From the NCBI GenBank assembly GCA_043806595.1, contig JAZDGU010000004.1, forward strand, positions 8,353-72,352: a DNA stretch of 64,000 bases, in the 5' to 3' direction. The notes below the pieces were generated by a model. That model searched no databases. It was not told the origin of the DNA and saw only the letters and a program-made list of their open reading frames with translations. This stretch comes from Candidatus Micrarchaeota archaeon (GTDB lineage: Archaea > Micrarchaeota > Micrarchaeia > Norongarragalinales > SBBD01). Each line of letters opens with the position of its first letter. Positions within the stretch are counted from its first letter, which is position 1. The translations under genes and the position numbers were made by a program. Below, in pieces: positions 1 to 64,000 of this stretch.

Positions 1-750
1 GAGCGTGGAACGGAAGTCATGTACAACGGCGTGCCGATAAGCAAGGTCGTCGGCGAGGGCATGGGGATCGGCGACGTAATCGGGCTGCTGTGGTTCAAGA
101 AGAGGCTGCCGCCGTATGCAAGCAAGTTCGTCGAATTGTGCCTGATCATCAGCGCCGACCACGGCCCCGCGGTTTCCGGCGCGCACAACACGATCGTCGC
201 CAGCAGGGCCGGAAAGGACGTGATATCGAGCCTCTGCTCGGGGCTGCTGACCATCGGGCCCCGATTCGGGGGGGCGCTGGATGACGCGGCGAGGTATTTC
301 AAGGAGGCGAAGGACTCGGGCATGGCGCCGCAGGAGTTCGTCGACAGCATGAAGAAGAAGGGCGTGCTGATTCCCGGCATCGGCCACAGGATAAAGAGCG
401 TGCAGAACCCGGACGAGAGGGTGACGCAGCTCAAGGAATACGCCAAAAAGCACTTCAAGTCGACGAAATACCTGGACTACGCGCTCGAGGTCGAGAAAAT
501 CACCACGGGCAAGCGCAACAACCTCATCCTCAACGTCGACGGGTGCATGGCGGTGCTGTGGCTGGACCTGCTGACGTCCTGCGGGGAATTCTCCGAGGAA
601 GAGGTCAAGGACCTCGCGGAGGGCGGGTTCTTCAACGGGCTTTTCGCGCTCGGCAGGAGCATCGGGCTCATCGGCCACGCGCTCGACCAGAAGCGCCTGA
701 AACAGCCCCTGTACCGGCACCCGTGGGACGACATACTCTTTGTCAAGTGA
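1..750 (+). CDS. ATP-citrate lyase / citryl-CoA lyase, citrate-synthase-like C-terminal domain (5' partial, runs off window start)
   Basis: Translation ([16 protein letters not shown] ... NLILNVDG ... [29 protein letters not shown]) closely matches, from memory, the C-terminal citrate-synthase-like region of ATP-citrate lyase. The reading frame is open from base 1. Confidence 0.75.
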
Positions 751-846
751 CCCACCATTCGCCTGCCTTCAGCCAATCGATCCAATACGTGCAACAAAGT
801 AAAGCATTTAAAGTAAGTGCTTGCACATATAATGCGGGTGGAGGCC

Positions 847-1071
847 ATGGTGAACGTCACGGTGTCGGTTCCGGAGGATTTTAAGAAGGAGTTGGATAGG
901 CGGGCGGAAATCAACTGGTCGGAAGTCGCAAGGCAGGCTTGGAAGTCGAAGCTGGACCAGCTGGAGCTCCTCGACAGCCTGACTGCCAAAAGCAAGGCGA
1001 CTGACGAGGACATCGAGGAATTGGGCCGGATGCTCAGAAAAAACATGGCCGACAGGCACAAGAAGGCGTGA
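847..1071 (+). CDS. RHH-type antitoxin (paralog 1 of 3)
   Basis: 74 aa, MVNVTVSVPEDFKKELD ribbon-strand then helices. SD GGTGGAGG upstream. Stop overlaps GTG start of the downstream PIN gene. Paralogous to the 21090 and 56672 genes (shared M-x-N-V-T-x-S-x-P N-terminus). Confidence 0.6.
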   Translation: MVNVTVSVPEDFKKELDRRAEINWSEVARQAWKSKLDQLELLDSLTAKSKATDEDIEELGRMLRKNMADRHKKA

Positions 1072-1478
1072 ACTTGGAGGTCGTGGCAGACACGAACGTA
1101 ATCGTGGCGGCAATCCTGCGGAGGGGGCTTACGCGCAACCTCATCTTCAGCGCAGGGTTGCAACTGATTTCGCCGGATTTCGCATATCAGGAAATCAAAA
1201 ACCACGAGGAAGAGTATCTAAAAAAGTCGGGACTCGAACACAAGGCTTTCGAGCGATCCGTCGAAATCGTGCTTTCGCGAATCACGCCAATACCTGAAGA
1301 GGAATACGGGGGCCAACAAGCGACTGCCAAGGAATTCTCCCCGGATTTGGCGGACTGGCCTTTCTTTGCCTTGTCTCTTGTGAAAAAATGTCCTCTCTGG
1401 AGCAACGACCGCGTGTTGAAAAAGCAAAACCGCGTGCAAGTGATAAGCACGCCGGAACTGCTGGAAATGCTCGGATAA
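1068..1478 (+). CDS. PIN-domain toxin (VapC-like, paralog 1 of 3)
   Basis: 136 aa with acidic PIN residues (VVADTNVIV ... SNDRV). 4-bp overlap with the upstream antitoxin. Paralogs at 21316 and 56909. Confidence 0.7.
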   Translation: MNLEVVADTNVIVAAILRRGLTRNLIFSAGLQLISPDFAYQEIKNHEEEYLKKSGLEHKAFERSVEIVLSRITPIPEEEYGGQQATAKEFSPDLADWPFFALSLVKKCPLWSNDRVLKKQNRVQVISTPELLEMLG

Positions 1479-1576
1479 TAAAAGCAGCCACCCCACCGGC
1501 ACTTCATGCGTGCGGCATACTGTTTGTCAGGTAGCGAAACCGTGGGCCGCATGCAGTGCACGGCCGGCAGGCGAAA

Positions 1577-1723
1577 TCACGGCATATGGAAGACGCCCCA
1601 GAGGAGGATTCCCGCGACGAGCAGGAATTGGCCGAAGCCATCGCCTTGGACGGTCAGCCACGTGCCGATAACCAGCGCGCCGTACGCCGCGTAGTCGTAC
1701 GATGAAATGCCGCCGCCGCTCAT
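1577..1723 (-). CDS. small membrane protein (48 aa)
   Basis: Hand-translated: MSGGGISSYDYAAYGALVIGTWLTVQGDGFGQFLLVAGILLWGVFHMP. AGGGTGAA SD 8 nt upstream. Below the ORF-track size cutoff. Convergent with PIN module 1. Confidence 0.4.
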   Translation of the reverse strand: MSGGGISSYDYAAYGALVIGTWLTVQGDGFGQFLLVAGILLWGVFHMP

Positions 1724-1751
1724 CGGAAAATTCACCCTAACAATCCGCTAT

Positions 1752-2465
1752 TCAATGGTAGAGTTCGGCGAAGACCTTCTCCTTGGGCGCGCCCAGCTGG
1801 AGCAGCTTCTCGCGCGTCTTTTCGGCCATTATCGGCACGCCACAGGCGTAGAATTCCTTGTCCCCCGCATCGCGCCCGAACAGCCGCTCGATGAGGTCGG
1901 GCACGAAGCCCTTCTCACCCTTCCAGTCGCCGACATCCTCGTCGCTCAAGACCGGGTAGTAATGGAAGTTCTTGTGCGATTCCGCCAGCGCCCGGAATTC
2001 CTTGTCGTAGATTATCTCGGACTGGTTGCGGATGCCGAAGAGGAGCCACACCTGCCTTGCGGTGCCCTCCCCGAACATTAGGTCGAGCATGGACTTGAAT
2101 GGCGCTATGCCCGTGCCGCTCGCGCAGAATACGACGTCCTGCTCGTTGCCCTTCAGGCCGAACATGCCGTACGGGCCTGAGACTGTGACGGGGCTGCCGG
2201 GCGCGAGGTCGCACAGGTAGTTCGAGCCGGGGCCTTGCGGCACGCGCTTGATGCAGAGCTCGAAAAAGCGTTTCTCCAGGGGGCTGCTGGCGAAGGAATA
2301 CGGCCGCGGGAGCTCCTTTCCGTCCGGCAGGGGGACGTGCGCCATGGCGAACTGGCCGGGCTTGAACGAGAAGGGGTTCGACGCCTCCACGGAAATCCTG
2401 ACGAGGTGCACCGTCGGCGTCGCCTGGACGTTCTCCACCACCGTGGCTTGAATTTTCTGTACCAT
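1752..2465 (-). CDS. FAD/NAD(P)-binding oxidoreductase (ferredoxin-NADP reductase-like)
   Basis: 237 aa with RPYSFAS (RxYS FAD motif) and CASGTGIAPF (NAD-binding GTG motif). The FNR-like two-domain layout is inferred from these motifs. Confidence 0.7.
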   Translation of the reverse strand: MVQKIQATVVENVQATPTVHLVRISVEASNPFSFKPGQFAMAHVPLPDGKELPRPYSFASSPLEKRFFELCIKRVPQGPGSNYLCDLAPGSPVTVSGPYGMFGLKGNEQDVVFCASGTGIAPFKSMLDLMFGEGTARQVWLLFGIRNQSEIIYDKEFRALAESHKNFHYYPVLSDEDVGDWKGEKGFVPDLIERLFGRDAGDKEFYACGVPIMAEKTREKLLQLGAPKEKVFAELYH

Positions 2466-2528
2466 TCAAATGCACCGGCACAATTTGGGCGGCAACGGTT
2501 TTTAATGTCTGCGTAGGGTACATTCCGC

Positions 2529-2975
2529 ATGGAGACGCTCGCGAGGAAAATGCGGGGGCAGGGATTCACTTTCGCCGGGATATGCAGGCCTCAGGATAAC
2601 TACGTCCAGATCCGGCTCGTCAAAAACCGGGGAAAAATCACGCGAAAAGGGCTCGAAAGGCTCGGAGCCGCCGCAAGGGAATTCGAGAGACGGCAGGGAG
2701 CGCGCGACCTGTATACGGAATCTGCGAGCCGAGCAATTTTAAACGACATCAGGGGCTACGCCCGGACCGCGAGGAGGCTCCTTTCGCGGAAACCGGAGCC
2801 GGAGCCGCTGGAAGGCCTCAGGGGCATCAATGCGCAGGTACGGCACATAAAAGGCTGGAAGAGGGAAGTGGTAATTGACCTGTTCGCGAAGGGAAGCCCG
2901 GGGCACACGAAGCGCTTCAGCGATGAAACAGTAGGGGCGATTGAATCGGCGATGCGTGCGGTGCGCCGCCGGTGA
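2529..2975 (+). CDS. hypothetical protein
   Basis: 148-aa ORF in intergenic space between flanking genes, non-repetitive composition. No domain recognised. Confidence 0.35.
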   Translation: METLARKMRGQGFTFAGICRPQDNYVQIRLVKNRGKITRKGLERLGAAAREFERRQGARDLYTESASRAILNDIRGYARTARRLLSRKPEPEPLEGLRGINAQVRHIKGWKREVVIDLFAKGSPGHTKRFSDETVGAIESAMRAVRRR

Positions 2976-2977
2976 AC

Positions 2978-3277
2978 TTAGGCCGGAAGGGCAACCCGGT
3001 CGACAGGAAGCTTGAACCTGAACAAATGCCTGGTGGACTTGCATGGGAGAAGCCTGCCGGATTCCGCCACGCGCATGACCAGCTCCTTTGAGACTGGCAG
3101 GCGCCTCCTACGCGCGCTGACTGAAACGCCGCCGCCCGAATAATCCACGACGACGGCCGGCACCATGCCGATGCCGATTCTTTTCAGGCATGCCAGCCGG
3201 TGGTGGCCGTCGAGCACGACGAAATCCTCGCTCACGACGAGCGGGTGGACGCCGCCGGCGGAGGCGATTTCGGCCAT
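2978..3277 (-). CDS. ParB-like nuclease domain protein
   Basis: VLDGHHRLACLKRIG matches the ParB/sulfiredoxin DGHHR motif. Start chosen at the internal ATG preceded by GGAGAGGGAGGTG. The ORF track extends to 3367. Confidence 0.55.
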   Translation of the reverse strand: MAEIASAGGVHPLVVSEDFVVLDGHHRLACLKRIGIGMVPAVVVDYSGGGVSVSARRRRLPVSKELVMRVAESGRLLPCKSTRHLFRFKLPVDRVALPA

Positions 3278-3347
3278 CACCTCCCTCTCCCGGCGCGCGC
3301 TGGTCCTCTCGTGCGCCTTGAGCAGGGACGTTGGCAACATTACTGGC

Positions 3348-4670
3348 CTAATCCTTGAGCTCGCCATCCAGATACGCCCGGTACCCGTTCAAGTCCAGCA
3401 GGCCGTGGCCGCTGAGGTTGAAGACAATGGCCTTTCCGGCATTGCTCTTCCTGCACGCAAGCGCCTCGTCGATTACTGCGGAAATCGCATGCGCGGACTC
3501 CGGCGCGGGGACTATCCCTTCGGTGTGGGCGAAGAGCAGACCGGCCTCGAAGGTTTTCGCCTGCGGGTAGGCAACGGGCCGCACGAGGCCCTGGTCGATG
3601 AGCAGGGAAACCGCCGGGGCCATGCCGTGGAAGCGCAGCCCGCCGGCGTGTATGGGGGAGGGCACGAAGTCCCTGCCAAGCGTGTGCATCTTCAACAGGG
3701 GGGTCGTGCCCGCGGCGTCGCCGAAGTCGTACTCGTACCTGCCCTTGGTCGTCGACGGGCAGGAAACCGGCTCGACGGCAACGAACTTGGCCGAAGACGT
3801 GCCTTTCAGGCGGTCCTGCATGAAGGGAAACGCGAAGCCCGCGAAGTTGGAGCCTCCGCCGACGCAGCCGATGAGCACGTCCGGGGTATCGCCGGCAATC
3901 TGCAGCTGCGCCTTGGCCTCAAGGCCGATGACGGTCTGGTGCAAGAGCACGTGGTTGAGAACCGAGCCGAGCGAATATTTAGCGCCAGGGTTTGCCGCGA
4001 CCATCTCGAGCGCCTCGCTTATCGCGATTCCGATCGAACCGGGGTGGCCCGGCCGTGCGGCAAGCACCTTGCGGCCGAACCGGGTGCGCTTGCCCGGCGA
4101 GGCGTGGACCTTGGCGCCGTACGACTCCATGAGCGTGCGCCGCATGGGCTTCTGCTCGAAGCTGGCCTTGACCATGAACACCTCCACCTGAAGGCCGAAG
4201 AGCGCGCCGGCATATGCCAGCGCCGTCCCCCATTGGCCCGCGCCGGTCTCGGTGTAAAGCTGCCCTACGCCTTCCTTGGCGTTGTAATACGCCTGCGCGA
4301 CCGCGGTGTTCGCCTTGTGGCTGCCGCACGGGTTGAGCGACTCGTTCTTGAAGTAAATTTTCGCCGGCGTCTTCAGGTAGGATTCGAGGCGTTTCGCGCG
4401 GACCAACGGCGTCGGCCTCCCGAGCCGAAGGAGGGCGTCCCTGACCTCGCCGGGAATGCGTATCCGCGGCTCAGCGCTCATCTCCTGCGCTACCAGCGCC
4501 TTGGGGAATATCGCCTCAAGCGCCGCGGCAGGCACCGGCTCCCTTGTCGCGGGGTGCAGGGGCGGCGGCAACGGCGCCGGCAGGTCGGGGAGAATGTTGT
4601 AATACTCCCGCGGGACGTCGTTCTCGTCCAGCAGTATCTTCACCGGTTCACTTGCGCTCATCCAAATCAC
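3348..4670 (-). CDS. trpB: tryptophan synthase beta chain, TrpB2 type
   Basis: 440 aa with the PLP-lysine region [15 protein letters not shown], a GGGSNFAG loop and an overall TrpB2-like N-terminal extension. Confidence 0.85.
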
Positions 4671-4975
4671 CCATCGAACAACGCCCTTGCCAGCCGAGTC
4701 GGCACTACGGGCATGAACTTCGAATCCCTACCGCCGCCCTCAAGCAGGCCGAGCGTGCGCATCCGCCGGATCGCCCTGCGGGCCGTCGGCTCGCTGACCC
4801 TGCAGGCCCCCGATACTTCAAGCGCCAGGTGGTAGGAGGAAAGCCGGCCGGAATAGGAATAGGAGTACACGGTCGTGTAGAGCTGGAGCCTGCCGGCGTC
4901 CGAGGAAAGCAACGCACGGCACAGGCGGATGGCTTCAGAATCAGGTTGAGCTAGCGCTGTCCGTGCCCGCGCCAT
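4667..4975 (-). CDS. winged-helix transcriptional regulator
   Basis: 102 aa, HTH-like [20 protein letters not shown]. Stop overlaps the trpB start (ATGA), so it is operonic and a possible trp regulator. Confidence 0.5.
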
Positions 4976-5149
4976 CGGCGGGCCCCGACCTCGAATGCTT
5001 GGACGTTTGCCTGCTCCATTTGATACCGGAAGGGTATTGGCGGCCCAAGGAATATAAGCGTTTTCAGTCAGCGCGCTGACGGAGGCCGCCTGAGTTCAAC
5101 GCACGGTTTAAAAGCCGGGGGGAGCGGAAGACTTGCTGGTGAAAAGAAA

Positions 5150-5287
5150 ATGCCGAAAGCCACGCACGTCTGCGCCGGAACCTGCGGCGCAAGGATCACC
5201 CGCGAGGAGTACGGGAAGGGGCTGCACGCCTGCGGCGCCAAGACCTGCAGCCACCATGGGAAGCCTTTTAAGAAGGTAGCAAACTGA
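5150..5287 (+). CDS. small Cys/His-rich putative metal-binding protein (45 aa)
   Basis: Hand-translated: MPKATHVCAGTCGARITREEYGKGLHACGAKTCSHHGKPFKKVAN. GGTGAAAAG 7 nt upstream. The competing minus-strand ORFs here are low-complexity Ser/Pro runs. Confidence 0.35.
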   Translation: MPKATHVCAGTCGARITREEYGKGLHACGAKTCSHHGKPFKKVAN

Positions 5288-5302
5288 TTTCCAGCGGTCG
5301 AA

Positions 5303-5455
5303 ATGCCAAGGAAGAAGAAGGCAACGGGCGGAGGCCCCGGCGGGGGCATGGATGCACCCGCGGGTATAGAGGGCGAGGACCTCGACCTGCTCAAGACGCT
5401 GCGCGCGCGGCGCAAGGCGGAGCTTGAGGAGCTCGCAAAGCAGGAGGATGACTGA
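5303..5455 (+). CDS. small basic/Gly-rich protein (50 aa)
   Basis: Hand-translated: [50 protein letters not shown]. No SD, so speculative. Confidence 0.3.
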   Translation: MPRKKKATGGGPGGGMDAPAGIEGEDLDLLKTLRARRKAELEELAKQEDD

Positions 5456-5513
5456 AGACATCTGATTATGGCAGACAAATTCCTGACGCACCCGAAAAAT
5501 GAGGGGGAAGGAA

Positions 5514-5933
5514 ATGGGCGAGCGCATCGTCAGACACCCTGACGCCGAAGGAAGGATACTGATAGATTCCGGGGGAGAGGTTCGCGGGCGCATCCGCTAC
5601 AGCTCCCGCATTGGACAGCGAATCACGAAAATCCGCATGCATGGATTGAACCACTTCATTCTCCCATCAAGCGAGGGCGGAGTCAGAATCCTCAATCGCT
5701 TGCTGGGAAAAATAATAAGGACCGGCCTGCGCGGTCGTTCGGGGGTATTCCAGAATCCGTTGGGAGGCGAACCGCTGCTTGTTCACGACGGACGGGTGCT
5801 TGGGCGCATTATTGCGAGCGGCAACCCGAGGGAAGGCCTTATGGCCGTTCAAACAGGCGCCAGAATGCACGTAGTCGGCCCGATCCCCACGGAGACTGCA
5901 AGAGCAATCGCAGCGGCCATCAGGAAAGGATAG
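5514..5933 (+). CDS. hypothetical protein
   Basis: 139 aa from the ATG preceded by GAGGGGGAAGG. No domain recognised. Confidence 0.45.
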   Translation: MGERIVRHPDAEGRILIDSGGEVRGRIRYSSRIGQRITKIRMHGLNHFILPSSEGGVRILNRLLGKIIRTGLRGRSGVFQNPLGGEPLLVHDGRVLGRIIASGNPREGLMAVQTGARMHVVGPIPTETARAIAAAIRKG

Positions 5934-5994
5934 GCCACAGGTGCCGGAAAGTGACATAATGCAAGCCGCACGATGCGGACACGCGGGTCGGAGA

Positions 5995-6720
5995 CTACGA
6001 ATAGGCGGGGTTGTTCTGCATCTCGTCGTAGTCGGTGTGCATGGCCTTTATCTTGCTCATGTTGTCCGCGATTTTCTCCTGAATCGCCTTGCCCTCGGCC
6101 TCGAGCTGCTTGACGTCGACGTCCAGCCCCACGACGGCCTTGACCTTGTTCAGCAGCATTGCCGCGCGCTGGGGCGCCATCGGCAGGTCCACCTGCACCA
6201 GCAGGTTCGCCGCGGGGATGCCCTCGGAGGCGCATTCCGCGATGAGGATGCCGCTCACGCCCTGCGTCGCGCCCTCGCGCACGAGCTCTATGTCGAACTT
6301 GCGGAGCTTGTCGGCCATCTTCTTCGTCGAGCAGATGCCATAGACCTTGGAATCCGGGGTCTGCGACGCTATGCCAGCGAGGGAGTAGATTTCCGAGGCG
6401 TTCTTGTCCTTGGCGTACTTGATTATGCGCTGCGAGAGCGCGTAGACGACCTCCGCGGGTATCATGAACTCGGAAAAGAGGATGATGAGGTTGTGCTCCT
6501 CGCTCGCGTAGATGCGCGCCGGGGACATCGGCACGAAGTCGTGTATCGCGGCAATCGGCGGGAAGTGCGAGCTCTGTATGTAGCCGACGAGTTTCATCTT
6601 CAGCTTGTCGGCGAGGAACGAGGAGGAAATCGTGCCGATCATGCCGACGCCGGGGAATCCCTCGATGATTACGGGGTTCTTCAGCCTGACCTTTGCTACT
6701 TCGCGGATTTCCACGAGCAC
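5995..6720 (-). CDS. proteasome assembly chaperone PAC2 family protein
   Basis: 241 aa. IIEGFPGVGMIG is recalled from memory as the PAC2/ATP-grasp-like signature. Typical archaeal size. Confidence 0.7.
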   Translation of the reverse strand: MLVEIREVAKVRLKNPVIIEGFPGVGMIGTISSSFLADKLKMKLVGYIQSSHFPPIAAIHDFVPMSPARIYASEEHNLIILFSEFMIPAEVVYALSQRIIKYAKDKNASEIYSLAGIASQTPDSKVYGICSTKKMADKLRKFDIELVREGATQGVSGILIAECASEGIPAANLLVQVDLPMAPQRAAMLLNKVKAVVGLDVDVKQLEAEGKAIQEKIADNMSKIKAMHTDYDEMQNNPAYS

Positions 6721-6730
6721 GGCGACTCCC

Positions 6731-6835
6731 CTAGAATTTGGTGAAGACGGTCTTCGCGTAGTATGCGACTATCGTCACGAACAGCACGGCCGTGCCGACC
6801 AGCAGAAGATACTCGATTGCAGCCTGCGCCTTCAT
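6731..6835 (-). CDS. Flp-like type IV prepilin (class III signal peptide), 34 aa
   Basis: Hand-translated: MKAQAAIEYLLLVGTAVLFVTIVAYYAKTVFTKF. AQAAIEYLLL resembles the Flp/archaeal prepilin processing motif (G/A-x-x-A-I-E-Y). ATGA-overlapped with the upstream TadC-like gene. Confidence 0.55.
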   Translation of the reverse strand: MKAQAAIEYLLLVGTAVLFVTIVAYYAKTVFTKF

Positions 6836-7647
6836 GCGAACACCCGCGCGCCCGCCACCGCCCGGAAAACGAGCAGCGAAAACGGGGCAACAATACACAG
6901 ATACACGCCCGCTTTTTTAATGTTCCCCTCCTGCAGCGCCACGAAGCACGAGGACAGCGCGGAGAAGAGGAACAGGTAGAGCTGGCAGGCGAGAAAGAAC
7001 GCCGGCGGCACCGGCGCCGCGCCGTCAAGGGAGGCAAGGGACGCGCTCGACTGGATAAGGGAGCCGAGGATGAAGGGAAGCAGCAAGGCAGCCGCGGCGA
7101 GCAGCGTGTACTTCTGCAGGGACGCCAGCGCGGCGCCCTCTTCCGACAGGCGGAGCATTTCCCCGGCGTCCTCGGCGACGCCGTGGACCGCGCGCGAGAG
7201 CTGGCCGCCGGACTCGTGGAGCGAGACAAGCATGCGGGAGGCGCGCGAGAACGCGGGGGAGCCGTATTCTGCGGAGACCGCGGCGAACGCCCTGGCTGCT
7301 GGCACGCCGCGCCCGGCCATGGCAGAAACCCGCGCGAACGCGGAGCCGGTCTCGCCGCCGCAGGACGCGGCCTCGCAAAGCAGCTTCTCGAAGGGGGCGC
7401 CGGGAGGGGCCGAGGTCATGCGGAACAGCGCGGAGGGCAGGCCAAGCTCGAGGCCGCGGACTCTCCTTGAGAAGGCGTATTCCTCGAGCGCGGGGACGAG
7501 GAGCAGCGCTGCTGCCGCGGAATATGCGATGAGCAGGTAATCCGCTGCGAGGCCGCGGAACGCCGCGAACGCGACCGCGGAAGCGAGAATTGACGCGACG
7601 AAGTAATGGGGCAGCCTGCTACGGAAGTACTGCCATGCGGGTCCCAT
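6832..7647 (-). CDS. TadC/GspF-domain membrane protein (one T2SS-F domain)
   Basis: 271 aa, TM segments at both ends with a cytoplasmic GspF-like core (LVSLHESGGQLSRAVHGV). ATG abuts the stop of the 1129-aa gene. Confidence 0.55.
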   Translation of the reverse strand: MGPAWQYFRSRLPHYFVASILASAVAFAAFRGLAADYLLIAYSAAAALLLVPALEEYAFSRRVRGLELGLPSALFRMTSAPPGAPFEKLLCEAASCGGETGSAFARVSAMAGRGVPAARAFAAVSAEYGSPAFSRASRMLVSLHESGGQLSRAVHGVAEDAGEMLRLSEEGAALASLQKYTLLAAAALLLPFILGSLIQSSASLASLDGAAPVPPAFFLACQLYLFLFSALSSCFVALQEGNIKKAGVYLCIVAPFSLLVFRAVAGARVFA

Positions 7648-10600
7648 CTAGAGTTCCACCTTCCGCGGGCGGTTGCGGGCGAGCGCGGTTCCGGCAAGCG
7701 CGGCGAGGCCGACGGGGGCGAGCCATAGGTAGTCCGGCTGGTTGGATGGAACCGAGCGGGGGACGAGGCGGGCCGAGATTTCGGATGCGGCAAGGTAGGC
7801 GTCGAGATAAAGCTCCTGCGAGATGCCGGCGTCGATTGCCTCGAGGGCTAGCCTGTCCTCCTCGCCGCCGAACTGGCCTACGCGGCTACGCGCGATTTCC
7901 GCCTGATCCAGCGCCATCTCCCGGATTTCCGAGTTGTATGAGTAAAGCGCCGAGGAAGCGCCTTGCAGGGATGCGAGGAAACTCGAGATTCTTGCCGCAG
8001 ACTGCCTGCCCAGCACATCCGGGTCCTTCTCCACAGCATTCGCAACCGCATCGAGCTGCTTGAGTGCAGCCGAAGCCGACTTGAATTCCGCTGCTGCGGC
8101 TGCGGCAAGCGCGGGCTTGCCCGCCCTGGAGGACGAGAAGAAGCGGGAATATTCCTCAATGGCGGTCGAAAAATCCGTTCGCGAGGCCGAGAAGTTCTCC
8201 AGCAGTTCGGAGACCGCCTGCGTCGAATCGGGTGCGCCTTCCGCGCCGGCCGGGTTCCATGCGGCCGCGGATGCCGGCGCGCCTACAGCGTCGGACGCGG
8301 GCGGGGGCGTCGCAAGGATTGCGGGCTGCGCGCCCTCCATCGACGCAAGGGACTGTTCGACCTCGTAGGCGGCCTCGAGCGCCTCCTCCCAACGCGAATC
8401 CAAGGCAAGGCTCTTGGCGTCCGAGAGTTTGGCCTGAAGCGGGGAATCCGGCACGGACGCAAGGCGTTCATCGAGCTCGGCGAGCTTGAGCCGGAACGCA
8501 TCCTCGGAGAAGCCCGCGCATTCGACGGACAGCGCGACGGAACGGGCCTCGCCCTCGCGCCAGGCACCTGAAGAAAGCCTCGCCCAGAGCATTCCTCCGG
8601 CATGCCCGACCGACGCCTTCAGTTCTGGCGGGAAGGACGCATTCGCGGAAAGTATTTCGCACGGCAGGGAGTCGTCGAACCGGAGTTCCGCGGAGCCGAG
8701 GTCCGAAAAAACGTTCCGGTAGTGTAGCGCGTAATCGAACCGTACGGGCAGGCCGTAAACGGGAACCGTTGTCCGGGAGGCGGAATGCTCGAACGGGTTT
8801 GCGGAGAAGAATGTGATTTCCAGATCGGTCCTGCCGGATGCAGCGTCGAGGACCAGCTCCAGCCAGCCTTTGGAGAACGTATCGCCGTAGGGCGCGGAAG
8901 ACGACACGGAATAATTCGAGCCCGGGGGAGCCCGAATCCGGAACAGCACGGGCAGGGGCAACGAGGAGTCGATTGAAACGGAAACCGCCTTCTCGGCGGA
9001 ATCCAGCCCAGCGGCAGACGCGCGCTCATTCATTGCGACAATCCGCGACGGCACCGCGGAGAAGGCGATGGCGACGGAATAATCCGATTGGATTACGCCG
9101 GAGAAGACCGCGCGCAGGCCGCCCTGACCCGATTCAACGGAAAGTCCGGGGGAGGCGTTCACAACGCGGGCGTCGGAGGCGTTGAACGGAAGGGCGACAT
9201 AAAACTTTTCCGGGGACTCGAAGGGCAAGGAATTCCCGAATGAGACCCGGGCTTCAACGTCGGCCCGCGCCCCAGGCTCGGTGGGGACAGCTGAAAATTG
9301 GACGAGCATGCTCCCCTCCAGCTCGCCCTGGATAAGCCGGCCTTTGTCCTTCTCCACGCCTGCGCGCACTGACGAGAGAAAAACCCGCATCGGCTTGAGG
9401 CGCCCGACGGCCTGCAAAGGGTCCAACTTGCCGCCGTGGAAAAACCCGGAATAAGCGGAAAGTGCATCGCGCTCGCCCGCCGAAAGGAACGCCTCCGCGG
9501 CCTCGGCGAATGCGAAGTCGGATTCGACGGAAGCGAACTCCTCGAACGCAGCGCGCCGCAGGCCTTCCTCGATGCCCAACAGTTCTCCGGAAAGAACCCT
9601 GACCGCGGCGTAATTGCCCTCGGAAGGCTCGGACAGGCGGCCGAGTGCGGACGCAACGGTCGACAGCCTCTGCCGGAACGCGGTGACGTCGATGCCGTCC
9701 TTCTCCGCGCCGGCGAGAAGGCCGCCGAGGCGCTGCGCCGCGCCTTCCGCCTCGGAATGGGCGAAGGCATATGCGTCCTGCGCGCCGCATGCCTCGCGGA
9801 TCCTGCCGAGGAAGACCAGCTGGGCCAGCAGGTGCGTGATCCTCGCGCCCGCCGAATTCTTCGACGCGTATTCGACGCGCATCTTCCCGAAATCGGAGAG
9901 CATCGACTGGAGCACGGCATACGATACCGGCTCGCCGCGCCTGCCTTCGGCAAGGAGCCTCACTTCCGCTTCTTCCCTCGCGGACCTTCCCTCGAGCAGC
10001 ATGCGCGCCGAGGACGCCGACTCCATGAGCTCGCCCCCGCCGTCCGAAATTCCCTCGAGGATGGCGAGTGCGCGCCGGCGCAGGACCACGGCGCGGCCGA
10101 GGTAGCCGCGGCTCCTCGCCGAAAGCAAATCATCCGCCTGCCTGGCAACCAGCTTTGCGAGCGACCCGTCCTCCTCGAGTGCGCGCACCCCGTCCTTGAA
10201 GGAGACCGGCCCGCTTGAGGGCTCGAAGATGCCGCCGTAGATGTACGGATACGCCTCCTCCGGGATGTCGGCAAGCTCCTCCTGCTTGATGCGGGCGAGC
10301 ACTGCATCCGCGGCCAGCCGTGCCACCTCGAGTGCCTCGCCGAGGCTCCGGCTCGCCTGCCACATGCCGGTTATGGATTCGTCGATGCGGCGGGCAAGCG
10401 AAAAAGTGCACGCCAGCACGGAATTCGGGCCGGCGAGGTCCTGCAGCACCGACAAATTGGCGATGTTCGCGAGGTAGTCCTCGCTGAGGGCGCGGAGCTT
10501 TGACGAAGACGAGACCATCCTCTGCCCGAGGGAGGTGCCGTCCGACGACGAGGAAAGGAGATGGCGCTCGGTCTCCCTGATTTCGTTGCGCACGCCCTGG

Positions 10601-11037
10601 GCGAAGTCATCGGACTCGTCCTGCAGGGCCTCGAACTCCGCGAACCGCGAGTCAAGCGCCTCGAGTCCGGCGCGGGCAGCCGAGGACGCCTCGTTGAGCG
10701 CGTCGACGGCCAGGTAGTGGCAGCCGAGGACGACGAGCGGCCGCAGGTGCGGGGCGATGTGGAACACATCCTGCACGGATGCGAGCAGCTTAGCGTGCCG
10801 GAGGTGCGTGCGGGCGGAATCGTAGTGCGCAAGCGCCTTGGCGAAACCCGCGCCTTGCAGCACGGGCAGCCCATCGAGGTCCATCGCCGACACGTAGCGG
10901 CAATTCGAGGACAGCGAGGCGAGCTTGACGAAGGAGACGTGCACTTCCGGAAGAAGGTAGTTGTATTCCGAAAGCGATGAGGCGCCCGCGAGGAACGCGA
11001 GCAAAAGCGAGGCAAAGACGGCACGCAAGCGAATCAC
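7648..11037 (-). CDS. large secreted alpha/beta protein, N-terminal signal peptide and C-terminal TM anchor with basic tail (1129 aa)
   Basis: Signal-like N-terminus (MIRLRAVFASLLLAFLAGASS). Ala/Leu/Glu/Arg-rich helical halves flank a Ser/Val-rich beta region. C-terminus LAPVGLAALAGTALARNRPRKVEL. No Walker A motif. Translationally coupled to the TadC-like gene. Confidence 0.6.
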   Translation of the reverse strand: MIRLRAVFASLLLAFLAGASSLSEYNYLLPEVHVSFVKLASLSSNCRYVSAMDLDGLPVLQGAGFAKALAHYDSARTHLRHAKLLASVQDVFHIAPHLRPLVVLGCHYLAVDALNEASSAARAGLEALDSRFAEFEALQDESDDFAQGVRNEIRETERHLLSSSSDGTSLGQRMVSSSSKLRALSEDYLANIANLSVLQDLAGPNSVLACTFSLARRIDESITGMWQASRSLGEALEVARLAADAVLARIKQEELADIPEEAYPYIYGGIFEPSSGPVSFKDGVRALEEDGSLAKLVARQADDLLSARSRGYLGRAVVLRRRALAILEGISDGGGELMESASSARMLLEGRSAREEAEVRLLAEGRRGEPVSYAVLQSMLSDFGKMRVEYASKNSAGARITHLLAQLVFLGRIREACGAQDAYAFAHSEAEGAAQRLGGLLAGAEKDGIDVTAFRQRLSTVASALGRLSEPSEGNYAAVRVLSGELLGIEEGLRRAAFEEFASVESDFAFAEAAEAFLSAGERDALSAYSGFFHGGKLDPLQAVGRLKPMRVFLSSVRAGVEKDKGRLIQGELEGSMLVQFSAVPTEPGARADVEARVSFGNSLPFESPEKFYVALPFNASDARVVNASPGLSVESGQGGLRAVFSGVIQSDYSVAIAFSAVPSRIVAMNERASAAGLDSAEKAVSVSIDSSLPLPVLFRIRAPPGSNYSVSSSAPYGDTFSKGWLELVLDAASGRTDLEITFFSANPFEHSASRTTVPVYGLPVRFDYALHYRNVFSDLGSAELRFDDSLPCEILSANASFPPELKASVGHAGGMLWARLSSGAWREGEARSVALSVECAGFSEDAFRLKLAELDERLASVPDSPLQAKLSDAKSLALDSRWEEALEAAYEVEQSLASMEGAQPAILATPPPASDAVGAPASAAAWNPAGAEGAPDSTQAVSELLENFSASRTDFSTAIEEYSRFFSSSRAGKPALAAAAAAEFKSASAALKQLDAVANAVEKDPDVLGRQSAARISSFLASLQGASSALYSYNSEIREMALDQAEIARSRVGQFGGEEDRLALEAIDAGISQELYLDAYLAASEISARLVPRSVPSNQPDYLWLAPVGLAALAGTALARNRPRKVEL

Positions 11038-11080
11038 CCTACGCCCTTTGCCTCAAGGGGGTTTGGGGGGCTAGCAATTA

Positions 11081-11332
11081 TTAAATCGTTGCCGGGGGGT
11101 CTTCGGGAGGCTTGAATCCGGGTTCGGGCCCGAGGCCCTCAAGCTCGCTCGCGATGGCCGAGCGGGCGAACCCCTGCGATTCGCGCTCGCGGCGCGCCTC
11201 AAGCGCATCGTCGCGCTCGGCCTCGCGCCTGCCCTTCATGCGGTAGAACACGAGGACAAACGCGCCGACGACCAGGAGCAATACGGCCACCAGCCCGAGG
11301 ACTGCGAGAAGCCGCGCGCCGAATTCGTCCAT
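11081..11332 (-). CDS. small single-TM membrane protein
   Basis: 83 aa, TM helix LLAVLGLVAVLLLVVGAFVLVF then a charged tail. First gene of the pilus-like operon. Confidence 0.45.
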   Translation of the reverse strand: MDEFGARLLAVLGLVAVLLLVVGAFVLVFYRMKGRREAERDDALEARRERESQGFARSAIASELEGLGPEPGFKPPEDPPATI

Positions 11333-11337
11333 GAGCG

Positions 11338-11679
11338 CTATTTCCGCCTCTCCTTCTCTAGGACAACGGCAGTGCCGTAGGCGTAGATGTCAATCGTCGC
11401 CGGGAGGATCTGCGTGGAGTTCATCTGGACGCCGAGAACCGCATTCGCGCCGAGGAGCCTTGCCTGCTCAGCGAGGCCGTGCACGATGTCCTTGCGCGCC
11501 TCGTTCATCATGTGCCGGTACGCGTGCGACTCGCCGCCGGCGAGCGATTTCGTGACGGCTATGAGGTCGTGAGCGAAGCTCCTGCTTCTCGCCGTAGAGG
11601 TCCACACGAGGCCCTTGTGCTCGCTGACGCAGTAGCGCGGAACCTGGTGCAGCGTCGAAATGATTACCTTCTCTGGCAA
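11338..11679 (-). CDS. YbjQ/UPF0145 family protein
   Basis: 113 aa with GANAVLGVQMNSTQI ... AYGTAVV, typical of UPF0145. Confidence 0.7.
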   Translation of the reverse strand: MPEKVIISTLHQVPRYCVSEHKGLVWTSTARSRSFAHDLIAVTKSLAGGESHAYRHMMNEARKDIVHGLAEQARLLGANAVLGVQMNSTQILPATIDIYAYGTAVVLEKERRK

Positions 11680-11685
11680 GATTCC

Positions 11686-13074
11686 TCACCTTCTCAGGAA
11701 GCCCTCGGCGCGCAGGACGTATGCGCAGAGGCCTTCCGACAAACCCTTGTTTCTCCCGGCCGCCTTTAATATGCTTCCCCCGGAGAGGATGCGCGCCTTG
11801 GAAAACGGCTTGAGGAAGTGGGACGCGACGCCGAGGCTGCGCCCGCGGGCGCGCGCTCCGGCGAGGAACGACTCGGCGGAACCGCCGGAGGCCTCCTCGA
11901 CGAATACCCTCCCGCCCTCGACGTACGGCCCGCGCAGCACGCGGCCGTGGCTGGCGAGGAACTTCGAGACGTCCTTCTCCAGTGTCACCGGCGGGCCCGC
12001 GCGCCGCTTCAGCTTGGGCGCGGATGCGGATTCGAGCTCGAAGACGAGCGCGCACTCTGACCCCGTGCAGAACGAATGCGAGCCGAACACGCGGAAGCCC
12101 TCGAGCGCGAGGTGCCGCTCGAGCGAGCGCTGGGTGTGGCGCAGCTGGGGAACGAGGATGTCGGACACGATCCCCTTCGGCGAGGGCATGACCATGACGA
12201 CCATGTGCATGCGCCGGACAAGCGTCTTGGAGAGCAGCGCGCTGCTGCATGGAAGCCTCTTGGGGAAAAGCAGCTGCAGGGAAGGCCTTGCGAGGAACTC
12301 ACGAGCCAGCAGGATGAGACGCGAGAAGTTGGTCTCGCTGATTGCCGCTGCGGCATTGCGGTTGCAGTCGACGAAGTCCACGAGCACTAGGTGGTGCTGG
12401 AACTTCGCGCGCAAGGCGTCCTCCTCACCGTCGTAGGCGCCCTCGATGTCGAGAATCACCGGCGGAACCCATTTCGCGGCGCTCTGGAGGAGGCCGTGGA
12501 GCGAGCGGTAGTTGAGCACGAGATATTCGCAGACGAGGCCCGAGAAGCCCTCGACCTCGGCCTCGGCGCCATAAATCCCGTGCGACTTGAGCAGCTGCTT
12601 CAACAGACGCACGTCGCGCTTCTGTCTAGAGGAAAGGTGCTTCTGCAGGTAGAGCGCGTGCAGCGGCGTGCGGTCAACTGCGGAGGCGAGCGCCTCGTTC
12701 TCGACTATGCGGTAGCACGGGATGACCTCGACCTTGAAGCCCCGCACCACCGCCTGCAGGTACGGGTGCTCAGCGTAATGCATCTCCCAGTCGGGGTGCA
12801 CGGCGAGTGCCGCTCTCCGGGTTAGCTCGACTATCTCGTCGCGGCTGCGCTCCTTGGAGAAGGAAATGAACAAGTCTATGTCGCGGTCGCCGGCGATTCC
12901 CGTGTCGCGGGCGGCGCTGCCGACGAAATTGACCTCCGCATCCTTCGGGAGCCTGCTCGCGAGCCGCTTTGAGGCCTGCGAGGCGAACCTCTTCTCGGCC
13001 TTCAGCTCGGCTGCCGAGGGCGTGATGCGCCTGCTCGCCGCGGCGAAGACCTTCTCGCACTCCTTCTCCCCCAT
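11686..13074 (-). CDS. cca: CCA-adding enzyme (archaeal class I tRNA nucleotidyltransferase)
   Basis: 462 aa. GSAARDTGIAGDRDIDLFISF is the archaeal CCA-enzyme nucleotidyltransferase motif. Confidence 0.85.
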   Translation of the reverse strand: MGEKECEKVFAAASRRITPSAAELKAEKRFASQASKRLASRLPKDAEVNFVGSAARDTGIAGDRDIDLFISFSKERSRDEIVELTRRAALAVHPDWEMHYAEHPYLQAVVRGFKVEVIPCYRIVENEALASAVDRTPLHALYLQKHLSSRQKRDVRLLKQLLKSHGIYGAEAEVEGFSGLVCEYLVLNYRSLHGLLQSAAKWVPPVILDIEGAYDGEEDALRAKFQHHLVLVDFVDCNRNAAAAISETNFSRLILLAREFLARPSLQLLFPKRLPCSSALLSKTLVRRMHMVVMVMPSPKGIVSDILVPQLRHTQRSLERHLALEGFRVFGSHSFCTGSECALVFELESASAPKLKRRAGPPVTLEKDVSKFLASHGRVLRGPYVEGGRVFVEEASGGSAESFLAGARARGRSLGVASHFLKPFSKARILSGGSILKAAGRNKGLSEGLCAYVLRAEGFLRR

Positions 13075-13179
13075 GACGGGAATAACCGCGCCGGCGTTTA
13101 AAATGGTTTGTCGGAGGAGGCCCGGGGGAAAGTTAATAAATGCCGGAAAATACGGTAGAGATTACAAAATGGTGATCGC

Positions 13180-14535
13180 ATGAAAGCCCCCGCGTTGCTT
13201 CTGCTTGCCGTCATGGCCTCGTTCGCCACCGCGCTGCCCGACCTGGTTTCCAGCGTCTATGCTTCCAACTCGATGCCATACGTTGGCGACACCGTCACAG
13301 TCTTTACCACTACCAGCAACATCGGATCCGATTGGGCGTCGAGCTCGGTCACAAGCCTGTTCCACCGCTACGGGGGGGCGTTATTCAATGTCCCGCCGCT
13401 GGCCCCTGGCGCCAACATCACCAATACGTCCTCCTTTACGTGCAATGAGACCGGATTCTTCAACTTCTCCTCCTTCGCCGACTTCTATTTCAGCGTGTCG
13501 GAGTCCAACGAGAACAACAACTATAATACCTACTCGATTTTCTGCCAGCCGGCGCAGAACCAGACGCTGCCCGACCTGACGGCATCGATCGACTTTAGCA
13601 ACCAAAACCCGAGGGTCGGCGACACCGTCACGGTCCACGTCAAGACGCAGAACATCGGCGACGGCGCGGCGGGCACCAGCTGGACGTACGCCTGGGACCC
13701 GACGGCGTACATCCCATACATGTTCTTCGTACCGGGGCTTGCGCCGGGACAGGCCGCGGACAACAACTTCACGTTCACCTGCCCGTGGGCGGGCAACTTC
13801 GGGTTCAACGCCTCCGCCGACTTCAGGCACAATGTCGACGAGTCGAACGAGGGCAACAACTACGCCTTCGCCAATCTCTACTGCGCGCCCATCGTCACCG
13901 TGACCCCGCCGCCGGGGCCGGTAATCACCAACGTGAGGGCGGAGAACGTCACCGCCGTCTCCGCGGCCATCAGGTGGTTCACCGACGTGCTCTCGGACAG
14001 CCGCGTGGAATACGGGCTCGCGAGCGGGCAATACGGGTTCGCCGCCGGCAACCCGAATTACGTGACGTACCACGTGGTGCCGCTCAACGGGCTTCGGCCG
14101 TTGACGAAGTACTTCTTCCGCGTGAGGAGCTGCAACCGGGGGGGCTGCACTTACAGCCCGGAGTCCTCCTTCAAGACGAAGACGATGGCGGTGGAAATCG
14201 GGAAGAGCGACACGGGCTATGCCCTGCTCGCGCAGATGCTCAACACCAACCTCAACACCGAGCTCAATGAGCTAAAAGGCGTCGACGCGTCCGAGGCCGC
14301 CAAGTACGAGCCTGCGGCGCGCAGCCTCAACGAGCTCGCGGCGGTCAACCCTCCGGCCTCCATCGGCAGGCTGCAGCAGCTCCGCGCGATAATCGACGAC
14401 GCGAGGAAGAAGGCGAGCGGCACGAGGACTGCGCTGCTTGCGGTCGCACTCCTCGGCATCGCGGTGATTTCCACGTGGTACTTCTGGGGCAAGCGCAGGA
14501 CAAGGATGAGGATGCACAAGAAGCGCCGGCGCTGA
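13180..14535 (+). CDS. secreted surface protein with two CARDB domains, one fibronectin-III-like domain and a C-terminal TM anchor
   Basis: Signal peptide MKAPALLLLAVMASFATA. Two repeats of PDL ... GDTVTV ... QNIG ... ESNExNN (CARDB). FN3-like VTNVRAENVTAVSAAIRWFTD ... YFFRVRS. C-terminal TM plus KRRTRMRMHKKRRR. Confidence 0.75.
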   Translation: MKAPALLLLAVMASFATALPDLVSSVYASNSMPYVGDTVTVFTTTSNIGSDWASSSVTSLFHRYGGALFNVPPLAPGANITNTSSFTCNETGFFNFSSFADFYFSVSESNENNNYNTYSIFCQPAQNQTLPDLTASIDFSNQNPRVGDTVTVHVKTQNIGDGAAGTSWTYAWDPTAYIPYMFFVPGLAPGQAADNNFTFTCPWAGNFGFNASADFRHNVDESNEGNNYAFANLYCAPIVTVTPPPGPVITNVRAENVTAVSAAIRWFTDVLSDSRVEYGLASGQYGFAAGNPNYVTYHVVPLNGLRPLTKYFFRVRSCNRGGCTYSPESSFKTKTMAVEIGKSDTGYALLAQMLNTNLNTELNELKGVDASEAAKYEPAARSLNELAAVNPPASIGRLQQLRAIIDDARKKASGTRTALLAVALLGIAVISTWYFWGKRRTRMRMHKKRRR

Positions 14536-14559
14536 AATGAAGGCAGAAGCAACGCGGCC

Positions 14560-16674
14560 TTAGGCGGCATCCGTCTTTGATTGGCCGCTGCCGGCATCCT
14601 TGGCCGCGGCATTTCCGGAAGCCCCGCTGGAGTCCTTCTTCGCCCAGCCCGCCTTGCTCGGGCACGAGGGGAGCAGGCACATCTCGAACGGCTTGCGGCC
14701 CTTCCTCAGCACCTTCACCTGGGGAGTGCCGCACTGCGGGCACTGCGTCCCCTTGGGAAGGATTTTTGCCATGCGCGGCAGGGGGAAGGTGTTCCTGCAC
14801 GCGGGGTACTTGTTGCACGCCGCGAAGAAGCCGAACTTGGACTTCTTGATGACTATCTTGCCCTCCTTGCAGATGTTGCAAGAGCCGAGCACGTCCTCCT
14901 GGCGCTGGAACGTGTGGAGGCCAGAGGCGAGCGCCTTGCCGACGGTCTCCTCCTTGAGCTTGAAGCTCTTGAGGATCTTCGCGAGCGCCTCGCGGCCCTC
15001 GTCGACCACCTGCTTCCCGCCGTACTTGCCTTCCTGTATTGCGTCCATCTCCTCCTCGAACTGGCGAGTGAGCTGCTCGTCCATTATCTCCGGCACGTTC
15101 TTCTTCAGCGCGTCGAAGACGGACATGCCGAACGCAGTAACCTTGATGCTCTTCTTGTCCGAGAGGTAGCTGCGGCTGTAGAGGGTGTCGATGACGGCGG
15201 AGCGCGTGCTCTTCGTGCCGAGGTTCTGGCGCTCGAGCTCCTTGACTATGCTAGCCGGGGTGAACCGCTTCGGGGGCTGGGTCTGCTTCTCGCGCCTCTC
15301 GACCTTCTGCACGGCGGGCCTCTCGCCCTGCGCGAACGGCGGCAGCTGCACCTCCTCGAGGTGGACGTACGGCTGGTAGAACGCGAACCAGCCGCGCTCG
15401 ATGGTGCGCGTGCCTTCGGCAAGGAAGCCGTGCTTTACGGCGAGCAGCATGCGAACCTTCATGCTCTCGCGCAGCGCGTCCTCGGCGAAGCACGAGAGGA
15501 ACCTGCGGACGATGAGGTCGTAGAGCTTGGACTCCTCCGCGCCGGGCTTGCCGGGCTTCTGGCCCGTGGGGTATATGGCGACGTGCGCGCTGTCCTCCTT
15601 GCTGCCCTCCTTTGGCTTGAAGCGGCGCTTGAGGACGAGCTCGCCGGCAAGCGCGGAATACTGCGGGTTCTCGCCGATCTGCCGGATGACCTTCGCCAGG
15701 TTGAGCTTCTCGGGCAGTTTCTGCGAGGAAGTGCGGGGGTAGCTGATGAGCGCCTGCTCGTACAGGTTCTGCGAGATCTCGAGGGTCCTGGAGGGCGAGA
15801 AGCCGAAGTTCTTATATGCCTCGACCTGCAGCGTGGTGAGGTCGAACGGGTGCCCCGGCGGCTGGTGGAACTGCCTGACGTTGACTGAATCAATCTCCCC
15901 GGTCTTGCACGCCTTGCACTCCTCGAACACGCGCCCTGCCTCCTCACCGTCGAAGAACCTCTCCGCCTCGTGCAGGAACTCCACGCCCTTCGAGAACGCG
16001 GCAATCTGCCAATAAGTCTTCGGGAGAAACGCCGCAATCTCCTTCTCGCGCTTGGCGAGGATCGCGAGCGCGGGGCCCTGCACGCGGCCGATGCTCATGA
16101 CCTTGTACCTTCCGGCTGCCCGGAGGGACTGCATGAGGGCGCGGCTTGCGTTGATTCCCCAGAACCAGTCCATCATGTGCCTGGCCTCGCCTGCATCTAT
16201 GGAGGGCTGGTCCAGCTGGCCGCGGTTGTCGTACGCGTCCTGCAGCTCGTCTTCGGTGAGCGACGAGAAGAGCATGCGCTTGGCCGGCTTGCCCTTGGCC
16301 GCGAAGCGCATGATGTTTCCGCCGATGACCGACCCCTCGACATCAAAATCGCACGCGTTCACCACCTCGTCCGCGGATTTCGCGAGCTTCTTGATGGCGT
16401 CGAGGTATTTCTTGGTGAAGGCGCTGCCCTTGTCCTGCGCGCTGCTCTCCACCCACTCGATGTCGAACACGGGGTAGCTGGAGGTCCTCTTCTTCTCGGC
16501 GAGCGTGTAGACGTGGCCGACGGCGGGCGCGACGAGCACAGTGTTGCCGCCGCGCTCGAGCTCGAAATACGACACGCCTTGGGCGGCCGGCTTGCGCTTT
16601 GCGGACTTGGAGAGGGCGGCGGCTAGCTTTTCCGCGACGCGCGGCTTCTCCGTGATTACCAGAATCGTTGCCAT
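14560..16674 (-). CDS. topA: DNA topoisomerase I (type IA) with C-terminal zinc ribbons
   Basis: 704 aa with Toprim N-terminus (ILVITEKP), GRVQGPAL, and C-terminal CxxC pairs (CNICKEG ... CNKYPAC, CPQCG). Confidence 0.9.
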   Translation of the reverse strand: MATILVITEKPRVAEKLAAALSKSAKRKPAAQGVSYFELERGGNTVLVAPAVGHVYTLAEKKRTSSYPVFDIEWVESSAQDKGSAFTKKYLDAIKKLAKSADEVVNACDFDVEGSVIGGNIMRFAAKGKPAKRMLFSSLTEDELQDAYDNRGQLDQPSIDAGEARHMMDWFWGINASRALMQSLRAAGRYKVMSIGRVQGPALAILAKREKEIAAFLPKTYWQIAAFSKGVEFLHEAERFFDGEEAGRVFEECKACKTGEIDSVNVRQFHQPPGHPFDLTTLQVEAYKNFGFSPSRTLEISQNLYEQALISYPRTSSQKLPEKLNLAKVIRQIGENPQYSALAGELVLKRRFKPKEGSKEDSAHVAIYPTGQKPGKPGAEESKLYDLIVRRFLSCFAEDALRESMKVRMLLAVKHGFLAEGTRTIERGWFAFYQPYVHLEEVQLPPFAQGERPAVQKVERREKQTQPPKRFTPASIVKELERQNLGTKSTRSAVIDTLYSRSYLSDKKSIKVTAFGMSVFDALKKNVPEIMDEQLTRQFEEEMDAIQEGKYGGKQVVDEGREALAKILKSFKLKEETVGKALASGLHTFQRQEDVLGSCNICKEGKIVIKKSKFGFFAACNKYPACRNTFPLPRMAKILPKGTQCPQCGTPQVKVLRKGRKPFEMCLLPSCPSKAGWAKKDSSGASGNAAAKDAGSGQSKTDAA

Positions 16675-16761
16675 GGCCGCTCAGAGGGTTACAAGTGCTG
16701 GCCTGCCGGTATATAAACCATGCTGCCGCTCGGCTGGGGAAAACGCGGACGCGGGGGGGGC

Positions 16762-17490
16762 TCAGCGGAGGAGCGCGTATTTGCTGAGGAAGACCTGCGT
16801 CTTCAAGACCTCGAGGAACGGCAGCAGCACGACGGCGTTGACGAGCACCGCGAAATAGCGCGCCTGCCTGAAGCCCGGGAACTGCAGCGACACGTAGGAC
16901 ACGACAAGGAGGAGCACGGCGGACACCGCGATGAAGAAGACCACGTACGGGAGCTTGTAGTAGAGCATCGAGAGGCTGCGCTTGATGCTCGCGCCGATGC
17001 TCAGGTCCTCGAGCACCATCGCCTGCGGCACGAACAGCATGCCAAGCGCGAGCGCCAGCGACACCGCCATGCCGAGAGAGCCGGCCAGCCCGGCGTCGTA
17101 GAGCAGCAGGTTCGCGACGAGGGAAACCACGAACACGAACAGGAAGACCGTGAAGAGCGAGAGCGTGTGCGCCTCGATCTTCTCCTGCTCGTAGTGAGAG
17201 AGCTTGAGGAGAGTGCGCTGGCTCTTGATGACCATGTTGATGCCGACGAGCGCGAACGAGAAGAGCAGGAGGGAGACGAGGTAGGCGGCGATCGTGGCCG
17301 CGGCGTCTAGCACGGAGAGGTCGGAGCGGATGCTGCCGTAGCGCAGGAATATGCCGCCGAGCGCGACGAAGTTAGGCAGGAGCACGGAAAGCGGGAAGAC
17401 GAGCGCGAAGGGGAAGGCGAAGAAGGAGAGCATCTTGAGGTTGTGCCAATAGGACCTCGCGGACACCTCCAGCAGGCCGGCAAACGACAT
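16762..17490 (-). CDS. polytopic membrane protein
   Basis: Start moved to the internal ATG preceded by GGGGGGT SD (242 aa). About 6 TM segments. The ORF track starts at 17769. Confidence 0.5.
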   Translation of the reverse strand: MSFAGLLEVSARSYWHNLKMLSFFAFPFALVFPLSVLLPNFVALGGIFLRYGSIRSDLSVLDAAATIAAYLVSLLLFSFALVGINMVIKSQRTLLKLSHYEQEKIEAHTLSLFTVFLFVFVVSLVANLLLYDAGLAGSLGMAVSLALALGMLFVPQAMVLEDLSIGASIKRSLSMLYYKLPYVVFFIAVSAVLLLVVSYVSLQFPGFRQARYFAVLVNAVVLLPFLEVLKTQVFLSKYALLR

Positions 17491-17587
17491 TTGGTAACCC
17501 CCCCTGAAGGGTTTCTGCGCGCCGCGCTTAAAAATATTGTGATTCACTGCGGAAAAGGTAAAAAGCCCTCCGGCGCCAAACAAGGGC

Positions 17588-18157
17588 ATGAGGCTCGTAA
17601 TCACCGGCACGCCGGCTACTGGAAAGACTACGCTCGCCAAGGCCATTGCGGACAAGGCCGGCGCGGAGCTCGTCAAAATCAACGAGTTCGTCAAACGGAA
17701 CGGTCTCGGCAAAAAGGTGCAGGGCGGCGAGACTGAAGTCGAGCCCGCGGTCCTCGAGAAGGCGCTCAACCGCGAGCTGGAAGGAAAGCGCTCTTATGTC
17801 GTGGAAGGGCATCTGGCATGCGAGTGCAGGCTGCGCGCGGATGCGGTCGTGGTTTTGCGCTGCGACCCCGCGAAGCTTCGCCTGCGGTATCGGAAGCGGG
17901 GCTACGCGGCGGCGAAGGCCAAGGACAACCTTCTTGCGGAGGCGCTCGACTACTGCCTCGTGCGCGCCGAGACCATTTACGGCAGGAGTATGGTGCTCCA
18001 GCTGGACGCGACGCGGAAAAGGACCGCGGAAGGGGTGCTCGCCGCGCTCGCGAAGTGGAAGCCGGAGAAGGTCGACTGGGCGAAGGACATGCTTCCCGGA
18101 GGCAGGCTCTCGTTCCTGCTTCGAGAGAAAGGGTTTAAAAAGGGGGGAGGGGAATAA
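17588..18157 (+). CDS. Fap7/AK6-like nucleotide kinase (putative adenylate kinase)
   Basis: 189 aa with P-loop ITGTPATGKTT. Size and architecture fit the archaeal Fap7 family. Confidence 0.7.
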   Translation: MRLVITGTPATGKTTLAKAIADKAGAELVKINEFVKRNGLGKKVQGGETEVEPAVLEKALNRELEGKRSYVVEGHLACECRLRADAVVVLRCDPAKLRLRYRKRGYAAAKAKDNLLAEALDYCLVRAETIYGRSMVLQLDATRKRTAEGVLAALAKWKPEKVDWAKDMLPGGRLSFLLREKGFKKGGGE

Positions 18158-18184
18158 CAGCAGGGTTTTACGGAGGTGAATCTG

Positions 18185-18304
18185 ATGCCGAAGGGCAAAA
18201 AGAAGCCGAAAGACGACGACGCTTTCGACGAAGACGAGGACGAGGACTGGGAAGAGGACGAGGACTGGGAGGAAGACGAGGACCTCGACGAGGACGAGGA
18301 ATAG
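18185..18304 (+). CDS. highly acidic micro-protein (39 aa)
   Basis: Hand-translated: MPKGKKKPKDDDAFDEDEDEDWEEDEDWEEDEDLDEDEE. Strong SD GGAGGTGA 4 nt upstream. Below the ORF-track cutoff. Confidence 0.35.
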   Translation: MPKGKKKPKDDDAFDEDEDEDWEEDEDWEEDEDLDEDEE

Positions 18305-18371
18305 CTTTCCCCCAAGCCCCCTTAGCCTTTCCCACGGGAATCCGCAATTCCAAGGCAGGAGAGCGCAAGCC

Positions 18372-18914
18372 ATGCTTAAAAAAACAGCGGGCGCTAATGC
18401 CAAAAGCATGCAAACCCGCCGCGTGACCCCACAGCTGCGCCGCAGGCTCAAGAGGCCTTTCGGCAAGGTATACCCCGGAAAGACCGCAGCCGCGGCGCTC
18501 CATGGCAGGAAGGTGGTCGTGGCAGTCGGTGACATCGCCACCGAGGCGCTCCTCGAAAAAGGGATGGCCCCGACGGTCGCGGTCGTTGACTTCAAGTGCA
18601 GGAGGAGGGACGTAGCATTGCATACCGCTAGGAGAATCGCCGCGTTCAAGGCGAGGGAATTCACCGTCGATAACCCTCCCGGCGGCATCTCCTCGGCGCT
18701 AAACTCGGCGATAGCGCGCATTTTCTCGGAAAGGCTGTTTCCGGCTAAGGTGCTCGTGCGCGGCGAGGAGGACCTCGCGGTGGTTCCGGCCGTGCTGTAT
18801 GCACCGGAGGGCGCAGCGGTCTACTACGGCCAGCCGGGAAAGGGCGGGGTAATAGTCGAAGTCGACGCCAAGAGCAAGAGGAGGTTCAAGGCGATTTTCG
18901 CGGGCATGGAATAG
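18372..18914 (+). CDS. GTP-dependent dephospho-CoA kinase (DUF359 family)
   Basis: 180 aa. VAVGDIATEALLEKG and GEEDLAVVPAVLYAPEGAAVYYGQPGKGGVIVEV match the DUF359 motifs. Confidence 0.7.
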   Translation: MLKKTAGANAKSMQTRRVTPQLRRRLKRPFGKVYPGKTAAAALHGRKVVVAVGDIATEALLEKGMAPTVAVVDFKCRRRDVALHTARRIAAFKAREFTVDNPPGGISSALNSAIARIFSERLFPAKVLVRGEEDLAVVPAVLYAPEGAAVYYGQPGKGGVIVEVDAKSKRRFKAIFAGME

Positions 18915-20180
18915 ATGGAACTGCATTTCCTCGGGGGGGCAAGGGAGGTCGGCCGCAGCGCCGTGATGGCCGAGAGCGACGGCCTGCGCCTGCTGCTTGA
19001 CTGCGGCGTGAAGACCGGCAGGCAGAACCAGTTCCCGTTGATGGAGAAGGCGAAGAGGCCGCACGCAGTCGCGCTGACGCACGCCCACCTCGACCACTCG
19101 GGGTACATACCCGCGCTTTTCCGGCACCAGGCGCTGCCCGTGGTCTGCACGTTCCCCACGATTCCGCTCGTCGACCTGCTCCTCGAGGACACCATGAAGC
19201 TCGCGAGGGAGAACCGGCAGCGGGCCTACTTCTCGCGCGCGGACATGCGCAAGATGCAGAGGCACGCGGTCGCCGTGCCATACGAGCAGGACTACGCGTT
19301 CTATAACGGCGACCGGCTGAGGCTCTACGACGCCGGGCACATCCTCGGGAGCGCGCAGGCGCTCTTCCAGACGCGCTCCGGCAGCGTGCTCTACACCGGG
19401 GACTTCAACAAGGTGAAGACCGTGATGCACGAGCCGGCGAAGGTGCCAAAGGAGAAGGTCGACGTGCTCGTCACGGAGAGCACTTACGGGAACGAGGACC
19501 ACCCCGACCGCGGGGAGCTCGTCAAGAGGTTCTGCAGGGAGGTGAAGGAAGCGCTCGACAACCGCATGGCCGTGCTCGTGCCGTGCTTTGCCGTCGGCCG
19601 CACGCAGGAGATGCTGCAGGTACTCTACGAGAACAAGCTCTCGGACCGGCTCTACCTCGACGGCATGGGCCGCCTGACCTCCGAGGTCGCGCTCGGCTTC
19701 CCGTCGTACATGCGCGACGCCAAGACGTACTCCGCCGCGCTCTCCAAGGCGAGGCTCGTTACGGACGCCATCGGCCGCAAGTCCGCGGCACGCGCGGGAA
19801 ACATCATCGTAACCACAGCGGGCATGATGGAGGGCGGGCCAGTGCTGAACTATCTGGAGCGCTTCGTCAAGACCGGCACGAAGGCCAAGGTGTTCCTCAC
19901 GGGGTACCAGGTGCCGGGCACCAACGGCCGCCGGCTGCTCGAGGAAGGCAAAGTGTATTCCAACGGCCGCACGCTCGAATTCCGGGGGGAAGTCTCGTTC
20001 TACGACTTCAGCGCGCACAGCGGGAGGAAGGAGCTCATCTGGCACGCGAAGGACGTAAACCCCGGGAGGGTGCTCTGCATGCACGGCGACGCGGACAAGA
20101 TCGGCGGGTTCGTATCCGCGCTGAGGGAGGAAGGCTTCGACGCGTACGCGCCCGAGCTCGGGGAGAGGATAACGGTGTGA
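18915..20180 (+). CDS. beta-CASP family metallo-beta-lactamase ribonuclease
   Basis: 421 aa with HAHLDHSG MBL motif, downstream conserved Asp/His, and the beta-CASP region (TESTYG ... HSG). Confidence 0.75.
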   Translation: MELHFLGGAREVGRSAVMAESDGLRLLLDCGVKTGRQNQFPLMEKAKRPHAVALTHAHLDHSGYIPALFRHQALPVVCTFPTIPLVDLLLEDTMKLARENRQRAYFSRADMRKMQRHAVAVPYEQDYAFYNGDRLRLYDAGHILGSAQALFQTRSGSVLYTGDFNKVKTVMHEPAKVPKEKVDVLVTESTYGNEDHPDRGELVKRFCREVKEALDNRMAVLVPCFAVGRTQEMLQVLYENKLSDRLYLDGMGRLTSEVALGFPSYMRDAKTYSAALSKARLVTDAIGRKSAARAGNIIVTTAGMMEGGPVLNYLERFVKTGTKAKVFLTGYQVPGTNGRRLLEEGKVYSNGRTLEFRGEVSFYDFSAHSGRKELIWHAKDVNPGRVLCMHGDADKIGGFVSALREEGFDAYAPELGERITV

Positions 20181-20184
20181 GAAA

Positions 20185-20823
20185 ATGGTTCTGAACCTTG
20201 CTCATGTCGCCATAAAGGGTTGGAAGGGAATGTGGAACGGCAGGAGGGAAGTCTCGGGCCATGTGGTGGTAAGGGGAGCGCATACCCTCTCCGTCATGAC
20301 GTCAAAGTATCGCATCGCATTGAAAAATTGCGATTGCTTCAGCGTTGTGAGCTTTCCCCGACCAGAGCATTTCAGTGATTTAATAAATGCCAGCAGAGGA
20401 ACACATGAAAATGGCCCGTCTTCGTACAATCCCGTGGCCGTCGGAACTGCACACTATGAAATCCGCGGTGGCTACGCGGAACTCGTGTACCTGATGGCGC
20501 ATTACAAGCTGAAGCAGGATGCCCGCCGCCAGGGGCGAGCGGTTTTATCCGAAAAACTGCACGCGCTCCACCACGGCTGGAGACTCCAGAACCTCGAGGC
20601 CGGCATCAGATGGGCTCTCGAGAATGTGGGAGACGTCAGGATTGACAAATACTATCTTGATAATCGGGATCGGAAAAACGTGAGGGACAGTGTCTTCGCG
20701 GTATGCCGTAAGAAACGGTGGAAGCTTGAGGGGCCAACGGAAGAAAATCCTTTGTATTATACGATAAGGAGGCCAGACGGCATGGCCGATACCCCAAAGG
20801 GTAAGAAATACGCGGTTTACTAA
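20185..20823 (+). CDS. hypothetical protein (low-GC islet)
   Basis: 212-aa ORF, about 50% GC locally against about 65% background. No domain recognised. Confidence 0.45.
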   Translation: MVLNLAHVAIKGWKGMWNGRREVSGHVVVRGAHTLSVMTSKYRIALKNCDCFSVVSFPRPEHFSDLINASRGTHENGPSSYNPVAVGTAHYEIRGGYAELVYLMAHYKLKQDARRQGRAVLSEKLHALHHGWRLQNLEAGIRWALENVGDVRIDKYYLDNRDRKNVRDSVFAVCRKKRWKLEGPTEENPLYYTIRRPDGMADTPKGKKYAVY

Positions 20824-20978
20824 CCGTTTCCTCCCCTCGGGGCAACCATTAAAAACCTGCTTTCCCAAACAATTGGTGTCAGCGGTCATAGGCCGGGGGC
20901 AACACCCGTTCCCTTTTCGAACACGGAAGTAAAGCCCCGGTGCGATTCCGTCGGTACTGCCCTGCGGGTGGGAAAGCG

Positions 20979-21013
20979 GGATACCGCTGCGCTTCAACAA
21001 CCCCCAGCGCAGC
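20979..21013 (+). repeat. direct-repeat / hairpin element, upstream copy flanking RHH-PIN module 2
   Basis: GATACCGCTGCGCTT (15 nt exact) plus CAACAACCCCCAGCGCAGC. The inverted GCTGCGC/GCGCAGC arms can form a hairpin. Second copy at 21734. Confidence 0.5.
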
Positions 21014-21063
21014 TTGGGGAAGGGGGGAAAAGCCACCTCAAAGGCAAGGTATTTATATGTGCG

Positions 21064-21084
21064 TTCACATAAAAAATATGTGAA
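21064..21084 (+). promoter_or_regulatory. palindromic operator candidate upstream of antitoxin 2
   Basis: TTCACATA-AAAAA-TATGTGAA, perfect 8-bp arms, ends 5 nt before the ATG at 21090 and overlaps the AT-rich promoter. A GTGAATTT motif is also upstream of antitoxin 3. Confidence 0.45.
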
Positions 21085-21089
21085 TTTAT

Positions 21090-21332
21090 ATGACTAACGT
21101 GACACTGTCCTTCCCGGATGCGTTCTGGAGGAGGATGAAGGCGTTCCCGGAAATCTGCTGGTCGAAGGCAGTGCGGAGCGTCATCGAAGGCAAGCTCGAC
21201 GACTTCGAGGAGGCCGAGCGCCTCGTCGGAAAAAGCCGCTTTCGCGAGGAGGACGTCGCGCGCCTTTCAAAGAAGGTGGACGACGCCATGGCCAGGCATG
21301 CCGGGGCGCTGTTGAATGAAGCTCGTCGTTGA
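21090..21332 (+). CDS. RHH-type antitoxin (paralog 2 of 3)
   Basis: 80 aa, MTNVTLSFPDAF N-terminus paralogous to 847 and 56672. 17-nt overlap with the PIN gene. Confidence 0.6.
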   Translation: MTNVTLSFPDAFWRRMKAFPEICWSKAVRSVIEGKLDDFEEAERLVGKSRFREEDVARLSKKVDDAMARHAGALLNEARR

Positions 21333-21726
21333 CGCCAATATCCTCCTTTCCGCGCTGCTGCGCAAGGGATTGACCCAGCGGCTCTGGTTCCATCCGTCGT
21401 TGCGGCTCAGCGCCCCCGAGTTCCTTCTCGTCGAGGCGCGCGCGCATATAGAGGAAATGAGGCAAAAATACGGCGGCACACAGGACGAGCTGATGCGTGT
21501 GTTCAGCCTGCTGGAGAAACAATTAACCCTGGTTCAGGATGAAAAGCTCCTGCCCTTCCTGCCCGCGGCTTCCACGCTCACCAAGGACAGGAAAGACTTG
21601 CTTTATCTGGCCTGCGCCCTTTATGAGGATGCGGCCTTGTGGACGCACGACAAGGGCTTCAAATCCCAGCGGCGGATCAAAATATACTCCACGCTGGAAC
21701 TCGGGGAAGAAATCGGTTCGCTTTAA
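21316..21726 (+). CDS. PIN-domain toxin (paralog 2 of 3)
   Basis: 136 aa, MKLVVDANILLSALL ... WTHDKGF. PIN acidic residues conserved. Confidence 0.75.
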   Translation: MKLVVDANILLSALLRKGLTQRLWFHPSLRLSAPEFLLVEARAHIEEMRQKYGGTQDELMRVFSLLEKQLTLVQDEKLLPFLPAASTLTKDRKDLLYLACALYEDAALWTHDKGFKSQRRIKIYSTLELGEEIGSL

Positions 21727-21733
21727 GGCCAGT

Positions 21734-21768
21734 GATACCGCTGCGCTTTTCAAAACCCCGGCGCAAGC
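21734..21768 (+). repeat. direct-repeat / hairpin element, downstream copy flanking RHH-PIN module 2
   Basis: GATACCGCTGCGCTT exact, then TTCAAAACCCCGGCGCAAGC. Begins 8 nt after the PIN stop. Confidence 0.5.
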
Positions 21769-21843
21769 CTTACCCGGCTCCGACACGAAATAACCGAACG
21801 CTAGCGCTAGCCGCATAAAAGAAGAAAAGGGGGCCGGAGCCCT

Positions 21844-22542
21844 TCACAGGTGGAACTTCTCGCGCGTGGCACGTATTGCGGCCTTGGCGTCGTCCTGGCC
21901 GCCGAAGCCGAACGCGATGCCTATGGCGAGCGCGATGCCGTAGACGAGGCCCTGCAGTATCGTGAGGAACGACGCGGTTATGATGGTCGTGTCGAAGCCC
22001 ATCGTTGCGAGGCCGGTCACCACGCCGAGGAAGATCACGACGGCCTTCGTGAACTGCGAGAAGAACCTCGCAATCTTCGACTTGGGGCCGAGCGCCAGAA
22101 TCTTCTCCTTCGCAATCTCGCCGACGACCGCGGATAGGATGACGATGAGTATCGCGCCGATGAACACGGGGGCGTAGCCGACGACCATCGTCAGGAAGTG
22201 CGACAGCGTCCCGAGGTAGAGCAGGGTCATCGCGGCCTGCAGGAAGAGCAGCAGGATGTAGTACTTGATGAGCTTGACGAGAACCGGTTGGAGCTTGATG
22301 CTGCCGAGGGCGTCGTCCACGCCGTATTTGGCGAGCATCTTCTCGAACCGGATGAAATCGAGGAGCTTCTTGGCGATGTGCGAGATTATCGTCGCAAAGA
22401 CCCAGCCCACGAAGAGTATGAGGAAAGCCCCGAGCAAACCGGGAACCAGCTGGATCACGTTGTCGAAGAGCGAGTTCGCGCTCTTGTCAATGGCCAGGCG
22501 GAACGCGTCGCCGGCGCTTGCAATAATGTCCTCCAAGTCCAT
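21844..22542 (-). CDS. conserved TM-helix-repeat membrane protein (MscS-associated TM_helix family)
   Basis: 232 aa. Two DxxxxIxxLVPGLLGAxLILxVGW-type repeats, as recalled for the TM_helix family. Confidence 0.55.
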   Translation of the reverse strand: MDLEDIIASAGDAFRLAIDKSANSLFDNVIQLVPGLLGAFLILFVGWVFATIISHIAKKLLDFIRFEKMLAKYGVDDALGSIKLQPVLVKLIKYYILLLFLQAAMTLLYLGTLSHFLTMVVGYAPVFIGAILIVILSAVVGEIAKEKILALGPKSKIARFFSQFTKAVVIFLGVVTGLATMGFDTTIITASFLTILQGLVYGIALAIGIAFGFGGQDDAKAAIRATREKFHL

Positions 22543-22641
22543 ACACCCCCGTTTTACTGTTAAAAGAAAAAATGAAAAGCACTAACGGGTACTCGGCGGG
22601 TATATATAAGCCTTTTCCACACGGGAGAAGGCTCTGGCGGA

Positions 22642-23391
22642 TTAGGCGGTCTCGACGCGGGGCGCGAGGAAGTAGGTCAGCTGCGCCTCGCCGATCTTGT
22701 ACGTCATCTTGACGGGGTTGGCGGCCTTGAACTCGAGCTGGAGCAGGTCGTGCTCCACTGCGGCCTTGCTCATCTTGTCCAGGTATTCCGCGGGGTACAT
22801 CGCCTTCGCGGCAGCTGAGGCCTTGACCTCGACGTCCTTCGACTTCTCGTTCTCTATCCTCAGGTCGCCGGAGTCGCCGTGCGCCTCGACGACGAACGCG
22901 TGGTCGCCTGCCTCGAGCGTGAGGTGGGAGGAGACGAGCGAGGCGTCCTTGAGCATCTCCTTGAAAACGCCGGCCTTTATCCTCACCTGGGCGTCGAAGA
23001 CTGTCTTGGGCTCGCGCGGGAGGCCGGCCTCGCGGAGGTCGAGGAGCGGCAGGCGGAAGGAGCGCTTGCTTTCCGCGGTGAACTCGAAGAGGACCTTGTT
23101 GCGCTCCTCGTCGTCGAGCTTGACGGAGAGCTTCTCGTTGGGCCTGCTGCGCGCCAGTATCTTGGAGAGGTCTACGAGGTTCAACGCGATGTTGCGCACG
23201 CCCTCGACCTCGAATCCGGAGAACGAGGGGCCCTTGGGCAGCTGGAAGTCGACCATGGATATCTGGGAGGGGTCGAGCGAGCGGAGGTGGATGCCGGTGC
23301 TGGAAATCTCGAAGCTGCCCTCGTCCACGAGGTTCGCTATCGCGTCCACGCACTGCTTGAAGAATTTGGCATCCTTGAAGGTAATCTCCAT
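22642..23391 (-). CDS. pcn: DNA polymerase sliding clamp PCNA
   Basis: 249 aa, two-domain PCNA fold (MEITFKDAKFFKQCVDAI ... interdomain loop). Length and pattern typical of archaeal PCNA. Confidence 0.9.
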   Translation of the reverse strand: MEITFKDAKFFKQCVDAIANLVDEGSFEISSTGIHLRSLDPSQISMVDFQLPKGPSFSGFEVEGVRNIALNLVDLSKILARSRPNEKLSVKLDDEERNKVLFEFTAESKRSFRLPLLDLREAGLPREPKTVFDAQVRIKAGVFKEMLKDASLVSSHLTLEAGDHAFVVEAHGDSGDLRIENEKSKDVEVKASAAAKAMYPAEYLDKMSKAAVEHDLLQLEFKAANPVKMTYKIGEAQLTYFLAPRVETA

Positions 23392-23501
23392 CAGAACCCC
23401 ACCCTTGCAACTGCCCCCATTTTGGCCTTGCTTTTTTTGCCGACACTGAATACGGCAAAATCAGGTTATTAAAAGTTTGTTTGTGCCATTCCCCGGGGGC
23501 C

Positions 23502-24812
23502 TCAACCGGTTCGGAGGGGCCTTCCGGAGGCGCGGCGCGCGGTAATGCTCCCGCCGTCGAAGGCCTGTTCCCCGCGAAGGAACACGCGCGCGACCTTCCC
23601 CTTCACCCTCATGCGCTCGAATGCCGTCCATCGGCATTTCGTGAATAGCGAGTCGCCGCGCAGGGTCCACTCCTTCTTCAGGTCCACCAGCACCAAGTCG
23701 GCGTCAAGGCCTTCCGCGATCCGCCCCTTGTGCCTGATTCCGTAGATTTCGGCGGGGCGCGAGGAATAGAGGCGCACGACGTCGGGGAGGGACAATCTCC
23801 GGTCGTTGACCGCGGTAAGCAGCAGGGGCAAGGCGGTCTCGAGGCCGGGCATGCCCGCGGGCGCCTCGGAATAGCGCTTCAGTTTCTCGTCGGCGGTGTG
23901 GGGCGCGTGGTCGGTGGCGACGATGTCGACGGTTCCATTGCGCAGCGCACCCCAGAGGGCGGCGACGTGCGTTTTGCCGCGCAGCGGGGGATTCACCTTG
24001 GCGAAGTTGCCCAGCCGCGCCGCATCCGCGCCGGAGAGGAAAAGGTGGTGGGGGGTGGCCTCGCAGGTGACCCGGACGCCTTCATTTCTTGCCTCCGCAA
24101 TCAAATTGAGCTCTTCCTCTGTCGAGACGTGGCAGACGTGCAGCCTCGCCTTGGTGCGCTCGGCGACGTCGATTGCAGCCGAGACCGCCAGCTGCGCGCA
24201 CAGTTCGTCCCTGATTTTCGAGTGGTTGGCCGCGGTCTTCTCGAACTTGTCCGAGAAGTATTTCAGGCAATCTCCGCTCTCGGCGTGCACCGCGATGGGC
24301 TTGCGGAAGGCGTGGAAGTGGTCGTACAGCGAGGCGAACGCCCCGGCATCGAGTCCGCCGGTGCTCGGGCCCATGTACACCTTGAGGCCGGCAACGGAGG
24401 AATCCGAGGCGGAGCGCGCGGCCTCGCCCGCGTTGGAAGGCGTGGCGCCGAAGAAGAAGGCGTAGTCGCAGAAGGATTTCGCGGCCGCCACTTTCTTCTT
24501 GGCCTCGAGCGCGGCATGGCTCGTGGTCGGGAGCGGGGAGTTCGGCATCTCCATGACGGAGGTGACGCCGCCGGCGAGGGCCGCCGAAGAGCCGGAGAAC
24601 CAGTCCTCCTTGTAGGAGTCCTTGAAGTCGCGGAAGTGCACGTGCGCGTCGACCATGCCGGGCAGCACGTATAAGCCGGCGGCGTTGACGACCGTCTCGC
24701 CCGAATGGCATGGCAGGGACTTGCCGATTTTCGTTATTTTGCCGCCGGAGACGGATATGTCTGCGGGCACTGCCCTGCCTTCGATTACTGCCTTTCCCCC
24801 GCGGATTATCAT
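23502..24812 (-). CDS. pyrC: dihydroorotase
   Basis: 436 aa with GMVDAHVHFRDF metal-binding His pair and DHAPHT. Amidohydrolase fold. Confidence 0.85.
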   Translation of the reverse strand: MIIRGGKAVIEGRAVPADISVSGGKITKIGKSLPCHSGETVVNAAGLYVLPGMVDAHVHFRDFKDSYKEDWFSGSSAALAGGVTSVMEMPNSPLPTTSHAALEAKKKVAAAKSFCDYAFFFGATPSNAGEAARSASDSSVAGLKVYMGPSTGGLDAGAFASLYDHFHAFRKPIAVHAESGDCLKYFSDKFEKTAANHSKIRDELCAQLAVSAAIDVAERTKARLHVCHVSTEEELNLIAEARNEGVRVTCEATPHHLFLSGADAARLGNFAKVNPPLRGKTHVAALWGALRNGTVDIVATDHAPHTADEKLKRYSEAPAGMPGLETALPLLLTAVNDRRLSLPDVVRLYSSRPAEIYGIRHKGRIAEGLDADLVLVDLKKEWTLRGDSLFTKCRWTAFERMRVKGKVARVFLRGEQAFDGGSITARRASGRPLRTG

Positions 24813-24851
24813 GGCGACCGCAATAGGAAACCGGAGGCGGTATTTAACGGT

Positions 24852-25631
24852 TTAGGCCTTTGAGTATGATTGCCTTTTGCCGCCCCAGTCGAGGTAGGAC
24901 TTGCCGAAGTCGGGGTTCTTCGCGAGGTCCCCGCCGCCAAAGACAGTGCCCTGCGCGCACACGAGCCTGTCGCCGCACGCGCATTCCCCGCAGACGCCGA
25001 AGCCGCACTTCATCATCCTCTCGACGCTCACCCAGACGGGCACGCGGCGGCGGGCGCAGACGCGCACGAGCTCCACCTCCATCATCTCGGGGCCGCAGCC
25101 GTACACCGCGGAGAACCGTTCCTTGGAGAGAATCGAGTCGGCGTCCTGCGTGCAGTAGCCCTTCGAGCCCCTGCTGCCGTCGTCCGTGCACACCGACATC
25201 CTGCAGCCGAGCCTCTTGAAATCTTCCTCCAGCACCACGTCCTCGGCCTTGCGCGCCCCCGCGACTACTGTCACGCCGATTTTCCTCTTGCGCGCCTCGA
25301 CCGCAAGAAAGTACAGCGGCATGAGGCCGTAGCCGCCGCCGACGAGAAGGATGTTCCTGCCTTGCAGCTTGAAGGAGTTCCCGTAGGGCCCGCGGATTCC
25401 GACCTTGTCGCCGGGCTTGAGCTCGAGCGCCTTGGAGGAGAACTCGCCGACCTTCGCGACGGAGAGCGAGAGCGGGTCCGGCCCGTGGATGGAGATCGGG
25501 CGCTCGTTGACGCCCGGCAGCCACATCATCACGAACTGTCCGGGCCTCGAGGGCAGCGGGCGGTCGAAGGAGATGGTGCTGATGCGGTAGTTCTCCTTCT
25601 TCACTCTTACGACGGTGAAAGCCTCGGGCAT
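24852..25631 (-). CDS. pyrK: dihydroorotate dehydrogenase electron-transfer subunit
   Basis: FAD-binding RPISI, NAD-binding LLVGGGYG, and a C-terminal CGxGxCGxC ... C 2Fe-2S motif (CGFGVCGECAC). Start placed at the internal ATG giving an N-terminus like other PyrK. GTG 25697 or ATG 25688 are alternatives. Confidence 0.8.
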   Translation of the reverse strand: MPEAFTVVRVKKENYRISTISFDRPLPSRPGQFVMMWLPGVNERPISIHGPDPLSLSVAKVGEFSSKALELKPGDKVGIRGPYGNSFKLQGRNILLVGGGYGLMPLYFLAVEARKRKIGVTVVAGARKAEDVVLEEDFKRLGCRMSVCTDDGSRGSKGYCTQDADSILSKERFSAVYGCGPEMMEVELVRVCARRRVPVWVSVERMMKCGFGVCGECACGDRLVCAQGTVFGGGDLAKNPDFGKSYLDWGGKRQSYSKA

Positions 25632-25680
25632 GTCGTACTTTGAACCGAGCGCCGCGGAACCCGGCGCGGGATGCCGGATG

Positions 25681-26610
25681 CTATCCATGCGCGGCACCCA
25701 CCAATTGCTTGACCGAGGAATAGCCGTTCGCCTTCATCCACTGCCCCATTTCCGTGCAGACCTGCGAAAATACGTCGAAGCCGCGCCAGTAGACCGCGCT
25801 GCCGATGCCTACCGCAGAGGCGCCGGCCATGAGCATCTCGACGGCATCCGAGCCGGTGGCGACGCCGCCGGTGCCAATAATAGGGATTTTTACGGAGGCG
25901 TAGACGTCGTAGACGCACTTGAGCGCGATGGGCTTGAGCGCCGGGCCGGAGACGCCGCCGGACTTGTTCGCGAGCACCGGCCGACGGAGCTCGGCGTTGA
26001 TTGCCATGCCCTTCGCGGTGTTGATGGCGGTGATGCCGTCGGCGCCGGCGGATTCAACTGCCTTGGCCATGACGGAGATGTCCGCGCAGTTGGGCGACAG
26101 CTTTGCAAATACGGGAATCTTGGTCGCGGACTTTACCGCGGAGACCACTGCAGAGGCCGACTCCGGGTTGCTGGAGAAGTCGCCGTAGGAGGAGAAGTCC
26201 TTTTCAGTCGAAAGGTGCGGGCAGGAGAGGTCGAGCTCGAGGAAATCGGGCTTTGCACGCGAAATTTTCTCCGCGACCTCGGCGAACTTGCGCGGCGAGG
26301 ACTCGAAGACGCTGGCGATGACCGCGGCCTTGGTCTTCTTCTTCAGCAGGGCGACGGTCTTCGCCTCCTCCTCGACGCCCGGATTTGCCAGGCCTACGGC
26401 GTTGAGCATGTAGTGCGGCGTGCTCACGACCGTCGGGTTCGGAAAGCCCTCGCGGCCCCGCAGGTTGCAGGACTTGGTGGTGAGCGCGCCTGCGCCGCAC
26501 CTGGCGGCGAAGGACATGACGTCCGCCGAGGTCCCCAGGATTCCGCTGGCGAGCACGGTCGGGTTGGAAAGGCGCTTCCCGCAGAGGTTGGTTTCGAGAG
26601 AGGTATTCAT
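25681..26610 (-). CDS. pyrD: dihydroorotate dehydrogenase catalytic subunit (class 1B)
   Basis: 309 aa with SNPTVLASG, NAVGLANPG, and an FMN-binding TIM-barrel pattern. Directly upstream of pyrK and pyrC. Confidence 0.85.
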   Translation of the reverse strand: MNTSLETNLCGKRLSNPTVLASGILGTSADVMSFAARCGAGALTTKSCNLRGREGFPNPTVVSTPHYMLNAVGLANPGVEEEAKTVALLKKKTKAAVIASVFESSPRKFAEVAEKISRAKPDFLELDLSCPHLSTEKDFSSYGDFSSNPESASAVVSAVKSATKIPVFAKLSPNCADISVMAKAVESAGADGITAINTAKGMAINAELRRPVLANKSGGVSGPALKPIALKCVYDVYASVKIPIIGTGGVATGSDAVEMLMAGASAVGIGSAVYWRGFDVFSQVCTEMGQWMKANGYSSVKQLVGAAHG

Positions 26611-26616
26611 GTGGGG

Positions 26617-26796
26617 TCACGACTCGAGGAAGAGCCACGCGGCGAGGGAGACGGCAAAGCACGCGCCGGAAATCCACAAGAGCGGGCTTACGGCTCCGCG
26701 CTTGCGGTGCCGCGCCAGTCTCGCGAAATAGATGAACGCGCCCGCGGAGACTAGCACCACGCCCAGCAAGGCGATTTTCCGGGTATCGAGCGGCAT
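26617..26796 (-). CDS. small membrane protein (59 aa)
   Basis: Hand-translated: MPLDTRKIALLGVVLVSAGAFIYFARLARHRKRGAVSPLLWISGACFAVSLAAWLFLES. GGAGAA SD. Two TM helices. Below the cutoff. Confidence 0.35.
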   Translation of the reverse strand: MPLDTRKIALLGVVLVSAGAFIYFARLARHRKRGAVSPLLWISGACFAVSLAAWLFLES

Positions 26797-26865
26797 TGGT
26801 CTGTTCTCCTAACGGAATATTTCGGGAAACCCGAATAAAAAGGGGCGCGATGGCAGGCGGGGGCA

Positions 26866-27561
26866 TCAGGCAAGGAAGTACAGCAGCGCCCACGTGAGCG
26901 CCAGCCCTGCGAAGAAATACAGCGGACGGCCCTTGCGCTTCTGCGGCAGGATGCCGCGGAGCACGGAATACAATATGACGCCGAGCATGAAGCTGAAGAT
27001 GATGAAGAAGTAATGAGGGTTCAGCTGGAGGTAGCCTGCGGCAAGCGCGCCCGCTATCGGGGCGGAGGCGAGCACGGCATTCCCGAACACGCCGGCGCTG
27101 AAATGCTCGAGGATGTGCGCCGTGGAGAGGCTGGAGGCGAGCATGTGCACCACGAACGGAATCAGCGCGAAGTAGGCCTTGGCAGGATCGACGGCCTGCA
27201 TGACGAACACGAGCGCGAAGCCCACGATGAAGCTGTCGGCGAACGAACCGAGGGCGTGCAGTTCGCCGAGTTCGCTTATCAGCTGCCTCCTGTTGGAAAC
27301 GTGCTGGTAGACGTACTTCTCGACGAGGTGGAATGCTGCCAGCCCGAGCAGCATCGCCGCGAACAGTTCCTTCTCCGCGGAAGGCGGGGCGCGCAACAGA
27401 ACCGGGAACAGCGCGAGGAAGAAATAGGAGAGGAACACGCCCGCGGAGAAGCTGACGACCTCGGAATGGTGGCGTTCGAGCCTGCGGGCTATGGGGACGC
27501 TGAAGAAGCGGAGCACTGCGAGAACCGTCACGAAAGCCAGCGCGAAGTCGGAGGCAAGCAT
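26866..27561 (-). CDS. ZIP family metal transporter
   Basis: 231 aa, about 8 TM segments, with ZIP His/Asp motifs (HxxxD and HALGSFADSFIVG). Confidence 0.7.
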   Translation of the reverse strand: MLASDFALAFVTVLAVLRFFSVPIARRLERHHSEVVSFSAGVFLSYFFLALFPVLLRAPPSAEKELFAAMLLGLAAFHLVEKYVYQHVSNRRQLISELGELHALGSFADSFIVGFALVFVMQAVDPAKAYFALIPFVVHMLASSLSTAHILEHFSAGVFGNAVLASAPIAGALAAGYLQLNPHYFFIIFSFMLGVILYSVLRGILPQKRKGRPLYFFAGLALTWALLYFLA

Positions 27562-27647
27562 GCAAGCGTAATGCCTGACGAATAGAAAAAGGTTGCTGCG
27601 GCGAGCAAAGCGAAAGCGTTTTTATTGGCACGCGATAAAGGGGGGTC

Positions 27648-29867
27648 ATGGTCGCCGTGGAGCAGCTGCCCATAATCGAGATAGGGGTCGTCATACTCAC
27701 GGCGCTGCTATCCGGCATACTCTTCTCCAGGCTCGGCCAGAGCTCGGCGATCGGCTACATCGCCGCGGGCTTGGTGCTCGGCCCGCTCGGGTTCAACATG
27801 CTCGCCGGCGAAGGCGTCGGCGTCGCCTCCCTGCTCGGCGAGATCGGCGTCACCATGCTGCTGTTCTACCTCGGGCTGGAGCTCAGCATGAGGAAATTCC
27901 AGGAGACCGGCGCGGTGGCGACGGTGCTCGCGTTCGTCGAGATGCTCTTCGCGTTCGTCGCCGGCTTCCTCATCGCGCGCTTCTTCGGGTTCTCGCAGAT
28001 AGAGGCGATGGTAATCGGCGCGATGCTGACTGCGACGAGCACCGTGATCACGGGCAAGTTCCTCATCGAGCGCGGCCTCATCAACACGCCGGAGGCGCGC
28101 GTCACCATCTCAGTGCTCATCCTCGAGGACTTCTTCGCGATACTCGTGCTCGTGTTCATCGCCATGCTGTCCCAGCAGCAGACCGTGAACCTGCCGGTGC
28201 TCAACGCGCTGTTCTTCGTCATCGCGATGTTCTTCGTCGTGAGCAAGGTCAGCAAGCACGTGCTCAACATCCTCAACAGCATCGGCAGGGAGGACCAGAT
28301 GTGGCTATACAGCATGGGCATCTTCCTCGTCGTCTCATACTTCGGGAGCGAGTACCTCGGCCTGAGTCCGGCAATCGGCGCGTATTTCGCGGGCTTCGCC
28401 CTCGCCGAAAGCGCCTACGGGGAGAAGATAAAGCGCGAGCTGGGGCTGTTCCGCGAGTTCTTCGTGCTGTTCTTCTTCGTGAGCTTCGGCGCAACGACGA
28501 CGTTCCCGTCGGACCCGATGCTCTATTGGCTCGTTGCCGCGCTTGCCGCGGGCTACGTGCTGGCCAAGCTCGTCGCGCACGGCATCACCGGCACCGCGAT
28601 AGGCATGGAGCTCAAGTCCGCGGTCACGGGCGGCATACTCATGAGCCCGCTCGGCGAGTTCGCAATAATCATCGCCATCGCCGCGAAGGGCATACTGCCG
28701 CATGCTTCCGACGTGCTCTCGGTCGCATTCCTGCTCACGATCTCGACGACGATAGCCTTGCCGATACTGTATGGCGGCAGGGAAAGGATCGCAGCAGTGT
28801 TCGAGAGGTTCTTCCCGATAAGGCTGCAGGAGCAGAGCCGCATCCTCCAGAGGGAGATGAACGCCGTGGACCGCATGGCGCGCGACGTCGCCGCGCAGAA
28901 CGAGTTCGTGCGCTCCCTCGGGAGGCTGTTCACGCAGCTGGTCATCGCGGTCTCCATCGTCTACCTCAGCTACCTCACGCAGGCCGAATTCTCGATCCCG
29001 TTCCTCGAGTTCCTGCCCGCGGGGCTTTCCCCGGGTCTGGTCATCCTGCCGCTCGTGGTGTGGCCCCTGTACAAGTTCATTGCCGAGCTCAAGCACCTGA
29101 CGCGGCAGGCCGCGCGCGGGCTCGTGTTCAACAGCTTTCGGCCGTCGAACGAGGTCGTCGAGGGCATCGAGCTCGACGCAGCCGACGTCTTCACGGGCAT
29201 AGTCCTCACGCTCTTCGGCGTGGGCTCGACGGCGTTCGTGTTCTACGCGTTCCCGGGCGAGTACATGTTCGTGCTCATCCCCGCTACCTACACGCTGCTC
29301 TCGCTCATGTACCTCAGCAAGTCGTTCTACGGGCTCATCGAGCAGTACGAGGCTATGGAGACGCAGATGGGCATAGAAGGAGAGAAGATACCGGACAAGA
29401 GGGTGGTCGAGCTGGCGAAGGAGTTCAACGAGCACGCCAAATACTTCCGGCAGCTCAACCTCGAGAGGCTGAAGGCGCACGAGGACGTCTCGGACGCGCT
29501 CAGGAGCGAGGACCTGCAGTCCGCAAAGCATTCGCTCATCAGCTTCAAGAAGAGGGAGACCAAGGCGCTCGTCAACCTCTTCGACTTCAAGGGGCTCGCG
29601 GGGTTCCCGCGGCTCAAGAAGCTCGTCGGCGAGGGGCTGGAGCGCAACAAGGAGTTCCACGGCGGCGTGCACGAGGCCAAGACGCGCGCGGCGTTCCAGA
29701 AATACCTCTCGCAGCACCTCAAGCCGCACCTCTTCGAGGCCCGGCCCTCCTCGCCGGAAGCCGGCTCGAGCCTGGATGCCGCGGCGCAGACGCTGATAGA
29801 GCGCGAGCTCGCCAAGAGCAGGCAGAAGCCCGGGAAGGCCGCCGGAAAGCTGAGGAAGCGCAACTGA
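27648..29867 (+). CDS. cation:proton antiporter (CPA2/Kef-type) with long C-terminal soluble domain
   Basis: 739 aa. N-terminal approximately 400-aa Na+/H+ exchanger membrane domain (GYIAAGLVLGP, LFYLGLEL). C-terminal charged helical region. The 817-aa ORF in another frame is an Arg-rich artefact. Confidence 0.8.
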   Translation: MVAVEQLPIIEIGVVILTALLSGILFSRLGQSSAIGYIAAGLVLGPLGFNMLAGEGVGVASLLGEIGVTMLLFYLGLELSMRKFQETGAVATVLAFVEMLFAFVAGFLIARFFGFSQIEAMVIGAMLTATSTVITGKFLIERGLINTPEARVTISVLILEDFFAILVLVFIAMLSQQQTVNLPVLNALFFVIAMFFVVSKVSKHVLNILNSIGREDQMWLYSMGIFLVVSYFGSEYLGLSPAIGAYFAGFALAESAYGEKIKRELGLFREFFVLFFFVSFGATTTFPSDPMLYWLVAALAAGYVLAKLVAHGITGTAIGMELKSAVTGGILMSPLGEFAIIIAIAAKGILPHASDVLSVAFLLTISTTIALPILYGGRERIAAVFERFFPIRLQEQSRILQREMNAVDRMARDVAAQNEFVRSLGRLFTQLVIAVSIVYLSYLTQAEFSIPFLEFLPAGLSPGLVILPLVVWPLYKFIAELKHLTRQAARGLVFNSFRPSNEVVEGIELDAADVFTGIVLTLFGVGSTAFVFYAFPGEYMFVLIPATYTLLSLMYLSKSFYGLIEQYEAMETQMGIEGEKIPDKRVVELAKEFNEHAKYFRQLNLERLKAHEDVSDALRSEDLQSAKHSLISFKKRETKALVNLFDFKGLAGFPRLKKLVGEGLERNKEFHGGVHEAKTRAAFQKYLSQHLKPHLFEARPSSPEAGSSLDAAAQTLIERELAKSRQKPGKAAGKLRKRN

Positions 29868-30140
29868 ACGTTGCCCGCGGCAGCTGCGGGAACAACATGA
29901 AGCCCCCGCAGCCTTCATCGCCCGGCAAACAAATCCCTCAAGACCGGCGACGCAGCTGCGACGCCGTCGAAATAGGCATAAAAACTCGCGCGGCATCTCA
30001 ATTGGCATGGAACCGGAGAACCGGAAGCGCCGAGGTGGCGCGATAGTTGGAATCGTCCACGACCCGCCCTGGGCCGGGCTAATGTTCAGAAGGAAGACCA
30101 TGCAGTCGCTTAGGCGAACTATATCCGAATACCCCCCCCC

Positions 30141-30830
30141 ATGGAGCAGGGTTTCAACGCCGCAGTGAAAGCCATGCGCAAGCTGCGCCCGGGGCAGACG
30201 GTGATGATAGAGGGAACGCACACCCCTGGCGCGCACATCTTCCGCCTGCTTGCCGACACCGCGCGGGCAAGGGGGCTCAAGGTGAAGGGCTTCCATCCGG
30301 AACGCGCGCTTGACGCCCGAGCGAGAGCGCTCGCGAAAGTGATTGACGCGGAAAAATCCCGGCAAAGCATGCCAGAAATTTTCCAGTTGGCCAATCGCGA
30401 CATAACCGACGCGGCGCTGGAGTCGATAGACGCGGCCACGCGCGCCAAGAAGCGCAGTGCGGCGCGAGAACACGGAAGGCCCAGCCTAGCGTGGATGAGC
30501 GAAAACGAAGCCGAAAAGCTCATACTCCTCGATTACGAGGTTATGACTGACTTCCTGGTGATGAGGGCCATGCGCTTCCGGCCGGCTCTGATCATCGTGG
30601 GGGGGCAGCATGCCATGGACGCCCATCCTTATCTAATGAAAGCGGGCTATTCAAACCTGACACCGCGCGGAATCCGCCGCATATACGCCGAAGTCCTACG
30701 CGTCAGGCGCGAAACCCATCCGGCGTATGAAAAAATGCGGGAGAAATTCGTCACCCACCGGAGGAAACTGCTGCAGCGCGCCTTACCGCAGCCGGAGACT
30801 GCGGGAAAAAAGGCCGGCAAGCGCAAATAA
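30141..30830 (+). CDS. hypothetical protein
   Basis: 229-aa ORF with balanced composition. Immediately upstream of the PriL-like gene. No domain recognised. Confidence 0.45.
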   Translation: MEQGFNAAVKAMRKLRPGQTVMIEGTHTPGAHIFRLLADTARARGLKVKGFHPERALDARARALAKVIDAEKSRQSMPEIFQLANRDITDAALESIDAATRAKKRSAAREHGRPSLAWMSENEAEKLILLDYEVMTDFLVMRAMRFRPALIIVGGQHAMDAHPYLMKAGYSNLTPRGIRRIYAEVLRVRRETHPAYEKMREKFVTHRRKLLQRALPQPETAGKKAGKRK

Positions 30831-30863
30831 ATAGCTTGCCGGCGAGAATAATCCAGGAGGCTA

Positions 30864-31790
30864 GTGGTGCCAATGGAGCTCTGGGAGAGATACCCGTTCC
30901 TGTCCGAGGCGAGGCGCAGGCTCAAGCAGGAGGGAGTCGAATCAGTCACCGGCGAGGAAGTGGAGAGCGCCGAGAGGCAGGTGCTCGAGACTCTGCAGGG
31001 CGGGCCGCGCCCGCCGAAAGACGCCAAGGGATACGTACTTGCGAGGCTCCTGCTCGCGGCCGGCGGGGACTCGAACGCGATGCAGAGGTACGGCGAGGCC
31101 GAGGCCCGGAGGTACATGCTGCAAATTGAAACCGCCGGCGTGCAGGAGTATGAAGCAGTGGCGAAGGACTTCTTCCCCGGACTGCAGACGGACGCGCAAG
31201 GCGGGGGGTATTCCATCGCATTGCTAGACTACCTTTCCGCCGGCACGACGCTAGCCGACGAGGCAGTAGAGGAAGGCAGGGTGCACGTCGGCAGGACCGC
31301 GCTCTCGCGGCTGCTGGCGCAAGCCATCGCGCAGAGGATAACGCAAGTGCGCGCGGACGCGAAGGCGCTGCCCAAGGAAATCCGAGACGCCGGCAGGAGG
31401 CTCTCCGCGGCGCTGCCTAGGCCCGCAGTGTCCCTGCAGACCTATGCCGGCAAGTACCTCGGGCTGCCGGCCGTGCAGGCGCTGCTGCAGGGCGTCGGCG
31501 AGGGCAAGCGGTATTACGCGTCGGTGACGGTAGCCATCGCATGCCTCAAGGACGGGCTGCAGCGCGAGCAGGCTGCTGAAGTCATGCGGACATTCGCGAA
31601 GAACTGCAGGAGGAGCACGCACGACTTCACGGAAAAGGAGGCGCTTGCCAGCATGGAATGGGTCTACAAGCACCCGACGATAAACTTCTCCGTGAAGACT
31701 CTGCGCGACCAGCAGATCGTCGACGAGCAGTCGCTGGCGAAGACCGCGGAGATGCTCCGGCGGAGAAGAAAAACTATCCGAAAGGCCTAA
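30864..31790 (+). CDS. possible DNA primase large subunit PriL-like protein (Fe-S cysteines absent)
   Basis: 308 aa, N-terminal WERYPFLSEARRRLKQEG resembles the archaeal PriL N-terminus (YPF motif). Only 2 Cys, so the canonical 4-Cys cluster is not present. Confidence 0.4.
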   Translation: MVPMELWERYPFLSEARRRLKQEGVESVTGEEVESAERQVLETLQGGPRPPKDAKGYVLARLLLAAGGDSNAMQRYGEAEARRYMLQIETAGVQEYEAVAKDFFPGLQTDAQGGGYSIALLDYLSAGTTLADEAVEEGRVHVGRTALSRLLAQAIAQRITQVRADAKALPKEIRDAGRRLSAALPRPAVSLQTYAGKYLGLPAVQALLQGVGEGKRYYASVTVAIACLKDGLQREQAAEVMRTFAKNCRRSTHDFTEKEALASMEWVYKHPTINFSVKTLRDQQIVDEQSLAKTAEMLRRRRKTIRKA

Positions 31791-31806
31791 AACCCGTCGT
31801 CGGGGT

Positions 31807-32115
31807 TTAAGCCTTGCCGTTTGAGTCGGCTCCGTCGGCCAAGACGATGACTCCACTGCCGGCGCCGTTTAGAGCAACCTTCCAGCTGCCGTCGGAAGGG
31901 TCGCTTGTTGCCTGCAGTTCGTGCATGATCCATTGCGTGTCGTCGTCCGGGTCCGTTACGGAAATCTTGAAGCCCTCGTCTTCGCCACCGATGAAAGTCT
32001 TGCCGCCTCCGAGTTCGTCGCCGGAGTCTGACGGCCTTGCATGGGTAACAACGAACGCCGAAACGCTTACGGTCATGACGGCCAGCAGGCCGATTGCCAC
32101 AATGAGCCTATTCAT
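31807..32115 (-). CDS. small secreted protein
   Basis: 102 aa, signal peptide MNRLIVAIGLLAVMTVSVSA, Asp/Gly-rich mature part. Confidence 0.5.
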   Translation of the reverse strand: MNRLIVAIGLLAVMTVSVSAFVVTHARPSDSGDELGGGKTFIGGEDEGFKISVTDPDDDTQWIMHELQATSDPSDGSWKVALNGAGSGVIVLADGADSNGKA

Positions 32116-32221
32116 GCAATCACCTGCAAGGCGTTCCGTTCCCCCTCAATAAAAAGCATTCGGTTGGGAGAAACGCGCCGGGACGGCGCACCGGAAACGC
32201 GGCCGCGGAAGGAATAAAAAC

Positions 32222-32256
32222 TTTAGTGTAAAAAGTGTTAAAGGTGTTAAACGTGT
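32222..32256 (+). promoter_or_regulatory. three tandem approximately 9-bp repeats (AGTGTAAAA / AGTGTTAAA / GGTGTTAAA) overlapping the start of the vapB-like gene
   Basis: Visible tandem GTGTTAAA units immediately before or over the GTG start codons. Candidate autoregulatory operator. Confidence 0.35.
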
Positions 32257-32519
32257 CCGAATCGGGGCTGATTACGAAGAAGGTGCCGCGCAGGATCGTG
32301 CCGAAGATCCGCAGGCTGCAGGCCAACTACATGCTGAGGCACCGCAGACGGATTTCCGAGGCGGAAATCATCGAGAAGGGGGTCGAGAAACTCACGGAAG
32401 ACGACCTGATGGAAACCGGAAAGAAAAGCGCCAGATGGGAGGACTTTTTCGGAATGGACAAGTCAAGGACAAAAGGAGATTCGCGCACCGATGTTGACAA
32501 GGTAGTTTACGGGATTTGA
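32235..32519 (+). CDS. vapB: VapB-like antitoxin
   Basis: 94 aa, GTG start (alternative GTGs at 32244 and 32253). KKVPRRIVPKIRRL DNA-binding-like N-terminus. 3-nt gap to vapC. Confidence 0.5.
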   Translation: MLKVLNVSESGLITKKVPRRIVPKIRRLQANYMLRHRRRISEAEIIEKGVEKLTEDDLMETGKKSARWEDFFGMDKSRTKGDSRTDVDKVVYGI

Positions 32520-32522
32520 GCC

Positions 32523-32921
32523 ATGATTTTCGTCGACACGAGCATTTTCATAGCCGCGGCGCGCGCCAACGACCCATCCCACGCCCAAGGCTTGGCGCTC
32601 ATACAACGCGCAAAAAGGGAGGGGGAGACCCTCATCACTTCCGACCATGTGCTTGACGAGACTGTGACATACCTGCAGGCAAAGGGAGGGAAGGAGAGGG
32701 CAAGCGAGGCTGGCAGGCAGATGCTGCGCCTGGAGAAGCTTCAAATGGAATACAATTCTCCCCCGCGCACGGACGCCGCCCTGAGGATCGTGGGAAAAAT
32801 CGACGGGATGAGTTTCTGCGACGCCTTGAGCATCGTCGTCATGCAGGAACTCGGAATCAGGACCATCTACTCTTTCGACTCCGACTTCGACAAAATCGCC
32901 GGGATAAGGAGAATCGAATAG
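32523..32921 (+). CDS. vapC: VapC PIN-domain ribonuclease toxin
   Basis: 132 aa. MIFVDTSIFIAA ... ITSDHVLDET ... SFCDA ... YSFDSDF gives the classic PIN acidic quartet. Confidence 0.8.
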   Translation: MIFVDTSIFIAAARANDPSHAQGLALIQRAKREGETLITSDHVLDETVTYLQAKGGKERASEAGRQMLRLEKLQMEYNSPPRTDAALRIVGKIDGMSFCDALSIVVMQELGIRTIYSFDSDFDKIAGIRRIE

Positions 32922-32993
32922 CGAGCGCACGACCGGAGCCGCCGGCAAGGGTTTAATAGCGTTCGCGGGCACAATGGGGGGAAGTGATCGTAC

Positions 32994-33359
32994 ATGGCAG
33001 AAGACGAGGAAATCAAGAGCGACGTGCGCGACTTCCAGAGCCTGCAGCAGCAGCTGCAGATAATCGGCATGCAGAAGCAGCAGGTCTCCGCGCAGAAGCA
33101 GGAAATCGGGAAGGCGATTGAGGAGGTCACGAAGCTCAAGTCGGAAGGCAAGGTGTTCCGCCTGGTGGGAAGCGTGTTCGTGCCCAAGCAGAAGGACACG
33201 CTCGAGAAAGAGCTAAAAGGGGAGGCACAGACGCTGGAAGACCGTAAGGCGACGCTGGAGAGGCAGGAGACGAGGCTTGCCGAGCGCATGGAGGTCTTCC
33301 GCAAGAAATTCGAGGCCCTCGAGAAGGGCGAACGCGCCACGGCTAAGCCAGCAAAATAG
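32994..33359 (+). CDS. pfdB: prefoldin beta subunit
   Basis: 121 aa coiled-coil/beta-hairpin/coiled-coil (QQLQIIGMQKQQV ... VFRLVGSVFVP ... LEKELK). Confidence 0.8.
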   Translation: MAEDEEIKSDVRDFQSLQQQLQIIGMQKQQVSAQKQEIGKAIEEVTKLKSEGKVFRLVGSVFVPKQKDTLEKELKGEAQTLEDRKATLERQETRLAERMEVFRKKFEALEKGERATAKPAK

Positions 33360-33627
33360 CCCTACGGCAGCCGACGAATAGACTTTTGACGTTAGCCGAA
33401 GCGCAAGCAATAAATAGCACCCAATCGAACAAATAACTGCACTCGAATAGAGCATTGAGTGGTGAGAGAGAAAATAGGCGTTTTTCCGTCTAATAGCACA
33501 AGGATTTGCCTCCTTTTGGTCAAACAGCCTCTTCCTCTCCCAACCACTCCGAAATCATGAGCTCCAGCGCCAAACGTCCAAAGTTCCTACTGCCGGCGCG
33601 ATGAAAACGGACAAACGTTGGGAGAGG

Positions 33628-34398
33628 TCAGACGCGCTTCTTGCCTGCGGCCTTGACTGCGGCGCGCACGTCGCGGATTTTCTTGCGCACGTCACCCTCC
33701 TCGAAGGCCGTGCCTATCTGGATGCCGTCGGCACCTGCCGCGATGATGTCGCCGGCCTGCACGGGAGTGCGCGCTCCGCCGGCGTAGAAGTAGAACATCT
33801 CCTTCGCGCACGCCTTCGCGACCGCGCTCACCAGCTCGACTGGCGCGGGCTCGGCGGCTCCGCTGCCGACGTCCGTTATGAGCACGTGCGAGCCGCTGAA
33901 CTTCGCGGCAAGCGCGCACGAATAGGCGAGGTCGGGCCGGTCTCGGGGCACTATGTTCGCGTTGCCTATCCAGCCGACGGTGCGGCCGGGCTCGAGCACG
34001 AGGTAGCTCGTGGGAATGGCCTCGATCTTCATCCTCTGGACAACGGGCGCGGCCTGTATCTGCGCCGTGGAAAGCCAGTAGACGTCCCTGCTGTTCATCA
34101 TGTGCATGAAGTAGATTGCGTCGGCGTAGTGCGAGAGACCCGAGATGTTGCCCGGAAAAAGCACGACGGGGATGCTCACCTCCTCCTTGATCATCTTGAC
34201 GGTGTCGTCGAGGACCGAGCCCTGCGCGCCGATGCTTCCGCCGATGAGGATGACGTCGCTGCCCTCGTCGAAGGCGACCTTCGCTATCTGCACGCCGCGC
34301 TCGAGGTAGCTCTTGTCGGGGTCGATGAGCGAGAACAGCATGGCTCCCTCGGACTCCAGCTTTTCGGCGTAATATTTCTCTATCCTACCCGGATGCAT
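33628..34398 (-). CDS. geranylgeranylglyceryl phosphate synthase
   Basis: 256 aa PcrB/GGGPS family (LIDPDK ... ILIGGS ... FPGN ... GGARTP TIM-barrel motifs). Confidence 0.85.
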   Translation of the reverse strand: MHPGRIEKYYAEKLESEGAMLFSLIDPDKSYLERGVQIAKVAFDEGSDVILIGGSIGAQGSVLDDTVKMIKEEVSIPVVLFPGNISGLSHYADAIYFMHMMNSRDVYWLSTAQIQAAPVVQRMKIEAIPTSYLVLEPGRTVGWIGNANIVPRDRPDLAYSCALAAKFSGSHVLITDVGSGAAEPAPVELVSAVAKACAKEMFYFYAGGARTPVQAGDIIAAGADGIQIGTAFEEGDVRKKIRDVRAAVKAAGKKRV

Positions 34399-34486
34399 GG
34401 CAACACACCCTTTCCACGCGCTATTTTGCCGCGGCGGCTTTAAAAGAGGTTGCCCTGAAAGGCCTTCTGGCCCGCCTGCCCCGGTG

Positions 34487-35413
34487 CTATTTCCGCAGGC
34501 GGCTTATCTTCTCGCGCAGTCTGGCAAGGCTCTCGTCGCTCAGAAGCCGGAGCAGCTCCGCCGAGGGCGTCATCTCAAACATGACATAGGCCTCCTTGCT
34601 GGCTTTGCGCTCCCGCACCGCAAAGCCTGCGTCCGAGAAAAACGAGTGCGCCGAATCCCTGTCCTTCGAATGCACTTCGAACAACAGTTTTTCGGGAAGG
34701 GAACCGCCGGGCCATTTCCCATTATAATAAATCGAATAGACCAGCCCCGCGTAGTCTACAGCCCGGTCTTCGCGGGCATGAGTTTTCCAGAGGGCAATCA
34801 AGTTCATGATGCTGGCCCGAATTTTTTCCGCAGGCAGAATGCCCGCGCGTTTTTCCTGCTGGCCGTGCATGGCCGCAAAATATGAGCGCATATGGCTTTC
34901 CAGCCGCTCTTCGAGGGGAGGGGCCGCTCCCCCCCAGAACACAGCAGGAGCAGTGTGATGCTCGGAGACCGGAATGCGCTGGCCTTTCGCTTCAAGCGCC
35001 CCGATTATCACGGACCTCCGTAACCCATGGCCCCTGAAGAACTCCGCGATTATTCCTTCTGCTCGTTCTGGCGGAAGGCTCCTGTGCTGAAGCAGGCGCC
35101 GGGATGCCTCGACGGCACGGTAAAGGTTGAGCTTCACCGCCGCCCTGGCCGCCGCCTGGGTAGACAGGCCTTCGAGTCCAACAAAACGCGCGGTTTCGGG
35201 GTAACGACTGGATGAAGCCAAAAACCGTTCCGTTTCCTCGTCGAAGATAAGCGGGCTCCTTCTGATGCGTCGGTGCTGGCCTAGGCTTAAAAGGAGGCGG
35301 TCGTGGGCTTCCGAAAAACGGCGCTCGGCGGGATTCCGCAATTCACGGGGCCTCTCGAAGGCCGCCTGGAGCGGGTTGTGTTCGCGAAAGGGGGGCTTCC
35401 TCATGAAGGACAC
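34487..35413 (-). CDS. hypothetical protein
   Basis: 308-aa ORF with non-repetitive composition. No domain recognised. Confidence 0.4.
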   Translation of the reverse strand: MSFMRKPPFREHNPLQAAFERPRELRNPAERRFSEAHDRLLLSLGQHRRIRRSPLIFDEETERFLASSSRYPETARFVGLEGLSTQAAARAAVKLNLYRAVEASRRLLQHRSLPPERAEGIIAEFFRGHGLRRSVIIGALEAKGQRIPVSEHHTAPAVFWGGAAPPLEERLESHMRSYFAAMHGQQEKRAGILPAEKIRASIMNLIALWKTHAREDRAVDYAGLVYSIYYNGKWPGGSLPEKLLFEVHSKDRDSAHSFFSDAGFAVRERKASKEAYVMFEMTPSAELLRLLSDESLARLREKISRLRK

Positions 35414-35539
35414 CGAGGCAAGGTCATGGCGAAATAAACTTCAATAATACCCTTAAAAATGGAGGTTAAAAAGGAGGCTGCCTGGGGGGCGGCAGCGGGA
35501 GAAAAGACATTTATTAACCCGGCAATGCACTTGACGGTA

Positions 35540-36406
35540 ATGCACAACGCGGCGCGCGGCCAGGCCGCGCTGGAGTACGTCATACTGCTCGCAGGCATAC
35601 TCCTCATCATCTTCCTCACCATAGCGGTCATGCAGGCGCTGCAGGGGCGCTCAAAAGCTCAGATTGAGGAGAGCGTGGGGACGTGGAAAACGTTCGTCTG
35701 CCTCTCCAAGTACCTCGCCGAACCCGACAGCACGCTGCTCGCATACAAGCTCGACGGCCTGCAGGGCGGGACAACGCCGGACTCCAGCGCCAAGCACAAC
35801 GACGGCATCCTCAAGGGCGGCCTTCCCACGCTCGACTCGGCGAACTGCAAGTTCCCGCCGTGCCTTCACTTCGGCGCAGCCCCGGGCCACGTCGAGAGCA
35901 GCAAGCCCATCGAGGGCGTGGGGAGCATGACGTTTCTGGCTTGGATAAGATTCGACGACAGCGGGGACGGCAGCCAGCCCGTCATAGCGGCCATCGCCAA
36001 CTCGTTCGACCTCTCGTTCACGCAAGTCGATTACATAGTCTGGTCGATGGACGACCCTCCCCCGCCGGCCATGGAAGCCGCGTTCCACTTCTCGGTCTGG
36101 ACCGGCCTCTTCAACCCCGTAATAGTGGATCCGGAGGACATGACCCTCGAGGGATACCACCACATCGCCGCGACGTACAACGAAACCACAGGCACGGCGA
36201 ACGTCTACATCGACGGCAGGCTCAATGCCACTGTAAGCGGCCCTGCGAACAAGCCGATGTGGCACTCCAATCTGCCGCTGTCAGTGGGCAACAAGCAGAA
36301 CGACGCGTCACAGGCGTTCAAGGGCAACATCGACCAGGTCGAGTTCTACAGCAGGGAGCTGACCGCGGAGGAAATCATGCAGGAGATAAGGTGCCAGCCC
36401 GCCTGA
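35540..36406 (+). CDS. class III signal peptide (pilin-like) protein with LamG/concanavalin-like lectin domain
   Basis: N-terminus MHNAARGQAALEYVILLAGILLIIFLTIAV is prepilin-like. C-terminal FKGNIDQVEFYSRELTAEEI matches the Laminin_G_3 signature. TATA TTTATTAA about 25 nt upstream suggests a leaderless start (35525 is an alternative). Confidence 0.65.
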   Translation: MHNAARGQAALEYVILLAGILLIIFLTIAVMQALQGRSKAQIEESVGTWKTFVCLSKYLAEPDSTLLAYKLDGLQGGTTPDSSAKHNDGILKGGLPTLDSANCKFPPCLHFGAAPGHVESSKPIEGVGSMTFLAWIRFDDSGDGSQPVIAAIANSFDLSFTQVDYIVWSMDDPPPPAMEAAFHFSVWTGLFNPVIVDPEDMTLEGYHHIAATYNETTGTANVYIDGRLNATVSGPANKPMWHSNLPLSVGNKQNDASQAFKGNIDQVEFYSRELTAEEIMQEIRCQPA

Positions 36407-36887
36407 ACCTGCGCTTCATCCTGCGAAGGCCGGCAAGGATCTTCGCGTTGTGCGAGCCCCGCCAGTAGGCCTTGCCGCACGAGCCGCAGACGAGGAATTC
36501 CGCCGCATGAAGCCAGGACTTCCTCGGCACTTTGCCTTCCAACGATTTTTTCGGCGTTTTCTTCAGGCGGCCGCTGCACTCGGGACAGACAGACGTGCTC
36601 GGCACCGAATCCTCCCGGATTGCGGAAAGGTCGAGGCCGGCGGCCCTGCAGAACTCCAGCACCTGGCCGTCGAGGTCCGAGGAACGCAGGAGCAGGCAGC
36701 GGCAGTAGCTCGATGATTTTACAGAGAGAGCGACGTCGCGGGTCACGAGGACAGCCCTCTCCCCGATGCACTGGCGGATTATGTCGTCGTCGGATTGCGA
36801 GCGCGGGGGCGAGACACGAACGCCGAGCATGCGCAGCCAGCGCGCGAGCCTCGCGAGCATCACGTCGGCGACGAAATTCATGCGCAT
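36375..36887 (-). CDS. Mut7-C RNase domain (DUF82) protein with C-terminal zinc ribbon
   Basis: 170 aa. N-terminus MRMNFVADVMLARLARWLRMLGV matches the Mut7-C/DUF82 start. C-terminal CPECS ... CGSCG. 32-nt convergent overlap with the LamG gene. Confidence 0.65.
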   Translation of the reverse strand: MRMNFVADVMLARLARWLRMLGVRVSPPRSQSDDDIIRQCIGERAVLVTRDVALSVKSSSYCRCLLLRSSDLDGQVLEFCRAAGLDLSAIREDSVPSTSVCPECSGRLKKTPKKSLEGKVPRKSWLHAAEFLVCGSCGKAYWRGSHNAKILAGLRRMKRRFRRAGTLSPA

Positions 36888-36951
36888 GAATGGCTCTCCG
36901 CGGGGAGCGGTTATAAAGGCTTATATACGCCGCGAGGGAAAGGCAGTCATG

Positions 36952-39051
36952 CCGCCCAAGCAGAGGAAGGCGAAGGAGGAGAAGTTCGAGTCGCTCTACA
37001 CGCAGAAGTCGCAGGAATACGTCGAGGAGGAGAAGGAGCAGAGGAGGGAAAGCTTCTTCGTCGGGCTGACGCGGTTCATGTACTCCCGCAACAGGTCCGG
37101 CGGCGCGGGCGCTAAGTTCTCGCCGGAGCAGAAGGCGCTATTCGACTTCCTCAACTGGAACATCCCCGCGGAGGAGTACTACGCTACGGCGAAGGCGCTG
37201 CTGACCTACGGGCTGGGCGTCGGCGTGGTGTTCGGCGCGGCGTTCTATTTCTACCTCGGGCCGGAGCTCACGACGGACACGATGATGATATACCTCGGAA
37301 GCCTACTGTGTCTGCTCCTGCCGGTGACGCCGAGCATTTTCTACCAGTATTATCCGGGGATGGCGGCGGAGCGCGAGAGGATGCTTTCGCTCGCGTACAT
37401 CCCGGAGATCGTAAACTACCTCGTGATGAGCCTGAGGCTCAACCCCAACCTCGAGAAGGCCGTCGAGTTCGCGGCGAACCACGGCCGGGGGAAGATAGCG
37501 GACGAGCTCAAGGAGCTCGTATGGGAGGTGCAGATAGGGACGTTCCTCAGCGTGGAGGAGGGCCTGGACGCGATGGCTTACCGATGGGGGGGCTACAGCG
37601 ACGACTTCAAGCACGCGCTCATGATCATCCGCTCGTCCTCGCTGGAGACGGACCACGTGCGAAGGGTAGAGCTGCTGGAGAAGGCCTCGTTGGACGTGCT
37701 CGAGGGCAGCAAGGAGAAGATGGACATCTACGCGCGCAACTTGCACCAGCCGACGGTGTTCCTCTACTACTTCGGGATACTCCTGCCGCTCATGCTCGCC
37801 ATTATCCTGCCCATCGGGTCGGCGTTCGTGAAAGGCCTGCCGATCGCGCAGGCGGGGTTCATATTCCTCATATACTGCGTACTCCTGCCCGCGGGCATCT
37901 ACATCTACGGGAACAGCATCCTCGGGGGCAGGCCGCCGACTTACATCCCGCCGCAAATCACCGACCGCTACCCCGGGCTGCCGAGAAGGGGCAACATGCG
38001 GTTCCTCGGCATGGAGTTCTCGTACACCCTCGCGGCCGTGGTCGTCTTCGCCGCGGTGCTGCTCGCGGGCAACTTCGCGGACAACCTCACGCTCCAGCAG
38101 ATTCCGACGTACCTGCAGGACGAGTACCTCGCCTCGACGCCGCACGTGGAGCTGCTCGGGCTCAAGCTGTACGTGTTCTCGATACTCGCGGTGGTGCTTG
38201 CGGTAAGCTTCGCCTTCTCGGTCTACCTCTGGGGGAAGTTCGGCGAGCGGAAGAAGGTGCAGGACGAGATACGCGAGATGGAGAGGGAGTTCAAGGACGC
38301 GACGTACGTGCTCGCGTCGAGGCTGGGGGAGAACAAGCCTATGGAGGACGCGCTCGCCTACGCCATCGACTTCCTCCCGAAGAGCAAGGTCGGGGAGAAG
38401 TTCTTCAGGCGCGTGCTTGAGAACGTCACTTTGCTCGGCATGACGCTGGAAGCGGCCGCGTTCGACAGGACGTACGGCGCGCTGCGCTACATCCCCTCGC
38501 AGATCATCCGCAGCGGCACGAGGCTCATGGTGGACAGCGTGGAGCTCGGGGTCAACGTAGCCGCCAAGTCGCTCATGAGCCTCAGCTTCCAGATGAGGAA
38601 CGCCCAGAAGATAGACGAGACGCTGCGCAGGCTGCTCGCGGACATCACGACGCTGCTGAGCACCATGTCCACGTTCGTCGTGCCGGTAGTCATCGCCGTA
38701 GTCAGCTCGCTTCAGACCATCATCATAAACTCGTTCGCGGGCATGAGCCTCGGGGATTCTCTGGGGAACACCAACGTCCAGCTCGGCGGCCTGAGTTTCA
38801 AGGGCTTCTCGTCGCTGCTGGACACCTCCGGCATAAGGGAGACCACGGCGTCGCCCGGGGAGTTCCTCCTGATAATGGGGCTGTACGTGGTCGAGGTCGT
38901 CATACTGCTGACGTACTTCAACTCGCAGGTCGAGGACAGCAACAACAAGCTGCACACCTACACGAGCATCGCCAAGACGCTGCCCATCGCGGCGATAATC
39001 TTCGCCGTCACGGCGTTCCTCGCGAGCAGCACCCTCTCCGGATTCGGATGA
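36952..39051 (+). CDS. FlaJ/TadC-like polytopic membrane protein with two T2SS-F (GspF) domains
   Basis: 699 aa from the ATG preceded by GAGGGAAAGG. Two cytoplasmic GspF-like modules each followed by TM triplets. The ORF track starts at 36766. Confidence 0.7.
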   Translation, partial: PPKQRKAKEEKFESLYTQKSQEYVEEEKEQRRESFFVGLTRFMYSRNRSGGAGAKFSPEQKALFDFLNWNIPAEEYYATAKALLTYGLGVGVVFGAAFYFYLGPELTTDTMMIYLGSLLCLLLPVTPSIFYQYYPGMAAERERMLSLAYIPEIVNYLVMSLRLNPNLEKAVEFAANHGRGKIADELKELVWEVQIGTFLSVEEGLDAMAYRWGGYSDDFKHALMIIRSSSLETDHVRRVELLEKASLDVLEGSKEKMDIYARNLHQPTVFLYYFGILLPLMLAIILPIGSAFVKGLPIAQAGFIFLIYCVLLPAGIYIYGNSILGGRPPTYIPPQITDRYPGLPRRGNMRFLGMEFSYTLAAVVVFAAVLLAGNFADNLTLQQIPTYLQDEYLASTPHVELLGLKLYVFSILAVVLAVSFAFSVYLWGKFGERKKVQDEIREMEREFKDATYVLASRLGENKPMEDALAYAIDFLPKSKVGEKFFRRVLENVTLLGMTLEAAAFDRTYGALRYIPSQIIRSGTRLMVDSVELGVNVAAKSLMSLSFQMRNAQKIDETLRRLLADITTLLSTMSTFVVPVVIAVVSSLQTIIINSFAGMSLGDSLGNTNVQLGGLSFKGFSSLLDTSGIRETTASPGEFLLIMGLYVVEVVILLTYFNSQVEDSNNKLHTYTSIAKTLPIAAIIFAVTAFLASSTLSGFG

Positions 39052-39095
39052 CATGGGATAAAACCGCGACCCGGGAATTTTTTATCGAGAGTATA

Positions 39096-39107
39096 TTCCT
39101 ATAGGAA
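39096..39107 (+). promoter_or_regulatory. perfect 12-bp palindrome TTCCTATAGGAA upstream of the MetE-like operon
   Basis: Read directly from the sequence. Sits in an AT-rich promoter about 50 nt upstream of the ATG at 39155. Confidence 0.3.
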
Positions 39108-39154
39108 TTATTGCGTCAGGAGGGAATTTATATCCCGGGCGGCGAAAAACGCGC

Positions 39155-40114
39155 ATGGACGGTTTTTCGGGGGCGATGGTCTGCGGAAGGCTGCCGCGGT
39201 CGGACTCTACTGCAGCAGTGCACCGGCTTGTCCGCGACGGGCACGCCGAAGCGGGCGAGTTCGGGAAGGCAGTGGGGGCCGACCGGGCAAGGCTGCTGGA
39301 GGCGCAAAAGGGGTTCGCGTTCGCCAGCGGCGGGCAGTCCGACTGGCTCGACCTCCTGCGGCCGATTGCGAAAACCTTCGGAGGCTTCGAGAGGAGGGAA
39401 ACCGCAGGCGAGGACTCGGTCGGCCCGGTGACGCGCTGGTTCCGCACGAACACGTTCTACCGCAAGCCCAACATCGTGTCGGAAATCTCGTGCGAAGGCG
39501 GGGAAATCGCCGACGCCCTGCCCGGACTGAAGGGAGGGATTCTGTCCCTCATCGGGCCGTACACTTTCGCGGCGCTCGTGCAGGACTCGCACTATTCCGA
39601 CCCGGCGGAGCTCGCCCTAGGGTACATGAATGCCGTCGCGAAGAGCCTGCCGGCCGTGCAGAGGAAGGGCTATAACTGCCTCGTGCTGCTCGAGCCGGGC
39701 GTCGGCTACGACCTCTCGAGGGAAGGGCTGCGCGAATCAGGATGGGCCGCGGAGTGCATTTCGCTAGCGAAGGCGGAAGGCTGGCAGCTCGGCGTGCACT
39801 TCCCCCTTGCGGACGCGCGCCACGCGATCGCGGTCGCAGAGGAATCCGAGGCCGACTTCCTCGGGATAGACTGCCTGCGCACGGAGCCGGAGGGGGTCTC
39901 CACTGGAAAGGGCCTGCTGCTCGGCGTGGCGGACGGCGCGAGGGCGGGAATCGAGGCGCTTGAAACCTCGGAAAAGATGGTGCGGGAGTTCGCCGGCGCG
40001 GAATTCTCCGGCAAATTCTACGTAGGGAGCAACGACAGGCTCTGGGACGTGCCGTTCGGCGTCGCCCTGGAAAAAATCATGCTGCTGTCGCAACTCAGCG
40101 GTCGATTGGGATGA
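39155..40114 (+). CDS. MetE N-terminal-domain-like protein (cobalamin-independent methionine synthase family, non-catalytic barrel)
   Basis: 319 aa. UroD/MetE-like barrel (GPVTRWFRTNTFYRKP). 4-nt overlap with the downstream catalytic-domain gene. Confidence 0.55.
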   Translation: MDGFSGAMVCGRLPRSDSTAAVHRLVRDGHAEAGEFGKAVGADRARLLEAQKGFAFASGGQSDWLDLLRPIAKTFGGFERRETAGEDSVGPVTRWFRTNTFYRKPNIVSEISCEGGEIADALPGLKGGILSLIGPYTFAALVQDSHYSDPAELALGYMNAVAKSLPAVQRKGYNCLVLLEPGVGYDLSREGLRESGWAAECISLAKAEGWQLGVHFPLADARHAIAVAEESEADFLGIDCLRTEPEGVSTGKGLLLGVADGARAGIEALETSEKMVREFAGAEFSGKFYVGSNDRLWDVPFGVALEKIMLLSQLSGRLG

Positions 40115-41295
40115 ACAAACCGTTTGTCACGCAGGAAATCGGGAGCATCCAGCGGCCCATCTGGAGGCAGAAGCTCTCCGCCCCAGCAGACAAGGCGTGG
40201 ATTGCGGACGCGCTGGCGTGGGGCGAAAGGCTGGGGGTCGGGGAGAGGAAGGAGCTCGCGGACGGCAGGGGCGGCGGGCTGCTCGAGAAGGACGGAGCCC
40301 TCAGGACGGAAGAGGAAAGGGCGCGCATCGTGGAAATCGCGTCGATCTACGTCATCCGGATGTTCGAGGGCGTCGGGCTCGACCGGGTATTCAACGGCGA
40401 GCAGCCGCGGACCGAGATGTACGACTTCCTCGCGAGGAACACCGAGGGCATCGAGCCCGCGGGCGTGCTGAACTCGTTCGACGCCAACTACTTCCGCAAG
40501 GGCATCGTGGCCTCGCCGGTCAAGGTGAAGGAAGAGGGGGCGCGCTTCTTCGAGGAGGAATTCGATTTCGTCCGCCGGCACACCGACCGGGAGGTGAAGC
40601 CGTGCCTCACCGGGCCGTACACGATGGCCGACTGGTCGTACATAGAGCACCACCGCGCCGTCCGCGAACGTGCAGGAGAAGCGCCGCTGCAGGCGCTGCA
40701 GGGCGGAAGGCGGGACGCCATCATGGACTTCGCGGAACACGTGCTGAACCCCGTGGTGCGCAGGCTCGCGGACGCCGGGGCGAAGGTGATCCAGGTGGAC
40801 GAGCCGGCTGCCGCGACCAACGAGATGGAATCCGGCGTGTTCACCGCGGCCATCAACGCATCGTTTGAGGGCGTGCCGGCCGGCGTCGAGAAGGCGGTCC
40901 ATTTGTGCTACAGCAGCTACCCTGCGCTCTTCCCCGCGCTCGCGGAATGCGTCGCGGACTCGTACCTCATCGAATTCACCAACCACGCCTCGCCGACGCA
41001 CTTCCGTCCGGACGAGGTGAGTCCCGAGGCCTTCAAGGCGATTGGGCTGTTCAAGGAATACGGCATGGAAGTCAACGTCGGCGTCGGCGTCATCGACATA
41101 CACTCGGACGTCGTCGAGACCCCCGAGGTCGTCCGGGACAGGCTGCTGCACGCGGCGAGGCTGGTCGGAGACGCGGGGCGCGTGCAGGCCAACCCCGACT
41201 GCGGGCTGAGGACGCGACGGTGGGAGGTCGCCTACGCCAAGCTGAAAAGCATGGCGGAGGGCGCAGTGCTCGCAAGGAAGGAGGCGGGTGGTTGA
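40111..41295 (+). CDS. metE: cobalamin-independent methionine synthase catalytic domain (MetE C-terminal-like)
   Basis: 394 aa with IQVDEPA, HLCYSSY (zinc His/Cys) and NPDCGLRTR ... E, matching MetE catalytic motifs. Confidence 0.8.
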   Translation: MNKPFVTQEIGSIQRPIWRQKLSAPADKAWIADALAWGERLGVGERKELADGRGGGLLEKDGALRTEEERARIVEIASIYVIRMFEGVGLDRVFNGEQPRTEMYDFLARNTEGIEPAGVLNSFDANYFRKGIVASPVKVKEEGARFFEEEFDFVRRHTDREVKPCLTGPYTMADWSYIEHHRAVRERAGEAPLQALQGGRRDAIMDFAEHVLNPVVRRLADAGAKVIQVDEPAAATNEMESGVFTAAINASFEGVPAGVEKAVHLCYSSYPALFPALAECVADSYLIEFTNHASPTHFRPDEVSPEAFKAIGLFKEYGMEVNVGVGVIDIHSDVVETPEVVRDRLLHAARLVGDAGRVQANPDCGLRTRRWEVAYAKLKSMAEGAVLARKEAGG

Positions 41296-42223
41296 ATTGC
41301 TTCCCGGCCCGGTGATGTTCGAGGTCTCGCCGCCGTCCAAGAGGTCCTCCGCTGATGCCGTCGGCAAAGCGGTGGCCAAGATCGCGGACGCGGTCAAACG
41401 CACGCGCTGCATAGACGCGTTGAACGTGCCCGAGATCATCGCCGAAAACCGCGACGGCGAGCCCCTGTACCGCAACATGGACGTGCTCGAGTTCGCCTCG
41501 CTGGTCTACAAGGCGACGGGCAAGCCCGTCGCGGTCAACAAGGTCGTGGCGTTCTTCAGCTCCGCCGAGGAATTCGACTCATGGCTCGGCAGGGCCTCGG
41601 CACAGGGAGGAATCTGCGCGGCGGTCCTCGTGGGCGGAAGCAGCGACGCGGTCAGGTACCTGGGGCCGCCGGTGATAGAGGCCGACCGCAGGGCGACCGC
41701 GTTCGCCGGCACCGGCGTTGGCAACATCTCCATCCCCGAAAGGCAGGGGGAGGCGGCGCGCGTCCTCGCGAAAACCGCGGCCGGCTGCTCGTTCTTCACG
41801 ACGCAGGTAATCATGGAGCCGGAGAGCACGCTCGCACTGCTCAAAGAATATTCCGGAAAATGCGGGGAAACCGGGATTGCGCCGGCGACGTTCTACCTGA
41901 GCCTCGCGCCAGTGGGGGACGCGCACGACCTCGAGTTCCTCAAGTGGCTGGGGGCGAAGGTGCCTCAGGAAGTCGAGAGCAGGCTCGCCGGCAGCTCGGA
42001 CATGGCCTCCGAGTCCGTGGAAATCGCCTTGCAGACGTTCAATGCGATACTCGATTCCGCGGAAAGCCGCGCGCCCGACGTGCCGCTCGCGCTCAACGTC
42101 GAACCGATATCTATGCACAACCTCGAGCCGGCGGAAAGGCTGCTGCTCCGGCTGGAGAAGAGGACCCGCACGGCGCCCAAATGGATTGCCGCGCACGGCG
42201 AGGCGGCGGTCTCGAGCCGCTGA
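41288..42223 (+). CDS. metF: methylenetetrahydrofolate reductase-like protein
   Basis: 311 aa. N-terminal FEVSPP matches MTHFR FEFFPP. TIM-barrel-like pattern. Context with metE. Confidence 0.65.
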   Translation: MVELLPGPVMFEVSPPSKRSSADAVGKAVAKIADAVKRTRCIDALNVPEIIAENRDGEPLYRNMDVLEFASLVYKATGKPVAVNKVVAFFSSAEEFDSWLGRASAQGGICAAVLVGGSSDAVRYLGPPVIEADRRATAFAGTGVGNISIPERQGEAARVLAKTAAGCSFFTTQVIMEPESTLALLKEYSGKCGETGIAPATFYLSLAPVGDAHDLEFLKWLGAKVPQEVESRLAGSSDMASESVEIALQTFNAILDSAESRAPDVPLALNVEPISMHNLEPAERLLLRLEKRTRTAPKWIAAHGEAAVSSR

Positions 42224-42224
42224 C

Positions 42225-42392
42225 TCAAGCTATAGGAGAGAGCGCGACTGCGAGCACGTCCGAGAACGAGACGCTCTCGGAGCCGTGGAACAGCACCAGG
42301 TGGTCCCATATTTGGGGCACGACAGCTTCTTTGCCGCCGCTGACGCGCACCTCGCAACCCGAAGGGCACGCATAGCAGGCGTCCTTTTTCAT
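42225..42392 (-). CDS. small Cys-containing protein (55 aa)
   Basis: Start at the internal ATG preceded by AGGGGTG: MKKDACYACPSGCEVRVSGG ... . The ORF track starts at 42503. Confidence 0.35.
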   Translation of the reverse strand: MKKDACYACPSGCEVRVSGGKEAVVPQIWDHLVLFHGSESVSFSDVLAVALSPIA

Positions 42393-42483
42393 GCCAACAC
42401 CCCTTAGAAAAAATACGAATGGTATGAAATACATACCAGATATAATTGGGAGGTTTAACCCTAAAAGATGCCGTTCTGCCGCG

Positions 42484-43005
42484 TCAATACCTTCCGCCGG
42501 CATACCTCGGGGGCGTGGCCTGCGGCGCGCCTGGCGAGGCCGAGGCCGCGAGGTAGCCGTAGAGCAGGCCCACCAACAGCGGCACCGCCTGGAATTCCTG
42601 AACCACGAGGAAGTTGAACGCGAGCACCGCCACGGCGCCCAGGAACGCGGGCACCGGGAAGAAGTTGAAGACGATGACGAGCGCGTACGGGTCCGCTGCG
42701 ACGACTGCGCCGAGCAGGCCGCCCATGCCGGCTACCGCGGGCGAAACCGAGACGCCTAGGGCCGGCAGCGCGAGGGGGACCGCAGAGGCGAGCACCCACA
42801 CGAGGGCTAGGTTCCACGGCCCGAGCCTCTTCTCGACGACCCCGCCGATAAAGAATATGCCGAGCGCGCACCCGAAGAGCAGGAAGGGGTGCCGGATTGC
42901 GAAGAATGAGGTGACGTAGGCGAGCGGCGGCTCGGCGACGAAGGGGAACAGCCACGAGGCTACCGAAACCGTGACCACGAGGGCGAAGAGCAGCTTGTGG
43001 AGCAT
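42484..43005 (-). CDS. membrane protein
   Basis: About 173 aa from MLHKLLFAL, 5-6 TM helices. No catalytic motif recognised. Confidence 0.45.
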   Translation of the reverse strand: MLHKLLFALVVTVSVASWLFPFVAEPPLAYVTSFFAIRHPFLLFGCALGIFFIGGVVEKRLGPWNLALVWVLASAVPLALPALGVSVSPAVAGMGGLLGAVVAADPYALVIVFNFFPVPAFLGAVAVLAFNFLVVQEFQAVPLLVGLLYGYLAASASPGAPQATPPRYAGGRY

Positions 43006-43125
43006 AACGCGACTACACACAATCCAGCGCACGCCCCCCTTTTAAACGGCATATTTTGTCGGGCGGGCTCCGCAGGCTAAACGGGCAACCGCTGCCCCGA
43101 GTATGAAAACTGCCCCATTGCGGTC

Positions 43126-43377
43126 CTACTTCGGCGGCGCGGCCTCCGGCGGTAGCTGGCCCACGGGGATTTCCACGAAGCGCACGTTGTCGTCGTCCGC
43201 GGTGTAGATTATGCGGATTACCCCGCTGACGAGCTGCCTGTCATTGAGCTTGTCGAAGAACATGAGCGACGTGTCCTCCTTGACGCCGACGGCGCCCTCG
43301 AACACCGCGTCTATCGGCGAGAAGCCGGCCTTCTTGAGGGACTCTATCATCTTGAGCACTTCGTCCTTGACCTTCAT
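43126..43377 (-). CDS. hypothetical protein (83 aa)
   Basis: Start at the internal ATG (MKVKDEVLKMIESLKK ...). Soluble and charged. No domain recognised. Confidence 0.4.
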   Translation of the reverse strand: MKVKDEVLKMIESLKKAGFSPIDAVFEGAVGVKEDTSLMFFDKLNDRQLVSGVIRIIYTADDDNVRFVEIPVGQLPPEAAPPK

Positions 43378-43512
43378 GCGAACCACCCCTGCAGAAACAC
43401 AAATTGCACGCATTACTGGCAATAGGTTTAAATACATATGGCTATTATGACTGGCTTCGCGCAAAAAACCCACTTGCGCTAAAACCGATTCCGGCAGACA
43501 AGGTGAGTCCGC

Positions 43513-43668
43513 ATGACCGTGAAGGGAGACGAGCTCGTGTACAACTGCAGGAACTGCTACTGCACGTACGGCTACGGCATCAACCTCAAGCCCTCGGGCA
43601 ACGCCTACTCCTGCCCGCAGTGTAGCACGCGCTACATAGCGCAGCAGGGCTACATGGTCAGGGCGTGA
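43513..43668 (+). CDS. small zinc-ribbon protein (51 aa)
   Basis: Hand-translated: MTVKGDELVYNCRNCYCTYGYGINLKPSGNAYSCPQCSTRYIAQQGYMVRA. CxxC ... CxxC. AGGTGA SD. Confidence 0.4.
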   Translation: MTVKGDELVYNCRNCYCTYGYGINLKPSGNAYSCPQCSTRYIAQQGYMVRA

Positions 43669-43708
43669 GACGTAACCGGATTTAAACCTGCCCGCTCATT
43701 CTGAACGC

Positions 43709-44467
43709 ATGAACAAGCTCCGCGAACCTGAATCGTCCAAGGAGCACATCGCCGACGCCATCTTCAACGCGTACAAACACCCGCTGGAGAACATCGAGGA
43801 AGTCGTCACGCGCCCGCCGAAGGCCTTTATCGACTATCTAGAGTTCGTGGCGACGATCGGGGCGCTTGCCGGCGCGATGGGCGTGCGCTGGCAGAAGCGG
43901 AAACCCGGCAGCCCGCTTGGAGGGAGGCGCAAATTCGACGTCGTAGGGGGCGCGCACGATACGGCGCGCGTGCCCACGGTCAACCTCGAAACCGTCCAAC
44001 CGGAGATAACCGAGTTCGCGGGCTGGCAGAACAGCTACCACGCGCGCAACAGCTTCTACCAGCACCTGCTGAAAATGCCGGTACGCGGAAAAAACTGGCA
44101 GACCCAAAGGCTGCGCGCCGGCGCCGCGTGGAACACGTTGCTCGGGCAAGTCGGACGCGCCAAGGCGTACACCCCGAAGGAAATCCGGGCCAACGACCTA
44201 GGGATTGCCGTGGAACGCATAGCACGGAAGTCTGCGCACTCCGCGGGGCGCGAGTATATCGCAGGGTTAAGGGAGGCCTTTGCGGAACTCATGCGCGCCA
44301 ACGCCGAAGGGCGGTTGCCGGAGGCGAATGAGGAATTCCAGAGGTATGCGGCGCGGACGGCGAGACTTGCAATCAAGAGGGGCCACGAGGAGGGCCTGCG
44401 GCTCCGGCAGGAAAAGCGCTTCAAGCCCCTGCTGGAGAACTTCAAGGGCGACCCCGCGCCGGCCTGA
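43709..44467 (+). CDS. hypothetical protein
   Basis: 252-aa ORF. No domain recognised. Confidence 0.45.
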   Translation: MNKLREPESSKEHIADAIFNAYKHPLENIEEVVTRPPKAFIDYLEFVATIGALAGAMGVRWQKRKPGSPLGGRRKFDVVGGAHDTARVPTVNLETVQPEITEFAGWQNSYHARNSFYQHLLKMPVRGKNWQTQRLRAGAAWNTLLGQVGRAKAYTPKEIRANDLGIAVERIARKSAHSAGREYIAGLREAFAELMRANAEGRLPEANEEFQRYAARTARLAIKRGHEEGLRLRQEKRFKPLLENFKGDPAPA

Positions 44468-44517
44468 CGGCTTGCATGGCAGAGAAGCGAATGCGGTTGG
44501 CGGAAAGACGAGCATGC

Positions 44518-44994
44518 CTAAAGCCGGAAACCTACGCCCCTGCGCTCAGCCTGGTAATTGTAGCCCATGCGGAACGCAAATTCCATTGCGCGGTTTAAAT
44601 CGGCTGGATTGCGGGCGCTGATTGACGGCGCCAGTTTCCGGGCCAGTGCATGGGCGCGCAGGCCGGAACGGCGGTCCTCCCCCTCGAACGGTTTTTGGGA
44701 GACACGCCGGTCTCCTTGGACCTTCACGCCGAAGGCATGCGCGCGCAAGAGGCAATCGAGGAGAAACGACTTCGGCGACTCGAGCGGCTTGATCTCGCGG
44801 ATATGCTCCTGCCACCTGCGGGCGATGGGCCGTGCGAACCTCGAAAAATTGCGTTCAGCCCGGGGAGAAAGCGGAATCAAATGCAGGTCGGAGAGTTTGA
44901 AGCCGTTCAACGCCAGATCGGAGACGAACGGGTCGCCCATAAGCTCAGGATCAGCCTTGCGGCTATCGCGCCAACTCCGAATTCTTTCTCCCAT
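44518..44994 (-). CDS. hypothetical protein
   Basis: 158-aa ORF convergent with the upstream gene. No domain recognised. Confidence 0.35.
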   Translation of the reverse strand: MGERIRSWRDSRKADPELMGDPFVSDLALNGFKLSDLHLIPLSPRAERNFSRFARPIARRWQEHIREIKPLESPKSFLLDCLLRAHAFGVKVQGDRRVSQKPFEGEDRRSGLRAHALARKLAPSISARNPADLNRAMEFAFRMGYNYQAERRGVGFRL

Positions 44995-45063
44995 GCCAAA
45001 TACCCGAATCCAGCAATAGAATGCTCTCCTTTTTTATTCCTTGCAAGGCATAGCAATACCACC

Positions 45064-45642
45064 ATGGACGACAAGGCCAAGATAGACGAGAAGAATTACA
45101 CCGAGGCGGAGCTCAACCAACTGTTCCGTGACGCGGGAAAGAGGGGCGCGGTGCTCGCGCTGCTCCATTTCGACGCCTACGGCAGGGACAAGGAGGTCAT
45201 CCGGCAGGCCATAGTCGAGATGGTTTCCAGCGTCACGCGCGAGCCCGGCGTAATCTATGCCAAGGGCGAGGTCGAGGAGGTCCGCGAGGGCAAGGACAAG
45301 GACGGCAACACGGAATTCTCGACGTACACGGAGGTCAAGGTGCTCTTCGCGAGCCTCAGCCGCGCGCTCTCGCTCTGCCTGAAATACGCGCCGGTAGCGG
45401 TAGAAATTCTGGAGCCGGCGGAGCTGAAGCTGAACGCCGAGGAAATCCAGAACATCATGCTGGACGCGAGCAGCATCAGCCAGCAGTACACGAATTTCTA
45501 CATGAAGAAGCTGTTGAGCAAGGAGGAGCTCGCAGACTTCCAGGACCACTTGAAGAAGCGCGCGGAGGAGGGCAGGAGGCTGCTGGAGAAGGCCGGGGAT
45601 CCCAAGAAGGAGGAAACCCTGAAGCCTGAAGAGAAGAAGTGA
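45064..45642 (+). CDS. hypothetical protein
   Basis: 192 aa from the internal ATG downstream of a TTTTTATTCC box. Charged and helical. Directly upstream of scpA. Confidence 0.45.
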   Translation: MDDKAKIDEKNYTEAELNQLFRDAGKRGAVLALLHFDAYGRDKEVIRQAIVEMVSSVTREPGVIYAKGEVEEVREGKDKDGNTEFSTYTEVKVLFASLSRALSLCLKYAPVAVEILEPAELKLNAEEIQNIMLDASSISQQYTNFYMKKLLSKEELADFQDHLKKRAEEGRRLLEKAGDPKKEETLKPEEKK

Positions 45643-45730
45643 ACCCCGGGGGGCGGACCCCCGGGCGAAAGATTTAAGAGCACGGGCACAGTATCTAGGA
45701 ATCCCGTAGGAACCCACCGGGACTGAGGCC

Positions 45731-46459
45731 ATGCCAGAAGACGAGTCTTTCGACGACGAGGAATCCGTTGCGGAGCGCGCTGCAGAAGACTTCCGCCAGC
45801 TTGACCTGAGCGAGTTCGTCAAGGAGCCGAGCTGGCGCGAGGTCCTGCTGGAGGCGATAGAGAACGAGCGGCTCGACCCGTGGAACGTCGACATCGCCAA
45901 GGTCGCGGACGCCTACCTGCAGACCGTGCGCAAGATGCAGGCGCTCGACCTGCGCGTTCCCGCGAACGTCATACTGGCAAGCGCGCTGCTGCTGCAGTAC
46001 AAGGCGCAGGCCTTGCGGCTGGAGGAGCCCGAGCCCGCGGTCGAGGAGCAGGTGCGCGCGCTCTACGACGAGGAGATTCCGGCGCTCGCATACAACACGA
46101 ACAACCCGAGGACGAGGCCGGTGACGCTCGGCGAGCTGCTGGAGGCCGTCGAGGAGGTTCTGAGCCAGGGCCCGAGGGAGATTCCGCGGAGGGAGAGGCC
46201 CGCTCCCCTGGAGCTGGAACTTCCCAAGGAGGAAATGCACGAGCTCATGCAGAGGGTATACGACAGGGCGCACGAGTTGAAGGACCGGGAGAGCATGCTG
46301 CTCTTCTCCAGCCTAGCAAGAAGCTTCAACGGCCACGGCGAGCCCGCGGCCAGCGTCGTGTCCCACAGCCTCATTCCCGTGCTGCACCTCGTGCAGGACC
46401 AGAGGATGATGGCGTGGCAGGACGCGCTTTTCGGCGAGATATTCATCAAGGTCTACTGA
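45731..46459 (+). CDS. scpA: segregation and condensation protein A (kleisin)
   Basis: 242 aa. LDPWNVDIAKVADAYL and ANVILASALLL match the ScpA N-terminal motifs. Confidence 0.7.
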   Translation: MPEDESFDDEESVAERAAEDFRQLDLSEFVKEPSWREVLLEAIENERLDPWNVDIAKVADAYLQTVRKMQALDLRVPANVILASALLLQYKAQALRLEEPEPAVEEQVRALYDEEIPALAYNTNNPRTRPVTLGELLEAVEEVLSQGPREIPRRERPAPLELELPKEEMHELMQRVYDRAHELKDRESMLLFSSLARSFNGHGEPAASVVSHSLIPVLHLVQDQRMMAWQDALFGEIFIKVY

Positions 46460-46489
46460 CCCTGCGCTGCAGCCTTCCGAAAAGCCGGC

Positions 46490-47383
46490 TCAACCGCACT
46501 CCGAGAGCGAGAAGCACGCCCCCTCGCGGTATTCGCAGCCCTTGAAGACGGCGGGCGCGCCGGAATCGCATAACAGGAGCGCCTCGCTGCATGTGTCCGG
46601 CCGGGACTCGAGGCAGCAGATGCCGTCGTGTGCGACGCAGTTACCGGCAACGGGGGCTGCGGGGGGCTCGGCAGCGCAGTCCTGCGGGCAGTTCTCCGGG
46701 GTCTCAACGAGCGGGCAGCCCGCGCCGGTGCAGCTGACCCTCTGGCAGAAGCCGTCGCCGCAGTCGGGGTTGAAGAAGCGGGCCCCGAACTCTTCGGGGG
46801 TGAGCAGGCTTGCCAGCGGGGAGAACGAGTAGGAGCCGAGGTCAATGCGGAGGGAGCGGGCGTCGATGTCCAGTATGAGCCGGGACTCCTGTCCGGCAAG
46901 GACGATGAACGGGCTGCCCACCGCGACGGACGACTTCGGGGCCTTGACCGAGTATTTCTTGAGAACCGGCGCACAGACGGACCTCGGCAGCTGGTTGAAC
47001 GGAAGGCCGTAGCACTCCTTCGGCTTCTCCCCGAAGAGCGCGCGCACGGACGACACCCTGAAGCGCAGCTTGGTGTAGCCGCCCTGCGCCAGCGGGAAGC
47101 GGCCCCAAGGAGCGGAACGGTTCGCCAGCGCGATCAAATCGAAGTCCTTCGCGGACTTGGAGAGCAGCACCCAGCCGCCCTCCCCTGCAGTCGAGGCGTA
47201 AAGGTCCGTTAGGGTGACGTTGAGCTGGAGCAGGCCGGGCAGCGGGGCGTCGACGACTTCCAGCACGAGGAAGCCGGAATCCGGGCCGGGTTCCGGCGAC
47301 GCACGGGCGAAAGGGTTCGGTATGGTGCAGCCCGCAAGCAGTATGAACGCGGCGGCCAATGACGCAAAGGCAGGGAACCGCAT
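46490..47383 (-). CDS. secreted lipoprotein with Cys-rich C-terminal region
   Basis: Signal plus lipobox-like LLAGC. C-terminal cluster of about 14 Cys (CGDGFCQRVSCTGAGC ... ). Confidence 0.55.
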   Translation of the reverse strand: MRFPAFASLAAAFILLAGCTIPNPFARASPEPGPDSGFLVLEVVDAPLPGLLQLNVTLTDLYASTAGEGGWVLLSKSAKDFDLIALANRSAPWGRFPLAQGGYTKLRFRVSSVRALFGEKPKECYGLPFNQLPRSVCAPVLKKYSVKAPKSSVAVGSPFIVLAGQESRLILDIDARSLRIDLGSYSFSPLASLLTPEEFGARFFNPDCGDGFCQRVSCTGAGCPLVETPENCPQDCAAEPPAAPVAGNCVAHDGICCLESRPDTCSEALLLCDSGAPAVFKGCEYREGACFSLSECG

Positions 47384-47589
47384 GACGGAATAGGAACGCG
47401 GGGCGGTATAAAAATGCTCGGCACGGGAGACGACGGGAAGGTGGAAACGCCAAAATGGGCGCCGGGGGATAAAGATAAAGTTTTTATTCTTTGAATGCGA
47501 TGGTTATTGGCGATTGGACGTTTTCCTAGCGGGCTAGGATGGGGTTTCACGGGCTTACTGCTAATTGTCTGTGACGGAAAACTACAGGG

Positions 47590-49251
47590 GTGGATAATAT
47601 GGCACAGGACGGACGGCTGGGCAACCAGCAGATGGTGATACTGCCAGAGGGCTCCCAGAGAATCCTCGGCAGGGACGCGCAGCGCACGAACATAGCCGTC
47701 GGCTACGCGGTCGCGCAGGCGATCAAGAGCACGCTCGGGCCGCGCGGCATGGACAAGATGCTCGTCGACGAGATGGGCGACATCGTGATAACGAACGACG
47801 GAGCGACAATCCTGAAGGAAATCAACATTGAGCACCCCGCGGGCAAGATGATGGTGGAAATCGCCAAGACGCAGGACGACGAGGTCGGCGACGGCACGAC
47901 GACGGCCGTAGTGCTGGCCGGCGAGCTTCTGAAGAAGAGCCTCGAGCTGCTGGACCAGAACATCCACGCCTCGACGATAATCACGGGCTACAAGTCCGCG
48001 GCCGCGAAGGCAATCGAGTTCCTCGAGAAGCACAGCGAGGCGGTGTCGCACAAGGACAAGGAGCTGCTCGAGGAAATCGCGAGCATCAGCATGGGAAGCA
48101 AGACCGTCGGCTCCGGCGGGGCCAAGGACGTGCTCGCCAAGCTCGTGGTCTCCGCGGTGACGCAGGTCGCGGAGGTCAGGGACGGCAAGATTAAGATCGA
48201 CAAGGACTACGTCAAGCTCGAGAAGAAGCAGGGAGGGGACGTCATGCAGACTTCCCTCATCAACGGCGTGCTCATCGACAAGGAGGTCGTGCACCCCGGC
48301 ATGCCCAAGAGCCTTTCCAACGCAAAGATTGCGCTCGTGGACACAGCGCTTGAAATCGAGAAGACCGAGACCGACGCGCGCATCAGCATAACCTCGCCAA
48401 ACCAGATGACCGCCTTCCTCGAGCAGGAGGAGAAGATGCTCAAGGACATGGTGGACAAGGTTGCGAAGAGCGGATGCAACGTGCTGTTCTGCCAGAAAGG
48501 GATAGACGACGTCGCGCAGCACTACCTGAGCAAGAAGGGAATCACCGCGGCGAGGCGAGTCAAGAAGAGCGACATGGAGAAGCTCGTCAGGGCGACCGGC
48601 GCAAGGATCGTCACCACGCTGGACGACCTGAGCGAGAAGGACCTCGGAAAGGCCGGCCTCGTGGAGGAGCGCAAGATTGCAGGCGAGCAGATGATCTTCG
48701 TCGAGAAGTGCCACAACCCGAAGAGCGTGACGATACTCGTCCGCGCGGGCACCCAGCACGTGGTGGACGAGGCCGAGCGCGCGGTGGTCGACGCCATCGG
48801 CGCGGTATCGAGCGCCATCGAGGAGGGCAAGTACGTCTACGGCGGCGGGAGCGTGGAGATGGAGCTCGCCATGCACCTCAGGAAGTATGCGGTCGAGGTC
48901 GGCGGGCGCGAGCAGCTGGCGATAACCGCGTTCGCGGAGGCCATGGAAGTCATACCCAAGACCCTCGCCGAGAGCTGCGGCATGGACGCCATAGACACGC
49001 TAGTCGAGCTGCGCACCAAGCACGAGAAGCAGGGCAAGAGCCTAGGCGTGGACGTCTATTCCGCAAAGCTGGCGGACATGAAGGCGCTGAAGGTGATCGA
49101 GCCCATGAAGATAAAGAAGCAGGCCATCCAGAGCGCTTCCGAGGTCACCGAGATGCTGTTGCGCATCGACGACATCATCGCCAGCAGGGGCAAGCCATCG
49201 ATGCCGCCGGGCGGCGCAGGCGGGCCGGGCGGCGGCATGGACATGGATTAA
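47590..49251 (+). CDS. ths: thermosome subunit (group II chaperonin)
   Basis: 553 aa. [32 protein letters not shown], and C-terminal GGM repeats are archetypal. Confidence 0.9.
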
Positions 49252-49288
49252 GGGCTCTAACGCGCGGGCCCCCGTTTCCTTTTTTATT

Positions 49289-49972
49289 TTGAACTTCCTA
49301 GTGGAAGCCATGGCTCACACGCCCATGCACGAAATCGACTGGCACAAGCTCTATAGCGGGAAAACCGGCGGCAAGCTGCTGTTCGATGGCAAGGCGCTTG
49401 AAGAATACCGCAGGCAGGAGAAGCCATTCGCGGAATTAGTCAAAAGGCATGCCGGCAGCGGGCAGAGGGGGCTCGACGCGGGATGCGGCCTCGGTAGGAT
49501 GACGCTCTTACTTTCACTGGAAGGCTACTGCATGACTGCGCTCGACAGGGACAGGCGCATGCTTGAAATCGCCGAGAAGAACGTGAATGCCAACGGCGGA
49601 AAGGCGGATTTTGTGGCGGGGGACTTGACGAGCCTCGAGTTCCCGGCGGATTCCTTCGATTTCATAGTCCACCAGGGCATCCTCGAGCATTATTCCGAGG
49701 AGGAGGCGAAGGACATTCTTCGGCACCATCTCTCGGTTGCGCGGCTGGTGGCCTTCTCCGTGCCGATCGCAGGCGAGAAGACGAAGGTTTACTTCGGCGG
49801 CGACTCGATCGAGAGGAACGTCAGGGATTTCGACGGATGGATGAAGGCGCTGGCGGGATTCAAGGTCGCCGAGGCGTTCGAGGCACAGCAGAGGAGCTTT
49901 AACCTGCTCGCGGCAATCACGCGCTGGCCGCAAAAAAGTGCACCGGAAACGCGGTTGCGCAAGGAACAATAA
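49289..49972 (+). CDS. class I SAM-dependent methyltransferase
   Basis: 227 aa. LDAGCGLGRMTLLLS (motif I), ADFVAGDL. Confidence 0.7.
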   Translation: MNFLVEAMAHTPMHEIDWHKLYSGKTGGKLLFDGKALEEYRRQEKPFAELVKRHAGSGQRGLDAGCGLGRMTLLLSLEGYCMTALDRDRRMLEIAEKNVNANGGKADFVAGDLTSLEFPADSFDFIVHQGILEHYSEEEAKDILRHHLSVARLVAFSVPIAGEKTKVYFGGDSIERNVRDFDGWMKALAGFKVAEAFEAQQRSFNLLAAITRWPQKSAPETRLRKEQ

Positions 49973-50061
49973 GCACTAGCGCCCAGCAGCTGGCGGGAAG
50001 GCCGTAAAACCAACGGCAACATTAAATACCACCCGAATCCATATTTTTAGTGGTGGTTTAG

Positions 50062-50319
50062 GTGGAAACCGTCGTGAGGTTCGTTGGAGTTCCGGAATTC
50101 GTCTTGGACAAGCTGGTTTCGATGGGCTATTTCGCGACCAAGACCGAGGCCTTGAGGGCCGGGGTGCTCGAACTCGGAAAGGAATACAAGATACTCGGCG
50201 AGGCGGGGAAGATGGAGGAGGAACTCGTCGCACGCAAGCTTGAAAGGGAGGAGAAGGAGCTCAAGCGTTCCGGCGGCAAATACCTTTCCGAGAAGGAGGC
50301 GCTGTCGAAATACCGGTGA
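50062..50319 (+). CDS. RHH (CopG-like) antitoxin (paralog A)
   Basis: 85 aa, GTG start. METVVRFVGVPEFVLDKLVSMGYFATKTEALRAGVLELGKEY is paralogous to the 59730 gene. Confidence 0.6.
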   Translation: METVVRFVGVPEFVLDKLVSMGYFATKTEALRAGVLELGKEYKILGEAGKMEEELVARKLEREEKELKRSGGKYLSEKEALSKYR

Positions 50320-50325
50320 TGCGAG

Positions 50326-50595
50326 TTGGAGCTTAAGCCGTTCAGGCTGGAATTCAACCCCGGCTGGGACAGGCATTTCAGGAAATTCGACCGCGCGGTG
50401 CAGGAAAGGATTCTCGCGAAACTGGAACAGATGAAACAGCCACTGCCGGCCCGGGGAATGCACGCGAGCCGGTACAAGATCGAGGAAGCGGGCGGCTACC
50501 GCATTGCGTACATCCAAGATGATGAGAAAAGGGAAAAGCGGATTCACTTCGTCGGCGACCACAAACAATACGAAGAATGGTATTCGTCGAAATAG
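50326..50595 (+). CDS. relE: RelE/ParE-family toxin (paralog A)
   Basis: 89 aa. YRIAYIQDDEKREKRIHFVGDHKQYEEWY matches the paralog at 59981 (YRIIYTCKEGVKRIYFVGDHKEYERWY). Confidence 0.7.
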   Translation: MELKPFRLEFNPGWDRHFRKFDRAVQERILAKLEQMKQPLPARGMHASRYKIEEAGGYRIAYIQDDEKREKRIHFVGDHKQYEEWYSSK

Positions 50596-50686
50596 GCGGT
50601 GAGGCGTTCGGCGAAAATAGTTTATTCAAGGACAGCGAAAGCAAGACTTGCAAAGCGCAAATGCTTAGGGGGAAGGGGCGTCTTGC

Positions 50687-51157
50687 ATGAAGGCAAGGAA
50701 GAAGGAGCTGGTTCCCGTGGGTTTCGACTGGCCGAGGAGGAGGCGCATGGACCTGATCCCGGCGGCCTGGGAAGAAGGATTTCCGGCGCTGAGGATGCCC
50801 GGCTTCGCGGGAATGGGGGAGCCGGTGGTGGACGTCTTCGATGCGGGCAAGGAGATGGTCGTCACGGCGGAGCTGCCGGGCACGAAGAAGGAGGACATCT
50901 CCATCAAGGTGACCGGCGAGGTAATCAACCTCACGGTCAAGAGGCGCGAGCGCGCGGAGGAGAGGCGGGAGGACAGGCGCCGCGGCTTCTACTCGTATTC
51001 CTCGTCGAGCAGGTTCGAGGGCTACAGCAGGAGCATCCCCTTCGGCACTGCCGTCAACGCGAAGGCGGCAAAGGCCACGTACAAGAACGGCGTCCTCGAA
51101 ATCCGCGTGCCCAAGACCGCAGGCAAGCGCCCGGGGCACGCCATCGAAGTCGAATAA
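50687..51157 (+). CDS. hsp20: small heat shock protein Hsp20
   Basis: 156 aa alpha-crystallin domain (PVVDVFDAGKEMVVTAELPG ... NGVLEIRVPK). Confidence 0.8.
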   Translation: MKARKKELVPVGFDWPRRRRMDLIPAAWEEGFPALRMPGFAGMGEPVVDVFDAGKEMVVTAELPGTKKEDISIKVTGEVINLTVKRRERAEERREDRRRGFYSYSSSSRFEGYSRSIPFGTAVNAKAAKATYKNGVLEIRVPKTAGKRPGHAIEVE

Positions 51158-51252
51158 GGTGAGCGGCAGATTTTTATTCCACCAGCTCCAGCAAGAAAGC
51201 GGGGCAAAAGACTGATTCTCCGGAGCGCGGCACGGCCCAGCGGAACGCCTGA

Positions 51253-51642
51253 ATGCACGAGAAACAGCTCGCCGCGGTGTGCGCCGCGGCCGCAGTCGCG
51301 GGAATACTCCTTATCGCCGCCTATTCGAAGGCGCTGGCAGCGCAGCCGATGGGCATCGCGGAGATTTCCGGGGCCGACATCGGAAAAGCCTTGAAGGTCA
51401 AGGGCGCGCTGGCCTCGATCTATTCCAGAAACGGCAACTGGTTCATCTCCGTCTGCAACAAGGGCTGCATCAAGGCGTTCATTCCCGCGTCCGTCGCAAG
51501 GGGCATGCCCGGAAAGGGAACGGACCTCAAGGCTTTGAGGAAGGGCGCGTGGATTTCCTTCTCCGGAGCCGTCCAGGAATACAAGGGCGCGCTCGAAATC
51601 GCGGCATACGACGAATACTGTGTCGAGGTGCACAGGCCGTGA
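51253..51642 (+). CDS. membrane-anchored OB-fold-like protein
   Basis: 129 aa. N-terminal TM, then KVKGALASIYSRNGNWFISVCNKG ... resembling OB-fold anticodon-binding-like domains. Confidence 0.45.
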   Translation: MHEKQLAAVCAAAAVAGILLIAAYSKALAAQPMGIAEISGADIGKALKVKGALASIYSRNGNWFISVCNKGCIKAFIPASVARGMPGKGTDLKALRKGAWISFSGAVQEYKGALEIAAYDEYCVEVHRP

Positions 51643-52793
51643 TGGAGTTCCTCGCAGGCGCACTGCTGGGCATGCTCGGCGTGCTGCCGTTCGTGCACAC
51701 CAACCTGATACTGCAGGTGGCGAAGCCCTTCCTCGCGCAGGGCGCGGGCCTCGTCGCGTTCGCCTCCGCGTTGTCGTTCTCGCACCTCGTATTCGAGACG
51801 CTGCCGGCGCTGTTCCTGTTCATCCCGACGGAAAACCTTTCTGCCAGCGTTCTGCCGTTCCAGCGCATGGCACTGCAGGGAAGGGGGGCGGAGGCGCTCA
51901 ACAGGATCATCGCGGCCACGCTTCTCGCGCTCTGCGTCGCGGCTGCAGTGCTTCCCCTGCAGGCCGCGGCGCTGCCGGCAATCAAGGAGGCCGTTGGGGA
52001 AAACCTGAAGTGGGCGCTGCTCGCCGTGCTCGCACTCTACTTCACGTCGATGCGCAAATGGAAGGAAAGGCTCGGGTCGCTGGCGGTGTTCCTGCTTTCC
52101 GGGGCGCTCGGAGTCACGGCGTTCGCCGCGCCATGGGTGCGGGAGCCCTTGTTCCCGCTGCTCACCGGCCTCTTCGCCGTGCCGGCGATACTGCTCGCCC
52201 GCGGCAGCGCGGTCAAGGACGGAGGCGCCGCCGGGGAAACCCGGCTCGACGTGCGGCTGGTGCTCGCGGGAGTAGCCGTCGGCTCCGTCTCATCCCTTTT
52301 GCCCGGCCTGACCGTCGCCGTGCTGCTCTGCATATGCCTGCTCGCGGTCAAGGAGGACTACGGCGCGTTCATGTCGCTTGCCCCGAGCATAGCCGCATCC
52401 AAGACGCTCTACGACCTCGCCTCTCCGTTCACCGTCGGGAATGCGAGGAGCATGGCAGGCGCGATCATCGCCGGGGCGCCTGGCCCGGAGGCGCAGACGC
52501 TGGCAATTGCGTCGGCTTCCGCGCTCGCCTCGGCGGCGCTGGCCTCCGCGGTACTGCTCGCGACGTATAGGAAAATCCTCGCGAAAACCGGCGGCGACTA
52601 CTCCGGATTCAAGAAGTGGCTCCTGGCGGTGCTGGCGCTGATTGCGCTCGGCCTCAACGGCTGGCAGGGAATCCTGCTGATGACCACCGCGGCGCTTGTC
52701 GGCGCGCTGCCGCTCCTGCTCGGGCTGCGCAGGAGCGCCGCCGTCGGGGCGCTCGTCGTGCCCGCGCTCGCTTACCACTTCGGCATGGCGTGA
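51643..52793 (+). CDS. TctA/DUF112 family membrane protein
   Basis: 383 aa from MEFLAGALLGMLGVLPF, 10+ TM segments with LPGLT-type motifs. Start overlaps the upstream stop (GTGATGG). Confidence 0.6.
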
Positions 52794-52958
52794 CTGAAAC
52801 CGGCCCATAAATCGTTGTGCGCATAAACCATTTGGCGACAAGCGATGCAGAGTATGGTTAGCCGGCATGCTTCAACTGACCTTGCCGCGGTTAACCGTTT
52901 TATAGGACGCTCCCGACTTGACCCCGCGTTTTAAAAACCGGGGAAAGGTAGTAGGAGC

Positions 52959-53396
52959 ATGGCCAAGAGGGCGCAGGTGGGCGTCGAGATGTTCCTCGTG
53001 TTCAGCATAGCCCTCCTCGTGCTGTTCTGGTTCTCCAACTACCTCAACGCGTTCTCGTCGTCGGCCCAGAAAATCGGGGCGAACGAGCAGCAGAAGCTCG
53101 CGCTCAAGGACCTCGCGAAACTGGCGAACGACGTCTGCGTCATGCGCGCCAACCTGACCGTCAAGGCGCCGTGCATAACCGTGGGGAGCGAGAGCATGCT
53201 TTACCGGCTCTACGGCACCCTGCCGGCGAACGTGATCCGCATGAACAACACGTTCACGAACCATTCGAGCGCGGAGAAGGTCAACTGCAACGTCGACGTC
53301 ATGGTGCCGGACTACGTGCGGTGCACGTCGAGGGAAATGCTGTGCATGTACAAGTCCGGGGACGACGTGGTCATCACGAGGGGGGCATGCACTTGA
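52959..53396 (+). CDS. class III signal peptide pilin-like protein 1
   Basis: 145 aa. MAKRAQVGVEMFLVFSIALLVLFWF. TATA GTTTTAAAAACC 25 nt upstream. Cys-rich mature domain. Confidence 0.55.
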   Translation: MAKRAQVGVEMFLVFSIALLVLFWFSNYLNAFSSSAQKIGANEQQKLALKDLAKLANDVCVMRANLTVKAPCITVGSESMLYRLYGTLPANVIRMNNTFTNHSSAEKVNCNVDVMVPDYVRCTSREMLCMYKSGDDVVITRGACT

Positions 53397-53719
53397 GGGC
53401 GCAGGTTTTCAGCATAGACTTCGTCGTCGCGACGACCATACTCCTGCTCGGGCTCGGCATAGCCCTGCAGACCGTCGACCTCGTCCAGAAGGACGCCGAC
53501 ACCTACGCGAACATGCAGACCAACAACGCCGAAACCGTCGCGGAAGGCCTGATGCGTTCCGTAGAGGGGTTCGCCAACCACTCGCCGTACTGCTTCAGGT
53601 ACAGCAACGGCACCAGCACGTGCGGCGGCTTCTCCTGCGCGTTCAACACGTTCACCGCGACGAGGCTCGTCAACTGCGAGGGCGCGGTGTGCTCGATGGA
53701 GGTAAGGACCTGTGAATAA
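53387..53719 (+). CDS. class III signal peptide pilin-like protein 2
   Basis: 110 aa. MHLRAQVFSIDFVVATTILLLGLGIAL. Start overlaps the upstream stop. The ORF track merges it into 53171..53719. Confidence 0.5.
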   Translation: MHLRAQVFSIDFVVATTILLLGLGIALQTVDLVQKDADTYANMQTNNAETVAEGLMRSVEGFANHSPYCFRYSNGTSTCGGFSCAFNTFTATRLVNCEGAVCSMEVRTCE

Positions 53720-54710
53720 GGGATTCGTGTTCACCGCCGACGCGCTGTTCGCGCTCACCGCCATCTCCGTGCTGGCGACCTCGTACGTCATCATCCACTC
53801 CATCCAGTACCAGTCGCAGAAGTACGCCAGCCTCGAGAACCAGGGGAGGGACTACCTGCGGCTGGTGTACCGCGAGGGCTTCGCGAACTTCACGAACGAG
53901 TCCTTCCACGCACTGACGGGCCACAACTGCTACGGGTGCATCCAGAGTCCCTTCTGGGGCTTCGAGACGGAAGCGGACCTTGAGGACTGGACAATCATTT
54001 ATGGCTCTTGGCAGCTAAAAGACATAGGCGCAGGAGTCTCCCATATTGTCCTAATAGAGGCAGGTACCCCCGGCTTTTCAAATTCGACCATTACGACCGG
54101 CAAATACTACTGGAGCAACTACTCGGTCAGCGCCAAGGTTGCCATGGGAACCACAGGATCCACGGATATAATGGGAATAGGCATTTATTCCAACAGCACC
54201 GGCGGCAGGTACGTTTGCGCTCTTGATTTCAGAACCGGCACATACTACATTGCCGTCTACAAGGCGTTCAACTCGACCAGTCCGTATGTTCTGCCGGCGG
54301 ATACCGCCGTCGCAAGAACGCCACTGCCGGTAGGATATGACTCGCATGTGTTCCACGACCTCAACGTCTCCGCATTCGGCGGGGTAGTCAACTGCTCCAC
54401 ATACGATAATACGAACACAATCAGCGCCGTTTACTACGACCCCAACCCCCTCGACAGCGGCAAGGTGACCCTGGGACGTGGAGAATACCAAAGCGCGGCA
54501 CAATACGATAACATTACCATCAATTTCGTCGCCGGGTACCCGCCGAGGGACGTGCCGTTCGTGATGCGCAGCTCGATGCTCACCTACCCGTGGGAGTGCG
54601 GGTGCAGCCCTTACGAGCCGAACTGCTCGATTAGCAACGCTTCGCCGTGCCTGCGCTACCAGGAGCCGCTGGAAGCGGACTGGGTGAAGCACGAGGTCTG
54701 GGTGAACTGA
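53712..54710 (+). CDS. pilin-like secreted protein 3 with large N-glycosylation-sequon-rich domain
   Basis: 332 aa. MNKGFVFTADALFALTAISVLA, then more than 15 NxS/T sequons. 8-nt overlap upstream, ATGA overlap downstream. Confidence 0.55.
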   Translation: MNKGFVFTADALFALTAISVLATSYVIIHSIQYQSQKYASLENQGRDYLRLVYREGFANFTNESFHALTGHNCYGCIQSPFWGFETEADLEDWTIIYGSWQLKDIGAGVSHIVLIEAGTPGFSNSTITTGKYYWSNYSVSAKVAMGTTGSTDIMGIGIYSNSTGGRYVCALDFRTGTYYIAVYKAFNSTSPYVLPADTAVARTPLPVGYDSHVFHDLNVSAFGGVVNCSTYDNTNTISAVYYDPNPLDSGKVTLGRGEYQSAAQYDNITINFVAGYPPRDVPFVMRSSMLTYPWECGCSPYEPNCSISNASPCLRYQEPLEADWVKHEVWVN

Positions 54711-55321
54711 TGAGAAAAGCTTTCTTCTCGTTCGTCGTGATCGCCGCGGTGTCGGTGGCGCTCATGCTGCTCGCGGCCTACGCCAAGTCGTGGTACGACT
54801 ACAGGAACACCGCGAACTACGACCTCGAGGTGCGGCTCGTCGACCAGAGGGCGAACGACAGCGAGACTTTCATCAGCGGCATGCTCGACGACATCGTGGT
54901 TGACTCCGCTTACAGCACGTGGGGCTGCAAACCGTCGGATACCGGACCGGCGGGGCCGTACAGCCTCTGCACCGAGGCGAGCAACTCGAGGATGCCGGCA
55001 TACTGGAGGGCAGTCGCCAACCTCTCGACCGCAGGCGTGACGTTTTACAACAATACCGAGTATTATTTCAGATGCGGATGGCTCTCTTGGGTCAACAAAA
55101 CCGCCGCACCAAAATACAACTATACCGAATACATCCTCAATCTCACAGTAAACTATACGGTCAACACATCCCATGCCGCGGTCAACCACACGTTGCTGAT
55201 GATAAACAAGCGGTTCGATGTCAATAGCAGCAACATGGCCAACGGCAAGTACATCAATATAACGATTTTCAACGCCGCGTTCGGGAGGGCGTATTCCTAT
55301 TACGTCGACTGCACGGTCTGA
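54710..55321 (+). CDS. signal-anchored extracellular protein 4 (sequon-rich)
   Basis: 203 aa from MRKAFFSFVVIAAVSVALMLLAAY. Many NxT/S. The ORF track starts at 54647. Confidence 0.5.
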   Translation: MRKAFFSFVVIAAVSVALMLLAAYAKSWYDYRNTANYDLEVRLVDQRANDSETFISGMLDDIVVDSAYSTWGCKPSDTGPAGPYSLCTEASNSRMPAYWRAVANLSTAGVTFYNNTEYYFRCGWLSWVNKTAAPKYNYTEYILNLTVNYTVNTSHAAVNHTLLMINKRFDVNSSNMANGKYINITIFNAAFGRAYSYYVDCTV

Positions 55322-55411
55322 CGCGCTCCCGAGGAAGGGGCCGCAAAGCGCTGGAGAGGCAAAGAGTTATAAAAAGCCGCGAAGCCTAAGATACGGGGGA
55401 GGGGTAAAGTC

Positions 55412-55993
55412 ATGCGGCAGGCCGTCATACTAATCGGGCTTCTCGTGGCGGCAATCGCCATATATGCCGCGATCCCCAAGCCGGAGCTCTCGCCCTACGG
55501 CACGGACCAGGTCAAGCAGTTCGTGCTCGAGGACGCGAGGAACGACTACCCGTCGGCGCAGGTCGAGGTGCTCTCCGCCGGGAACAAGGACGGGAAGTGG
55601 CTCGTCGACGTCAAGATAGCGAGGGACGCGCACTCCAAGTGCCCGAAGATAGTCATGCGCGCCTACACGTTCCCGCCCATACTGTTCCGCGAGGAGGTCT
55701 ACAACGACAGGTGCAGTGCCGGAGGTTCGCTGCTGGTATACCCCGAGGAGGCGATACTGGCCTCTGCGCAGACTTCGCAGGTGAAGGCGCTGCCCGAGGA
55801 CGCGCAAGGGAACGCGCGCATGTACACCGCGGAGGAAATCAGGGCGCTGCAGCAGTGCGTCGCGTGCTCGCCGTTCGAGGAGTTCTCGAAGGCGCTGCCT
55901 GCTGAAAGGCTGTGGGCCGTCCAATGGGACTACGCGGGCAAGACTCTGTACGTCGCGCTGGACATCTACGGAAAGGCGGTCGCGACAAGCTAG
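55412..55993 (+). CDS. signal-anchored extracellular protein 5
   Basis: 193 aa. MRQAVILIGLLVAAIAIYAAIP. SD GGGGGAGGGG. Last gene of the pilin-like operon. Confidence 0.5.
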   Translation: MRQAVILIGLLVAAIAIYAAIPKPELSPYGTDQVKQFVLEDARNDYPSAQVEVLSAGNKDGKWLVDVKIARDAHSKCPKIVMRAYTFPPILFREEVYNDRCSAGGSLLVYPEEAILASAQTSQVKALPEDAQGNARMYTAEEIRALQQCVACSPFEEFSKALPAERLWAVQWDYAGKTLYVALDIYGKAVATS

Positions 55994-56514
55994 CCTATTG
56001 ACACGAGCGGCCGGCACTTCCTGCAGAACTCTGCAGTCTTGCGGTCGAGGAACATCAGGTTGCGCGCCTGGTTCATGACGCAGTTCCTGTTGCTGCAGTG
56101 CGGTATGCCCATCAGGTGCCCGAGCTGGTGCACTACCTTCTTGTAGAGCCTGCGCCGGAAGAGCTCGTCGTCGTGCCTGCCCTGCATGGCGGGGTCGAAG
56201 GCGTGGTAGCTGACGATGGCCGTGCGGCCTACGTTCTCGGCGACGCCGAACACCTGTTTGCGCCTGCCGGCGAACATGTCGTAGGGGAAGAGGCCGATGA
56301 CGAACGTCCCGCGCTCCTTCGCGAACAGCCCCGAGAGCCATTCCAGCAGCTTCTCCGCGTCCCACTGGCCGCGCGGCTCCGTGAAGTGCTCGTAGTCCGC
56401 GGGCAGGGGGCGCTTGAGGAGCACTACTTCCGCCTTGAACGCGCCGGAGAGCGTCGTCTTGAGGAAGGAGGCGTCCCTGCAGGGAAGCTCGACCTCGGCT
56501 AGGATTATGCGCAT
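55990..56514 (-). CDS. amzA: archaemetzincin zinc metalloprotease
   Basis: 174 aa from MRIILAEV. HQLGHLMGIPHCSNRNCVM plus C-terminal CRKC matches the archaemetzincin HExxHxxGxxH/CPxC signature. The ORF track extends to 56868. Confidence 0.75.
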   Translation of the reverse strand: MRIILAEVELPCRDASFLKTTLSGAFKAEVVLLKRPLPADYEHFTEPRGQWDAEKLLEWLSGLFAKERGTFVIGLFPYDMFAGRRKQVFGVAENVGRTAIVSYHAFDPAMQGRHDDELFRRRLYKKVVHQLGHLMGIPHCSNRNCVMNQARNLMFLDRKTAEFCRKCRPLVSIG

Positions 56515-56551
56515 GGGAAAGGCTAGGCGGCAGAGGTTTTTATTGGCTTGC

Positions 56552-56585
56552 GGCGCGGGCTCAGACGGCGAGCATGAGGAGGCCG
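56552..56585 (+). repeat. 34-bp perfect direct repeat, upstream copy (pseudo 3' end of small membrane protein gene) flanking RHH-PIN module 3
   Basis: TCAGACGGCGAGCATGAGGAGGCCGATGAACGCG is identical to 57348..57381. Confidence 0.8.
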
Positions 56586-56671
56586 ATGAACGCGGGGAAG
56601 AGACCAGTAAGAAATGAAAAGTATTAAAAATATTAATAGTGTGAATTTTATCAACCGAGGAGGTGATTTGG

Positions 56672-56908
56672 ATGGCGCAGATGCTTTCCGTGCCGCTGCC
56701 GGACGACCTGAAGAAGGACCTCGACAGGCACAAGGAAATTAAGTGGGTGGAGATCGCGAGGCAGGCGCTCAGGGACAAGGTGGAGGCGCTTGACGAGATG
56801 GACGAATTCTTCGCAAAAAGCAGCCTGACGGCGGAGGACGTGGAAAAGCATGCGAGAGCCGTCAGCAAGAACGTGTGGAAGAGGCATAAGAAGGAACTGG
56901 GGCTTTAG
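56672..56908 (+). CDS. RHH-type antitoxin (paralog 3 of 3)
   Basis: 78 aa. MAQMLSVPLPDDLKKDLD. SD GGAGGTGA 6 nt upstream. The ORF track starts at 56663. Confidence 0.6.
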   Translation: MAQMLSVPLPDDLKKDLDRHKEIKWVEIARQALRDKVEALDEMDEFFAKSSLTAEDVEKHARAVSKNVWKRHKKELGL

Positions 56909-57334
56909 ATGCCGATCGAACTAGCAGTGGATGCCAACGTGCTGTTCTCGGCGATGCTCGCGGACGGCACGACCAGGCGGCTCATACTCGACCGGAGGCT
57001 CAGGCTCTGCGCGCCGTCTTATTTGATGGAGGAAATGCTGAGGCACATGCGGGGCGACGACAAGCTCGCAAGAAAGCTGAACCGGACAAAAGAGGAGGCG
57101 GCGATGCAGCTGCAGAGCCTCGGGAGGCACATCGAGGTTGTGCCGCTCGAGGAGTACGGGGCCAGCATACCGGAGGTTCTGAAAGACTGCCCGGATCCCT
57201 TCGATGCCGAGTATCTTGCAGTCGCAAAACGGCGCAGCATCCCATTGTGGACGAACGACAGGAGACTCAAGAACCAGGCGGCCGTTGAAGTGCTGAACAC
57301 GCGCGAGGTCCTCGAACTGCTGGGACGGAAATGA
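56909..57334 (+). CDS. PIN-domain toxin (paralog 3 of 3)
   Basis: 141 aa. MPIELAVDANVLFSAML ... WTNDRRL. ATG abuts the antitoxin stop. Confidence 0.75.
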   Translation: MPIELAVDANVLFSAMLADGTTRRLILDRRLRLCAPSYLMEEMLRHMRGDDKLARKLNRTKEEAAMQLQSLGRHIEVVPLEEYGASIPEVLKDCPDPFDAEYLAVAKRRSIPLWTNDRRLKNQAAVEVLNTREVLELLGRK

Positions 57335-57347
57335 CCGCAGCAGGCGT

Positions 57348-57527
57348 TCAGACGGCGAGCATGAGGAGGCCGATGAACGCGAGGAACACCCCGAAGAGGA
57401 TCACCGCGCCCTGGACGGCGACGCCGAGCATGGCCCAGGCCCCGGCGGACTGGAACCAATAGTACCACGAGGCTGCGATTACCAGGAGGCCGAGGATGAG
57501 AGAAGCTATGCCTGCCTTGCTCAGCAT
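57348..57527 (-). CDS. small membrane protein (59 aa) whose 3' end is duplicated upstream of TA module 3
   Basis: Hand-translated: MLSKAGIASLILGLLVIAASWYYWFQSAGAWAMLGVAVQGAVILFGVFLAFIGLLMLAV. Its last 10 codons plus stop form the 34-bp repeat 57348..57381. Confidence 0.4.
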   Translation of the reverse strand: MLSKAGIASLILGLLVIAASWYYWFQSAGAWAMLGVAVQGAVILFGVFLAFIGLLMLAV

Positions 57528-57545
57528 GTGCCTGCACCCCAGTGC

Positions 57546-57836
57546 CTACTTGATGAAGTCGTCGAGCAGCTCCACCGCGCGCCTGATGCTCTGCGCGATC
57601 TGCTTCTCGCTCTTTGCGCCGCTGCAGATTACCTTGCCGTTCTTGAACAGCAAAAGCGTGGTTCCGATCTCCTTGAGGCGCATGATGGCGCCCGGGAACT
57701 GCTCGGGCTCGTACTCGACGTTGTCGACTTCCATGGCGATGTTGAACAGGTCGAGCTCGACGTTGAGGTTCGCCGAGGCGACGATGTTCTCCACCTTGAA
57801 GCCCATGTTTATGTGCGGGCGTTTTTTCTTGACCAT
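57546..57836 (-). CDS. tbp: single-repeat TATA-box-binding-protein homolog (half-size TBP, 96 aa)
   Basis: ENIVASANLNVELDLFNIA ... EYEPEQFPGAIMRL ... LLLFKNGKVICSGAKSEKQI matches one TBP repeat (closest to the C-terminal repeat). Clean stop. No second repeat is encoded on either side. AT-rich promoter with TTTAAATA and a leaderless start. Confidence 0.7.
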   Translation of the reverse strand: MVKKKRPHINMGFKVENIVASANLNVELDLFNIAMEVDNVEYEPEQFPGAIMRLKEIGTTLLLFKNGKVICSGAKSEKQIAQSIRRAVELLDDFIK

Positions 57837-57881
57837 ACAATAAAAGGGTATTTAAAGGGACTTTAAAAAGCCATCGGTCGG

Positions 57882-58148
57882 CTAGACCAGAAGGTAGATG
57901 AAACCGAGGAAGAACAGGAAGAGGACCGCCGAACCGATCACTGGCCAGGCATGCTCCCACAAGTTGAACAGTAAGACGAATAGCAGTATCGTGGCGGGCA
58001 ACGCCAGCGAGGACCCTACAATCGAGCCTGCGAGTCCTCCCGTGAACGGCCAGAATATCTCTTCTATGGAGAGGTGGAGGTGGCCCTGGAACACGAACAT
58101 GACGACCATGAAGCCCAAGACGAGGGTTATGATGTTGTCCTGCAGCAT
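57882..58148 (-). CDS. small membrane protein
   Basis: 88 aa, three hydrophobic helices. Confidence 0.45.
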   Translation of the reverse strand: MLQDNIITLVLGFMVVMFVFQGHLHLSIEEIFWPFTGGLAGSIVGSSLALPATILLFVLLFNLWEHAWPVIGSAVLFLFFLGFIYLLV

Positions 58149-58373
58149 GCAATCACTACACCACTAAAAGGTAGTTACAAATTTAAAAACCCTGCGGTGC
58201 TTTAAAGCCGTCAAAGGGTTTGCTGAAGAGGCAAATTGACCGGAAGACATGGCCTCCCGATAATCGGGAAGGGGAGGGGGGCGAAGGGTTTAAAATGAAT
58301 CCTCGGCATAAGAGAGCATTCGCTGATTGTGGGCGAATAGGCATAATAGCTAGACTGCGGAAGGGTGTCTTTG

Positions 58374-58649
58374 TTGAAGAGAAGCCACGGCAAATATTCG
58401 GGCAGGGGAAGGAACCTGACGCGCAAGGCCAGGGTGTCCCCGGCGCGCAGGCTCGCCAGCTTCGCTGCGGGGGAGAGGGTGCGCATCGACGTTAACCCGT
58501 CGTTCAAGCACGGCATGCCGCACCTGCGGTTCAACCACAAGATGGCCAAGGTGATCAGAACGCAGGGCAACGGGATCCTGGTCAAGGTATACGACGGAAA
58601 CAAGGAGAAGACGCTGGCGGTTGCGAACGTCCACCTCGCTCGCGGGTGA
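58374..58649 (+). CDS. rpl21e: 50S ribosomal protein L21e
   Basis: KRSHGKYSGRGRNL ... FKHGMPHLRFNHKMAKV ... VKVYDGNKEKTLAVANVHL matches L21e. Start set at the TTG 6 nt after SD GGAAGGGTG (the ORF track's GTG at 58365 is an alternative). Confidence 0.8.
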   Translation: MKRSHGKYSGRGRNLTRKARVSPARRLASFAAGERVRIDVNPSFKHGMPHLRFNHKMAKVIRTQGNGILVKVYDGNKEKTLAVANVHLARG

Positions 58650-58658
58650 AAACAGCAT

Positions 58659-58991
58659 ATGAACGTCGTCGAGGACAAGAAGCTCACTAACGCGGAAGCG
58701 AAGGCACTGCTCACCAGGCGCAAGAAGGACGCGCCGGAGATGGGCTACGAGCAGGCCAATACTCTCGAATACCTCGAGAAGTTCACGCATCTCGACGCGG
58801 ACGACGCGGCGAAGATGCGCAAGGAGCTCGGCGACCTCGGGTTCCTCGAGCCGGGGCAGATAACCGACCTGGCGAACGTCCTGCCGAAGAAGGAGGAGAC
58901 CGTCAGGGCGGTGCTAACGCGGGAGAAGCTGCCGGTGAACGCCGAGCAGGTCAAGGAAGTGCTGAAGGTCTGCAAGAAGTACGCGAAGTGA
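58659..58991 (+). CDS. rpoF: DNA-directed RNA polymerase subunit F (Rpb4 homolog)
   Basis: 110 aa. Conserved archaeal gene order L21e-RpoF-DUF655. Helical HRDC-like composition. Confidence 0.65.
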   Translation: MNVVEDKKLTNAEAKALLTRRKKDAPEMGYEQANTLEYLEKFTHLDADDAAKMRKELGDLGFLEPGQITDLANVLPKKEETVRAVLTREKLPVNAEQVKEVLKVCKKYAK

Positions 58992-58997
58992 GCAAAC

Positions 58998-59615
58998 ATG
59001 TTCAAGAAGGAGGAGCACGCGCTCGTGCTCGACTTCCTGCCGACGGGGAAGGCCGGCGAGGCGAGGCAGGAGCCGACGGCGCAAGTGCTCGGGGAGACCT
59101 ATTTCACGCTGCTTGAGGTCGTGACAAAGCCGGGAGTCGAGCTCAAGCCCCTCGAGAAAGTGTACATCGGCCAGGCGGAGCGCGACAAGGTCGAGAGGAT
59201 AAAGTGCAGGCTGACGTACGCCCAGCTGACGAACTCCGCGCAGCGCGAGGCCGACACCGCGATAAGGCAGATAGTCCCGTCGCGCGAGCAGGACTTCGTC
59301 GGGTTCATCAACCGCGCCGGGCCGATAAACATCCGCATCCACGCGCTCGAGCTGCTGCCTAACATCGGGAAGAAGAACCTCGAGGTGCTTCTCGCCGAGC
59401 GCGACAAGAGGCCGTTCGCGAGCTTCGAGGACATCAAGGCGAGGGTGCCGCACCTCTCGCACGTGCAGGACAGCATCCTCGCGCGAATCATTCAGGAGCT
59501 GAAGGCCGAGGAGAAGTACTACCTTTTCGTCAAGATCCCGCCGAAGGAGGAGACCGGCGAGGGCTACCACGAGAGGAGGTACGGCGACCGGCCATACGGC
59601 GAGCGCAGGTACTGA
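58998..59615 (+). CDS. DUF655 family nucleic-acid-binding protein
   Basis: 205 aa. EHALVLDFLPTGK ... AQVLGETYFTLLEV matches the DUF655 N-terminal OB-like motif. Conserved position after rpoF. Confidence 0.7.
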   Translation: MFKKEEHALVLDFLPTGKAGEARQEPTAQVLGETYFTLLEVVTKPGVELKPLEKVYIGQAERDKVERIKCRLTYAQLTNSAQREADTAIRQIVPSREQDFVGFINRAGPINIRIHALELLPNIGKKNLEVLLAERDKRPFASFEDIKARVPHLSHVQDSILARIIQELKAEEKYYLFVKIPPKEETGEGYHERRYGDRPYGERRY

Positions 59616-59729
59616 GGCTCGACTCAGCGCGCATTGGTTCAACCGCTAGTGGCAGCCAGGGTTCGCACTGGAAACGGGGCCGCAAAGAATTTAATATCAT
59701 TTTGGTATCAAATAGTAGGTGAGGCAAGG

Positions 59730-59984
59730 ATGGAGATGGTGGTCAGGATGGAGGGAATGGTCGAGAACGTCCTCAACAGGCTTGTGGAGAAGGGCTACTT
59801 CAAAACCAAGTCCGAGGCGGTGAGGGCGGGAATCCTCGAGCTGGGGAAGGAATACGCGCTTGTTGGGAGTGAGAAATACCTAGTCAGCCGAAAAATCGCG
59901 CGTTTGGAAAGACTGGCTGACCAAGGAAAGCTCAAATTCACCCCGTTGGAAGAAGTTGCCCGCAAGGCAGGCGTGAAAATATGA
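59730..59984 (+). CDS. RHH (CopG-like) antitoxin (paralog B)
   Basis: 84 aa from the ATG after GGTGAGG SD. MEMVVRMEGMVENVLNRLVEKGYFKTKSEAVRAGILELGKEY. The ORF track starts at 59634. Confidence 0.6.
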   Translation: MEMVVRMEGMVENVLNRLVEKGYFKTKSEAVRAGILELGKEYALVGSEKYLVSRKIARLERLADQGKLKFTPLEEVARKAGVKI

Positions 59985-60238
59985 ATTATGGGGTAGTCTT
60001 CGAATCGGCTGCGGAGAATCAGCTTCTCGGCAAAGATTTTTCGGTACGCAAGAGGCTGATCCAGCGCATCGCCAGAATGCCATTTGAAACCCCGGGGCGC
60101 CATATGGAAAAGGGCCTGCCGTATTTTGTAGCGCAAGCTGGCCAGTATCGGATAATTTATACCTGCAAGGAAGGAGTGAAACGCATTTATTTCGTCGGAG
60201 ACCACAAGGAGTACGAGCGCTGGTACAAACAGTTGTGA
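59981..60238 (+). CDS. relE: RelE/ParE-family toxin (paralog B)
   Basis: 85 aa with 4-nt overlap with the antitoxin. YRIIYTCKEGVKRIYFVGDHKEYERWY. Confidence 0.7.
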   Translation: MNYGVVFESAAENQLLGKDFSVRKRLIQRIARMPFETPGRHMEKGLPYFVAQAGQYRIIYTCKEGVKRIYFVGDHKEYERWYKQL

Positions 60239-60319
60239 GCAGAGCGCCGGCCAAGGTTCAAGTGTGGCTTTTTATTGCTTGATGCAGTGGCTAGTGTGAA
60301 TGCGGGTGCGACTCCTGAC

Positions 60320-61819
60320 ATGCAGCTGAAGGCCAAGATATTCGAGATAGAGCAGGGGCAGAACGAGGTCGTGCTCAACGACGAGCGAGCGCGTGCGCTG
60401 GGGCTGAACATGTCCGACCGCGTGCTCCTGAAGCTGCGGGGCCGCAAGGCCGTCGCCATCGTGGACACCTCCCGCGACTTCATCCGCGAGGACGAGATCG
60501 GGCTCTTCGAGGAGGTCGCGCTGGCCCTAGGCGCGGGCAGGGGCGAGCTCATATCCGTGGACCCCATCGCGCGCCCGAACAGCCTGGACTTCATCCGCAA
60601 GAAGCTGGACGGCAAGGCGCTCTCTGACGCCGAGATTTCCGCGGTCATCGACGACCTCATGCACGAGACGCTTTCCCCGACGGAGCTTGCCGCGTTCATT
60701 GCAGGCATCTACTGCAACGGCATGACCACGGAGGAGACCGCGGGCCTGACGAACGCAATCTGCAACTCGGGGGAGGTGCTGAGCTTCGGCGACGAGATTG
60801 TGGTCAGCTCGCACAGCATCGGCGGGGTTGCGGGAGACCGCGTTTCGCTGCTCATCGTGCCGATCGTCGCGTCGCTCGGCATAAAGATACCCAAGACCGC
60901 GAGCCGCGCGATAAGCAGCGCGAGCGGCACGGCCGACGCGATGGAAGTGCTGACGAAAGTCAGCCTAAGCATCGAAAAGATCCAGGCAGTGGTCAGGAAG
61001 ACTAACGGCTGCCTCGTCTGGGGCGGGAGCGTGCGGCTGGCGAGCGCGGACGACAAGCTCATACGCATACGCAACCCGCTGAGGCTCGACCCCAAGCCCC
61101 TGCTCCTGAGCAGCATTCTCGCCAAGAAGAAGGCCGAGGGCGCGCGGTACGTGATAATCGACATCCCGGTTGGCCGCGGGTCGAAGATAGACCGCCTAGA
61201 CGAGGGCAGGGCGCTCGCGCGCGAGTTCGAGGGCCTTGGGACGCATCTGGGCATGAAGGTGAAGTGCATCCTCAGCGACGGGAGCTCGCCGCTGACGAAC
61301 AACATCGGCCCGGCGCTCGAGGCCAAGGACGCGCTCGAGACGCTCGAGGAGCGAAGGCAGAACATGCTGATGGAGAAGTCGTGCCTCATGGCGGGAATAA
61401 TCCTGCAGATGGTGCGCGGGGTCAGTAGGGAGGAGGGCTACAGGCTCGCCATGCAGCAGGTCATGTCCGGCAAGGCTCTCGAGAAGCTGCAGGAGATAAT
61501 CGTGGAGCAGGGCGGCAGGCAGATCAAGTCGTCGGAAATCAAAACCGGCAGGCTGCGGGCCGCCTACAAGGCCGAGGTCTCCGGAAAGGTGTCGCACGTC
61601 GACAACAAGGCGATATCGAGGGTCTGCAGAATGCTCGGCGCGCCCAGCGAAAAGCAGGCGGGCATAATCCTCAAGGCGAGCAAGGGCCAGCACATCGAGA
61701 AGGGGCAGGAGATAATCGAGCTGGTGACGAACAGCCAGGACAAGCTCGACTACGCGCTCCGGCAGCTCAAGACGATAAACATCTTCGAAGTGGAGAACAT
61801 AATCCTCGACGTGGTGTGA
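60320..61819 (+). CDS. deoA: AMP phosphorylase (thymidine phosphorylase family, archaeal DeoA-type)
   Basis: SHSIGGVAGD, LLIVPIVASLGIKIPKTASRAISSASGTADAMEV and CLVWGGSVRLASADD match the archaeal AMP phosphorylase motifs, including the N-terminal extension domain. Start set at MQLKAKIFEI. Confidence 0.8.
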   Translation: MQLKAKIFEIEQGQNEVVLNDERARALGLNMSDRVLLKLRGRKAVAIVDTSRDFIREDEIGLFEEVALALGAGRGELISVDPIARPNSLDFIRKKLDGKALSDAEISAVIDDLMHETLSPTELAAFIAGIYCNGMTTEETAGLTNAICNSGEVLSFGDEIVVSSHSIGGVAGDRVSLLIVPIVASLGIKIPKTASRAISSASGTADAMEVLTKVSLSIEKIQAVVRKTNGCLVWGGSVRLASADDKLIRIRNPLRLDPKPLLLSSILAKKKAEGARYVIIDIPVGRGSKIDRLDEGRALAREFEGLGTHLGMKVKCILSDGSSPLTNNIGPALEAKDALETLEERRQNMLMEKSCLMAGIILQMVRGVSREEGYRLAMQQVMSGKALEKLQEIIVEQGGRQIKSSEIKTGRLRAAYKAEVSGKVSHVDNKAISRVCRMLGAPSEKQAGIILKASKGQHIEKGQEIIELVTNSQDKLDYALRQLKTINIFEVENIILDVV

Positions 61820-61930
61820 TGCGGCCGCGGTGGCGTCGGACCCGCTGGAAAATCGCGCATGGGAGGACCGGAAACCTCCCCGCTCCAATCAACGATACGC
61901 TTTAAATTGCGCCTTGAGTGTTAGCCCCGT

Positions 61931-62566
61931 ATGGCAAGGCTCGCGTCGGAGAGGGAAAGCAAGGCGCTGATGGAGAAGTACGGCATACCCCACGTGAAGG
62001 AGGAGCAGGCGAAGGACTTCGAGGGCCTGCTGCGCGCGGGCAAGAAGCTGAAGCGGCCGTGGGTGCTGAAAATCATTTCCCCAGAGGCGACGCACAAGAC
62101 GGACAAGGGGCTGGTGCGGCTGCACATCGACGACGAGGGCGAGCTCGTGCGCGCGTTTCAGGAGGTCAGGCGGCGGGCGAGGGGGTTGAAAATCTACTCG
62201 TACCTGCTGCAGGAGCAGAAGAAGGGCGTGGAGCTCATCGTCGGAGGCAAGCGCGACGCGAGCTTCGGCAGGGTTCTCGTGTTCGGCCTCGGCGGTGTGT
62301 TCGTCGAGCTGCTCAAGGAGAGGGCCGTGCGCGTGCTGCCGGTGGGCAGGCGCGAGCTGCACGAGATGGTATGGAAGACGAAGGCGGGCGCGTTCATCCG
62401 GGGATACCGCAACCAGTATATATCCGAAGAAGGCGTGGTCGCGCTGCTCGAAAAGACGGGGAGGATGCTGCAGCGCGAGAACATCGTCGAGCTAGACTTC
62501 AACCCCGTCATCGCGAGCGCGGAAGAGCTGTGGGTGGCGGACGCGAGAATCGTTCTGGGTAAGTGA
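61931..62566 (+). CDS. acdB: acetyl-CoA synthetase (ADP-forming) beta subunit, ATP-grasp domain
   Basis: 211 aa ATP-grasp (LMEKYGIP, PWVLKIIS ... KTD). Immediately upstream of the alpha subunit. Confidence 0.75.
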   Translation: MARLASERESKALMEKYGIPHVKEEQAKDFEGLLRAGKKLKRPWVLKIISPEATHKTDKGLVRLHIDDEGELVRAFQEVRRRARGLKIYSYLLQEQKKGVELIVGGKRDASFGRVLVFGLGGVFVELLKERAVRVLPVGRRELHEMVWKTKAGAFIRGYRNQYISEEGVVALLEKTGRMLQRENIVELDFNPVIASAEELWVADARIVLGK

Positions 62567-62567
62567 C

Positions 62568-63968
62568 ATGGAGAAACGCAAGGCAGCCGCATTGCGCGCG
62601 ATGATGGACCCCCGGGGCATAGCGGTCATCGGGGCGTCGCGCGACGAGGAGAGCGTCGGCTACGGGGTGCTCAAGAGCCTCGTCAAGGGCGGGGTGTTCC
62701 ACTCCGCGGGCGCCAAGCCGTTCGCGGGCGGCGTCTACGCGGTCAACCCCAACGCGCACGAGATTCTCGGAAAGAAGTGCTACGCGCGCGTGCAGGACAT
62801 CCCGGGCAGGGTGGATGCAGCGGTAATCTGCGTGCCCGCGAAAATCGTGCCGCAGGTCATGCGCGACTGCGCGCAGAAGAAGGTCAAGGCGGCGATTCTG
62901 ATTTCGGCTGGATTCGCCGAGACCGGGGAGGCGGGAAGGAGGCTGCAGGAGGAAGTGGTCGCAATAGCGCGCAAGGGCGGCATGGGCGTCCTGGGGCCGA
63001 ACGTGCTCGGGATAATACGGCCGCATTCGTCGCTCAACGCGAGCTTCGCGCTTTCCTCGCCTACTGCCGGAAAAATCGCGTTCGTCTCGCAGAGCGGCGC
63101 GCTCGCGGACAGCATCGTGGACTGGGCGCTCGAGGCTCGCTACGGCTTCTCACTGCTTGCGAGCGTCGGGAACTCGGCGGACATCGACGCGGCCGACCTG
63201 CTGGAGTTCTGCATCAACGACCGCGAGACCAAGGCGGTCGCACTATATCTCGAGGGCCTCAAGGACGGGAGGAGGTTCATGGAAGTCGCGAGGCGCGCGG
63301 CGAGGCGCAAGCCGGTAGTGCTTCTGAAGGGCGGGAGGAGCGAGGGGGGCCGGAAGGCCGTAATCTCGCACACCGCGAGCCTCGCCGGCGACCACGCGGT
63401 ATACGAGGCGGCGATGAGGCAGGCCGGAGCCTTCATGGCGGAGAGCGTCGAGGACCTGCTGGACCTGACGAAGGCGCTGAGCGAGCAGCCCCGGACTAAA
63501 GGGAGGAATGTCGCAATCGTCACCAACGGCGGCGGGGTCGGGGTGCTTGCCGCGGACTACTGCGAACAGTACGGCCTCAACGTGGTCGGATTGAAGGACT
63601 CCACGCTGAAGAAGCTCGACGCCTGCGGGAAGATGCACCCCGCGTATTCGCGGGCGAACCCGCTGGACATCGTAGGCGACGCCCTGCCCGCACGGTACGA
63701 AGCCGCATGCAAAATCCTGCTCGGCGAAAAATACGTCGACGGGCTCATCGTCGTGCAGACGCTGCAGACGATGACCCGCAGCAAGGAGGACGCGGAAGCG
63801 GTAGTGAAGGCGCACGACCGGCATCCCGGGAAGCCCGTGGTCTGCGTGTTCATGGGCGGGCTGTACTCGGCGCCCGGGATCGCGGAGCTGCGCAGGCACA
63901 ACATTCCGGACTACAACGACCCGCTGAAGGCGGTCAAGGTCATGAAGGTGCTCTGCGGGGTAGTCTGA
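62568..63968 (+). CDS. acdA: acetyl-CoA synthetase (ADP-forming) alpha subunit
   Basis: 466 aa. CoA-binding Rossmann (IAVIGAS ... GYGV), a succinyl-CoA-synthetase-like catalytic His region, and ligase-CoA domains. Confidence 0.8.
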   Translation: MEKRKAAALRAMMDPRGIAVIGASRDEESVGYGVLKSLVKGGVFHSAGAKPFAGGVYAVNPNAHEILGKKCYARVQDIPGRVDAAVICVPAKIVPQVMRDCAQKKVKAAILISAGFAETGEAGRRLQEEVVAIARKGGMGVLGPNVLGIIRPHSSLNASFALSSPTAGKIAFVSQSGALADSIVDWALEARYGFSLLASVGNSADIDAADLLEFCINDRETKAVALYLEGLKDGRRFMEVARRAARRKPVVLLKGGRSEGGRKAVISHTASLAGDHAVYEAAMRQAGAFMAESVEDLLDLTKALSEQPRTKGRNVAIVTNGGGVGVLAADYCEQYGLNVVGLKDSTLKKLDACGKMHPAYSRANPLDIVGDALPARYEAACKILLGEKYVDGLIVVQTLQTMTRSKEDAEAVVKAHDRHPGKPVVCVFMGGLYSAPGIAELRRHNIPDYNDPLKAVKVMKVLCGVV

Positions 63969-64000
63969 AAAGAAAGAAAAAAAGAAGGGGCTTGCGCCCG

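Follow-up and report, generated by a model that had tools for sequence, protein, structure and literature searches.

A giant secreted surface protein, a half-size T2SSF platform protein and a 34-aa prepilin are encoded by a translationally coupled gene series in a MAG of Candidatus Micrarchaeota, a DPANN archaeon. Our best explanation, to which we give about even credence, is that the series serves archaeal type IV pilus (Epd/Tad-like) machinery as an accessory operon specific to a clade of Micrarchaeota, with the order giant, half-platform, mini-prepilin and, probably, a PAC2-family gene as its last member. So read, the locus would be a dispersed variant of an archaeal Epd/Tad-like pilus module with its motor ATPase encoded elsewhere, not an ATPase-free machine. 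The window (the whole stretch of DNA analysed, 64 kb) contains the following features at this locus:

11081..11332, minus strand: ORF for a bitopic membrane protein of 83 aa whose C-terminal tail is charged
11034..11086, minus strand: promoter-like region, consisting of the TATA-like box TTTAATAATT and the leader GGCAAAGGGCGTAGGGTGAT, as read from the sequence
7648..11037 or 7648..11028, minus strand: ORF for the giant surface protein, 1129 or 1126 aa
6832..7647, minus strand: T2SSF half-platform, 271 aa (Pfam PF00482)
6731..6835, minus strand: mini-prepilin MKAQAAIEYLLLVGTAVLFVTIVAYYAKTVFTKF, 34 aa (Pfam PF04021)
5995..6720, minus strand: PAC2-family protein, 241 aa (Pfam PF09754, 2.4e-38)

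The four minus-strand ORFs described in the initial annotation (83-aa, giant, T2SSF and 34-aa) are all present at these coordinates. That annotation took the four genes to be translationally coupled, which holds for the last three: the TAG stop of the giant gene runs directly into the ATG of the T2SSF gene, whose stop overlaps the start of the 34-aa ORF as ATGA. The 83-aa gene is not coupled, being separated from the giant gene by a spacer of 43-52 nt. The TATA-like box TTTAATAATT at 11076-11086 overlaps the stop of the 83-aa gene, and the leader GGCAAAGGGCGTAGGGTGAT at 11052-11033 has the SD-like GGTGAT as its 3' end. Pattern matching found a TATA box, then GGCAAAGAG..GGTGA and a TTG or GTG start, ahead of the giant in loci L001, L006, L002 and L007; the leader motif upstream of the giant is kept in five genomes, and the conserved box and leader were found upstream of the giant only. 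Judged by these motifs, the spacer is a promoter-like element of the operon. Because the 83-aa gene sits upstream of the promoter-like box, it is probably outside the operon; its homologue occupies the equivalent position in L006, and the L002 and L007 arrangement is without it. An 83-aa ORF upstream of a distant giant in L019 proved to be unrelated and was rejected as a homologue. At the other end, the PAC2 gene starts 10 nt past the mini-prepilin stop and may be co-transcribed with the operon. With ordinary housekeeping genes on both flanks (PAC2, PALP and a FAD/NAD oxidoreductase on one side; YbjQ, a CCA-adding enzyme and TopA on the other), no ATPase gene lies directly beside the locus.

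The 271-aa protein had been described as TadC-like with a single GspF domain, and it indeed passes the Pfam T2SSF model (28.5 bits against a cut-off of 25.2) with one domain. It is a polytopic platform protein of the T2SSF/TadC/FlaJ family, as found in archaeal type IV pili, with about five TM segments, and aligns with residues 324-577 of the 582-aa two-domain T2SSF protein of L015 (1.7e-46); by this alignment it is the C-terminal (TadB-like) half of two-domain archaeal TadC/FlaJ-type platforms. Orthologues are encoded in L001, L006, L002 and L013. The statement that no second platform protein accompanies it is right for the locus but not for the window, which carries a second T2SSF-like gene at 36766-39051, adjoining a class III/LamG protein gene.

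The 34-aa ORF passes the Pfam Class_IIIsignal model (24.7 bits against a cut-off of 23.7, just about 1 bit over), and cleavage is predicted at MKA|Q with Glu at +5, leaving a mature peptide of 31 aa that is essentially one hydrophobic helix. Orthologues of 33-38 aa occupy the equivalent position in L001, L006, L002 and L013, so that the gene is present in four other lineages; three of the four score 21.8-26.3 bits on PF04021, and that of L002 has no Pfam match. Mature length is 29-31 residues across orthologues, with no globular part. All five mini-prepilins share K/R at -2, Ala at -1, Gln at +1 and Glu at +5 (motif KA|QxAxEYLL), which together with the PF04021 match places the peptide among class III prepilin subunits of archaeal type IV pili. 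Orthologues differ only synonymously at 9-13 of 27 codons, and these many synonymous changes mark the ORF as a coding gene; it is under purifying selection. A recent truncation or chance ORF was rejected in view of the conserved length and position and the largely synonymous substitutions. Thus, of the label 'Flp-like prepilin', the short prepilin stands and the Flp part does not, the signal being an archaeal class III signal peptide and the ORF having no Pfam Flp_Fap match. None of the findings that the initial annotation listed as counting against it came up: the 34-aa ORF is kept in relatives, the 271-aa protein passes the T2SSF model, and housekeeping genes occupy both flanks.

No cognate T2SSE ATPase of the FlaI/TadA/PilB type was found at the locus or anywhere in the window, either with a Walker-A regular expression or by tblastn with a related Micrarchaeota FlaI-like ATPase, a search that covered 64 kb of the 72-kb contig; the observation that the locus has no secretion ATPase is therefore borne out. 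The GxGDxK motif was likewise not found, and among the window proteins scanned (a subset of the ORFs) there was no Peptidase_A24 match. In L002-L005, a gene for a FlaI-like T2SSE ATPase (NCBIfam, 6.9e-94) and two T2SSF genes lie 3.7 kb upstream of the block, and L007 retains the end of that ATPase operon, cut by the contig end. In L015, L016 and L018 the ATPase gene is directly upstream of the orthologous T2SSF gene. Given the ATPase near the block in two relatives and the ATPase - TadC - PAC2 order in DPANN, a dispersed locus served in trans is the simplest reading. The window also encodes two further class III-like proteins (the class III/LamG protein, of 315 aa, and an ORF of 145 aa that is weakly class III), and these, with the second T2SSF-like gene, indicate that the genome must process prepilins.

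The giant is a secreted, membrane-anchored protein of 120 kDa, and a 1126-aa hypothetical protein of Candidatus Micrarchaeota at NCBI is 100% identical to it. Its start is probably the TTG at 11028 (giving 1126 aa, as in the NCBI record) rather than the GTG at 11037, since the latter falls within the SD-like GGTGAT. A Sec-type signal peptide spans about residues 1-22 and is followed by the conserved mature N-terminus LSEYNYLL; because the hydrophobic stretch lies N-terminal to the conserved SEY motif, the signal is of Sec type, and a class III signal was rejected. A helical-bundle region (about 22-575) precedes beta-sandwich domains (577-843) and a second helical region (845-1090) that contains a disordered Pro/Ala linker (904-936). 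The C-terminal TM helix (1103-1120) ends in the tail RNRPRKVEL and is unusually well kept within the clade (LWLAPVGLAAL.G.ALARN). This layout agrees with the earlier description of an alpha/beta protein that has a signal peptide and, at its C-terminus, a TM segment plus basic tail. The ectodomain is acidic, with six sequons and conserved cysteine pairs (Cys46, Cys106, Cys793 and Cys840 are conserved).

As the initial annotation had noted, the giant has no recognisable domain: its sequence matches nothing in Pfam, NCBIfam, PHROG, PADLOC or the PDB, and it lacks a Walker A motif. An AF2 model from a 38-sequence alignment reached a pLDDT of 86.7 (that from a 2-sequence alignment was poor, pLDDT 48), and it gave only generic helical-bundle and beta-sandwich fold matches. 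Foldseek against the PDB returned weak, low-TM matches to ribophorin I of the OST complex (E 9e-5, TM 0.09-0.17), integrin calf/thigh domains and mu-homology domains, which we read as generic beta-sandwich similarity, and a second fold search returned elongated helical bundles only. Neither Pfam nor NCBIfam found DUF2341, vWA or a PilY1 beta-propeller in the giant. With no phage or defence match, a phage or defence role was rejected.

Word-indexed searches gave two matches each for the giant and the T2SSF protein, a profile search did no better, and a 4-sequence profile of the giant found two loci among genome contigs. An exhaustive HMMER search, however, delineated a giant family of about 50 clusters, whose 52 representatives all measure about 1100-1300 aa. 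All members that carry a name come from Micrarchaeota, to which the family is restricted as known so far, and there were no Pfam matches among 38 family members. S_layer_N (PF05123) and S_layer_C (PF05124) in particular are absent from the giant and these 38 members (Pfam); as separate S_layer_C genes also exist, the giant was rejected as the main S-layer protein.

Three other Micrarchaeota lineages also have the order giant - T2SSF - tiny prepilin - PAC2, with giants that are 25-46% identical, and a fifth, short contig has T2SSF - tiny ORF - PAC2. In the four lineages with a giant, the giant/T2SSF junction is a TAG-ATG, a 4-nt overlap, direct adjacency or a 3-nt gap; the T2SSF/mini-ORF junction is an ATGA overlap in four of five lineages. 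A PAC2 gene comes after the T2SSF gene in all recovered loci, DPANN contigs of GC 26% among them. The more distant DPANN contigs L015-L018 have the ancestral-looking order ATPase - two-domain TadC - PAC2. The T2SSF - PAC2 adjacency predates the giant's arrival. The mini-prepilin gene is absent from L015-L018; the one clade in which it was found has the giant gene ahead of the T2SSF gene. In the distant giant-family loci L009-L012, L019 and L020, no T2SSF or prepilin gene lies beside the giant, which implies that its basic role needs no pilus module. A separate S_layer_C protein is encoded near distant giants. In L009, L011, L012 and L019 the giant adjoins a roughly 220-aa cytoplasmic protein; these neighbours (roughly 200-220 aa) were considered as diverged T2SSF proteins and rejected, being soluble and cytoplasmic with no HMM match.

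The distribution of the giant family raises the possibility, which we rate as appreciable though clearly below the pilus reading, that the adjacency is historical and not functional. The giant would then be a general Micrarchaeota envelope protein, for example a SlaB-like membrane-anchored stalk or spacer under the S-layer, that in one clade landed upstream of an ATPase - TadC - PAC2 remnant, with the half-platform and mini-prepilin serving ordinary pili independently of it. Consistent with this, distant family members are not beside T4P genes, the T2SSF - PAC2 pairing is older than the giant's arrival, a separate S_layer_C protein is encoded near distant giants and the fold search yielded elongated helical bundles only. 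Relatedly, in a study of the Micrarchaeota S-layer the authors raised the possible need for a second stalk protein with a TM anchor (bioRxiv 10.1101/2021.04.28.441871). On the other hand, abutment or overlap of the giant stop and T2SSF start is kept in four lineages, down to 25% identity, the single conserved promoter-like element stands in front of the giant, and the mini-prepilin is confined to the clade with the giant before the T2SSF gene.

Two other explanations concern the parts. That the 34-aa peptide is no filament subunit seems to us rather unlikely; once cleaved, this small peptide would remain membrane-bound and partner the platform or the TM helix of the giant in a regulatory or structural role, perhaps as a primer, plug or chaperone of assembly, with no pilus built from it. 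The lack of a globular part in the mature peptide, the larger pilin-like candidates in the window (the class III/LamG protein and the 145-aa ORF) and the unusual conservation of the giant's TM helix would all fit such a role. Against it, the canonical Glu at +5 and the full class III motif, which are features of polymerising type IV pilin subunits, are conserved, and Epd/Tad pilins are already short and near helix-only (PMC6668835). The initial annotation's suggestion of an undescribed, self-sufficient minimal surface-filament or adhesin system, lacking both secretion ATPase and prepilin peptidase, would suit the failure to find either gene at the locus or among the proteins scanned in the 64-kb window. 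It is nevertheless highly improbable: relatives carry a FlaI-like ATPase operon 2-4 kb away, in other DPANN the orthologous platform gene directly follows the ATPase gene, and the MAG is incomplete. We also know of no T2SSF protein that acts without an ATPase.

If the accessory pilus operon is the correct explanation, it would be transcribed from its own promoter with its translation coupled. The mini-prepilin would insert in the membrane, where a prepilin (class III signal) peptidase with its gene elsewhere would cleave it behind MKA, and the half-size T2SSF protein would form the membrane platform, either as a homo-oligomer or with other T2SSF paralogues. Driven by a FlaI/TadA-type ATPase supplied from elsewhere in the genome, this platform may raise the 31-residue helices from the bilayer, stacking them as a thin (pseudo)pilus made of helices only. 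The giant, exported by Sec, would be anchored beside the platform through its C-terminal TM helix, which is conserved, and would have a disulfide-stabilised, elongated ectodomain that is predicted to be long enough to span the pseudo-periplasm; it might be an envelope-spanning scaffold or sheath for the filament, or an adhesive surface that the filament works with. A free-standing pilus seems physically questionable because a subunit of 31 residues offers no globular domain that could shield the hydrophobic filament core. More speculatively, and with low probability in our estimation, the mature peptide, at 29-31 residues, would be shorter than any known type IV pilin, and with the half-size platform would build a helix-only piston or pseudopilus acting through, or sheathed by, the giant. 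The type IV filament machine so formed would be of a new functional class, and these episymbiotic archaea would use it to get across their own S-layer or to make contact with hosts.

Micrarchaeota, like other DPANN archaea, live in attachment to host cells through contact molecules that are largely unknown. The operon joins parts that can be tested jointly, namely a large surface-protein family without a Pfam model, a half-size platform and a very short prepilin, at odds with the view that pilins require a globular head. Should all three act jointly, they would reveal the way in which an archaeon couples a type IV filament motor to an envelope-spanning protein, and this link, if true, would bear on how archaeal pili pass the S-layer. 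Should they not, the giant family would still be a good candidate for a Micrarchaeota envelope protein or S-layer anchor.

Mature Flp pilins are about 40-50 aa. 'Tad/Flp-like', the label first given to the locus, serves only as an analogy, the DNA being archaeal and the signal belonging to class III. With no Flp_Fap match, a single T2SSF gene and no ATPase in the operon, the locus does not belong to bacterial Tad/Flp systems proper, which comprise a Flp/Fap pilin, TadB and TadC, TadA, TadV and, in diderms, the RcpA secretin. A near parallel is offered by archaeal Epd-like pili (EppA-dependent, as in Methanococcus maripaludis), the sister group of Tad, and by the bacterial Tad/Flp pili derived from Epd-like systems. 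These have single-T2SSF-domain platform genes and short pilins, and TadB matches the C-terminal half of a two-domain platform (PMC6668835). Epd-like loci divide the platform between two such genes, and a dedicated EppA peptidase and an ATPase are encoded in them or nearby. The window locus shares the short, almost helix-only pilin and the single-domain platform, which like TadB corresponds to the C-terminal half. It differs from Epd/Tad in having one half-platform gene only, in that no ATPase, peptidase, TadZ/MinD-like ATPase or minor pilin was found at the locus, and in the 120-kDa, C-terminally anchored protein coupled translationally upstream. Its mature pilin of 29-31 aa is also shorter than Flp pilins and than methanogen pilin precursors, which are roughly 70 aa (PMC4858521).

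Like the giant, PilY1/DUF2341-type proteins are large non-pilins encoded with pilus genes, and are thought to be adhesive or sensing for the filament; they are carried at the pilus tip by minor pilins, whereas the giant is C-terminally membrane-anchored and is not an adhesin of this type. Thermoproteales T4P loci (clade 4, Makarova, Koonin and Albers 2016) encode a large 'S-layer-like' protein that is anchored at its C-terminus and has conserved cysteines, and a short form of TadC is also known (PMC4858521). The large secreted C-terminal-TM protein beside a short TadC and its conserved cysteines resemble the window locus in general description; those loci include an ATPase, unlike that of the window, and the giant's family is known so far from Micrarchaeota alone, where it also occurs without pilus neighbours. 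On the Pfam results the giant does not count among archaeal S-layer proteins itself, and it has no sequence or fold match to the SlaB-type S-layer stalk proteins of Sulfolobales, from which it differs in domain order. It nevertheless resembles SlaB in its Sec signal, elongated ectodomain and C-terminal TM anchor, and both proteins are plausibly long enough to span the pseudo-periplasm.

Five minus-strand ORFs occupy positions 5995-11332 of the window, which has 58-66% G+C and a strong GC3 bias:

11081-11332, minus strand, 83-aa ORF with no significant Pfam match
7648-11037, minus strand, 1129-aa ORF (the giant) with no Pfam match
6832-7647, minus strand, 271-aa ORF, T2SSF platform-family protein (PF00482, 28.5 bits, single domain)
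6731-6835, minus strand, 34-aa ORF, mini-prepilin (Class_IIIsignal PF04021, 24.7 bits; cut-off 23.7)
5995-6720, minus strand, 241-aa ORF, PAC2 protein (Pfam PAC2)

The TAG stop of the giant directly abuts the ATG of the T2SSF gene, whose TGA overlaps the ATG of the mini-prepilin gene as ATGA; the PAC2 gene starts 10 nt past the mini-prepilin stop. Both stop/start junctions are as described in the initial annotation, and its reading of the 271-aa product as a single-GspF-domain protein agrees with the T2SSF match. The accompanying proposal of four coupled genes holds for the giant, T2SSF and mini-prepilin genes but not for the 83-aa gene, which is set apart by a TATA-like box and a leader.

The A/T-rich box, TTTAATAATT, at 11076-11086 contains the TAA stop of the 83-aa gene and is followed ~25 nt downstream on the coding strand by GGCAAAGGGCGTAGGGTGAT and then by the giant's start codon. 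The same layout (TATA-like box, GGCAAAGAG...GGTGA(T) leader, TTG or GTG) precedes the giant orthologues of the Micrarchaeota relatives L001, L006, L002 and L007, making box and leader (window 11034-11086, minus strand) common to five genomes whose giants are 25-46% identical. By pattern match, these elements are read as the putative promoter and Shine-Dalgarno (SD)-bearing leader of an operon headed by the giant; because conservation of the leader extends past its SD-like part, a regulatory RNA or protein-binding element is also suggested. The GTG at 11037 falls within the SD-like GGTGAT, and a start at TTG 11028 gives 1126 aa, the length of the NCBI record, which argues for the latter as the true start. 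The 83-aa gene appears to be uncoupled from this operon; a homologue occupies the same position in L006, and the protein is absent from the L002/L007 arrangement.

The order giant, T2SSF gene (263-279 aa), tiny ORF (33-38 aa), PAC2 gene is repeated in three further lineages, whose giants are 46% (L001), 37% (L006) and 25% (L002-L005; over ~950 residues, E 1e-77) identical to that of the window, and a short contig (L013) carries T2SSF, tiny ORF and PAC2. Conservation of the 34-aa ORF, on which the initial annotation had made its case depend, is therefore seen in four relatives:

Tiny ORF, window: MKAQAAIEYLLLVGTAVLFVTIVAYYAKTVFTKF
Tiny ORF, L001: MKAQTAIEYLLLVGAGVVFVTIVAYFVKVGLNR
Tiny ORF, L006: MKAQGTLEYLLMLGTAVALVTIISYFLKTALTKTS
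Tiny ORF, L002: MKLWNRRKAQPAIEYLLALGMGVVFVTIIAYFVKNAVQ
Tiny ORF, L013: MKPQRMRAQPAIEYLLLIGASVVFVTILAYFIKLTLNR

Common to all five are a basic residue at position -2, Ala at -1, Gln at +1 and Glu at +5; PF04021 scores 21.8-26.3 bits in three of the four relatives. When the ORFs of the window, L001, L002 and L006 were compared codon by codon, 9-13 of the 27 core codons in each pair differed only synonymously; the tiny ORF is thus a protein-coding gene under purifying selection.

A PAC2-family (proteasome-assembly-chaperone-like) gene was found downstream of T2SSF in every locus recovered (window, L001, L002, L006, L013 and the more distant DPANN contigs L015-L018), from DPANN contigs of 26% GC to Micrarchaeota of 66%. 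In all but L018, where other genes spanning ~1.5 kb come first, it is the next gene after T2SSF or the mini-ORF. The adjacency may be a matter of gene order conserved in DPANN, or may reflect a functional tie to pilus machinery.

The absence of a secretion ATPase from the locus was borne out for the whole 64-kb window, which has no T2SSE-type (assembly ATPase) Walker A motif and gave no tblastn match at E below 10 to the FlaI-like ATPase of L002; no prepilin peptidase was found among the subset of window ORFs whose proteins were scanned. Ordinary genes neighbour the locus on both sides (PAC2, PALP-enzyme and FAD/NAD oxidoreductase genes on one; those for YbjQ, the CCA-adding enzyme, a surface protein with CARDB and fn3 domains, and topoisomerase I on the other), so that an ATPase just beyond the window could not yield a contiguous Tad-like locus. 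Such an ATPase does occur near the giant in L002-L005: 3.7 kb upstream are genes for a FlaI-like ATPase (527 aa; NCBIfam 6.9e-94) and for two T2SSF proteins of 382 and 303 aa, with DnaJ and a single gene on the reverse strand in between. L007 shares this arrangement, which is truncated there by the end of the contig. The low-GC DPANN contigs L015 and L016 have an ATPase, a 582-aa two-domain T2SSF protein and PAC2 in that order, a layout that looks ancestral. L017, cut short, retains the last two, and L018 has an ATPase, two T2SSF genes, further genes and then PAC2; neither giant nor mini-ORF is present in L015-L018. In alignments with the 582-aa protein, the window T2SSF matches residues 324-577 far more strongly than the N-terminal half (1.7e-46 vs 7e-16); it is therefore a C-terminal platform half, the one that corresponds to TadB in Tad systems (PMC6668835). 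From these comparisons we conclude that the locus probably derives, by rearrangement and dispersal, from a normal archaeal type IV pilus (T4P) locus; judging from the relatives, its ATPase and peptidase most likely act in trans from elsewhere in the genome.

A hypothetical protein encoded on a 72,466-bp contig of a Candidatus Micrarchaeota MAG matches the giant at 100% identity. As the initial annotation had it, the protein has no recognisable domain: Pfam, NCBIfam, PHROG, PADLOC and PDB sequences gave no match. Searched exhaustively with HMMER, 1.84 billion cluster representatives yielded 52 relatives at E<=1e-3, ~1100-1300 aa when full-length; all members bearing a source name are from Micrarchaeota, Micrarchaeia or Norongarragalinales, and Pfam domains are absent from all 38 members scanned. 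The family is uncharacterised and new, and is known so far only from Micrarchaeota. An AF2 model (pLDDT 86.7, pTM 0.48; 38-sequence alignment) predicts the following:

N-terminus, signal peptide
Residues ~22-575, helical-bundle region with helices of 40-53 residues
Residues 577-843, beta-sandwich domains
Residues 845-1090, second helical region broken by a disordered Pro/Ala-rich linker (904-936)
Residues 1103-1120, TM helix, then a short basic tail

With a pI of 4.9 the ectodomain is acidic, and it carries six N-glycosylation sequons. Family members share four cysteines (46, 106, 793 and 840), a GYL motif and the C-terminal anchor, whose cytoplasmic tail ends K-E-L-like in many members (window residues 1100-1129). 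Among the family's short motifs, the predicted mature N-terminus, (A)LSEYxYLL (window residues 20-30), is conserved best; it superficially resembles IEYLLL of the mini-prepilin, the giant's signal being Sec-type, not class III.

Distant giants (~20% identity; loci L009, L010, L011, L012, L019 and L020) have no T2SSF or prepilin genes beside them. Four of them adjoin a conserved cytoplasmic protein of ~200-220 aa:

L009, 6114-6785
L011, 13972-14580
L012, 13718-14371
L019, 11444-12109 (overlapping the giant gene by 4 nt)

This soluble protein, with the motif HELKWK..GGGEF..YFIVRTDKKT and no recorded Pfam match, is a second, different conserved partner of the giant. Because pilus genes are missing from these loci, the giant's basic role is independent of them, and the coupling is an innovation of one clade. 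The giant was rejected as the main S-layer protein, since three of the distant loci have a gene for a separate S_layer_C protein in the vicinity and the Micrarchaeota S-layer protein of the literature carries PF05123 (bioRxiv 10.1101/2021.04.28.441871).

Other surface-protein and paired genes occur elsewhere in the window:

35459-36406, plus strand, 315-aa protein with class III signal (22.3 bits) and Laminin_G_3/ConA-like lectin domain
36766-39051, plus strand, 761-aa polytopic protein, weak T2SSF match (24.3 bits, just under cut-off)
52959-53396, plus strand, 145-aa ORF starting MAKRAQVGVEMFLVFSIALLVLF, weak Class_IIIsignal match (14.6 bits)
53712-54710, plus strand, neighbouring 332-aa ORF starting VNKGFVFTADALFALTAISVLA
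13180-14535, plus strand (divergent), 451-aa surface protein with signal peptide, two CARDB and an fn3/purple-acid-phosphatase-N-like domain
817-1478, 21090-21726, 32235-32921 and 56663-57334, all plus strand, PIN-domain genes (PIN_2 or PIN, E 1e-16 to 1e-24)

The first two form a second pilus-like pair with no adjoining ATPase; given its signal and lectin domain, the 315-aa protein is likely a pilin-adhesin. The 145- and 332-aa ORFs may be a third cluster of pilin-like genes. The CARDB protein has a C-terminal TM helix and a strongly basic tail, KRRTRMRMHKKRRR, and L006 has a CARDB gene in the corresponding position. Each PIN-domain gene comes directly after a small ORF, 80-94 aa in length (no Pfam match in the three scanned), and the pairs look like four VapBC-like toxin-antitoxin pairs in 64 kb.

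The best-supported reading, held with middling confidence, is that giant, half-platform and mini-prepilin are functionally linked, because the abutment of giant and half-platform genes is kept down to 25% giant identity, a single conserved promoter-like element precedes the giant, and the mini-prepilin is confined to this clade. The mini-prepilin would be processed and then polymerised on the half-platform, driven by an ATPase acting in trans, and the giant, anchored beside the platform, would serve as an envelope-spanning scaffold or adhesive surface. The main rival, in which the giant serves generally as an envelope or stalk protein and its adjacency to pilus genes is historical, seems rather unlikely. 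Less probable again is that the mini-peptide remains membrane-embedded, partnering platform or giant, an attractive idea in that a 31-residue subunit would leave the hydrophobic core of a filament uncovered. The ATPase-free 'minimal system' of the initial annotation is highly improbable in view of the ATPase genes upstream of the giant in L002-L005 and at the T2SSF locus in L015, L016 and L018.

The components are of a known kind, that of archaeal type IV filament systems; the combination of the three genes is new, as is the extreme shortness of the prepilin (predicted mature length 29-31 aa). The large anchored protein and short platform seen here have precedent: T4P loci of Thermoproteales encode a large 'S-layer-like' protein that has conserved cysteines and a C-terminal anchor, and a short form of TadC exists (PMC4858521).

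Follow-up and report, generated by a model that had tools for sequence, protein, structure and literature searches.

A conserved 34-codon gene overlapping a T2SSF-family platform gene in Micrarchaeota encodes a type IV pilin-like micro-protein with a class III signal

The window (the whole 64-kb stretch of DNA analysed here, from a Candidatus Micrarchaeota MAG, with a G+C content of approximately 62%) carries on its minus strand a 34-codon open reading frame (ORF) that is a genuine gene. This conclusion draws on three lines of evidence that were counted as independent: a match to a protein family model, synteny and codon pattern. We consider it probable that this micro-ORF is translated into a minimal 'head-less' type IV pilin-like protein that is handled by a membrane platform protein and that, we are inclined to think, is present in low copy number. 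The features of the locus are as follows.

6835..6731, minus strand: 34-codon ORF encoding a type IV pilin-like micro-protein of the class III signal type, translated as MKAQAAIEYLLLVGTAVLFVTIVAYYAKTVFTKF (34 aa) followed by the stop
6827..6835, minus strand: predicted leader Met-Lys-Ala (3 residues), with a putative class III signal peptidase site after Ala3 (KA/Q)
6734..6826, minus strand: predicted mature peptide of 31 residues, QAAIEYLLLVGTAVLFVTIVAYYAKTVFTKF
6841..6844, minus strand: GGTG, Shine-Dalgarno-like, at -9..-6 from the ATG and within the 3' end of the T2SSF gene
6832..7647, minus strand: T2SSF-family (TadB/TadC/PilC-like) single-domain membrane platform protein, 271 aa (PF00482, 28.5 bits; cutoff 25.2)
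7648..11037, minus strand: large protein of approximately 1,126-1,129 aa, with no Pfam or NCBIfam family
5995..6720, minus strand: PAC2 proteasome-assembly-chaperone family gene (PF09754, 132.5 bits)
11081..11332, minus strand: 83-aa ORF
11338..11679, minus strand: YbjQ-family protein
11686..13074, minus strand: archaeal CCA-adding enzyme

Read on the minus strand, 6731..6835 runs ATG AAG GCG CAG ... TTC TAG (its ends are ATGAAGGCGCAGGCT...AAATTCTAG), with the TAG stop at 6733-6731. An original prediction, made without stating the strand, had placed a 34-aa ORF here and had described an ATGA overlap with the upstream gene. Both are borne out: the ATG of the micro-ORF (6835-6833) lies on the TGA (6834-6832) of the minus-strand ORF at 6832..7647, a 4-nt overlap. 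The accompanying remark that the gene is easily missed holds for the ortholog in GCA_018819225.1, which is uncalled by NCBI and called by ENA and JGI, but not for the micro-ORF itself, which the NCBI record of the source genome annotates as MFH1106338.1, 'class III signal peptide-containing protein'. Orthologs are called in two other NCBI records, so that of three such records examined one lacks the gene. A 55-aa version beginning at the in-frame GTG at 6898 was rejected: its added residues come from reading the end of the T2SSF gene in a different frame, and the conserved ATG is the start in all orthologs. The sole match in a word-index protein search with this extended ORF was the peptide itself, and Rfam and tRNA scans gave no overlap with the locus.

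The protein parses as M-K-A followed by QAAIEYLLLVGTAVLFVTIVAYYAKTVFTKF, with Gln at +1, Glu at +5 and Tyr at +6. The mature peptide is laid out as a single hydrophobic helix containing E5 and Y6, then K25 and a 6-residue tail. The archaeal FlaFind motif, [KRDE][GA][ALIFQMVED][ILMVTAS] (PMC4307647), is matched by K-A-Q-A, which is followed by IEYLLLVGTAVLFVTIVAYYA. Class III signal peptides have a short hydrophilic leader with a small final residue, then approximately 21 mainly hydrophobic residues with an interrupting Glu5 (PMC4471445), and the hydrophobic tract with Glu5 seen here matches that definition. The motif points to cleavage at KA/Q by a class III signal peptidase. The KAQ/AA site first proposed lies one residue further on; the single mature helix of about 30 residues that was proposed with that site agrees with the 31 aa found. 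PibD is reported to process leaders of 3-4 residues and FlaK to require at least five (PMC4307647), so a leader of three residues is at the known lower limit.

The micro-ORF product reaches 24.7 bits on PF04021 (Class III signal peptide), for which the curated cutoff is 23.7. With this one protein run on 24,736 models, E is 2.2e-5, and the match covers positions 2-26 of the 27 in the model. Three of the four family members scanned match the same model, with a best E-value of 7e-6. On score and cleavage motif, that is, from its sequence, the peptide is assigned to PF04021. The original prediction had staked the pilin identification on agreement with pilin models, and here the agreement is good: PF04021 accepts the peptide, K-A-Q-A fits FlaFind, and the gene lies directly after a T2SSF gene. 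The use of the word 'pilin' in the sense of a fibre subunit is something that we infer. An exhaustive phmmer search of 1.84 billion representatives gave two relatives at E < 1e-3, both of 34-35 aa, a 34-aa query being blind to remoter or longer class III proteins. Sequence and profile searches of the PDB with the peptide gave chance matches to the synthetic peptide retatrutide alone, and no relative.

The order large (approximately 1,100-aa) protein, single-domain T2SSF, 33-38-aa ORF and PAC2 is also found on four other Micrarchaeota contigs. The peptides and their junctions with T2SSF are listed here.

Window locus, Candidatus Micrarchaeota MAG: MKAQAAIEYLLLVGTAVLFVTIVAYYAKTVFTKF (34 aa), ATGA overlap
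L001, GCA_018819225.1 and its ENA and JGI versions: MKLWNRRKAQPAIEYLLALGMGVVFVTIIAYFVKNAVQ (38 aa), 17-nt spacer
L027, GCA_043807785.1: MKAQGTLEYLLMLGTAVALVTIISYFLKTALTKTS (35 aa), ATGA overlap
L028, ENA contig: MKAQTAIEYLLLVGVGVVLVTMLAYFVKLVANRW (34 aa), ATGA overlap
L029, Logan contig reached via the large-protein homolog: MKAQTAIEYLLLVGAGVVFVTIVAYFVKVGLNR (33 aa), ATGA overlap

Loss of the frame in orthologous loci had been named beforehand as the result that would speak against the gene. The frame is kept in all four orthologous loci, and the ATGA overlap in four of the five loci with the window counted. All five also retain the start, a length of 33-38 aa and 11 invariant residues (Q1, E5, Y6, L7, L8, G11, V14, V17, T18, Y22 and K25). 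K-A-Q is present in all five and M-K-A-Q is invariant in four; at +2, the fourth position of the motif, L001 has Pro and L027 has Gly, and neither residue belongs to the strict FlaFind set. The leader is 3 aa long, but 9 aa in L001. Mature lengths are 29-32 aa, which makes the protein little beyond the class III signal peptide itself. GGTG occurs in five of five loci, at -9..-6 in the window, L027, L028 and L029 and at -12..-9 in the intergenic spacer of L001; its conservation is consistent with a ribosome-binding element. Two further readings of the junction were ruled out: a frameshift fusion of T2SSF and the peptide (the 17-nt spacer parts the two genes in L001), and a split-off final transmembrane (TM) helix of T2SSF (T2SSF proteins of both high-GC and low-GC loci keep their own C-terminal helix).

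Across all ten pairwise comparisons, 19-27 of 31 codons are identical at positions 1 and 2, against 8-16 of 31 at position 3, and each pair has 8-14 synonymous codon differences. Values of dN range from 0.26 to 0.40; dS reaches 0.84 in one comparison and 1.44 in another, and four more are saturated. Purifying selection acts in exactly the frame of the micro-ORF, and because the codon-position signature lies in that frame, spurious ORFs overlapping it on the plus strand are not its source. The mature peptides are 42-77% identical across loci versus 31-52% for their T2SSF neighbours: the conservation of the peptide equals or exceeds that of the adjoining platform protein.

The gene upstream of the micro-ORF at 6832..7647, whose product is named 'type II secretion system F family protein' by NCBI, has a T2SSF ortholog next to, and always upstream of, the micro-ORF at all four orthologous loci. 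AlphaFold2 (AF2) models of the locus are poor, with a pLDDT of 60.8 for the T2SSF protein and 50.9 for the large protein; a Foldseek search with the T2SSF model gave meaningless membrane-protein matches alone, and a PDB profile search with T2SSF gave nothing. The large protein is encoded with no gap before the start of T2SSF. It opens with an N-terminal signal-like segment; long helices take up approximately 500 residues, the middle is beta-rich, and a TM segment anchors the C-terminus (..LWLAPVGLAALAGTALARNRPRKVEL). Its homologs lie directly upstream of T2SSF in L001, L027, L028 (end only) and L029, and are 25-46% identical to the protein in the window. On the other side, 10 nt separate the micro-ORF from the downstream PAC2 gene; this neighbour is conserved, which does not imply a functional link.

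Motif scans of the 64-kb window found no Walker-A T2SSE ATPase and no A24 GxGD-type prepilin peptidase. In L001, a T2SSE ATPase and two more T2SSF genes are located approximately 7 kb upstream of the module: L001 1..2927 (plus strand) carries T2SSE and two single-domain T2SSF genes, giving three T2SSF paralogs in 9 kb with a DnaJ gene between. On the L028 contig, a 35-aa minus-strand gene called by ENA at 1090..1197 corresponds by tblastn to the plus-strand start of the PAC2 ortholog and is likely a miscall at the contig end. A 5S rRNA gene was found in the window at 20878..20992 on the plus strand (Rfam RF00001, 63.3 bits), and ARAGORN identified no tRNA genes across the whole 64 kb.

A search with a T2SSF alignment returned 22 metagenome loci, 21 of which are distinct from the L001 contig and all of low G+C content (28-43%); the same alignment used in a scan of GTDB genomes returned one locus, already known, and no others. 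PAC2 comes immediately after T2SSF in all five high-GC loci, as it does in about 17 of the 21 low-GC ones (L006-L026). This adjacency joins unrelated functions, and it is strikingly conserved with no obvious rationale. Between T2SSF and PAC2, all 21 low-GC loci lack a class III micro-ORF, and none has a detectable homolog of the large protein, which among the loci compared is kept only where the micro-ORF is present. The micro-ORF and the large protein thus co-occur in one higher-GC clade (52-63% G+C). Since low-GC T2SSF-PAC2 loci lack the micro-ORF, the peptide is not generally required by this family of T2SSF platforms. One low-GC relative, L010, has a classical layout, in which a gene for a 506-aa class III adhesin is followed by T2SSE-T2SSF-T2SSF-PAC2.

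Other pilin-like genes are found in the window. A 315-aa ORF at 35459..36406 has the class III motif ..MHNAARG/QAALEYVILL.. (PF04021, 22.3 bits, just below the cutoff) together with a Laminin_G_3 domain (75 bits), and is followed by a 761-aa membrane protein that scores 24.3 bits against T2SSF, just below the cutoff of 25.2; window 35459..39051 (plus strand) is a second pilin/platform pair. Four consecutive ORFs at approximately 52959..55321 (plus strand), directly downstream of a TctA-family transporter gene, have pilin-like N-termini (MAKRA/QVGVEMFLVF.., ..MHLRA/QVFSIDFVV.., MNKG/FVFTADALFAL.. and MRKA/FFSFVVIAAV..). Their Pfam signals are weak (PF04021, E = 0.033; DUF7288/DUF7287, below cutoff), and the run looks like a minor-pilin cluster. 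These further class III-type genes indicate that the organism evidently uses the class III pathway.

With respect to known pilins, the micro-ORF product is best compared with two groups. The first comprises the Epd-type 'head-less' pilins of Methanococcus maripaludis (MMP1685/EpdE, arCOG06620), with which it shares Gln at +1 and Glu at +5 after a basic-small pair, the lack of a globular C-terminal domain and association with a single-domain (TadC-like) platform. The peptide is approximately half the size, however, with a precursor of 34 aa and a mature form of 31 aa versus approximately 70 aa for the small archaeal Epd-type major pilins, which are usually encoded by stand-alone genes (PMC4858521), whereas the micro-ORF overlaps the platform gene. 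Unlike the EpdE-type pilins, it has no N-glycosylation sequon, and neither EppA nor another peptidase was seen in the window. With its single-domain platform, the locus type resembles 'system 1' (Epd-like) or 4A; either 'system 1' or 4A systems with single-domain platforms have been reported in DPANN, and 'system 1' also in methanogens (bioRxiv 10.64898/2026.04.22.720090).

The second group is the Flp/Tad pilins (PF04964; Caulobacter crescentus PilA, PDB 8U1K), which are 40-60 aa long and consist of alpha1 alone (PMC10710030). Tad systems are considered descendants of archaeal Epd-like ones (bioRxiv 10.64898/2026.04.22.720090, PMC10710030, PMC11067988). C. crescentus PilA has a mature form of 45 aa and a 14-residue leader (PMC11067988). 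Assembly of PilA requires its Glu5/Tyr6 pair (precursor residues Glu19/Tyr20), for which processing has no need, and in Tad pilins this pair makes inter-subunit hydrogen bonds (PMC11067988). The micro-ORF product likewise consists of a single alpha-helix, is associated with a single-domain platform and has Glu5-Tyr6 in the same register, with x-A-I-E-Y at the mature N-terminus of both. It differs in that the -1 residue is Ala rather than Gly, the leader is 3 aa versus 14-26 aa (PMC4471445, PMC10710030), and the mature form is 31 aa versus 40-60 aa (PMC10710030). The window peptide has no match to Flp_Fap (PF04964) at E <= 1, and one ortholog matches at a non-significant E = 0.11. BLASTP gave no significant alignment with C. 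crescentus PilA, the sequence used for it agreeing with the residue numbers in PMC11067988. Of the 'Flp-like AIEY' label given originally, the E5-Y6 motif stands; these searches do not place the peptide in the Flp family, and the resemblance goes no further than that motif.

The preferred explanation, a minimal pilin-like protein handled by its neighbouring platform, can be set out as a series of steps. The micro-ORF would be co-translated with the upstream T2SSF gene by way of the ATGA overlap and the internal GGTG, two features that are present in the DNA and from which coupling may be expected. By analogy with its family, the product should insert into the membrane with its N-terminus in and C-terminus out. 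The motif suggests that a PibD/EppA-type class III signal peptidase, encoded outside the window, would then cut after Ala3 to expose Gln1, and that the neighbouring platform protein would engage the resulting 31-residue helix, using an ATPase encoded elsewhere and acting in trans. The role towards which we lean is that of a priming or minor subunit. Alternatively, a low-copy product may build a fibre of the Flp/Epd-like kind that is very short or thin, acting with the platform paralog and the approximately 1,100-aa surface protein. We lean towards low copy because the gene has no promoter space of its own and is tied in stoichiometry to, and overlaps, a gene for a membrane platform, and because the window holds several longer pilin-like genes while small archaeal major pilins usually have stand-alone genes (PMC4858521).

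Points in favour of this explanation are the PF04021 match, K-A-Q-A, Glu5, the invariant E5/Y6 pair, adjacency to T2SSF, the recurring module, the retained ATGA and GGTG, selection, the length of 33-38 aa, the other class III-type genes of the window and the T2SSE ATPase upstream of the module in L001. Against it stand a leader of just three residues that ends in Ala, the Pro (L001) and Gly (L027) at +2, the failure to match Flp_Fap or any PDB sequence, the lack of a prepilin peptidase or T2SSE ATPase within the 64-kb window, and the low-GC relatives without a micro-ORF. In addition, a mature form of 29-32 aa is shorter than every pilin shown to polymerise (Tad, 40-60 aa, PMC10710030; archaeal, approximately 70 aa, PMC4858521).

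A second explanation casts the peptide as the major subunit of a Flp/Epd-like pilus that would be very thin, built from thousands of 31-residue helices by the platform and an ATPase in trans, with the E5-Y6 network holding the core and the short K-x5 tail forming the surface. Fibres can be built from a lone alpha1 helix, as Tad and Epd pilins demonstrate (PMC10710030, bioRxiv 10.64898/2026.04.22.720090); the adjoining platform gene and the invariant E5/Y6, shared with the hydrogen-bonding pair of Tad pilins (PMC11067988), would suit such a role. However, the peptide falls approximately 14 residues below the shortest characterised pilin, which would leave almost no hydrophilic surface, and its gene is third or fourth in a tight co-directional string, overlapping the gene for a low-abundance membrane protein, whereas small archaeal major pilins typically have genes that stand alone (PMC4858521). 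Several longer pilin candidates are also available in the window, and we regard a major-pilin role as unlikely.

We give a rather lower probability to a third explanation, in which the micro-protein, processed or not, is a single-pass membrane protein outside any filament and acts as an accessory or regulatory partner of T2SSF. The model for this is the pilin H-domain of Haloferax volcanii, which is regulatory and whose loss is suppressed by mutations in ArlI/ArlJ (PMC10983859). As with the H-domain of PilA1-6, a pilin hydrophobic helix would act alone, there with genetic links to the T2SSF-family protein ArlJ. The H-domain of H. volcanii belongs to full-length pilins, whereas here it is the whole gene product, and no archaellum genes were seen in the window. 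The peptide is indeed H-domain only, its ATGA coupling suggests production at roughly 1:1 with the platform, and the module lacks an ATPase. The invariant K-A-Q and E5/Y6, on the other hand, argue for recognition by the pilin pathway, as does a PF04021 score above threshold. If the peptide is processed, a T2SSF partner and the preferred explanation are compatible.

The last explanation, that the ORF is non-functional (either a frame opened by chance in GC-rich DNA, or what decay has left of the 5' part of a longer pilin gene), could appeal to its very short length, the many spurious ORFs of high-GC DNA and its absence in low-GC relatives, but is effectively refuted by the retention of frame, start, length and the 11 invariant residues in five of five loci while synonymous sites are saturated, by a Pfam match over the curated threshold and by peptide identity (42-77%) set against that of T2SSF (31-52%).

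The annotation of MFH1106338.1 was already in the source record, and the identification itself is therefore not new. The protein is a new, unusually minimal member of the known class III signal peptide family. The literature searched contained no description of a conserved pilin-class protein so short, nor of a module comprising a large protein, an orphan platform paralog and a mini-pilin. It is tempting, if doubtful, to see here the smallest functional type IV pilin-class subunit (29-32 residues, alpha1-N only), part, with its dedicated single-domain platform paralog and the approximately 1,100-aa anchored surface protein, of a new three-gene TFF-derived module confined to a high-GC Micrarchaeota clade. 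That the helix of this module builds an ultra-thin fibre, or controls or displays the giant protein in the membrane, we hold to be just as speculative.

Class III ORFs of 30-40 codons that overlap T2SSF genes are real and inconsistently called. If the peptide is processed and assembled, it would bring the minimum size of a type IV filament subunit down to approximately that of the hydrophobic alpha1-N helix alone, would provide a natural minimal system for what the platform, peptidase and ATPase need of a pilin, and would bear on the origin of the head-less Epd and Tad pilins. If instead it is retained in the membrane with the platform, it would show in a genome a pilin 'H-domain' regulator that stands on its own, extending the Haloferax observation to the DPANN archaea, whose host attachment runs via surface structures.

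What the first reader, a model, noticed from the sequence alone, without database searches (positions are those of the whole stretch)
20185..21768. Low-GC islet plus second RHH-PIN cassette flanked by hairpin-forming direct repeats with the same geometry
GATACCGCTGCGCTT (15 exact nt, about 35 nt degenerate) with inverted arms GCTGCGC/GCGCAGC lies 77 nt upstream of antitoxin 2 and 8 nt downstream of the PIN stop, the same spacing as cassette 3. The adjacent 212-aa ORF is about 50% GC against about 65% background. Two paralogous TA modules each framed by their own direct repeats argues for cassette-like mobility of this TA family.
Basis: seen in the sequence. Interest (0 to 1): 0.6.

Follow-up and report, generated by a model that had tools for sequence, protein, structure and literature searches.

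The report
Toxin-antitoxin cassette inserted in 5S rRNA end
A 714-base toxin-antitoxin gene pair has been inserted into the tail of the 5S ribosomal RNA gene of a tiny (DPANN) archaeon, duplicating about 40 bases of that tail, and the same signature recurs around related cassettes in many genomes, showing that this two-gene module moves on its own without carrying any recombination gene.

Summary
The repeat is real. A relative (L116) has the same gene order with a single copy of this roughly 40-bp segment and no TA genes. Three other relatives (L081, L115, L119) carry the cassette between two or three copies.

The feature is therefore a 714-bp promoter/RHH/PIN_2 cassette (21020-21733) inserted with a roughly 40-bp target duplication. 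It is not a REP or terminator element.

The other two paralogous cassettes in the window are framed by duplicated 3' ends of local protein genes. Among related loci, 16 of 74 have such flanking repeats, against about 1% expected. These include tRNA 3' ends and tandem arrays.

Related cassettes share the same target type. In the tRNA-Asn lineage the right repeat is a hybrid of cassette and local tRNA sequence. The repeats also track local 5S variants. Together this favours Campbell-type, att-like integration by a recombinase acting in trans or by host recombination.

The closest precedent is "insertion with long target duplication" of restriction-modification genes in bacteria.

ORF212 has low GC (52.6%) but is a syntenic, hypervariable gene and not part of the insert.

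The parts
20185..20823 (+). ORF212: low-GC, hypervariable gene upstream of the 5S gene. It is context, not part of the insert.
   Evidence: GC 52.6%, GC3 0.61. 36 remote homologues of 183-230 aa plus one 1618-aa protein. No Pfam or NCBIfam hit. Positional homologues in L116, L081 and L119 are only 27-32% identical to it, while neighbouring genes are 72-86% identical.
20848..20856 (+). TATA-like box (ATTAAAAAC) about 26 nt upstream of the 5S start. Presumed 5S promoter.
   Evidence: Read from the sequence. The equivalent TATAAAAAC is present upstream of the 5S gene in L116 and L081. The role as a promoter is inferred.
20878..20992 (+). 5S rRNA gene, the target of the insertion
   Evidence: Rfam RF00001, 63.3 bits, E 6.1e-11, full length. 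113/115, 109/115 and 107/115 identical to the 5S genes of L081, L119 and L116.
20980..21019 (+). Left copy of the duplicated target: last 13 nt of the 5S gene plus the trailer hairpin through TTGGG(G)
   Evidence: Aligns to the single copy in the empty site L116 up to TTGGG and then diverges. Hairpin arms at 20986-20992 and 21007-21013, -14.4 kcal/mol, with an identical stem in L116.
21020..21733 (+). Inserted cassette (714 bp): 70-nt promoter/operator region, antitoxin, toxin, and 7 nt after the stop codon
   Evidence: Absent between the 5S gene and the next gene in L116. Present in L081, L115 and L119. GC 56.3%.
21050..21058 (+). TATA-like box (TATTTATAT) of the cassette's own promoter
   Evidence: Read from the sequence. 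An equivalent AT-rich box precedes the operator in most related cassettes. The role as a promoter is inferred.
21064..21084 (+). Perfect palindrome TTCACATA-N5-TATGTGAA just upstream of the ATG. Presumed operator for the RHH antitoxin.
   Evidence: Read from the sequence. The CACATA...TATGTG palindrome recurs at the same position in most of the related cassettes printed and in L081 and L119, but not in all (for example L066, L078 and cassette 3). Its function is inferred.
21090..21332 (+). Antitoxin, 80 aa (MTNVTLSFPD...), RHH_12-type
   Evidence: 97.5% identical to the L081 antitoxin, which is tagged PF26688 RHH_12. Weak VapB match in NCBIfam. The 80-aa length and N-terminal motif are conserved in nearly all of the 80 loci.
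21316..21726 (+). Toxin, 136 aa, PIN_2 domain nuclease. Overlaps the antitoxin gene by 17 nt.
   Evidence: Pfam PF10130, E 1.9e-21. D6, E40, D94 and D112 are invariant in a 35-sequence alignment. 71 homologues, mostly from Micrarchaeota and Iainarchaeum/Diapherotrites.
21734..21772 (+). Right copy of the duplicated target: a pseudo-copy of the 5S 3' end plus a decayed trailer hairpin
   Evidence: The first 15 nt are identical to the left copy. Hairpin weakened to -9.6 kcal/mol. Orthologous copies follow the PIN stop in L081, L115 and L119.
700..752 (+). Cassette 1, left repeat: the 3' end, including the stop codon, of the citrate-synthase-domain gene (19-750)
   Evidence: Two blocks (16/21 and 17/21 identical, with a 2-nt shift) match 1482-1534. 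Score 26 against a shuffle maximum of 22. This repeat is degenerate and borderline on its own.
847..1478 (+). Cassette 1: antitoxin 847-1071 and PIN_2 toxin 1068-1478
   Evidence: tblastn and Pfam PIN_2, E 3.5e-24.
1482..1534 (+). Cassette 1, right repeat: a decayed copy of the citrate-synthase gene's 3' end, starting 3 nt after the PIN stop
56550..56599 (+). Cassette 3, left repeat: a pseudo-copy of the last 12 codons, the stop codon and the trailer of the 59-aa membrane-protein gene (minus strand)
   Evidence: 44/50 identical to 57337-57386, with a 34-nt exact core. This is the only repeat pair recovered by a whole-window self-BLAST, E 4e-12.
56672..57334 (+). Cassette 3: antitoxin 56672-56908 and PIN_2 toxin 56909-57334
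   Evidence: PIN_2, E 8.8e-16.
57337..57386 (+). Cassette 3, right repeat: the intact 3' end of the 59-aa membrane-protein gene (57348-57527, minus strand)
   Evidence: The native copy folds into a hairpin (-18.2 kcal/mol, z -3.2) that the pseudo-copy has lost.

Best explanation
What it is. A self-contained type II toxin-antitoxin operon sits as a 714-bp insertion in the 3' end of the 5S rRNA gene. It has its own TATA box, a palindromic operator, an 80-aa RHH antitoxin and a 136-aa PIN_2 toxin. The last 13 nt of the 5S gene plus its roughly 27-nt trailer hairpin are present on both sides of the insert. The left copy completes the working 5S gene. The right copy is a relic that starts 7 nt after the toxin stop codon.

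Shown. It is an insertion with a roughly 40-bp duplication of a sequence that is single-copy in a relative. The cassette contains nothing except the TA operon. The same arrangement frames the two paralogous cassettes in this window and about a fifth of related cassettes in other archaeal genomes, using different local sequences each time: tRNA-Asn, tRNA-Ala, tRNA-Leu, 5S, and the ends of protein genes.

Inferred mechanism. The cassette behaves as a minimal integrative element without an integrase. A small, probably circular, form carrying the TA operon plus one copy of the repeat recombines with the matching 3' end of a conserved gene. This is Campbell-type, att x att recombination. It regenerates the gene on one side and leaves a partial copy on the other. 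Recombination between the two repeats can release the cassette again. The recombinase is not encoded in the cassette. It is either a tyrosine recombinase acting in trans or the host's homologous recombination acting on 15-110 bp of identity.

Once the cassette is in place, addiction (a stable toxin and a labile antitoxin, established knowledge for type II TA systems) penalises its loss. This explains why such a small selfish unit persists in a streamlined genome.
For: Insertion and duplication.
- The empty site L116 has beta-CASP, the ORF212 homologue, the 5S gene, one copy of GATACCGCTGCGCTTTTATAATTCCCAGCGCAGCTTGGG, then the downstream genes, and no TA.
- The filled relatives are L081, L115 and L119.
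- The insert contains only the TA operon.

Generality.
- 16 of 74 related loci have flanking direct repeats scoring at least 30. The rate in permuted pairs is 0.9%, and the inverted-orientation control gives 1 of 74.
- Repeat sequences differ between loci and include tRNA 3' ends.
- Cassettes 85-94% identical in DNA between species share homology only from about -36 to -190 nt upstream of the antitoxin to about 0 to +170 nt past the toxin stop.

Evidence favouring att-like recombination over a random staggered cut.
1. Cassette lineages keep one target type. The window, L081, L115 and L119 use the 5S gene. L031, L034, L036 and L040 use tRNA-Asn. Three hot-spring clades use tRNA-Ala, in both the CGC and the UGC isoacceptor genes. 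L010, L013, L014, L018 and L048 use one conserved 45-nt element.
2. In the tRNA-Asn lineage the right repeat is a hybrid. After the PIN stop comes a cassette-borne imperfect mimic of the tRNA (AGAGAAAGTG..). From GTTAACCAG onward the sequence is identical to the local tRNA variant.
3. There are tandem arrays at one site: L119 has three copies of the 5S end, and L034 reads tRNA-Asn, MazEF-like pair, copy, RHH-PIN, copy, GNAT gene, copy.
4. The 5' boundary of the repeat is at GATAC in every 5S copy.
5. Right copies match the lineage-specific 5S variant where the TA is intact: L119 has GATACTGCTGCAC in all three copies. The right copy has decayed in L115, where an IS element truncates the PIN gene.
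6. Each repeat has an exact core with diverged arms: 15 nt here, 34 nt in cassette 3.

No recombinase nearby. No integrase or transposase Pfam hit was found in about 40 window proteins, and no such family was listed among those hit by two or more of the 67 large ORFs tested from 26 repeat-bearing or tRNA-array loci; single-member hits were only partly displayed, so isolated integrases are not excluded.
Against: - No recombinase has been identified, and no free circular form was seen: none of four short metagenome contigs had terminal overlaps.
- The cassette ends have no conserved terminal motifs or inverted repeats that a dedicated enzyme could recognise.
- Cassettes 1 and 3 sit in the ends of lineage-specific protein genes. 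A cassette-borne att would have had to be acquired anew for each, so at least the first insertion at each new site needs another mechanism.
- The correlation between cassette lineage and target could partly reflect vertical inheritance of old insertions. TA divergence between the window and L081 (PIN 84%, antitoxin 97.5%) is similar to that of the flanking MscS-like gene (79%).
- The tracking of local variants rests on four genomes.
Confidence: 0.55

Rival explanations
1. [quoted passage not shown] This was proposed for restriction-modification gene complexes. Selection then keeps only events near gene ends, where the duplication restores the gene.
For: - Repeat length varies from 12 to 110 bp and targets are very diverse, including lineage-specific protein gene ends (cassettes 1 and 3, L001, L030).
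- The cassette has no conserved termini.
- Right boundaries sometimes cut into the last PIN codons (L030, L059, L066, L069), as expected for breakpoints that do not depend on sequence.
- Repeats that span gene ends are the pattern reported for RM systems (PMC2853133).
- Some event of this kind is logically needed to found each new target.
Against: - The same target with the same boundary recurs within a cassette lineage, including two different tRNA-Ala genes.
- The hybrid right repeat in the tRNA-Asn lineage carries cassette-specific sequence shared by three genomes. A duplication of local DNA cannot produce this.
- Arrays grow at one site.
- Repeats track local 5S variants long after the insertion.
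Confidence: 0.25
2. Remnant of a larger integrated element. A plasmid or virus with its own integrase integrated at the 5S, tRNA or gene end. Deletions later removed everything except the addictive TA pair and the att repeats.
For: - tRNA 3' ends are classic integrase targets.
- Arrays downstream of tRNA-Asn and tRNA-Ala contain almost only addiction-type genes (MazEF-like, RelE-like, Fic/Doc, GNAT, PIN), as expected if only addictive genes survive erosion.
- Sulfolobus and thaumarchaeal studies report many decayed integrated elements at tRNA genes (PMC3718332, PMC6563490).
Against: - The geometry is too tight and too reproducible for random erosion. In many independent loci the right repeat starts -5 to +24 nt from the toxin stop, and the left repeat ends 59-134 nt before the antitoxin start, with no gene fragments in between.
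- The insert here is exactly promoter plus two genes (714 bp).
- Near-identical cassettes in different contexts share only the cassette itself.
- No family members were found on viral contigs.
Confidence: 0.12
3. The cassette mobilises itself. The PIN nuclease, guided by the RHH protein, makes the breaks at structured gene ends, so the TA pair would be its own transposase.
For: - All three RHH-PIN_2 cassettes in the window have repeats, whereas a fourth TA pair of another PIN family (32235-32921) has none.
- The cassette has no other genes.
Against: - Other cassette types in the same arrays (MazEF-like, GNAT, RelE-like) are bounded by the same partial tRNA copies, so the process is not specific to PIN_2.
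- PIN toxins of TA systems are known as RNases (established knowledge).
- The cassette has no conserved ends.
Confidence: 0.05
4. The repeat is a dispersed REP-like or terminator element, or a chance match.
For: A 15-mer pair is not significant at the scale of the whole window. The repeat contains a hairpin.
Against: - There are only two copies in 64 kb, even with 3 mismatches allowed.
- The whole-window self-BLAST finds no dispersed family.
- One copy is the 5S gene end.
- The segment is single-copy in the empty site and duplicated at the same place in three relatives.
Confidence: 0.02

Closest known systems
Insertion with long target duplication of restriction-modification gene complexes (Nobusato et al. 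2000, Gene 259:99; Furuta, Abe and Kobayashi 2010, NAR, PMC2853133)
   Same: In both cases a small addictive gene complex is inserted with no mobility gene of its own. It is flanked by direct repeats longer than 30 bp that are single-copy in the empty site. The repeats vary in length and often span the start or stop of a target gene, so that the gene stays intact. A life cycle that uses the repeats has been proposed.
   Different: The cargo here is a type II toxin-antitoxin pair, not an RM system. The hosts are DPANN archaea, and no archaeal case survived the screen in that paper. The targets include a 5S rRNA gene and tRNA genes. Here there is evidence for lineage-specific, att-like targets, hybrid repeats and arrays, which that work attributes to a separate, integrase-linked class.
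tRNA-targeting integrative elements and their integrase-less derivatives (attL/attR repeats at the 3' ends of tRNA genes; cis-mobilisable elements, CIMEs, in bacteria; decayed integrated elements in Sulfolobus and Thaumarchaeota, PMC3718332, PMC6563490)
   Same: Direct repeats overlap the 3' end of a stable-RNA gene. The gene is regenerated on one side. Tandem accretion occurs at the same site. The att is a hybrid of element and host sequence.
   Different: There is no integrase in or next to the element. The unit is only about 0.7-0.9 kb, whereas the smallest thaumarchaeal cryptic element reported is 2.6 kb and, by definition, has an integrase. The target here is a 5S rRNA gene. Protein gene ends are also used.
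Toxin-antitoxin gene cassettes of chromosomal integrons (for example the Vibrio superintegron; from my own knowledge)
   Same: Both are TA operons with their own promoter that behave as small, discrete, repeat-bounded cassettes, sometimes in arrays.
   Different: Integron cassettes are bounded by attC sites, which are structured imperfect palindromes with conserved core sites, and are inserted by IntI at attI without target duplication. Here the repeats are copies of the local target gene end. The hairpin belongs to the 5S trailer and is present in the empty site. No integron integrase was found.
VapBC-type (PIN toxin) type II TA systems of archaea
   Same: Both have an antitoxin gene upstream that overlaps a PIN-domain toxin gene, a palindromic operator and conserved acidic catalytic residues.
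   Different: The toxin belongs to Pfam PIN_2 (PF10130), not the classical PIN/VapC family PF01850. The antitoxin is RHH_12. No solved structure was found by sequence. Sulfolobus vapBC movement has been ascribed to flanking IS copies (PMC3718332), which are absent here.

Membership tests
Type II toxin-antitoxin system, RHH antitoxin with PIN toxin | Two small adjacent or overlapping genes, with the antitoxin first | tested here: met
   21090-21332 (80 aa) and 21316-21726 (136 aa) overlap by 17 nt. The same architecture is seen in most of the 80 related loci.
Type II toxin-antitoxin system, RHH antitoxin with PIN toxin | Toxin with a PIN domain and its conserved acidic residues | tested here: met
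   Pfam PIN_2, E 1.9e-21. D6, E40, D94 and D112 are invariant in alignment A1.
Type II toxin-antitoxin system, RHH antitoxin with PIN toxin | Antitoxin with a ribbon-helix-helix DNA-binding domain | tested here: inconclusive
   The Pfam copy searched here gave no significant hit for this protein, and NCBIfam gave only a weak VapB match at 0.0088. The 97.5%-identical L081 protein and the L118 and L119 antitoxins are tagged PF26688 RHH_12 in precomputed hits.
Type II toxin-antitoxin system, RHH antitoxin with PIN toxin | Toxicity of the toxin and its neutralisation by the antitoxin | not testable with these tools
   This needs expression experiments.
Insertion with long target duplication (as defined for RM systems, PMC2853133) | Flanking direct repeats longer than 30 bp that are single-copy in an empty-site genome | tested here: met
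   About 40 bp are duplicated in the window. One copy is present in L116, which has conserved flanks on both sides.
Insertion with long target duplication (as defined for RM systems, PMC2853133) | No transposase, integrase or other mobile element within the insert | tested here: met
   The 714-bp insert holds only the promoter, the antitoxin and the toxin.
Insertion with long target duplication (as defined for RM systems, PMC2853133) | The two repeats derive only from the local target, so they are identical when formed and contain no element-borne homology | tested here: inconclusive
   This cannot be decided for the old 5S insertion. It is contradicted in the tRNA-Asn lineage by a hybrid right repeat.
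Site-specific integrative element (att-type) | attL and attR direct repeats overlapping the 3' end of a tRNA, rRNA or protein gene, with the gene regenerated | tested here: met
   The 5S gene is intact with the left copy. tRNA cases are L007, L029, L031, L034, L040 and L060.
Site-specific integrative element (att-type) | The element encodes its own integrase | tested here: not met
   There is no such gene in the insert. No integrase Pfam hit was found among about 40 window proteins, and no integrase family was listed among those hit by two or more of the 67 ORFs tested from 26 loci; single-member hits were only partly displayed.
Site-specific integrative element (att-type) | Repeated use of the same site, giving tandem arrays | tested here: met
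   L119 has three copies of the 5S end. Arrays occur at tRNA-Asn and tRNA-Ala.
Integron gene cassette | The cassette ends in an attC site (a cassette-borne imperfect palindrome with conserved core sites) next to an intI/attI platform | tested here: not met
   The hairpin is the native 5S trailer and is present in the empty site. The repeats differ at every locus. No integrase was found.
REP-like or terminator repeat family | Many copies at unrelated intergenic sites | tested here: not met
   There are two copies in 64 kb with up to 3 mismatches allowed. The self-BLAST found no dispersed family.
DNA transposon or MITE | Terminal inverted repeats and a short target duplication of fixed length | tested here: not met
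   The cassette ends show no conserved or inverted termini. Duplications range from 12 to 110 bp.

The most novel reading that the evidence does not exclude
RHH-PIN_2 cassettes, and neighbouring small addiction cassettes, of DPANN archaea may form a previously unrecognised class of minimal mobile element of about 0.75 kb with no recombinase gene. It would propagate through a portable copy of the 3' end of a conserved gene (5S rRNA or tRNA) by cycles of repeat-mediated excision and Campbell-type reintegration, carried out by host recombination alone. The toxin-antitoxin pair would provide the only 'maintenance' function. The most extreme version, in which the PIN nuclease itself makes the breaks, is not excluded but is disfavoured.
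Probability: 0.3. Interest if true: 0.8.

Novelty: new variant of a known kind. Interest (0 to 1): 0.6.

Why it matters
How toxin-antitoxin pairs move between genomes has long been inferred from their patchy distribution. It has rarely been tied to a concrete DNA signature when no transposon, integron or prophage is involved.

Here the unit of movement can be read directly: promoter plus two genes, 714 bp. Its empty site, its duplicated target and many independent sister events are all available. This makes the mechanism testable, by looking for circular junctions in reads, by checking dependence on RadA or a Xer-like recombinase, and by measuring the minimal core length.

It extends the "long target duplication" phenomenon known for restriction-modification genes in bacteria to TA systems and to archaea. 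It shows that a 5S rRNA gene can serve as an integration site. It also suggests that gene-end and tRNA-linked arrays of addiction cassettes are a significant route of gene flux in streamlined DPANN genomes.

Tried and rejected
- A scan of JGI metagenome contigs for a 23-nt 5S pattern returned 33 loci, none a close relative and none with the TA. It gave no additional empty or filled sites.
- A viral-contig scan with the PIN alignment found no relatives.
- The exact-protein look-up for the window's own PIN found nothing.
- The last homologue search, meant to find an empty site for cassette 3 using the archaemetzincin neighbour, was wasted on a frame error. The cassette 3 and cassette 1 insertions therefore rest on internal evidence only.
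- I tested whether hairpin potential is a general property of the repeats. It is not: the mean of the minimum z-scores is -1.18 against -0.99 in controls.
- I looked for terminal inverted repeats or conserved motifs at the cassette ends and found none.
- I looked for circular short contigs and found none.
- I checked a fourth TA pair (VapBC-like, 32235-32921) and the small gene pair at 59634-60238 for flanking repeats. The first had none (score 17). The second was marginal (score 23, shuffle maximum 22).
- The integron attC reading was rejected because the hairpin pre-exists in the empty site.
- There is no solved structure related by sequence.
Full report
**Observation.** The 15-mer GATACCGCTGCGCTT occurs exactly twice in the window, at 20980-20994 and 21734-21748, even when three mismatches are allowed. 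The match extends to 32-35 nt at 81-85% identity with a spacing of 754 nt.

A 15-mer pair is not unusual on the scale of 64 kb. The positioned alignment is unusual. Comparing the 126 nt after the PIN stop with the 400 nt before the antitoxin gives a score of 35, against a shuffle maximum of 23-30. Only 0.45% of permuted locus pairs reach that score.

The inverted arms are present. In the left copy GCTGCGC (20986-20992) pairs with GCGCAGC (21007-21013), folding at -14.4 kcal/mol. The right copy folds less well, at -9.6 kcal/mol. ORF212 is 52.6% GC against 62.0% for the window, with GC3 of 0.61 against roughly 0.85-0.93 for neighbouring genes.

**What the left repeat is.** Rfam places a full-length 5S rRNA gene at 20878-20992 (63.3 bits, E 6e-11). 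ARAGORN finds no tRNA gene in the window. The left repeat is therefore the last 13 nt of the 5S gene (the 3' strand of helix I) plus its trailer, and the hairpin is formed between the 5S end and the trailer.

The organism is a Micrarchaeota (DPANN) archaeon. The PIN protein is 100% identical to an NCBI MAG protein of that name. The surrounding genes include PCNA, a beta-CASP nuclease, archaemetzincin and a thermosome subunit.

**Empty and filled sites.** Homologues of the adjacent MscS-like gene led to two informative contigs, and PIN homologues led to two more.

- L116 (GCA_043807785.1; beta-CASP 77%, PCNA 86%, MscS 72% identical to the window) has this order: beta-CASP, a 210-aa positional homologue of ORF212, the 5S gene, one copy of GATACCGCTGCGCTTTTATAATTCCCAGCGCAGCTTGGG, a small membrane-type gene, then MscS. 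It has no TA genes.
- L081 (PIN 84%, antitoxin 97.5%, MscS 79%) has the 5S gene, the cassette and a second copy of the 5S end 8 nt after the PIN stop.
- L115 has the 3' part of the PIN gene, truncated by an IS-like gene, followed by a decayed right copy.
- L119 (5S 109/115 identical; antitoxin 75%, PIN 62%) has three copies of the 5S end: one in the gene, one about 150 nt downstream just before the cassette, and one after the PIN stop. The trailer of the last copy matches the L116 trailer.

Alignment of all copies puts the duplicated target at GATACC...TTGGG, about 40 bp (window 20980-21019 and 21734-~21772). The insert is 21020-21733, which is 714 bp. It consists of 70 nt with a TATA-like box and the perfect palindrome TTCACATA-N5-TATGTGAA, the two genes, and 7 nt after the stop.

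The hairpin is thus a native feature of the 5S trailer, not of the cassette. L116 is the most divergent of these genomes by MscS and 5S identity. A single old insertion is therefore parsimonious, although loss from L116 by recombination between the repeats cannot be excluded.

**The other cassettes in the window.** tblastn finds two paralogous RHH-PIN_2 pairs, at 847-1478 and 56672-57334. Their PIN proteins are only 31-32% identical to this one.

- Cassette 3 is framed by 50-nt repeats (44/50 identical, 34-nt exact core; the only repeat pair recovered by a whole-window self-BLAST). The right copy is the true 3' end of a 59-aa membrane-protein gene on the minus strand. The left copy is a pseudo-copy of its last 12 codons, stop codon and trailer.
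- Cassette 1 is followed, 3 nt after the PIN stop, by a degenerate copy of the last roughly 50 nt, including the stop codon, of the upstream citrate-synthase-domain gene. This one is borderline on its own.

In all three cassettes the insert is about 0.71-0.74 kb. The right repeat starts 2-8 nt after the toxin stop, and the left repeat ends 70-95 nt before the antitoxin start. A fourth TA pair of the classical PIN family (32235-32921) has no repeats.

**Family-wide pattern.** Eighty loci encoding relatives were fetched from species-representative genomes. They come mostly from Micrarchaeota and Iainarchaeum, with some from Promethearchaeota. Nearly all have the same 80-aa antitoxin and roughly 136-aa toxin.

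In 16 of 74 usable loci the sequence just after the toxin stop is repeated just upstream of the promoter, with an alignment score of at least 30. The rate in permuted pairs is 0.9%, and the inverted-orientation control gives 1 of 74.

The repeats are different at each place:
- the 3' ends of tRNA-Leu (L007), tRNA-Asn (L031, L034, L036, L040) and tRNA-Ala (L019, L029), and of a tRNA on the opposite strand (L060);
- the 3' end of a 509-aa ORF (L001);
- the first 100 nt of a downstream gene (L030, 110-nt repeat, 97% identical);
- intergenic sequences.

Cassettes that are 85-94% identical in DNA between different species share homology only from about -36 to -190 nt upstream of the antitoxin to about 0 to +170 nt past the toxin stop. 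No conserved terminal motif or inverted repeat marks the cassette ends. In four loci the right boundary lies within the last PIN codons. Hairpin potential is not enriched in the repeats. No relative is found on viral contigs.

**Mechanism.** That the TA pair is itself the unit of insertion is well supported. Several observations point to recombination with a cassette-borne copy of the target (Campbell-type, att-like), not to a purely local staggered-cut duplication.

1. Cassette lineages keep one target type. These are the 5S gene (four genomes), tRNA-Asn, tRNA-Ala in both the CGC and the UGC genes within single cassette clades, and one conserved 45-nt element with C-box-like and D-box-like motifs in five Iainarchaeum-type loci, in either orientation.
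2. In L031, L034 and L040 the right junction is a hybrid. A cassette-specific imperfect mimic of the tRNA is shared by the three genomes. It is followed, from the anticodon loop onward, by sequence identical to each genome's own tRNA variant.
3. Arrays grow at one site. L119 has three 5S ends. L034 reads tRNA-Asn, MazEF-like pair, partial tRNA, RHH-PIN, partial tRNA, GNAT gene, partial tRNA. L036 and L047 carry RelE-like and Fic/Doc genes in the same kind of array.
4. The 5' boundary is at GATAC in all 5S copies.
5. The right copies match the lineage-specific 5S end where the TA is intact (GATACTGCTGCAC in all three L119 copies). The right copy has decayed where an IS element has killed the PIN gene (L115). 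This suggests continuing exchange between the copies.

There are points against this reading.
- No integrase or transposase was detected in about 40 window proteins, nor as a family listed among those hit by two or more of the 67 ORFs tested from 26 repeat-bearing or tRNA-array loci; single-member hits were only partly displayed.
- No circular contig was seen.
- The protein-gene targets of cassettes 1 and 3 imply that new targets are founded by some other, illegitimate event.

I therefore rank the explanations as follows:
- att-like integration by a trans-acting recombinase or host homologous recombination: 0.55;
- de novo long target duplication: 0.25;
- erosion of larger integrated elements: 0.12 (the tight, reproducible geometry argues against it);
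- self-mobilisation by the PIN protein: 0.05 (other cassette types in the arrays have the same borders);
- a dispersed repeat or a chance match: 0.02.

**The low-GC ORF.** ORF212 is a real gene. It has 36 remote homologues, all but one of 183-230 aa, but no family annotation. A gene of this family precedes the 5S gene in L116, L081 and L119, so it is syntenic and not part of the TA insert. It is hypervariable. The window protein is only 27-32% identical to the others, and L081 and L116 are 54% identical to each other, while the 5S genes are 93-98% and PCNA 86% identical. Together with its GC3 of 0.61, this suggests rapid diversification or replacement in place by a distant homologue.

**Comparison with what is known.** The closest described phenomenon is "insertion with long target duplication" of restriction-modification gene complexes. 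These have repeats longer than 30 bp of variable length, no mobility genes, and repeats that often span a gene start or stop. The mechanism is unknown, and no archaeal case was recovered (PMC2853133). In the paper library searched, this idea is cited in TA reviews only as an analogy.

Movement of Sulfolobus vapBC has been attributed to flanking IS copies (PMC3718332). Thaumarchaeal cryptic integrated elements are at least 2.6 kb and are defined by an integrase (PMC6563490). Integron TA cassettes differ in having attC sites and no target duplication.

**Verdict.** The repeat is reinterpreted as a duplicated 5S rRNA gene end. The finding is a new variant of a known kind: a minimal, integrase-less toxin-antitoxin cassette integrated at gene 3' ends in DPANN archaea.

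The main limits are these:
- the 5S insertion is old, so its two repeat copies cannot discriminate between mechanisms;
- empty sites for cassettes 1 and 3 were not obtained;
- the correlation between cassette lineage and target may be partly vertical inheritance;
- no recombinase or free form has been observed.

Noticed in passing
window 20185-20823 (+); L116 3061-3693 (-); L081 1-402; L119 72-638: The gene immediately upstream of the 5S rRNA gene belongs to an unannotated family of about 190-230 aa and is hypervariable. It is 26-54% identical among lineages whose 5S genes are 93-98% identical and, for the window/L115/L116 pairs compared, PCNA about 86%. The window copy has atypical codon usage (GC3 0.61) and a C-terminal 70 aa that cannot be aligned.
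   Followed up: partly
window 57549-57836 (-): A 96-aa protein consists of a single TBP repeat (Pfam TBP, E 2.8e-28, one repeat). Canonical TATA-binding proteins have two repeats. It lies directly next to the cassette 3 target gene.
   Followed up: partly
window 32235-32921 (+): A fourth toxin-antitoxin-like pair: a 94-aa ORF plus a 132-aa classical PIN/VapC protein (PF01850, E 1.3e-16). It has no flanking direct repeats.
   Followed up: yes
L115 5250-6093 (Logan SRR32167786): In this relative the orthologous PIN gene is truncated by an inserted gene that looks like an IS transposase. The right-hand 5S-end copy has accumulated substitutions (GACACCGCCCGCTC), unlike the copies in genomes with an intact TA.
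   Followed up: partly
L119 785-960: Between the 5S gene and the cassette lies a filler of about 150 nt with two perfect palindromes (GGAAACTG-C-CAGTTTCC and GAAGAC-TTTAAG-GTCTTC). It is bounded by an extra copy of the 5S 3' end. It has no ORF and no Rfam hit. It may be the remnant of another small insert at the same site.
   Followed up: partly
L034 2395-4814; L036 2477-6405; L047 1017-4520: Arrays lie downstream of tRNA-Asn or tRNA-Ala in hot-spring Micrarchaeota. They consist almost entirely of addiction-type genes (MazEF-like, RelE-like, Fic/Doc, GNAT, a kinase-like gene, RHH-PIN). In the tRNA-Asn arrays (L034, L036) successive units are separated by partial copies (12-89 nt) of the tRNA 3' end; in L047 only one weak 14-nt copy was found.
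   Followed up: partly
L010 2105-2145, L013 3627-3678, L014 3640-3700, L018 3634-3704, L048 3625-3673 and their right-hand copies: The flanking repeats of five Iainarchaeum-type loci are copies of one conserved element, consensus GCCGATGAnGAnCTGACAATTAnnCTGA, with C-box-like and D-box-like motifs. It occurs in either orientation relative to the cassette and has no Rfam match. It may be a small-RNA gene used as a target, or a cassette-borne att.
   Followed up: partly
L081 530-572 and 1289-1330: Both copies of the 5S trailer in L081 share a derived AGTGG where the window and the empty site have AGCGC. This shifts the register of the hairpin and suggests gene conversion between the two repeats.
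   Followed up: no
window 59634-60238 (+): Two small overlapping ORFs (116 and 85 aa) have low GC3 (0.61-0.62) and no Pfam hit. They could be another small acquired module. The score for flanking repeats is marginal (23, against a shuffle maximum of 22).
   Followed up: partly
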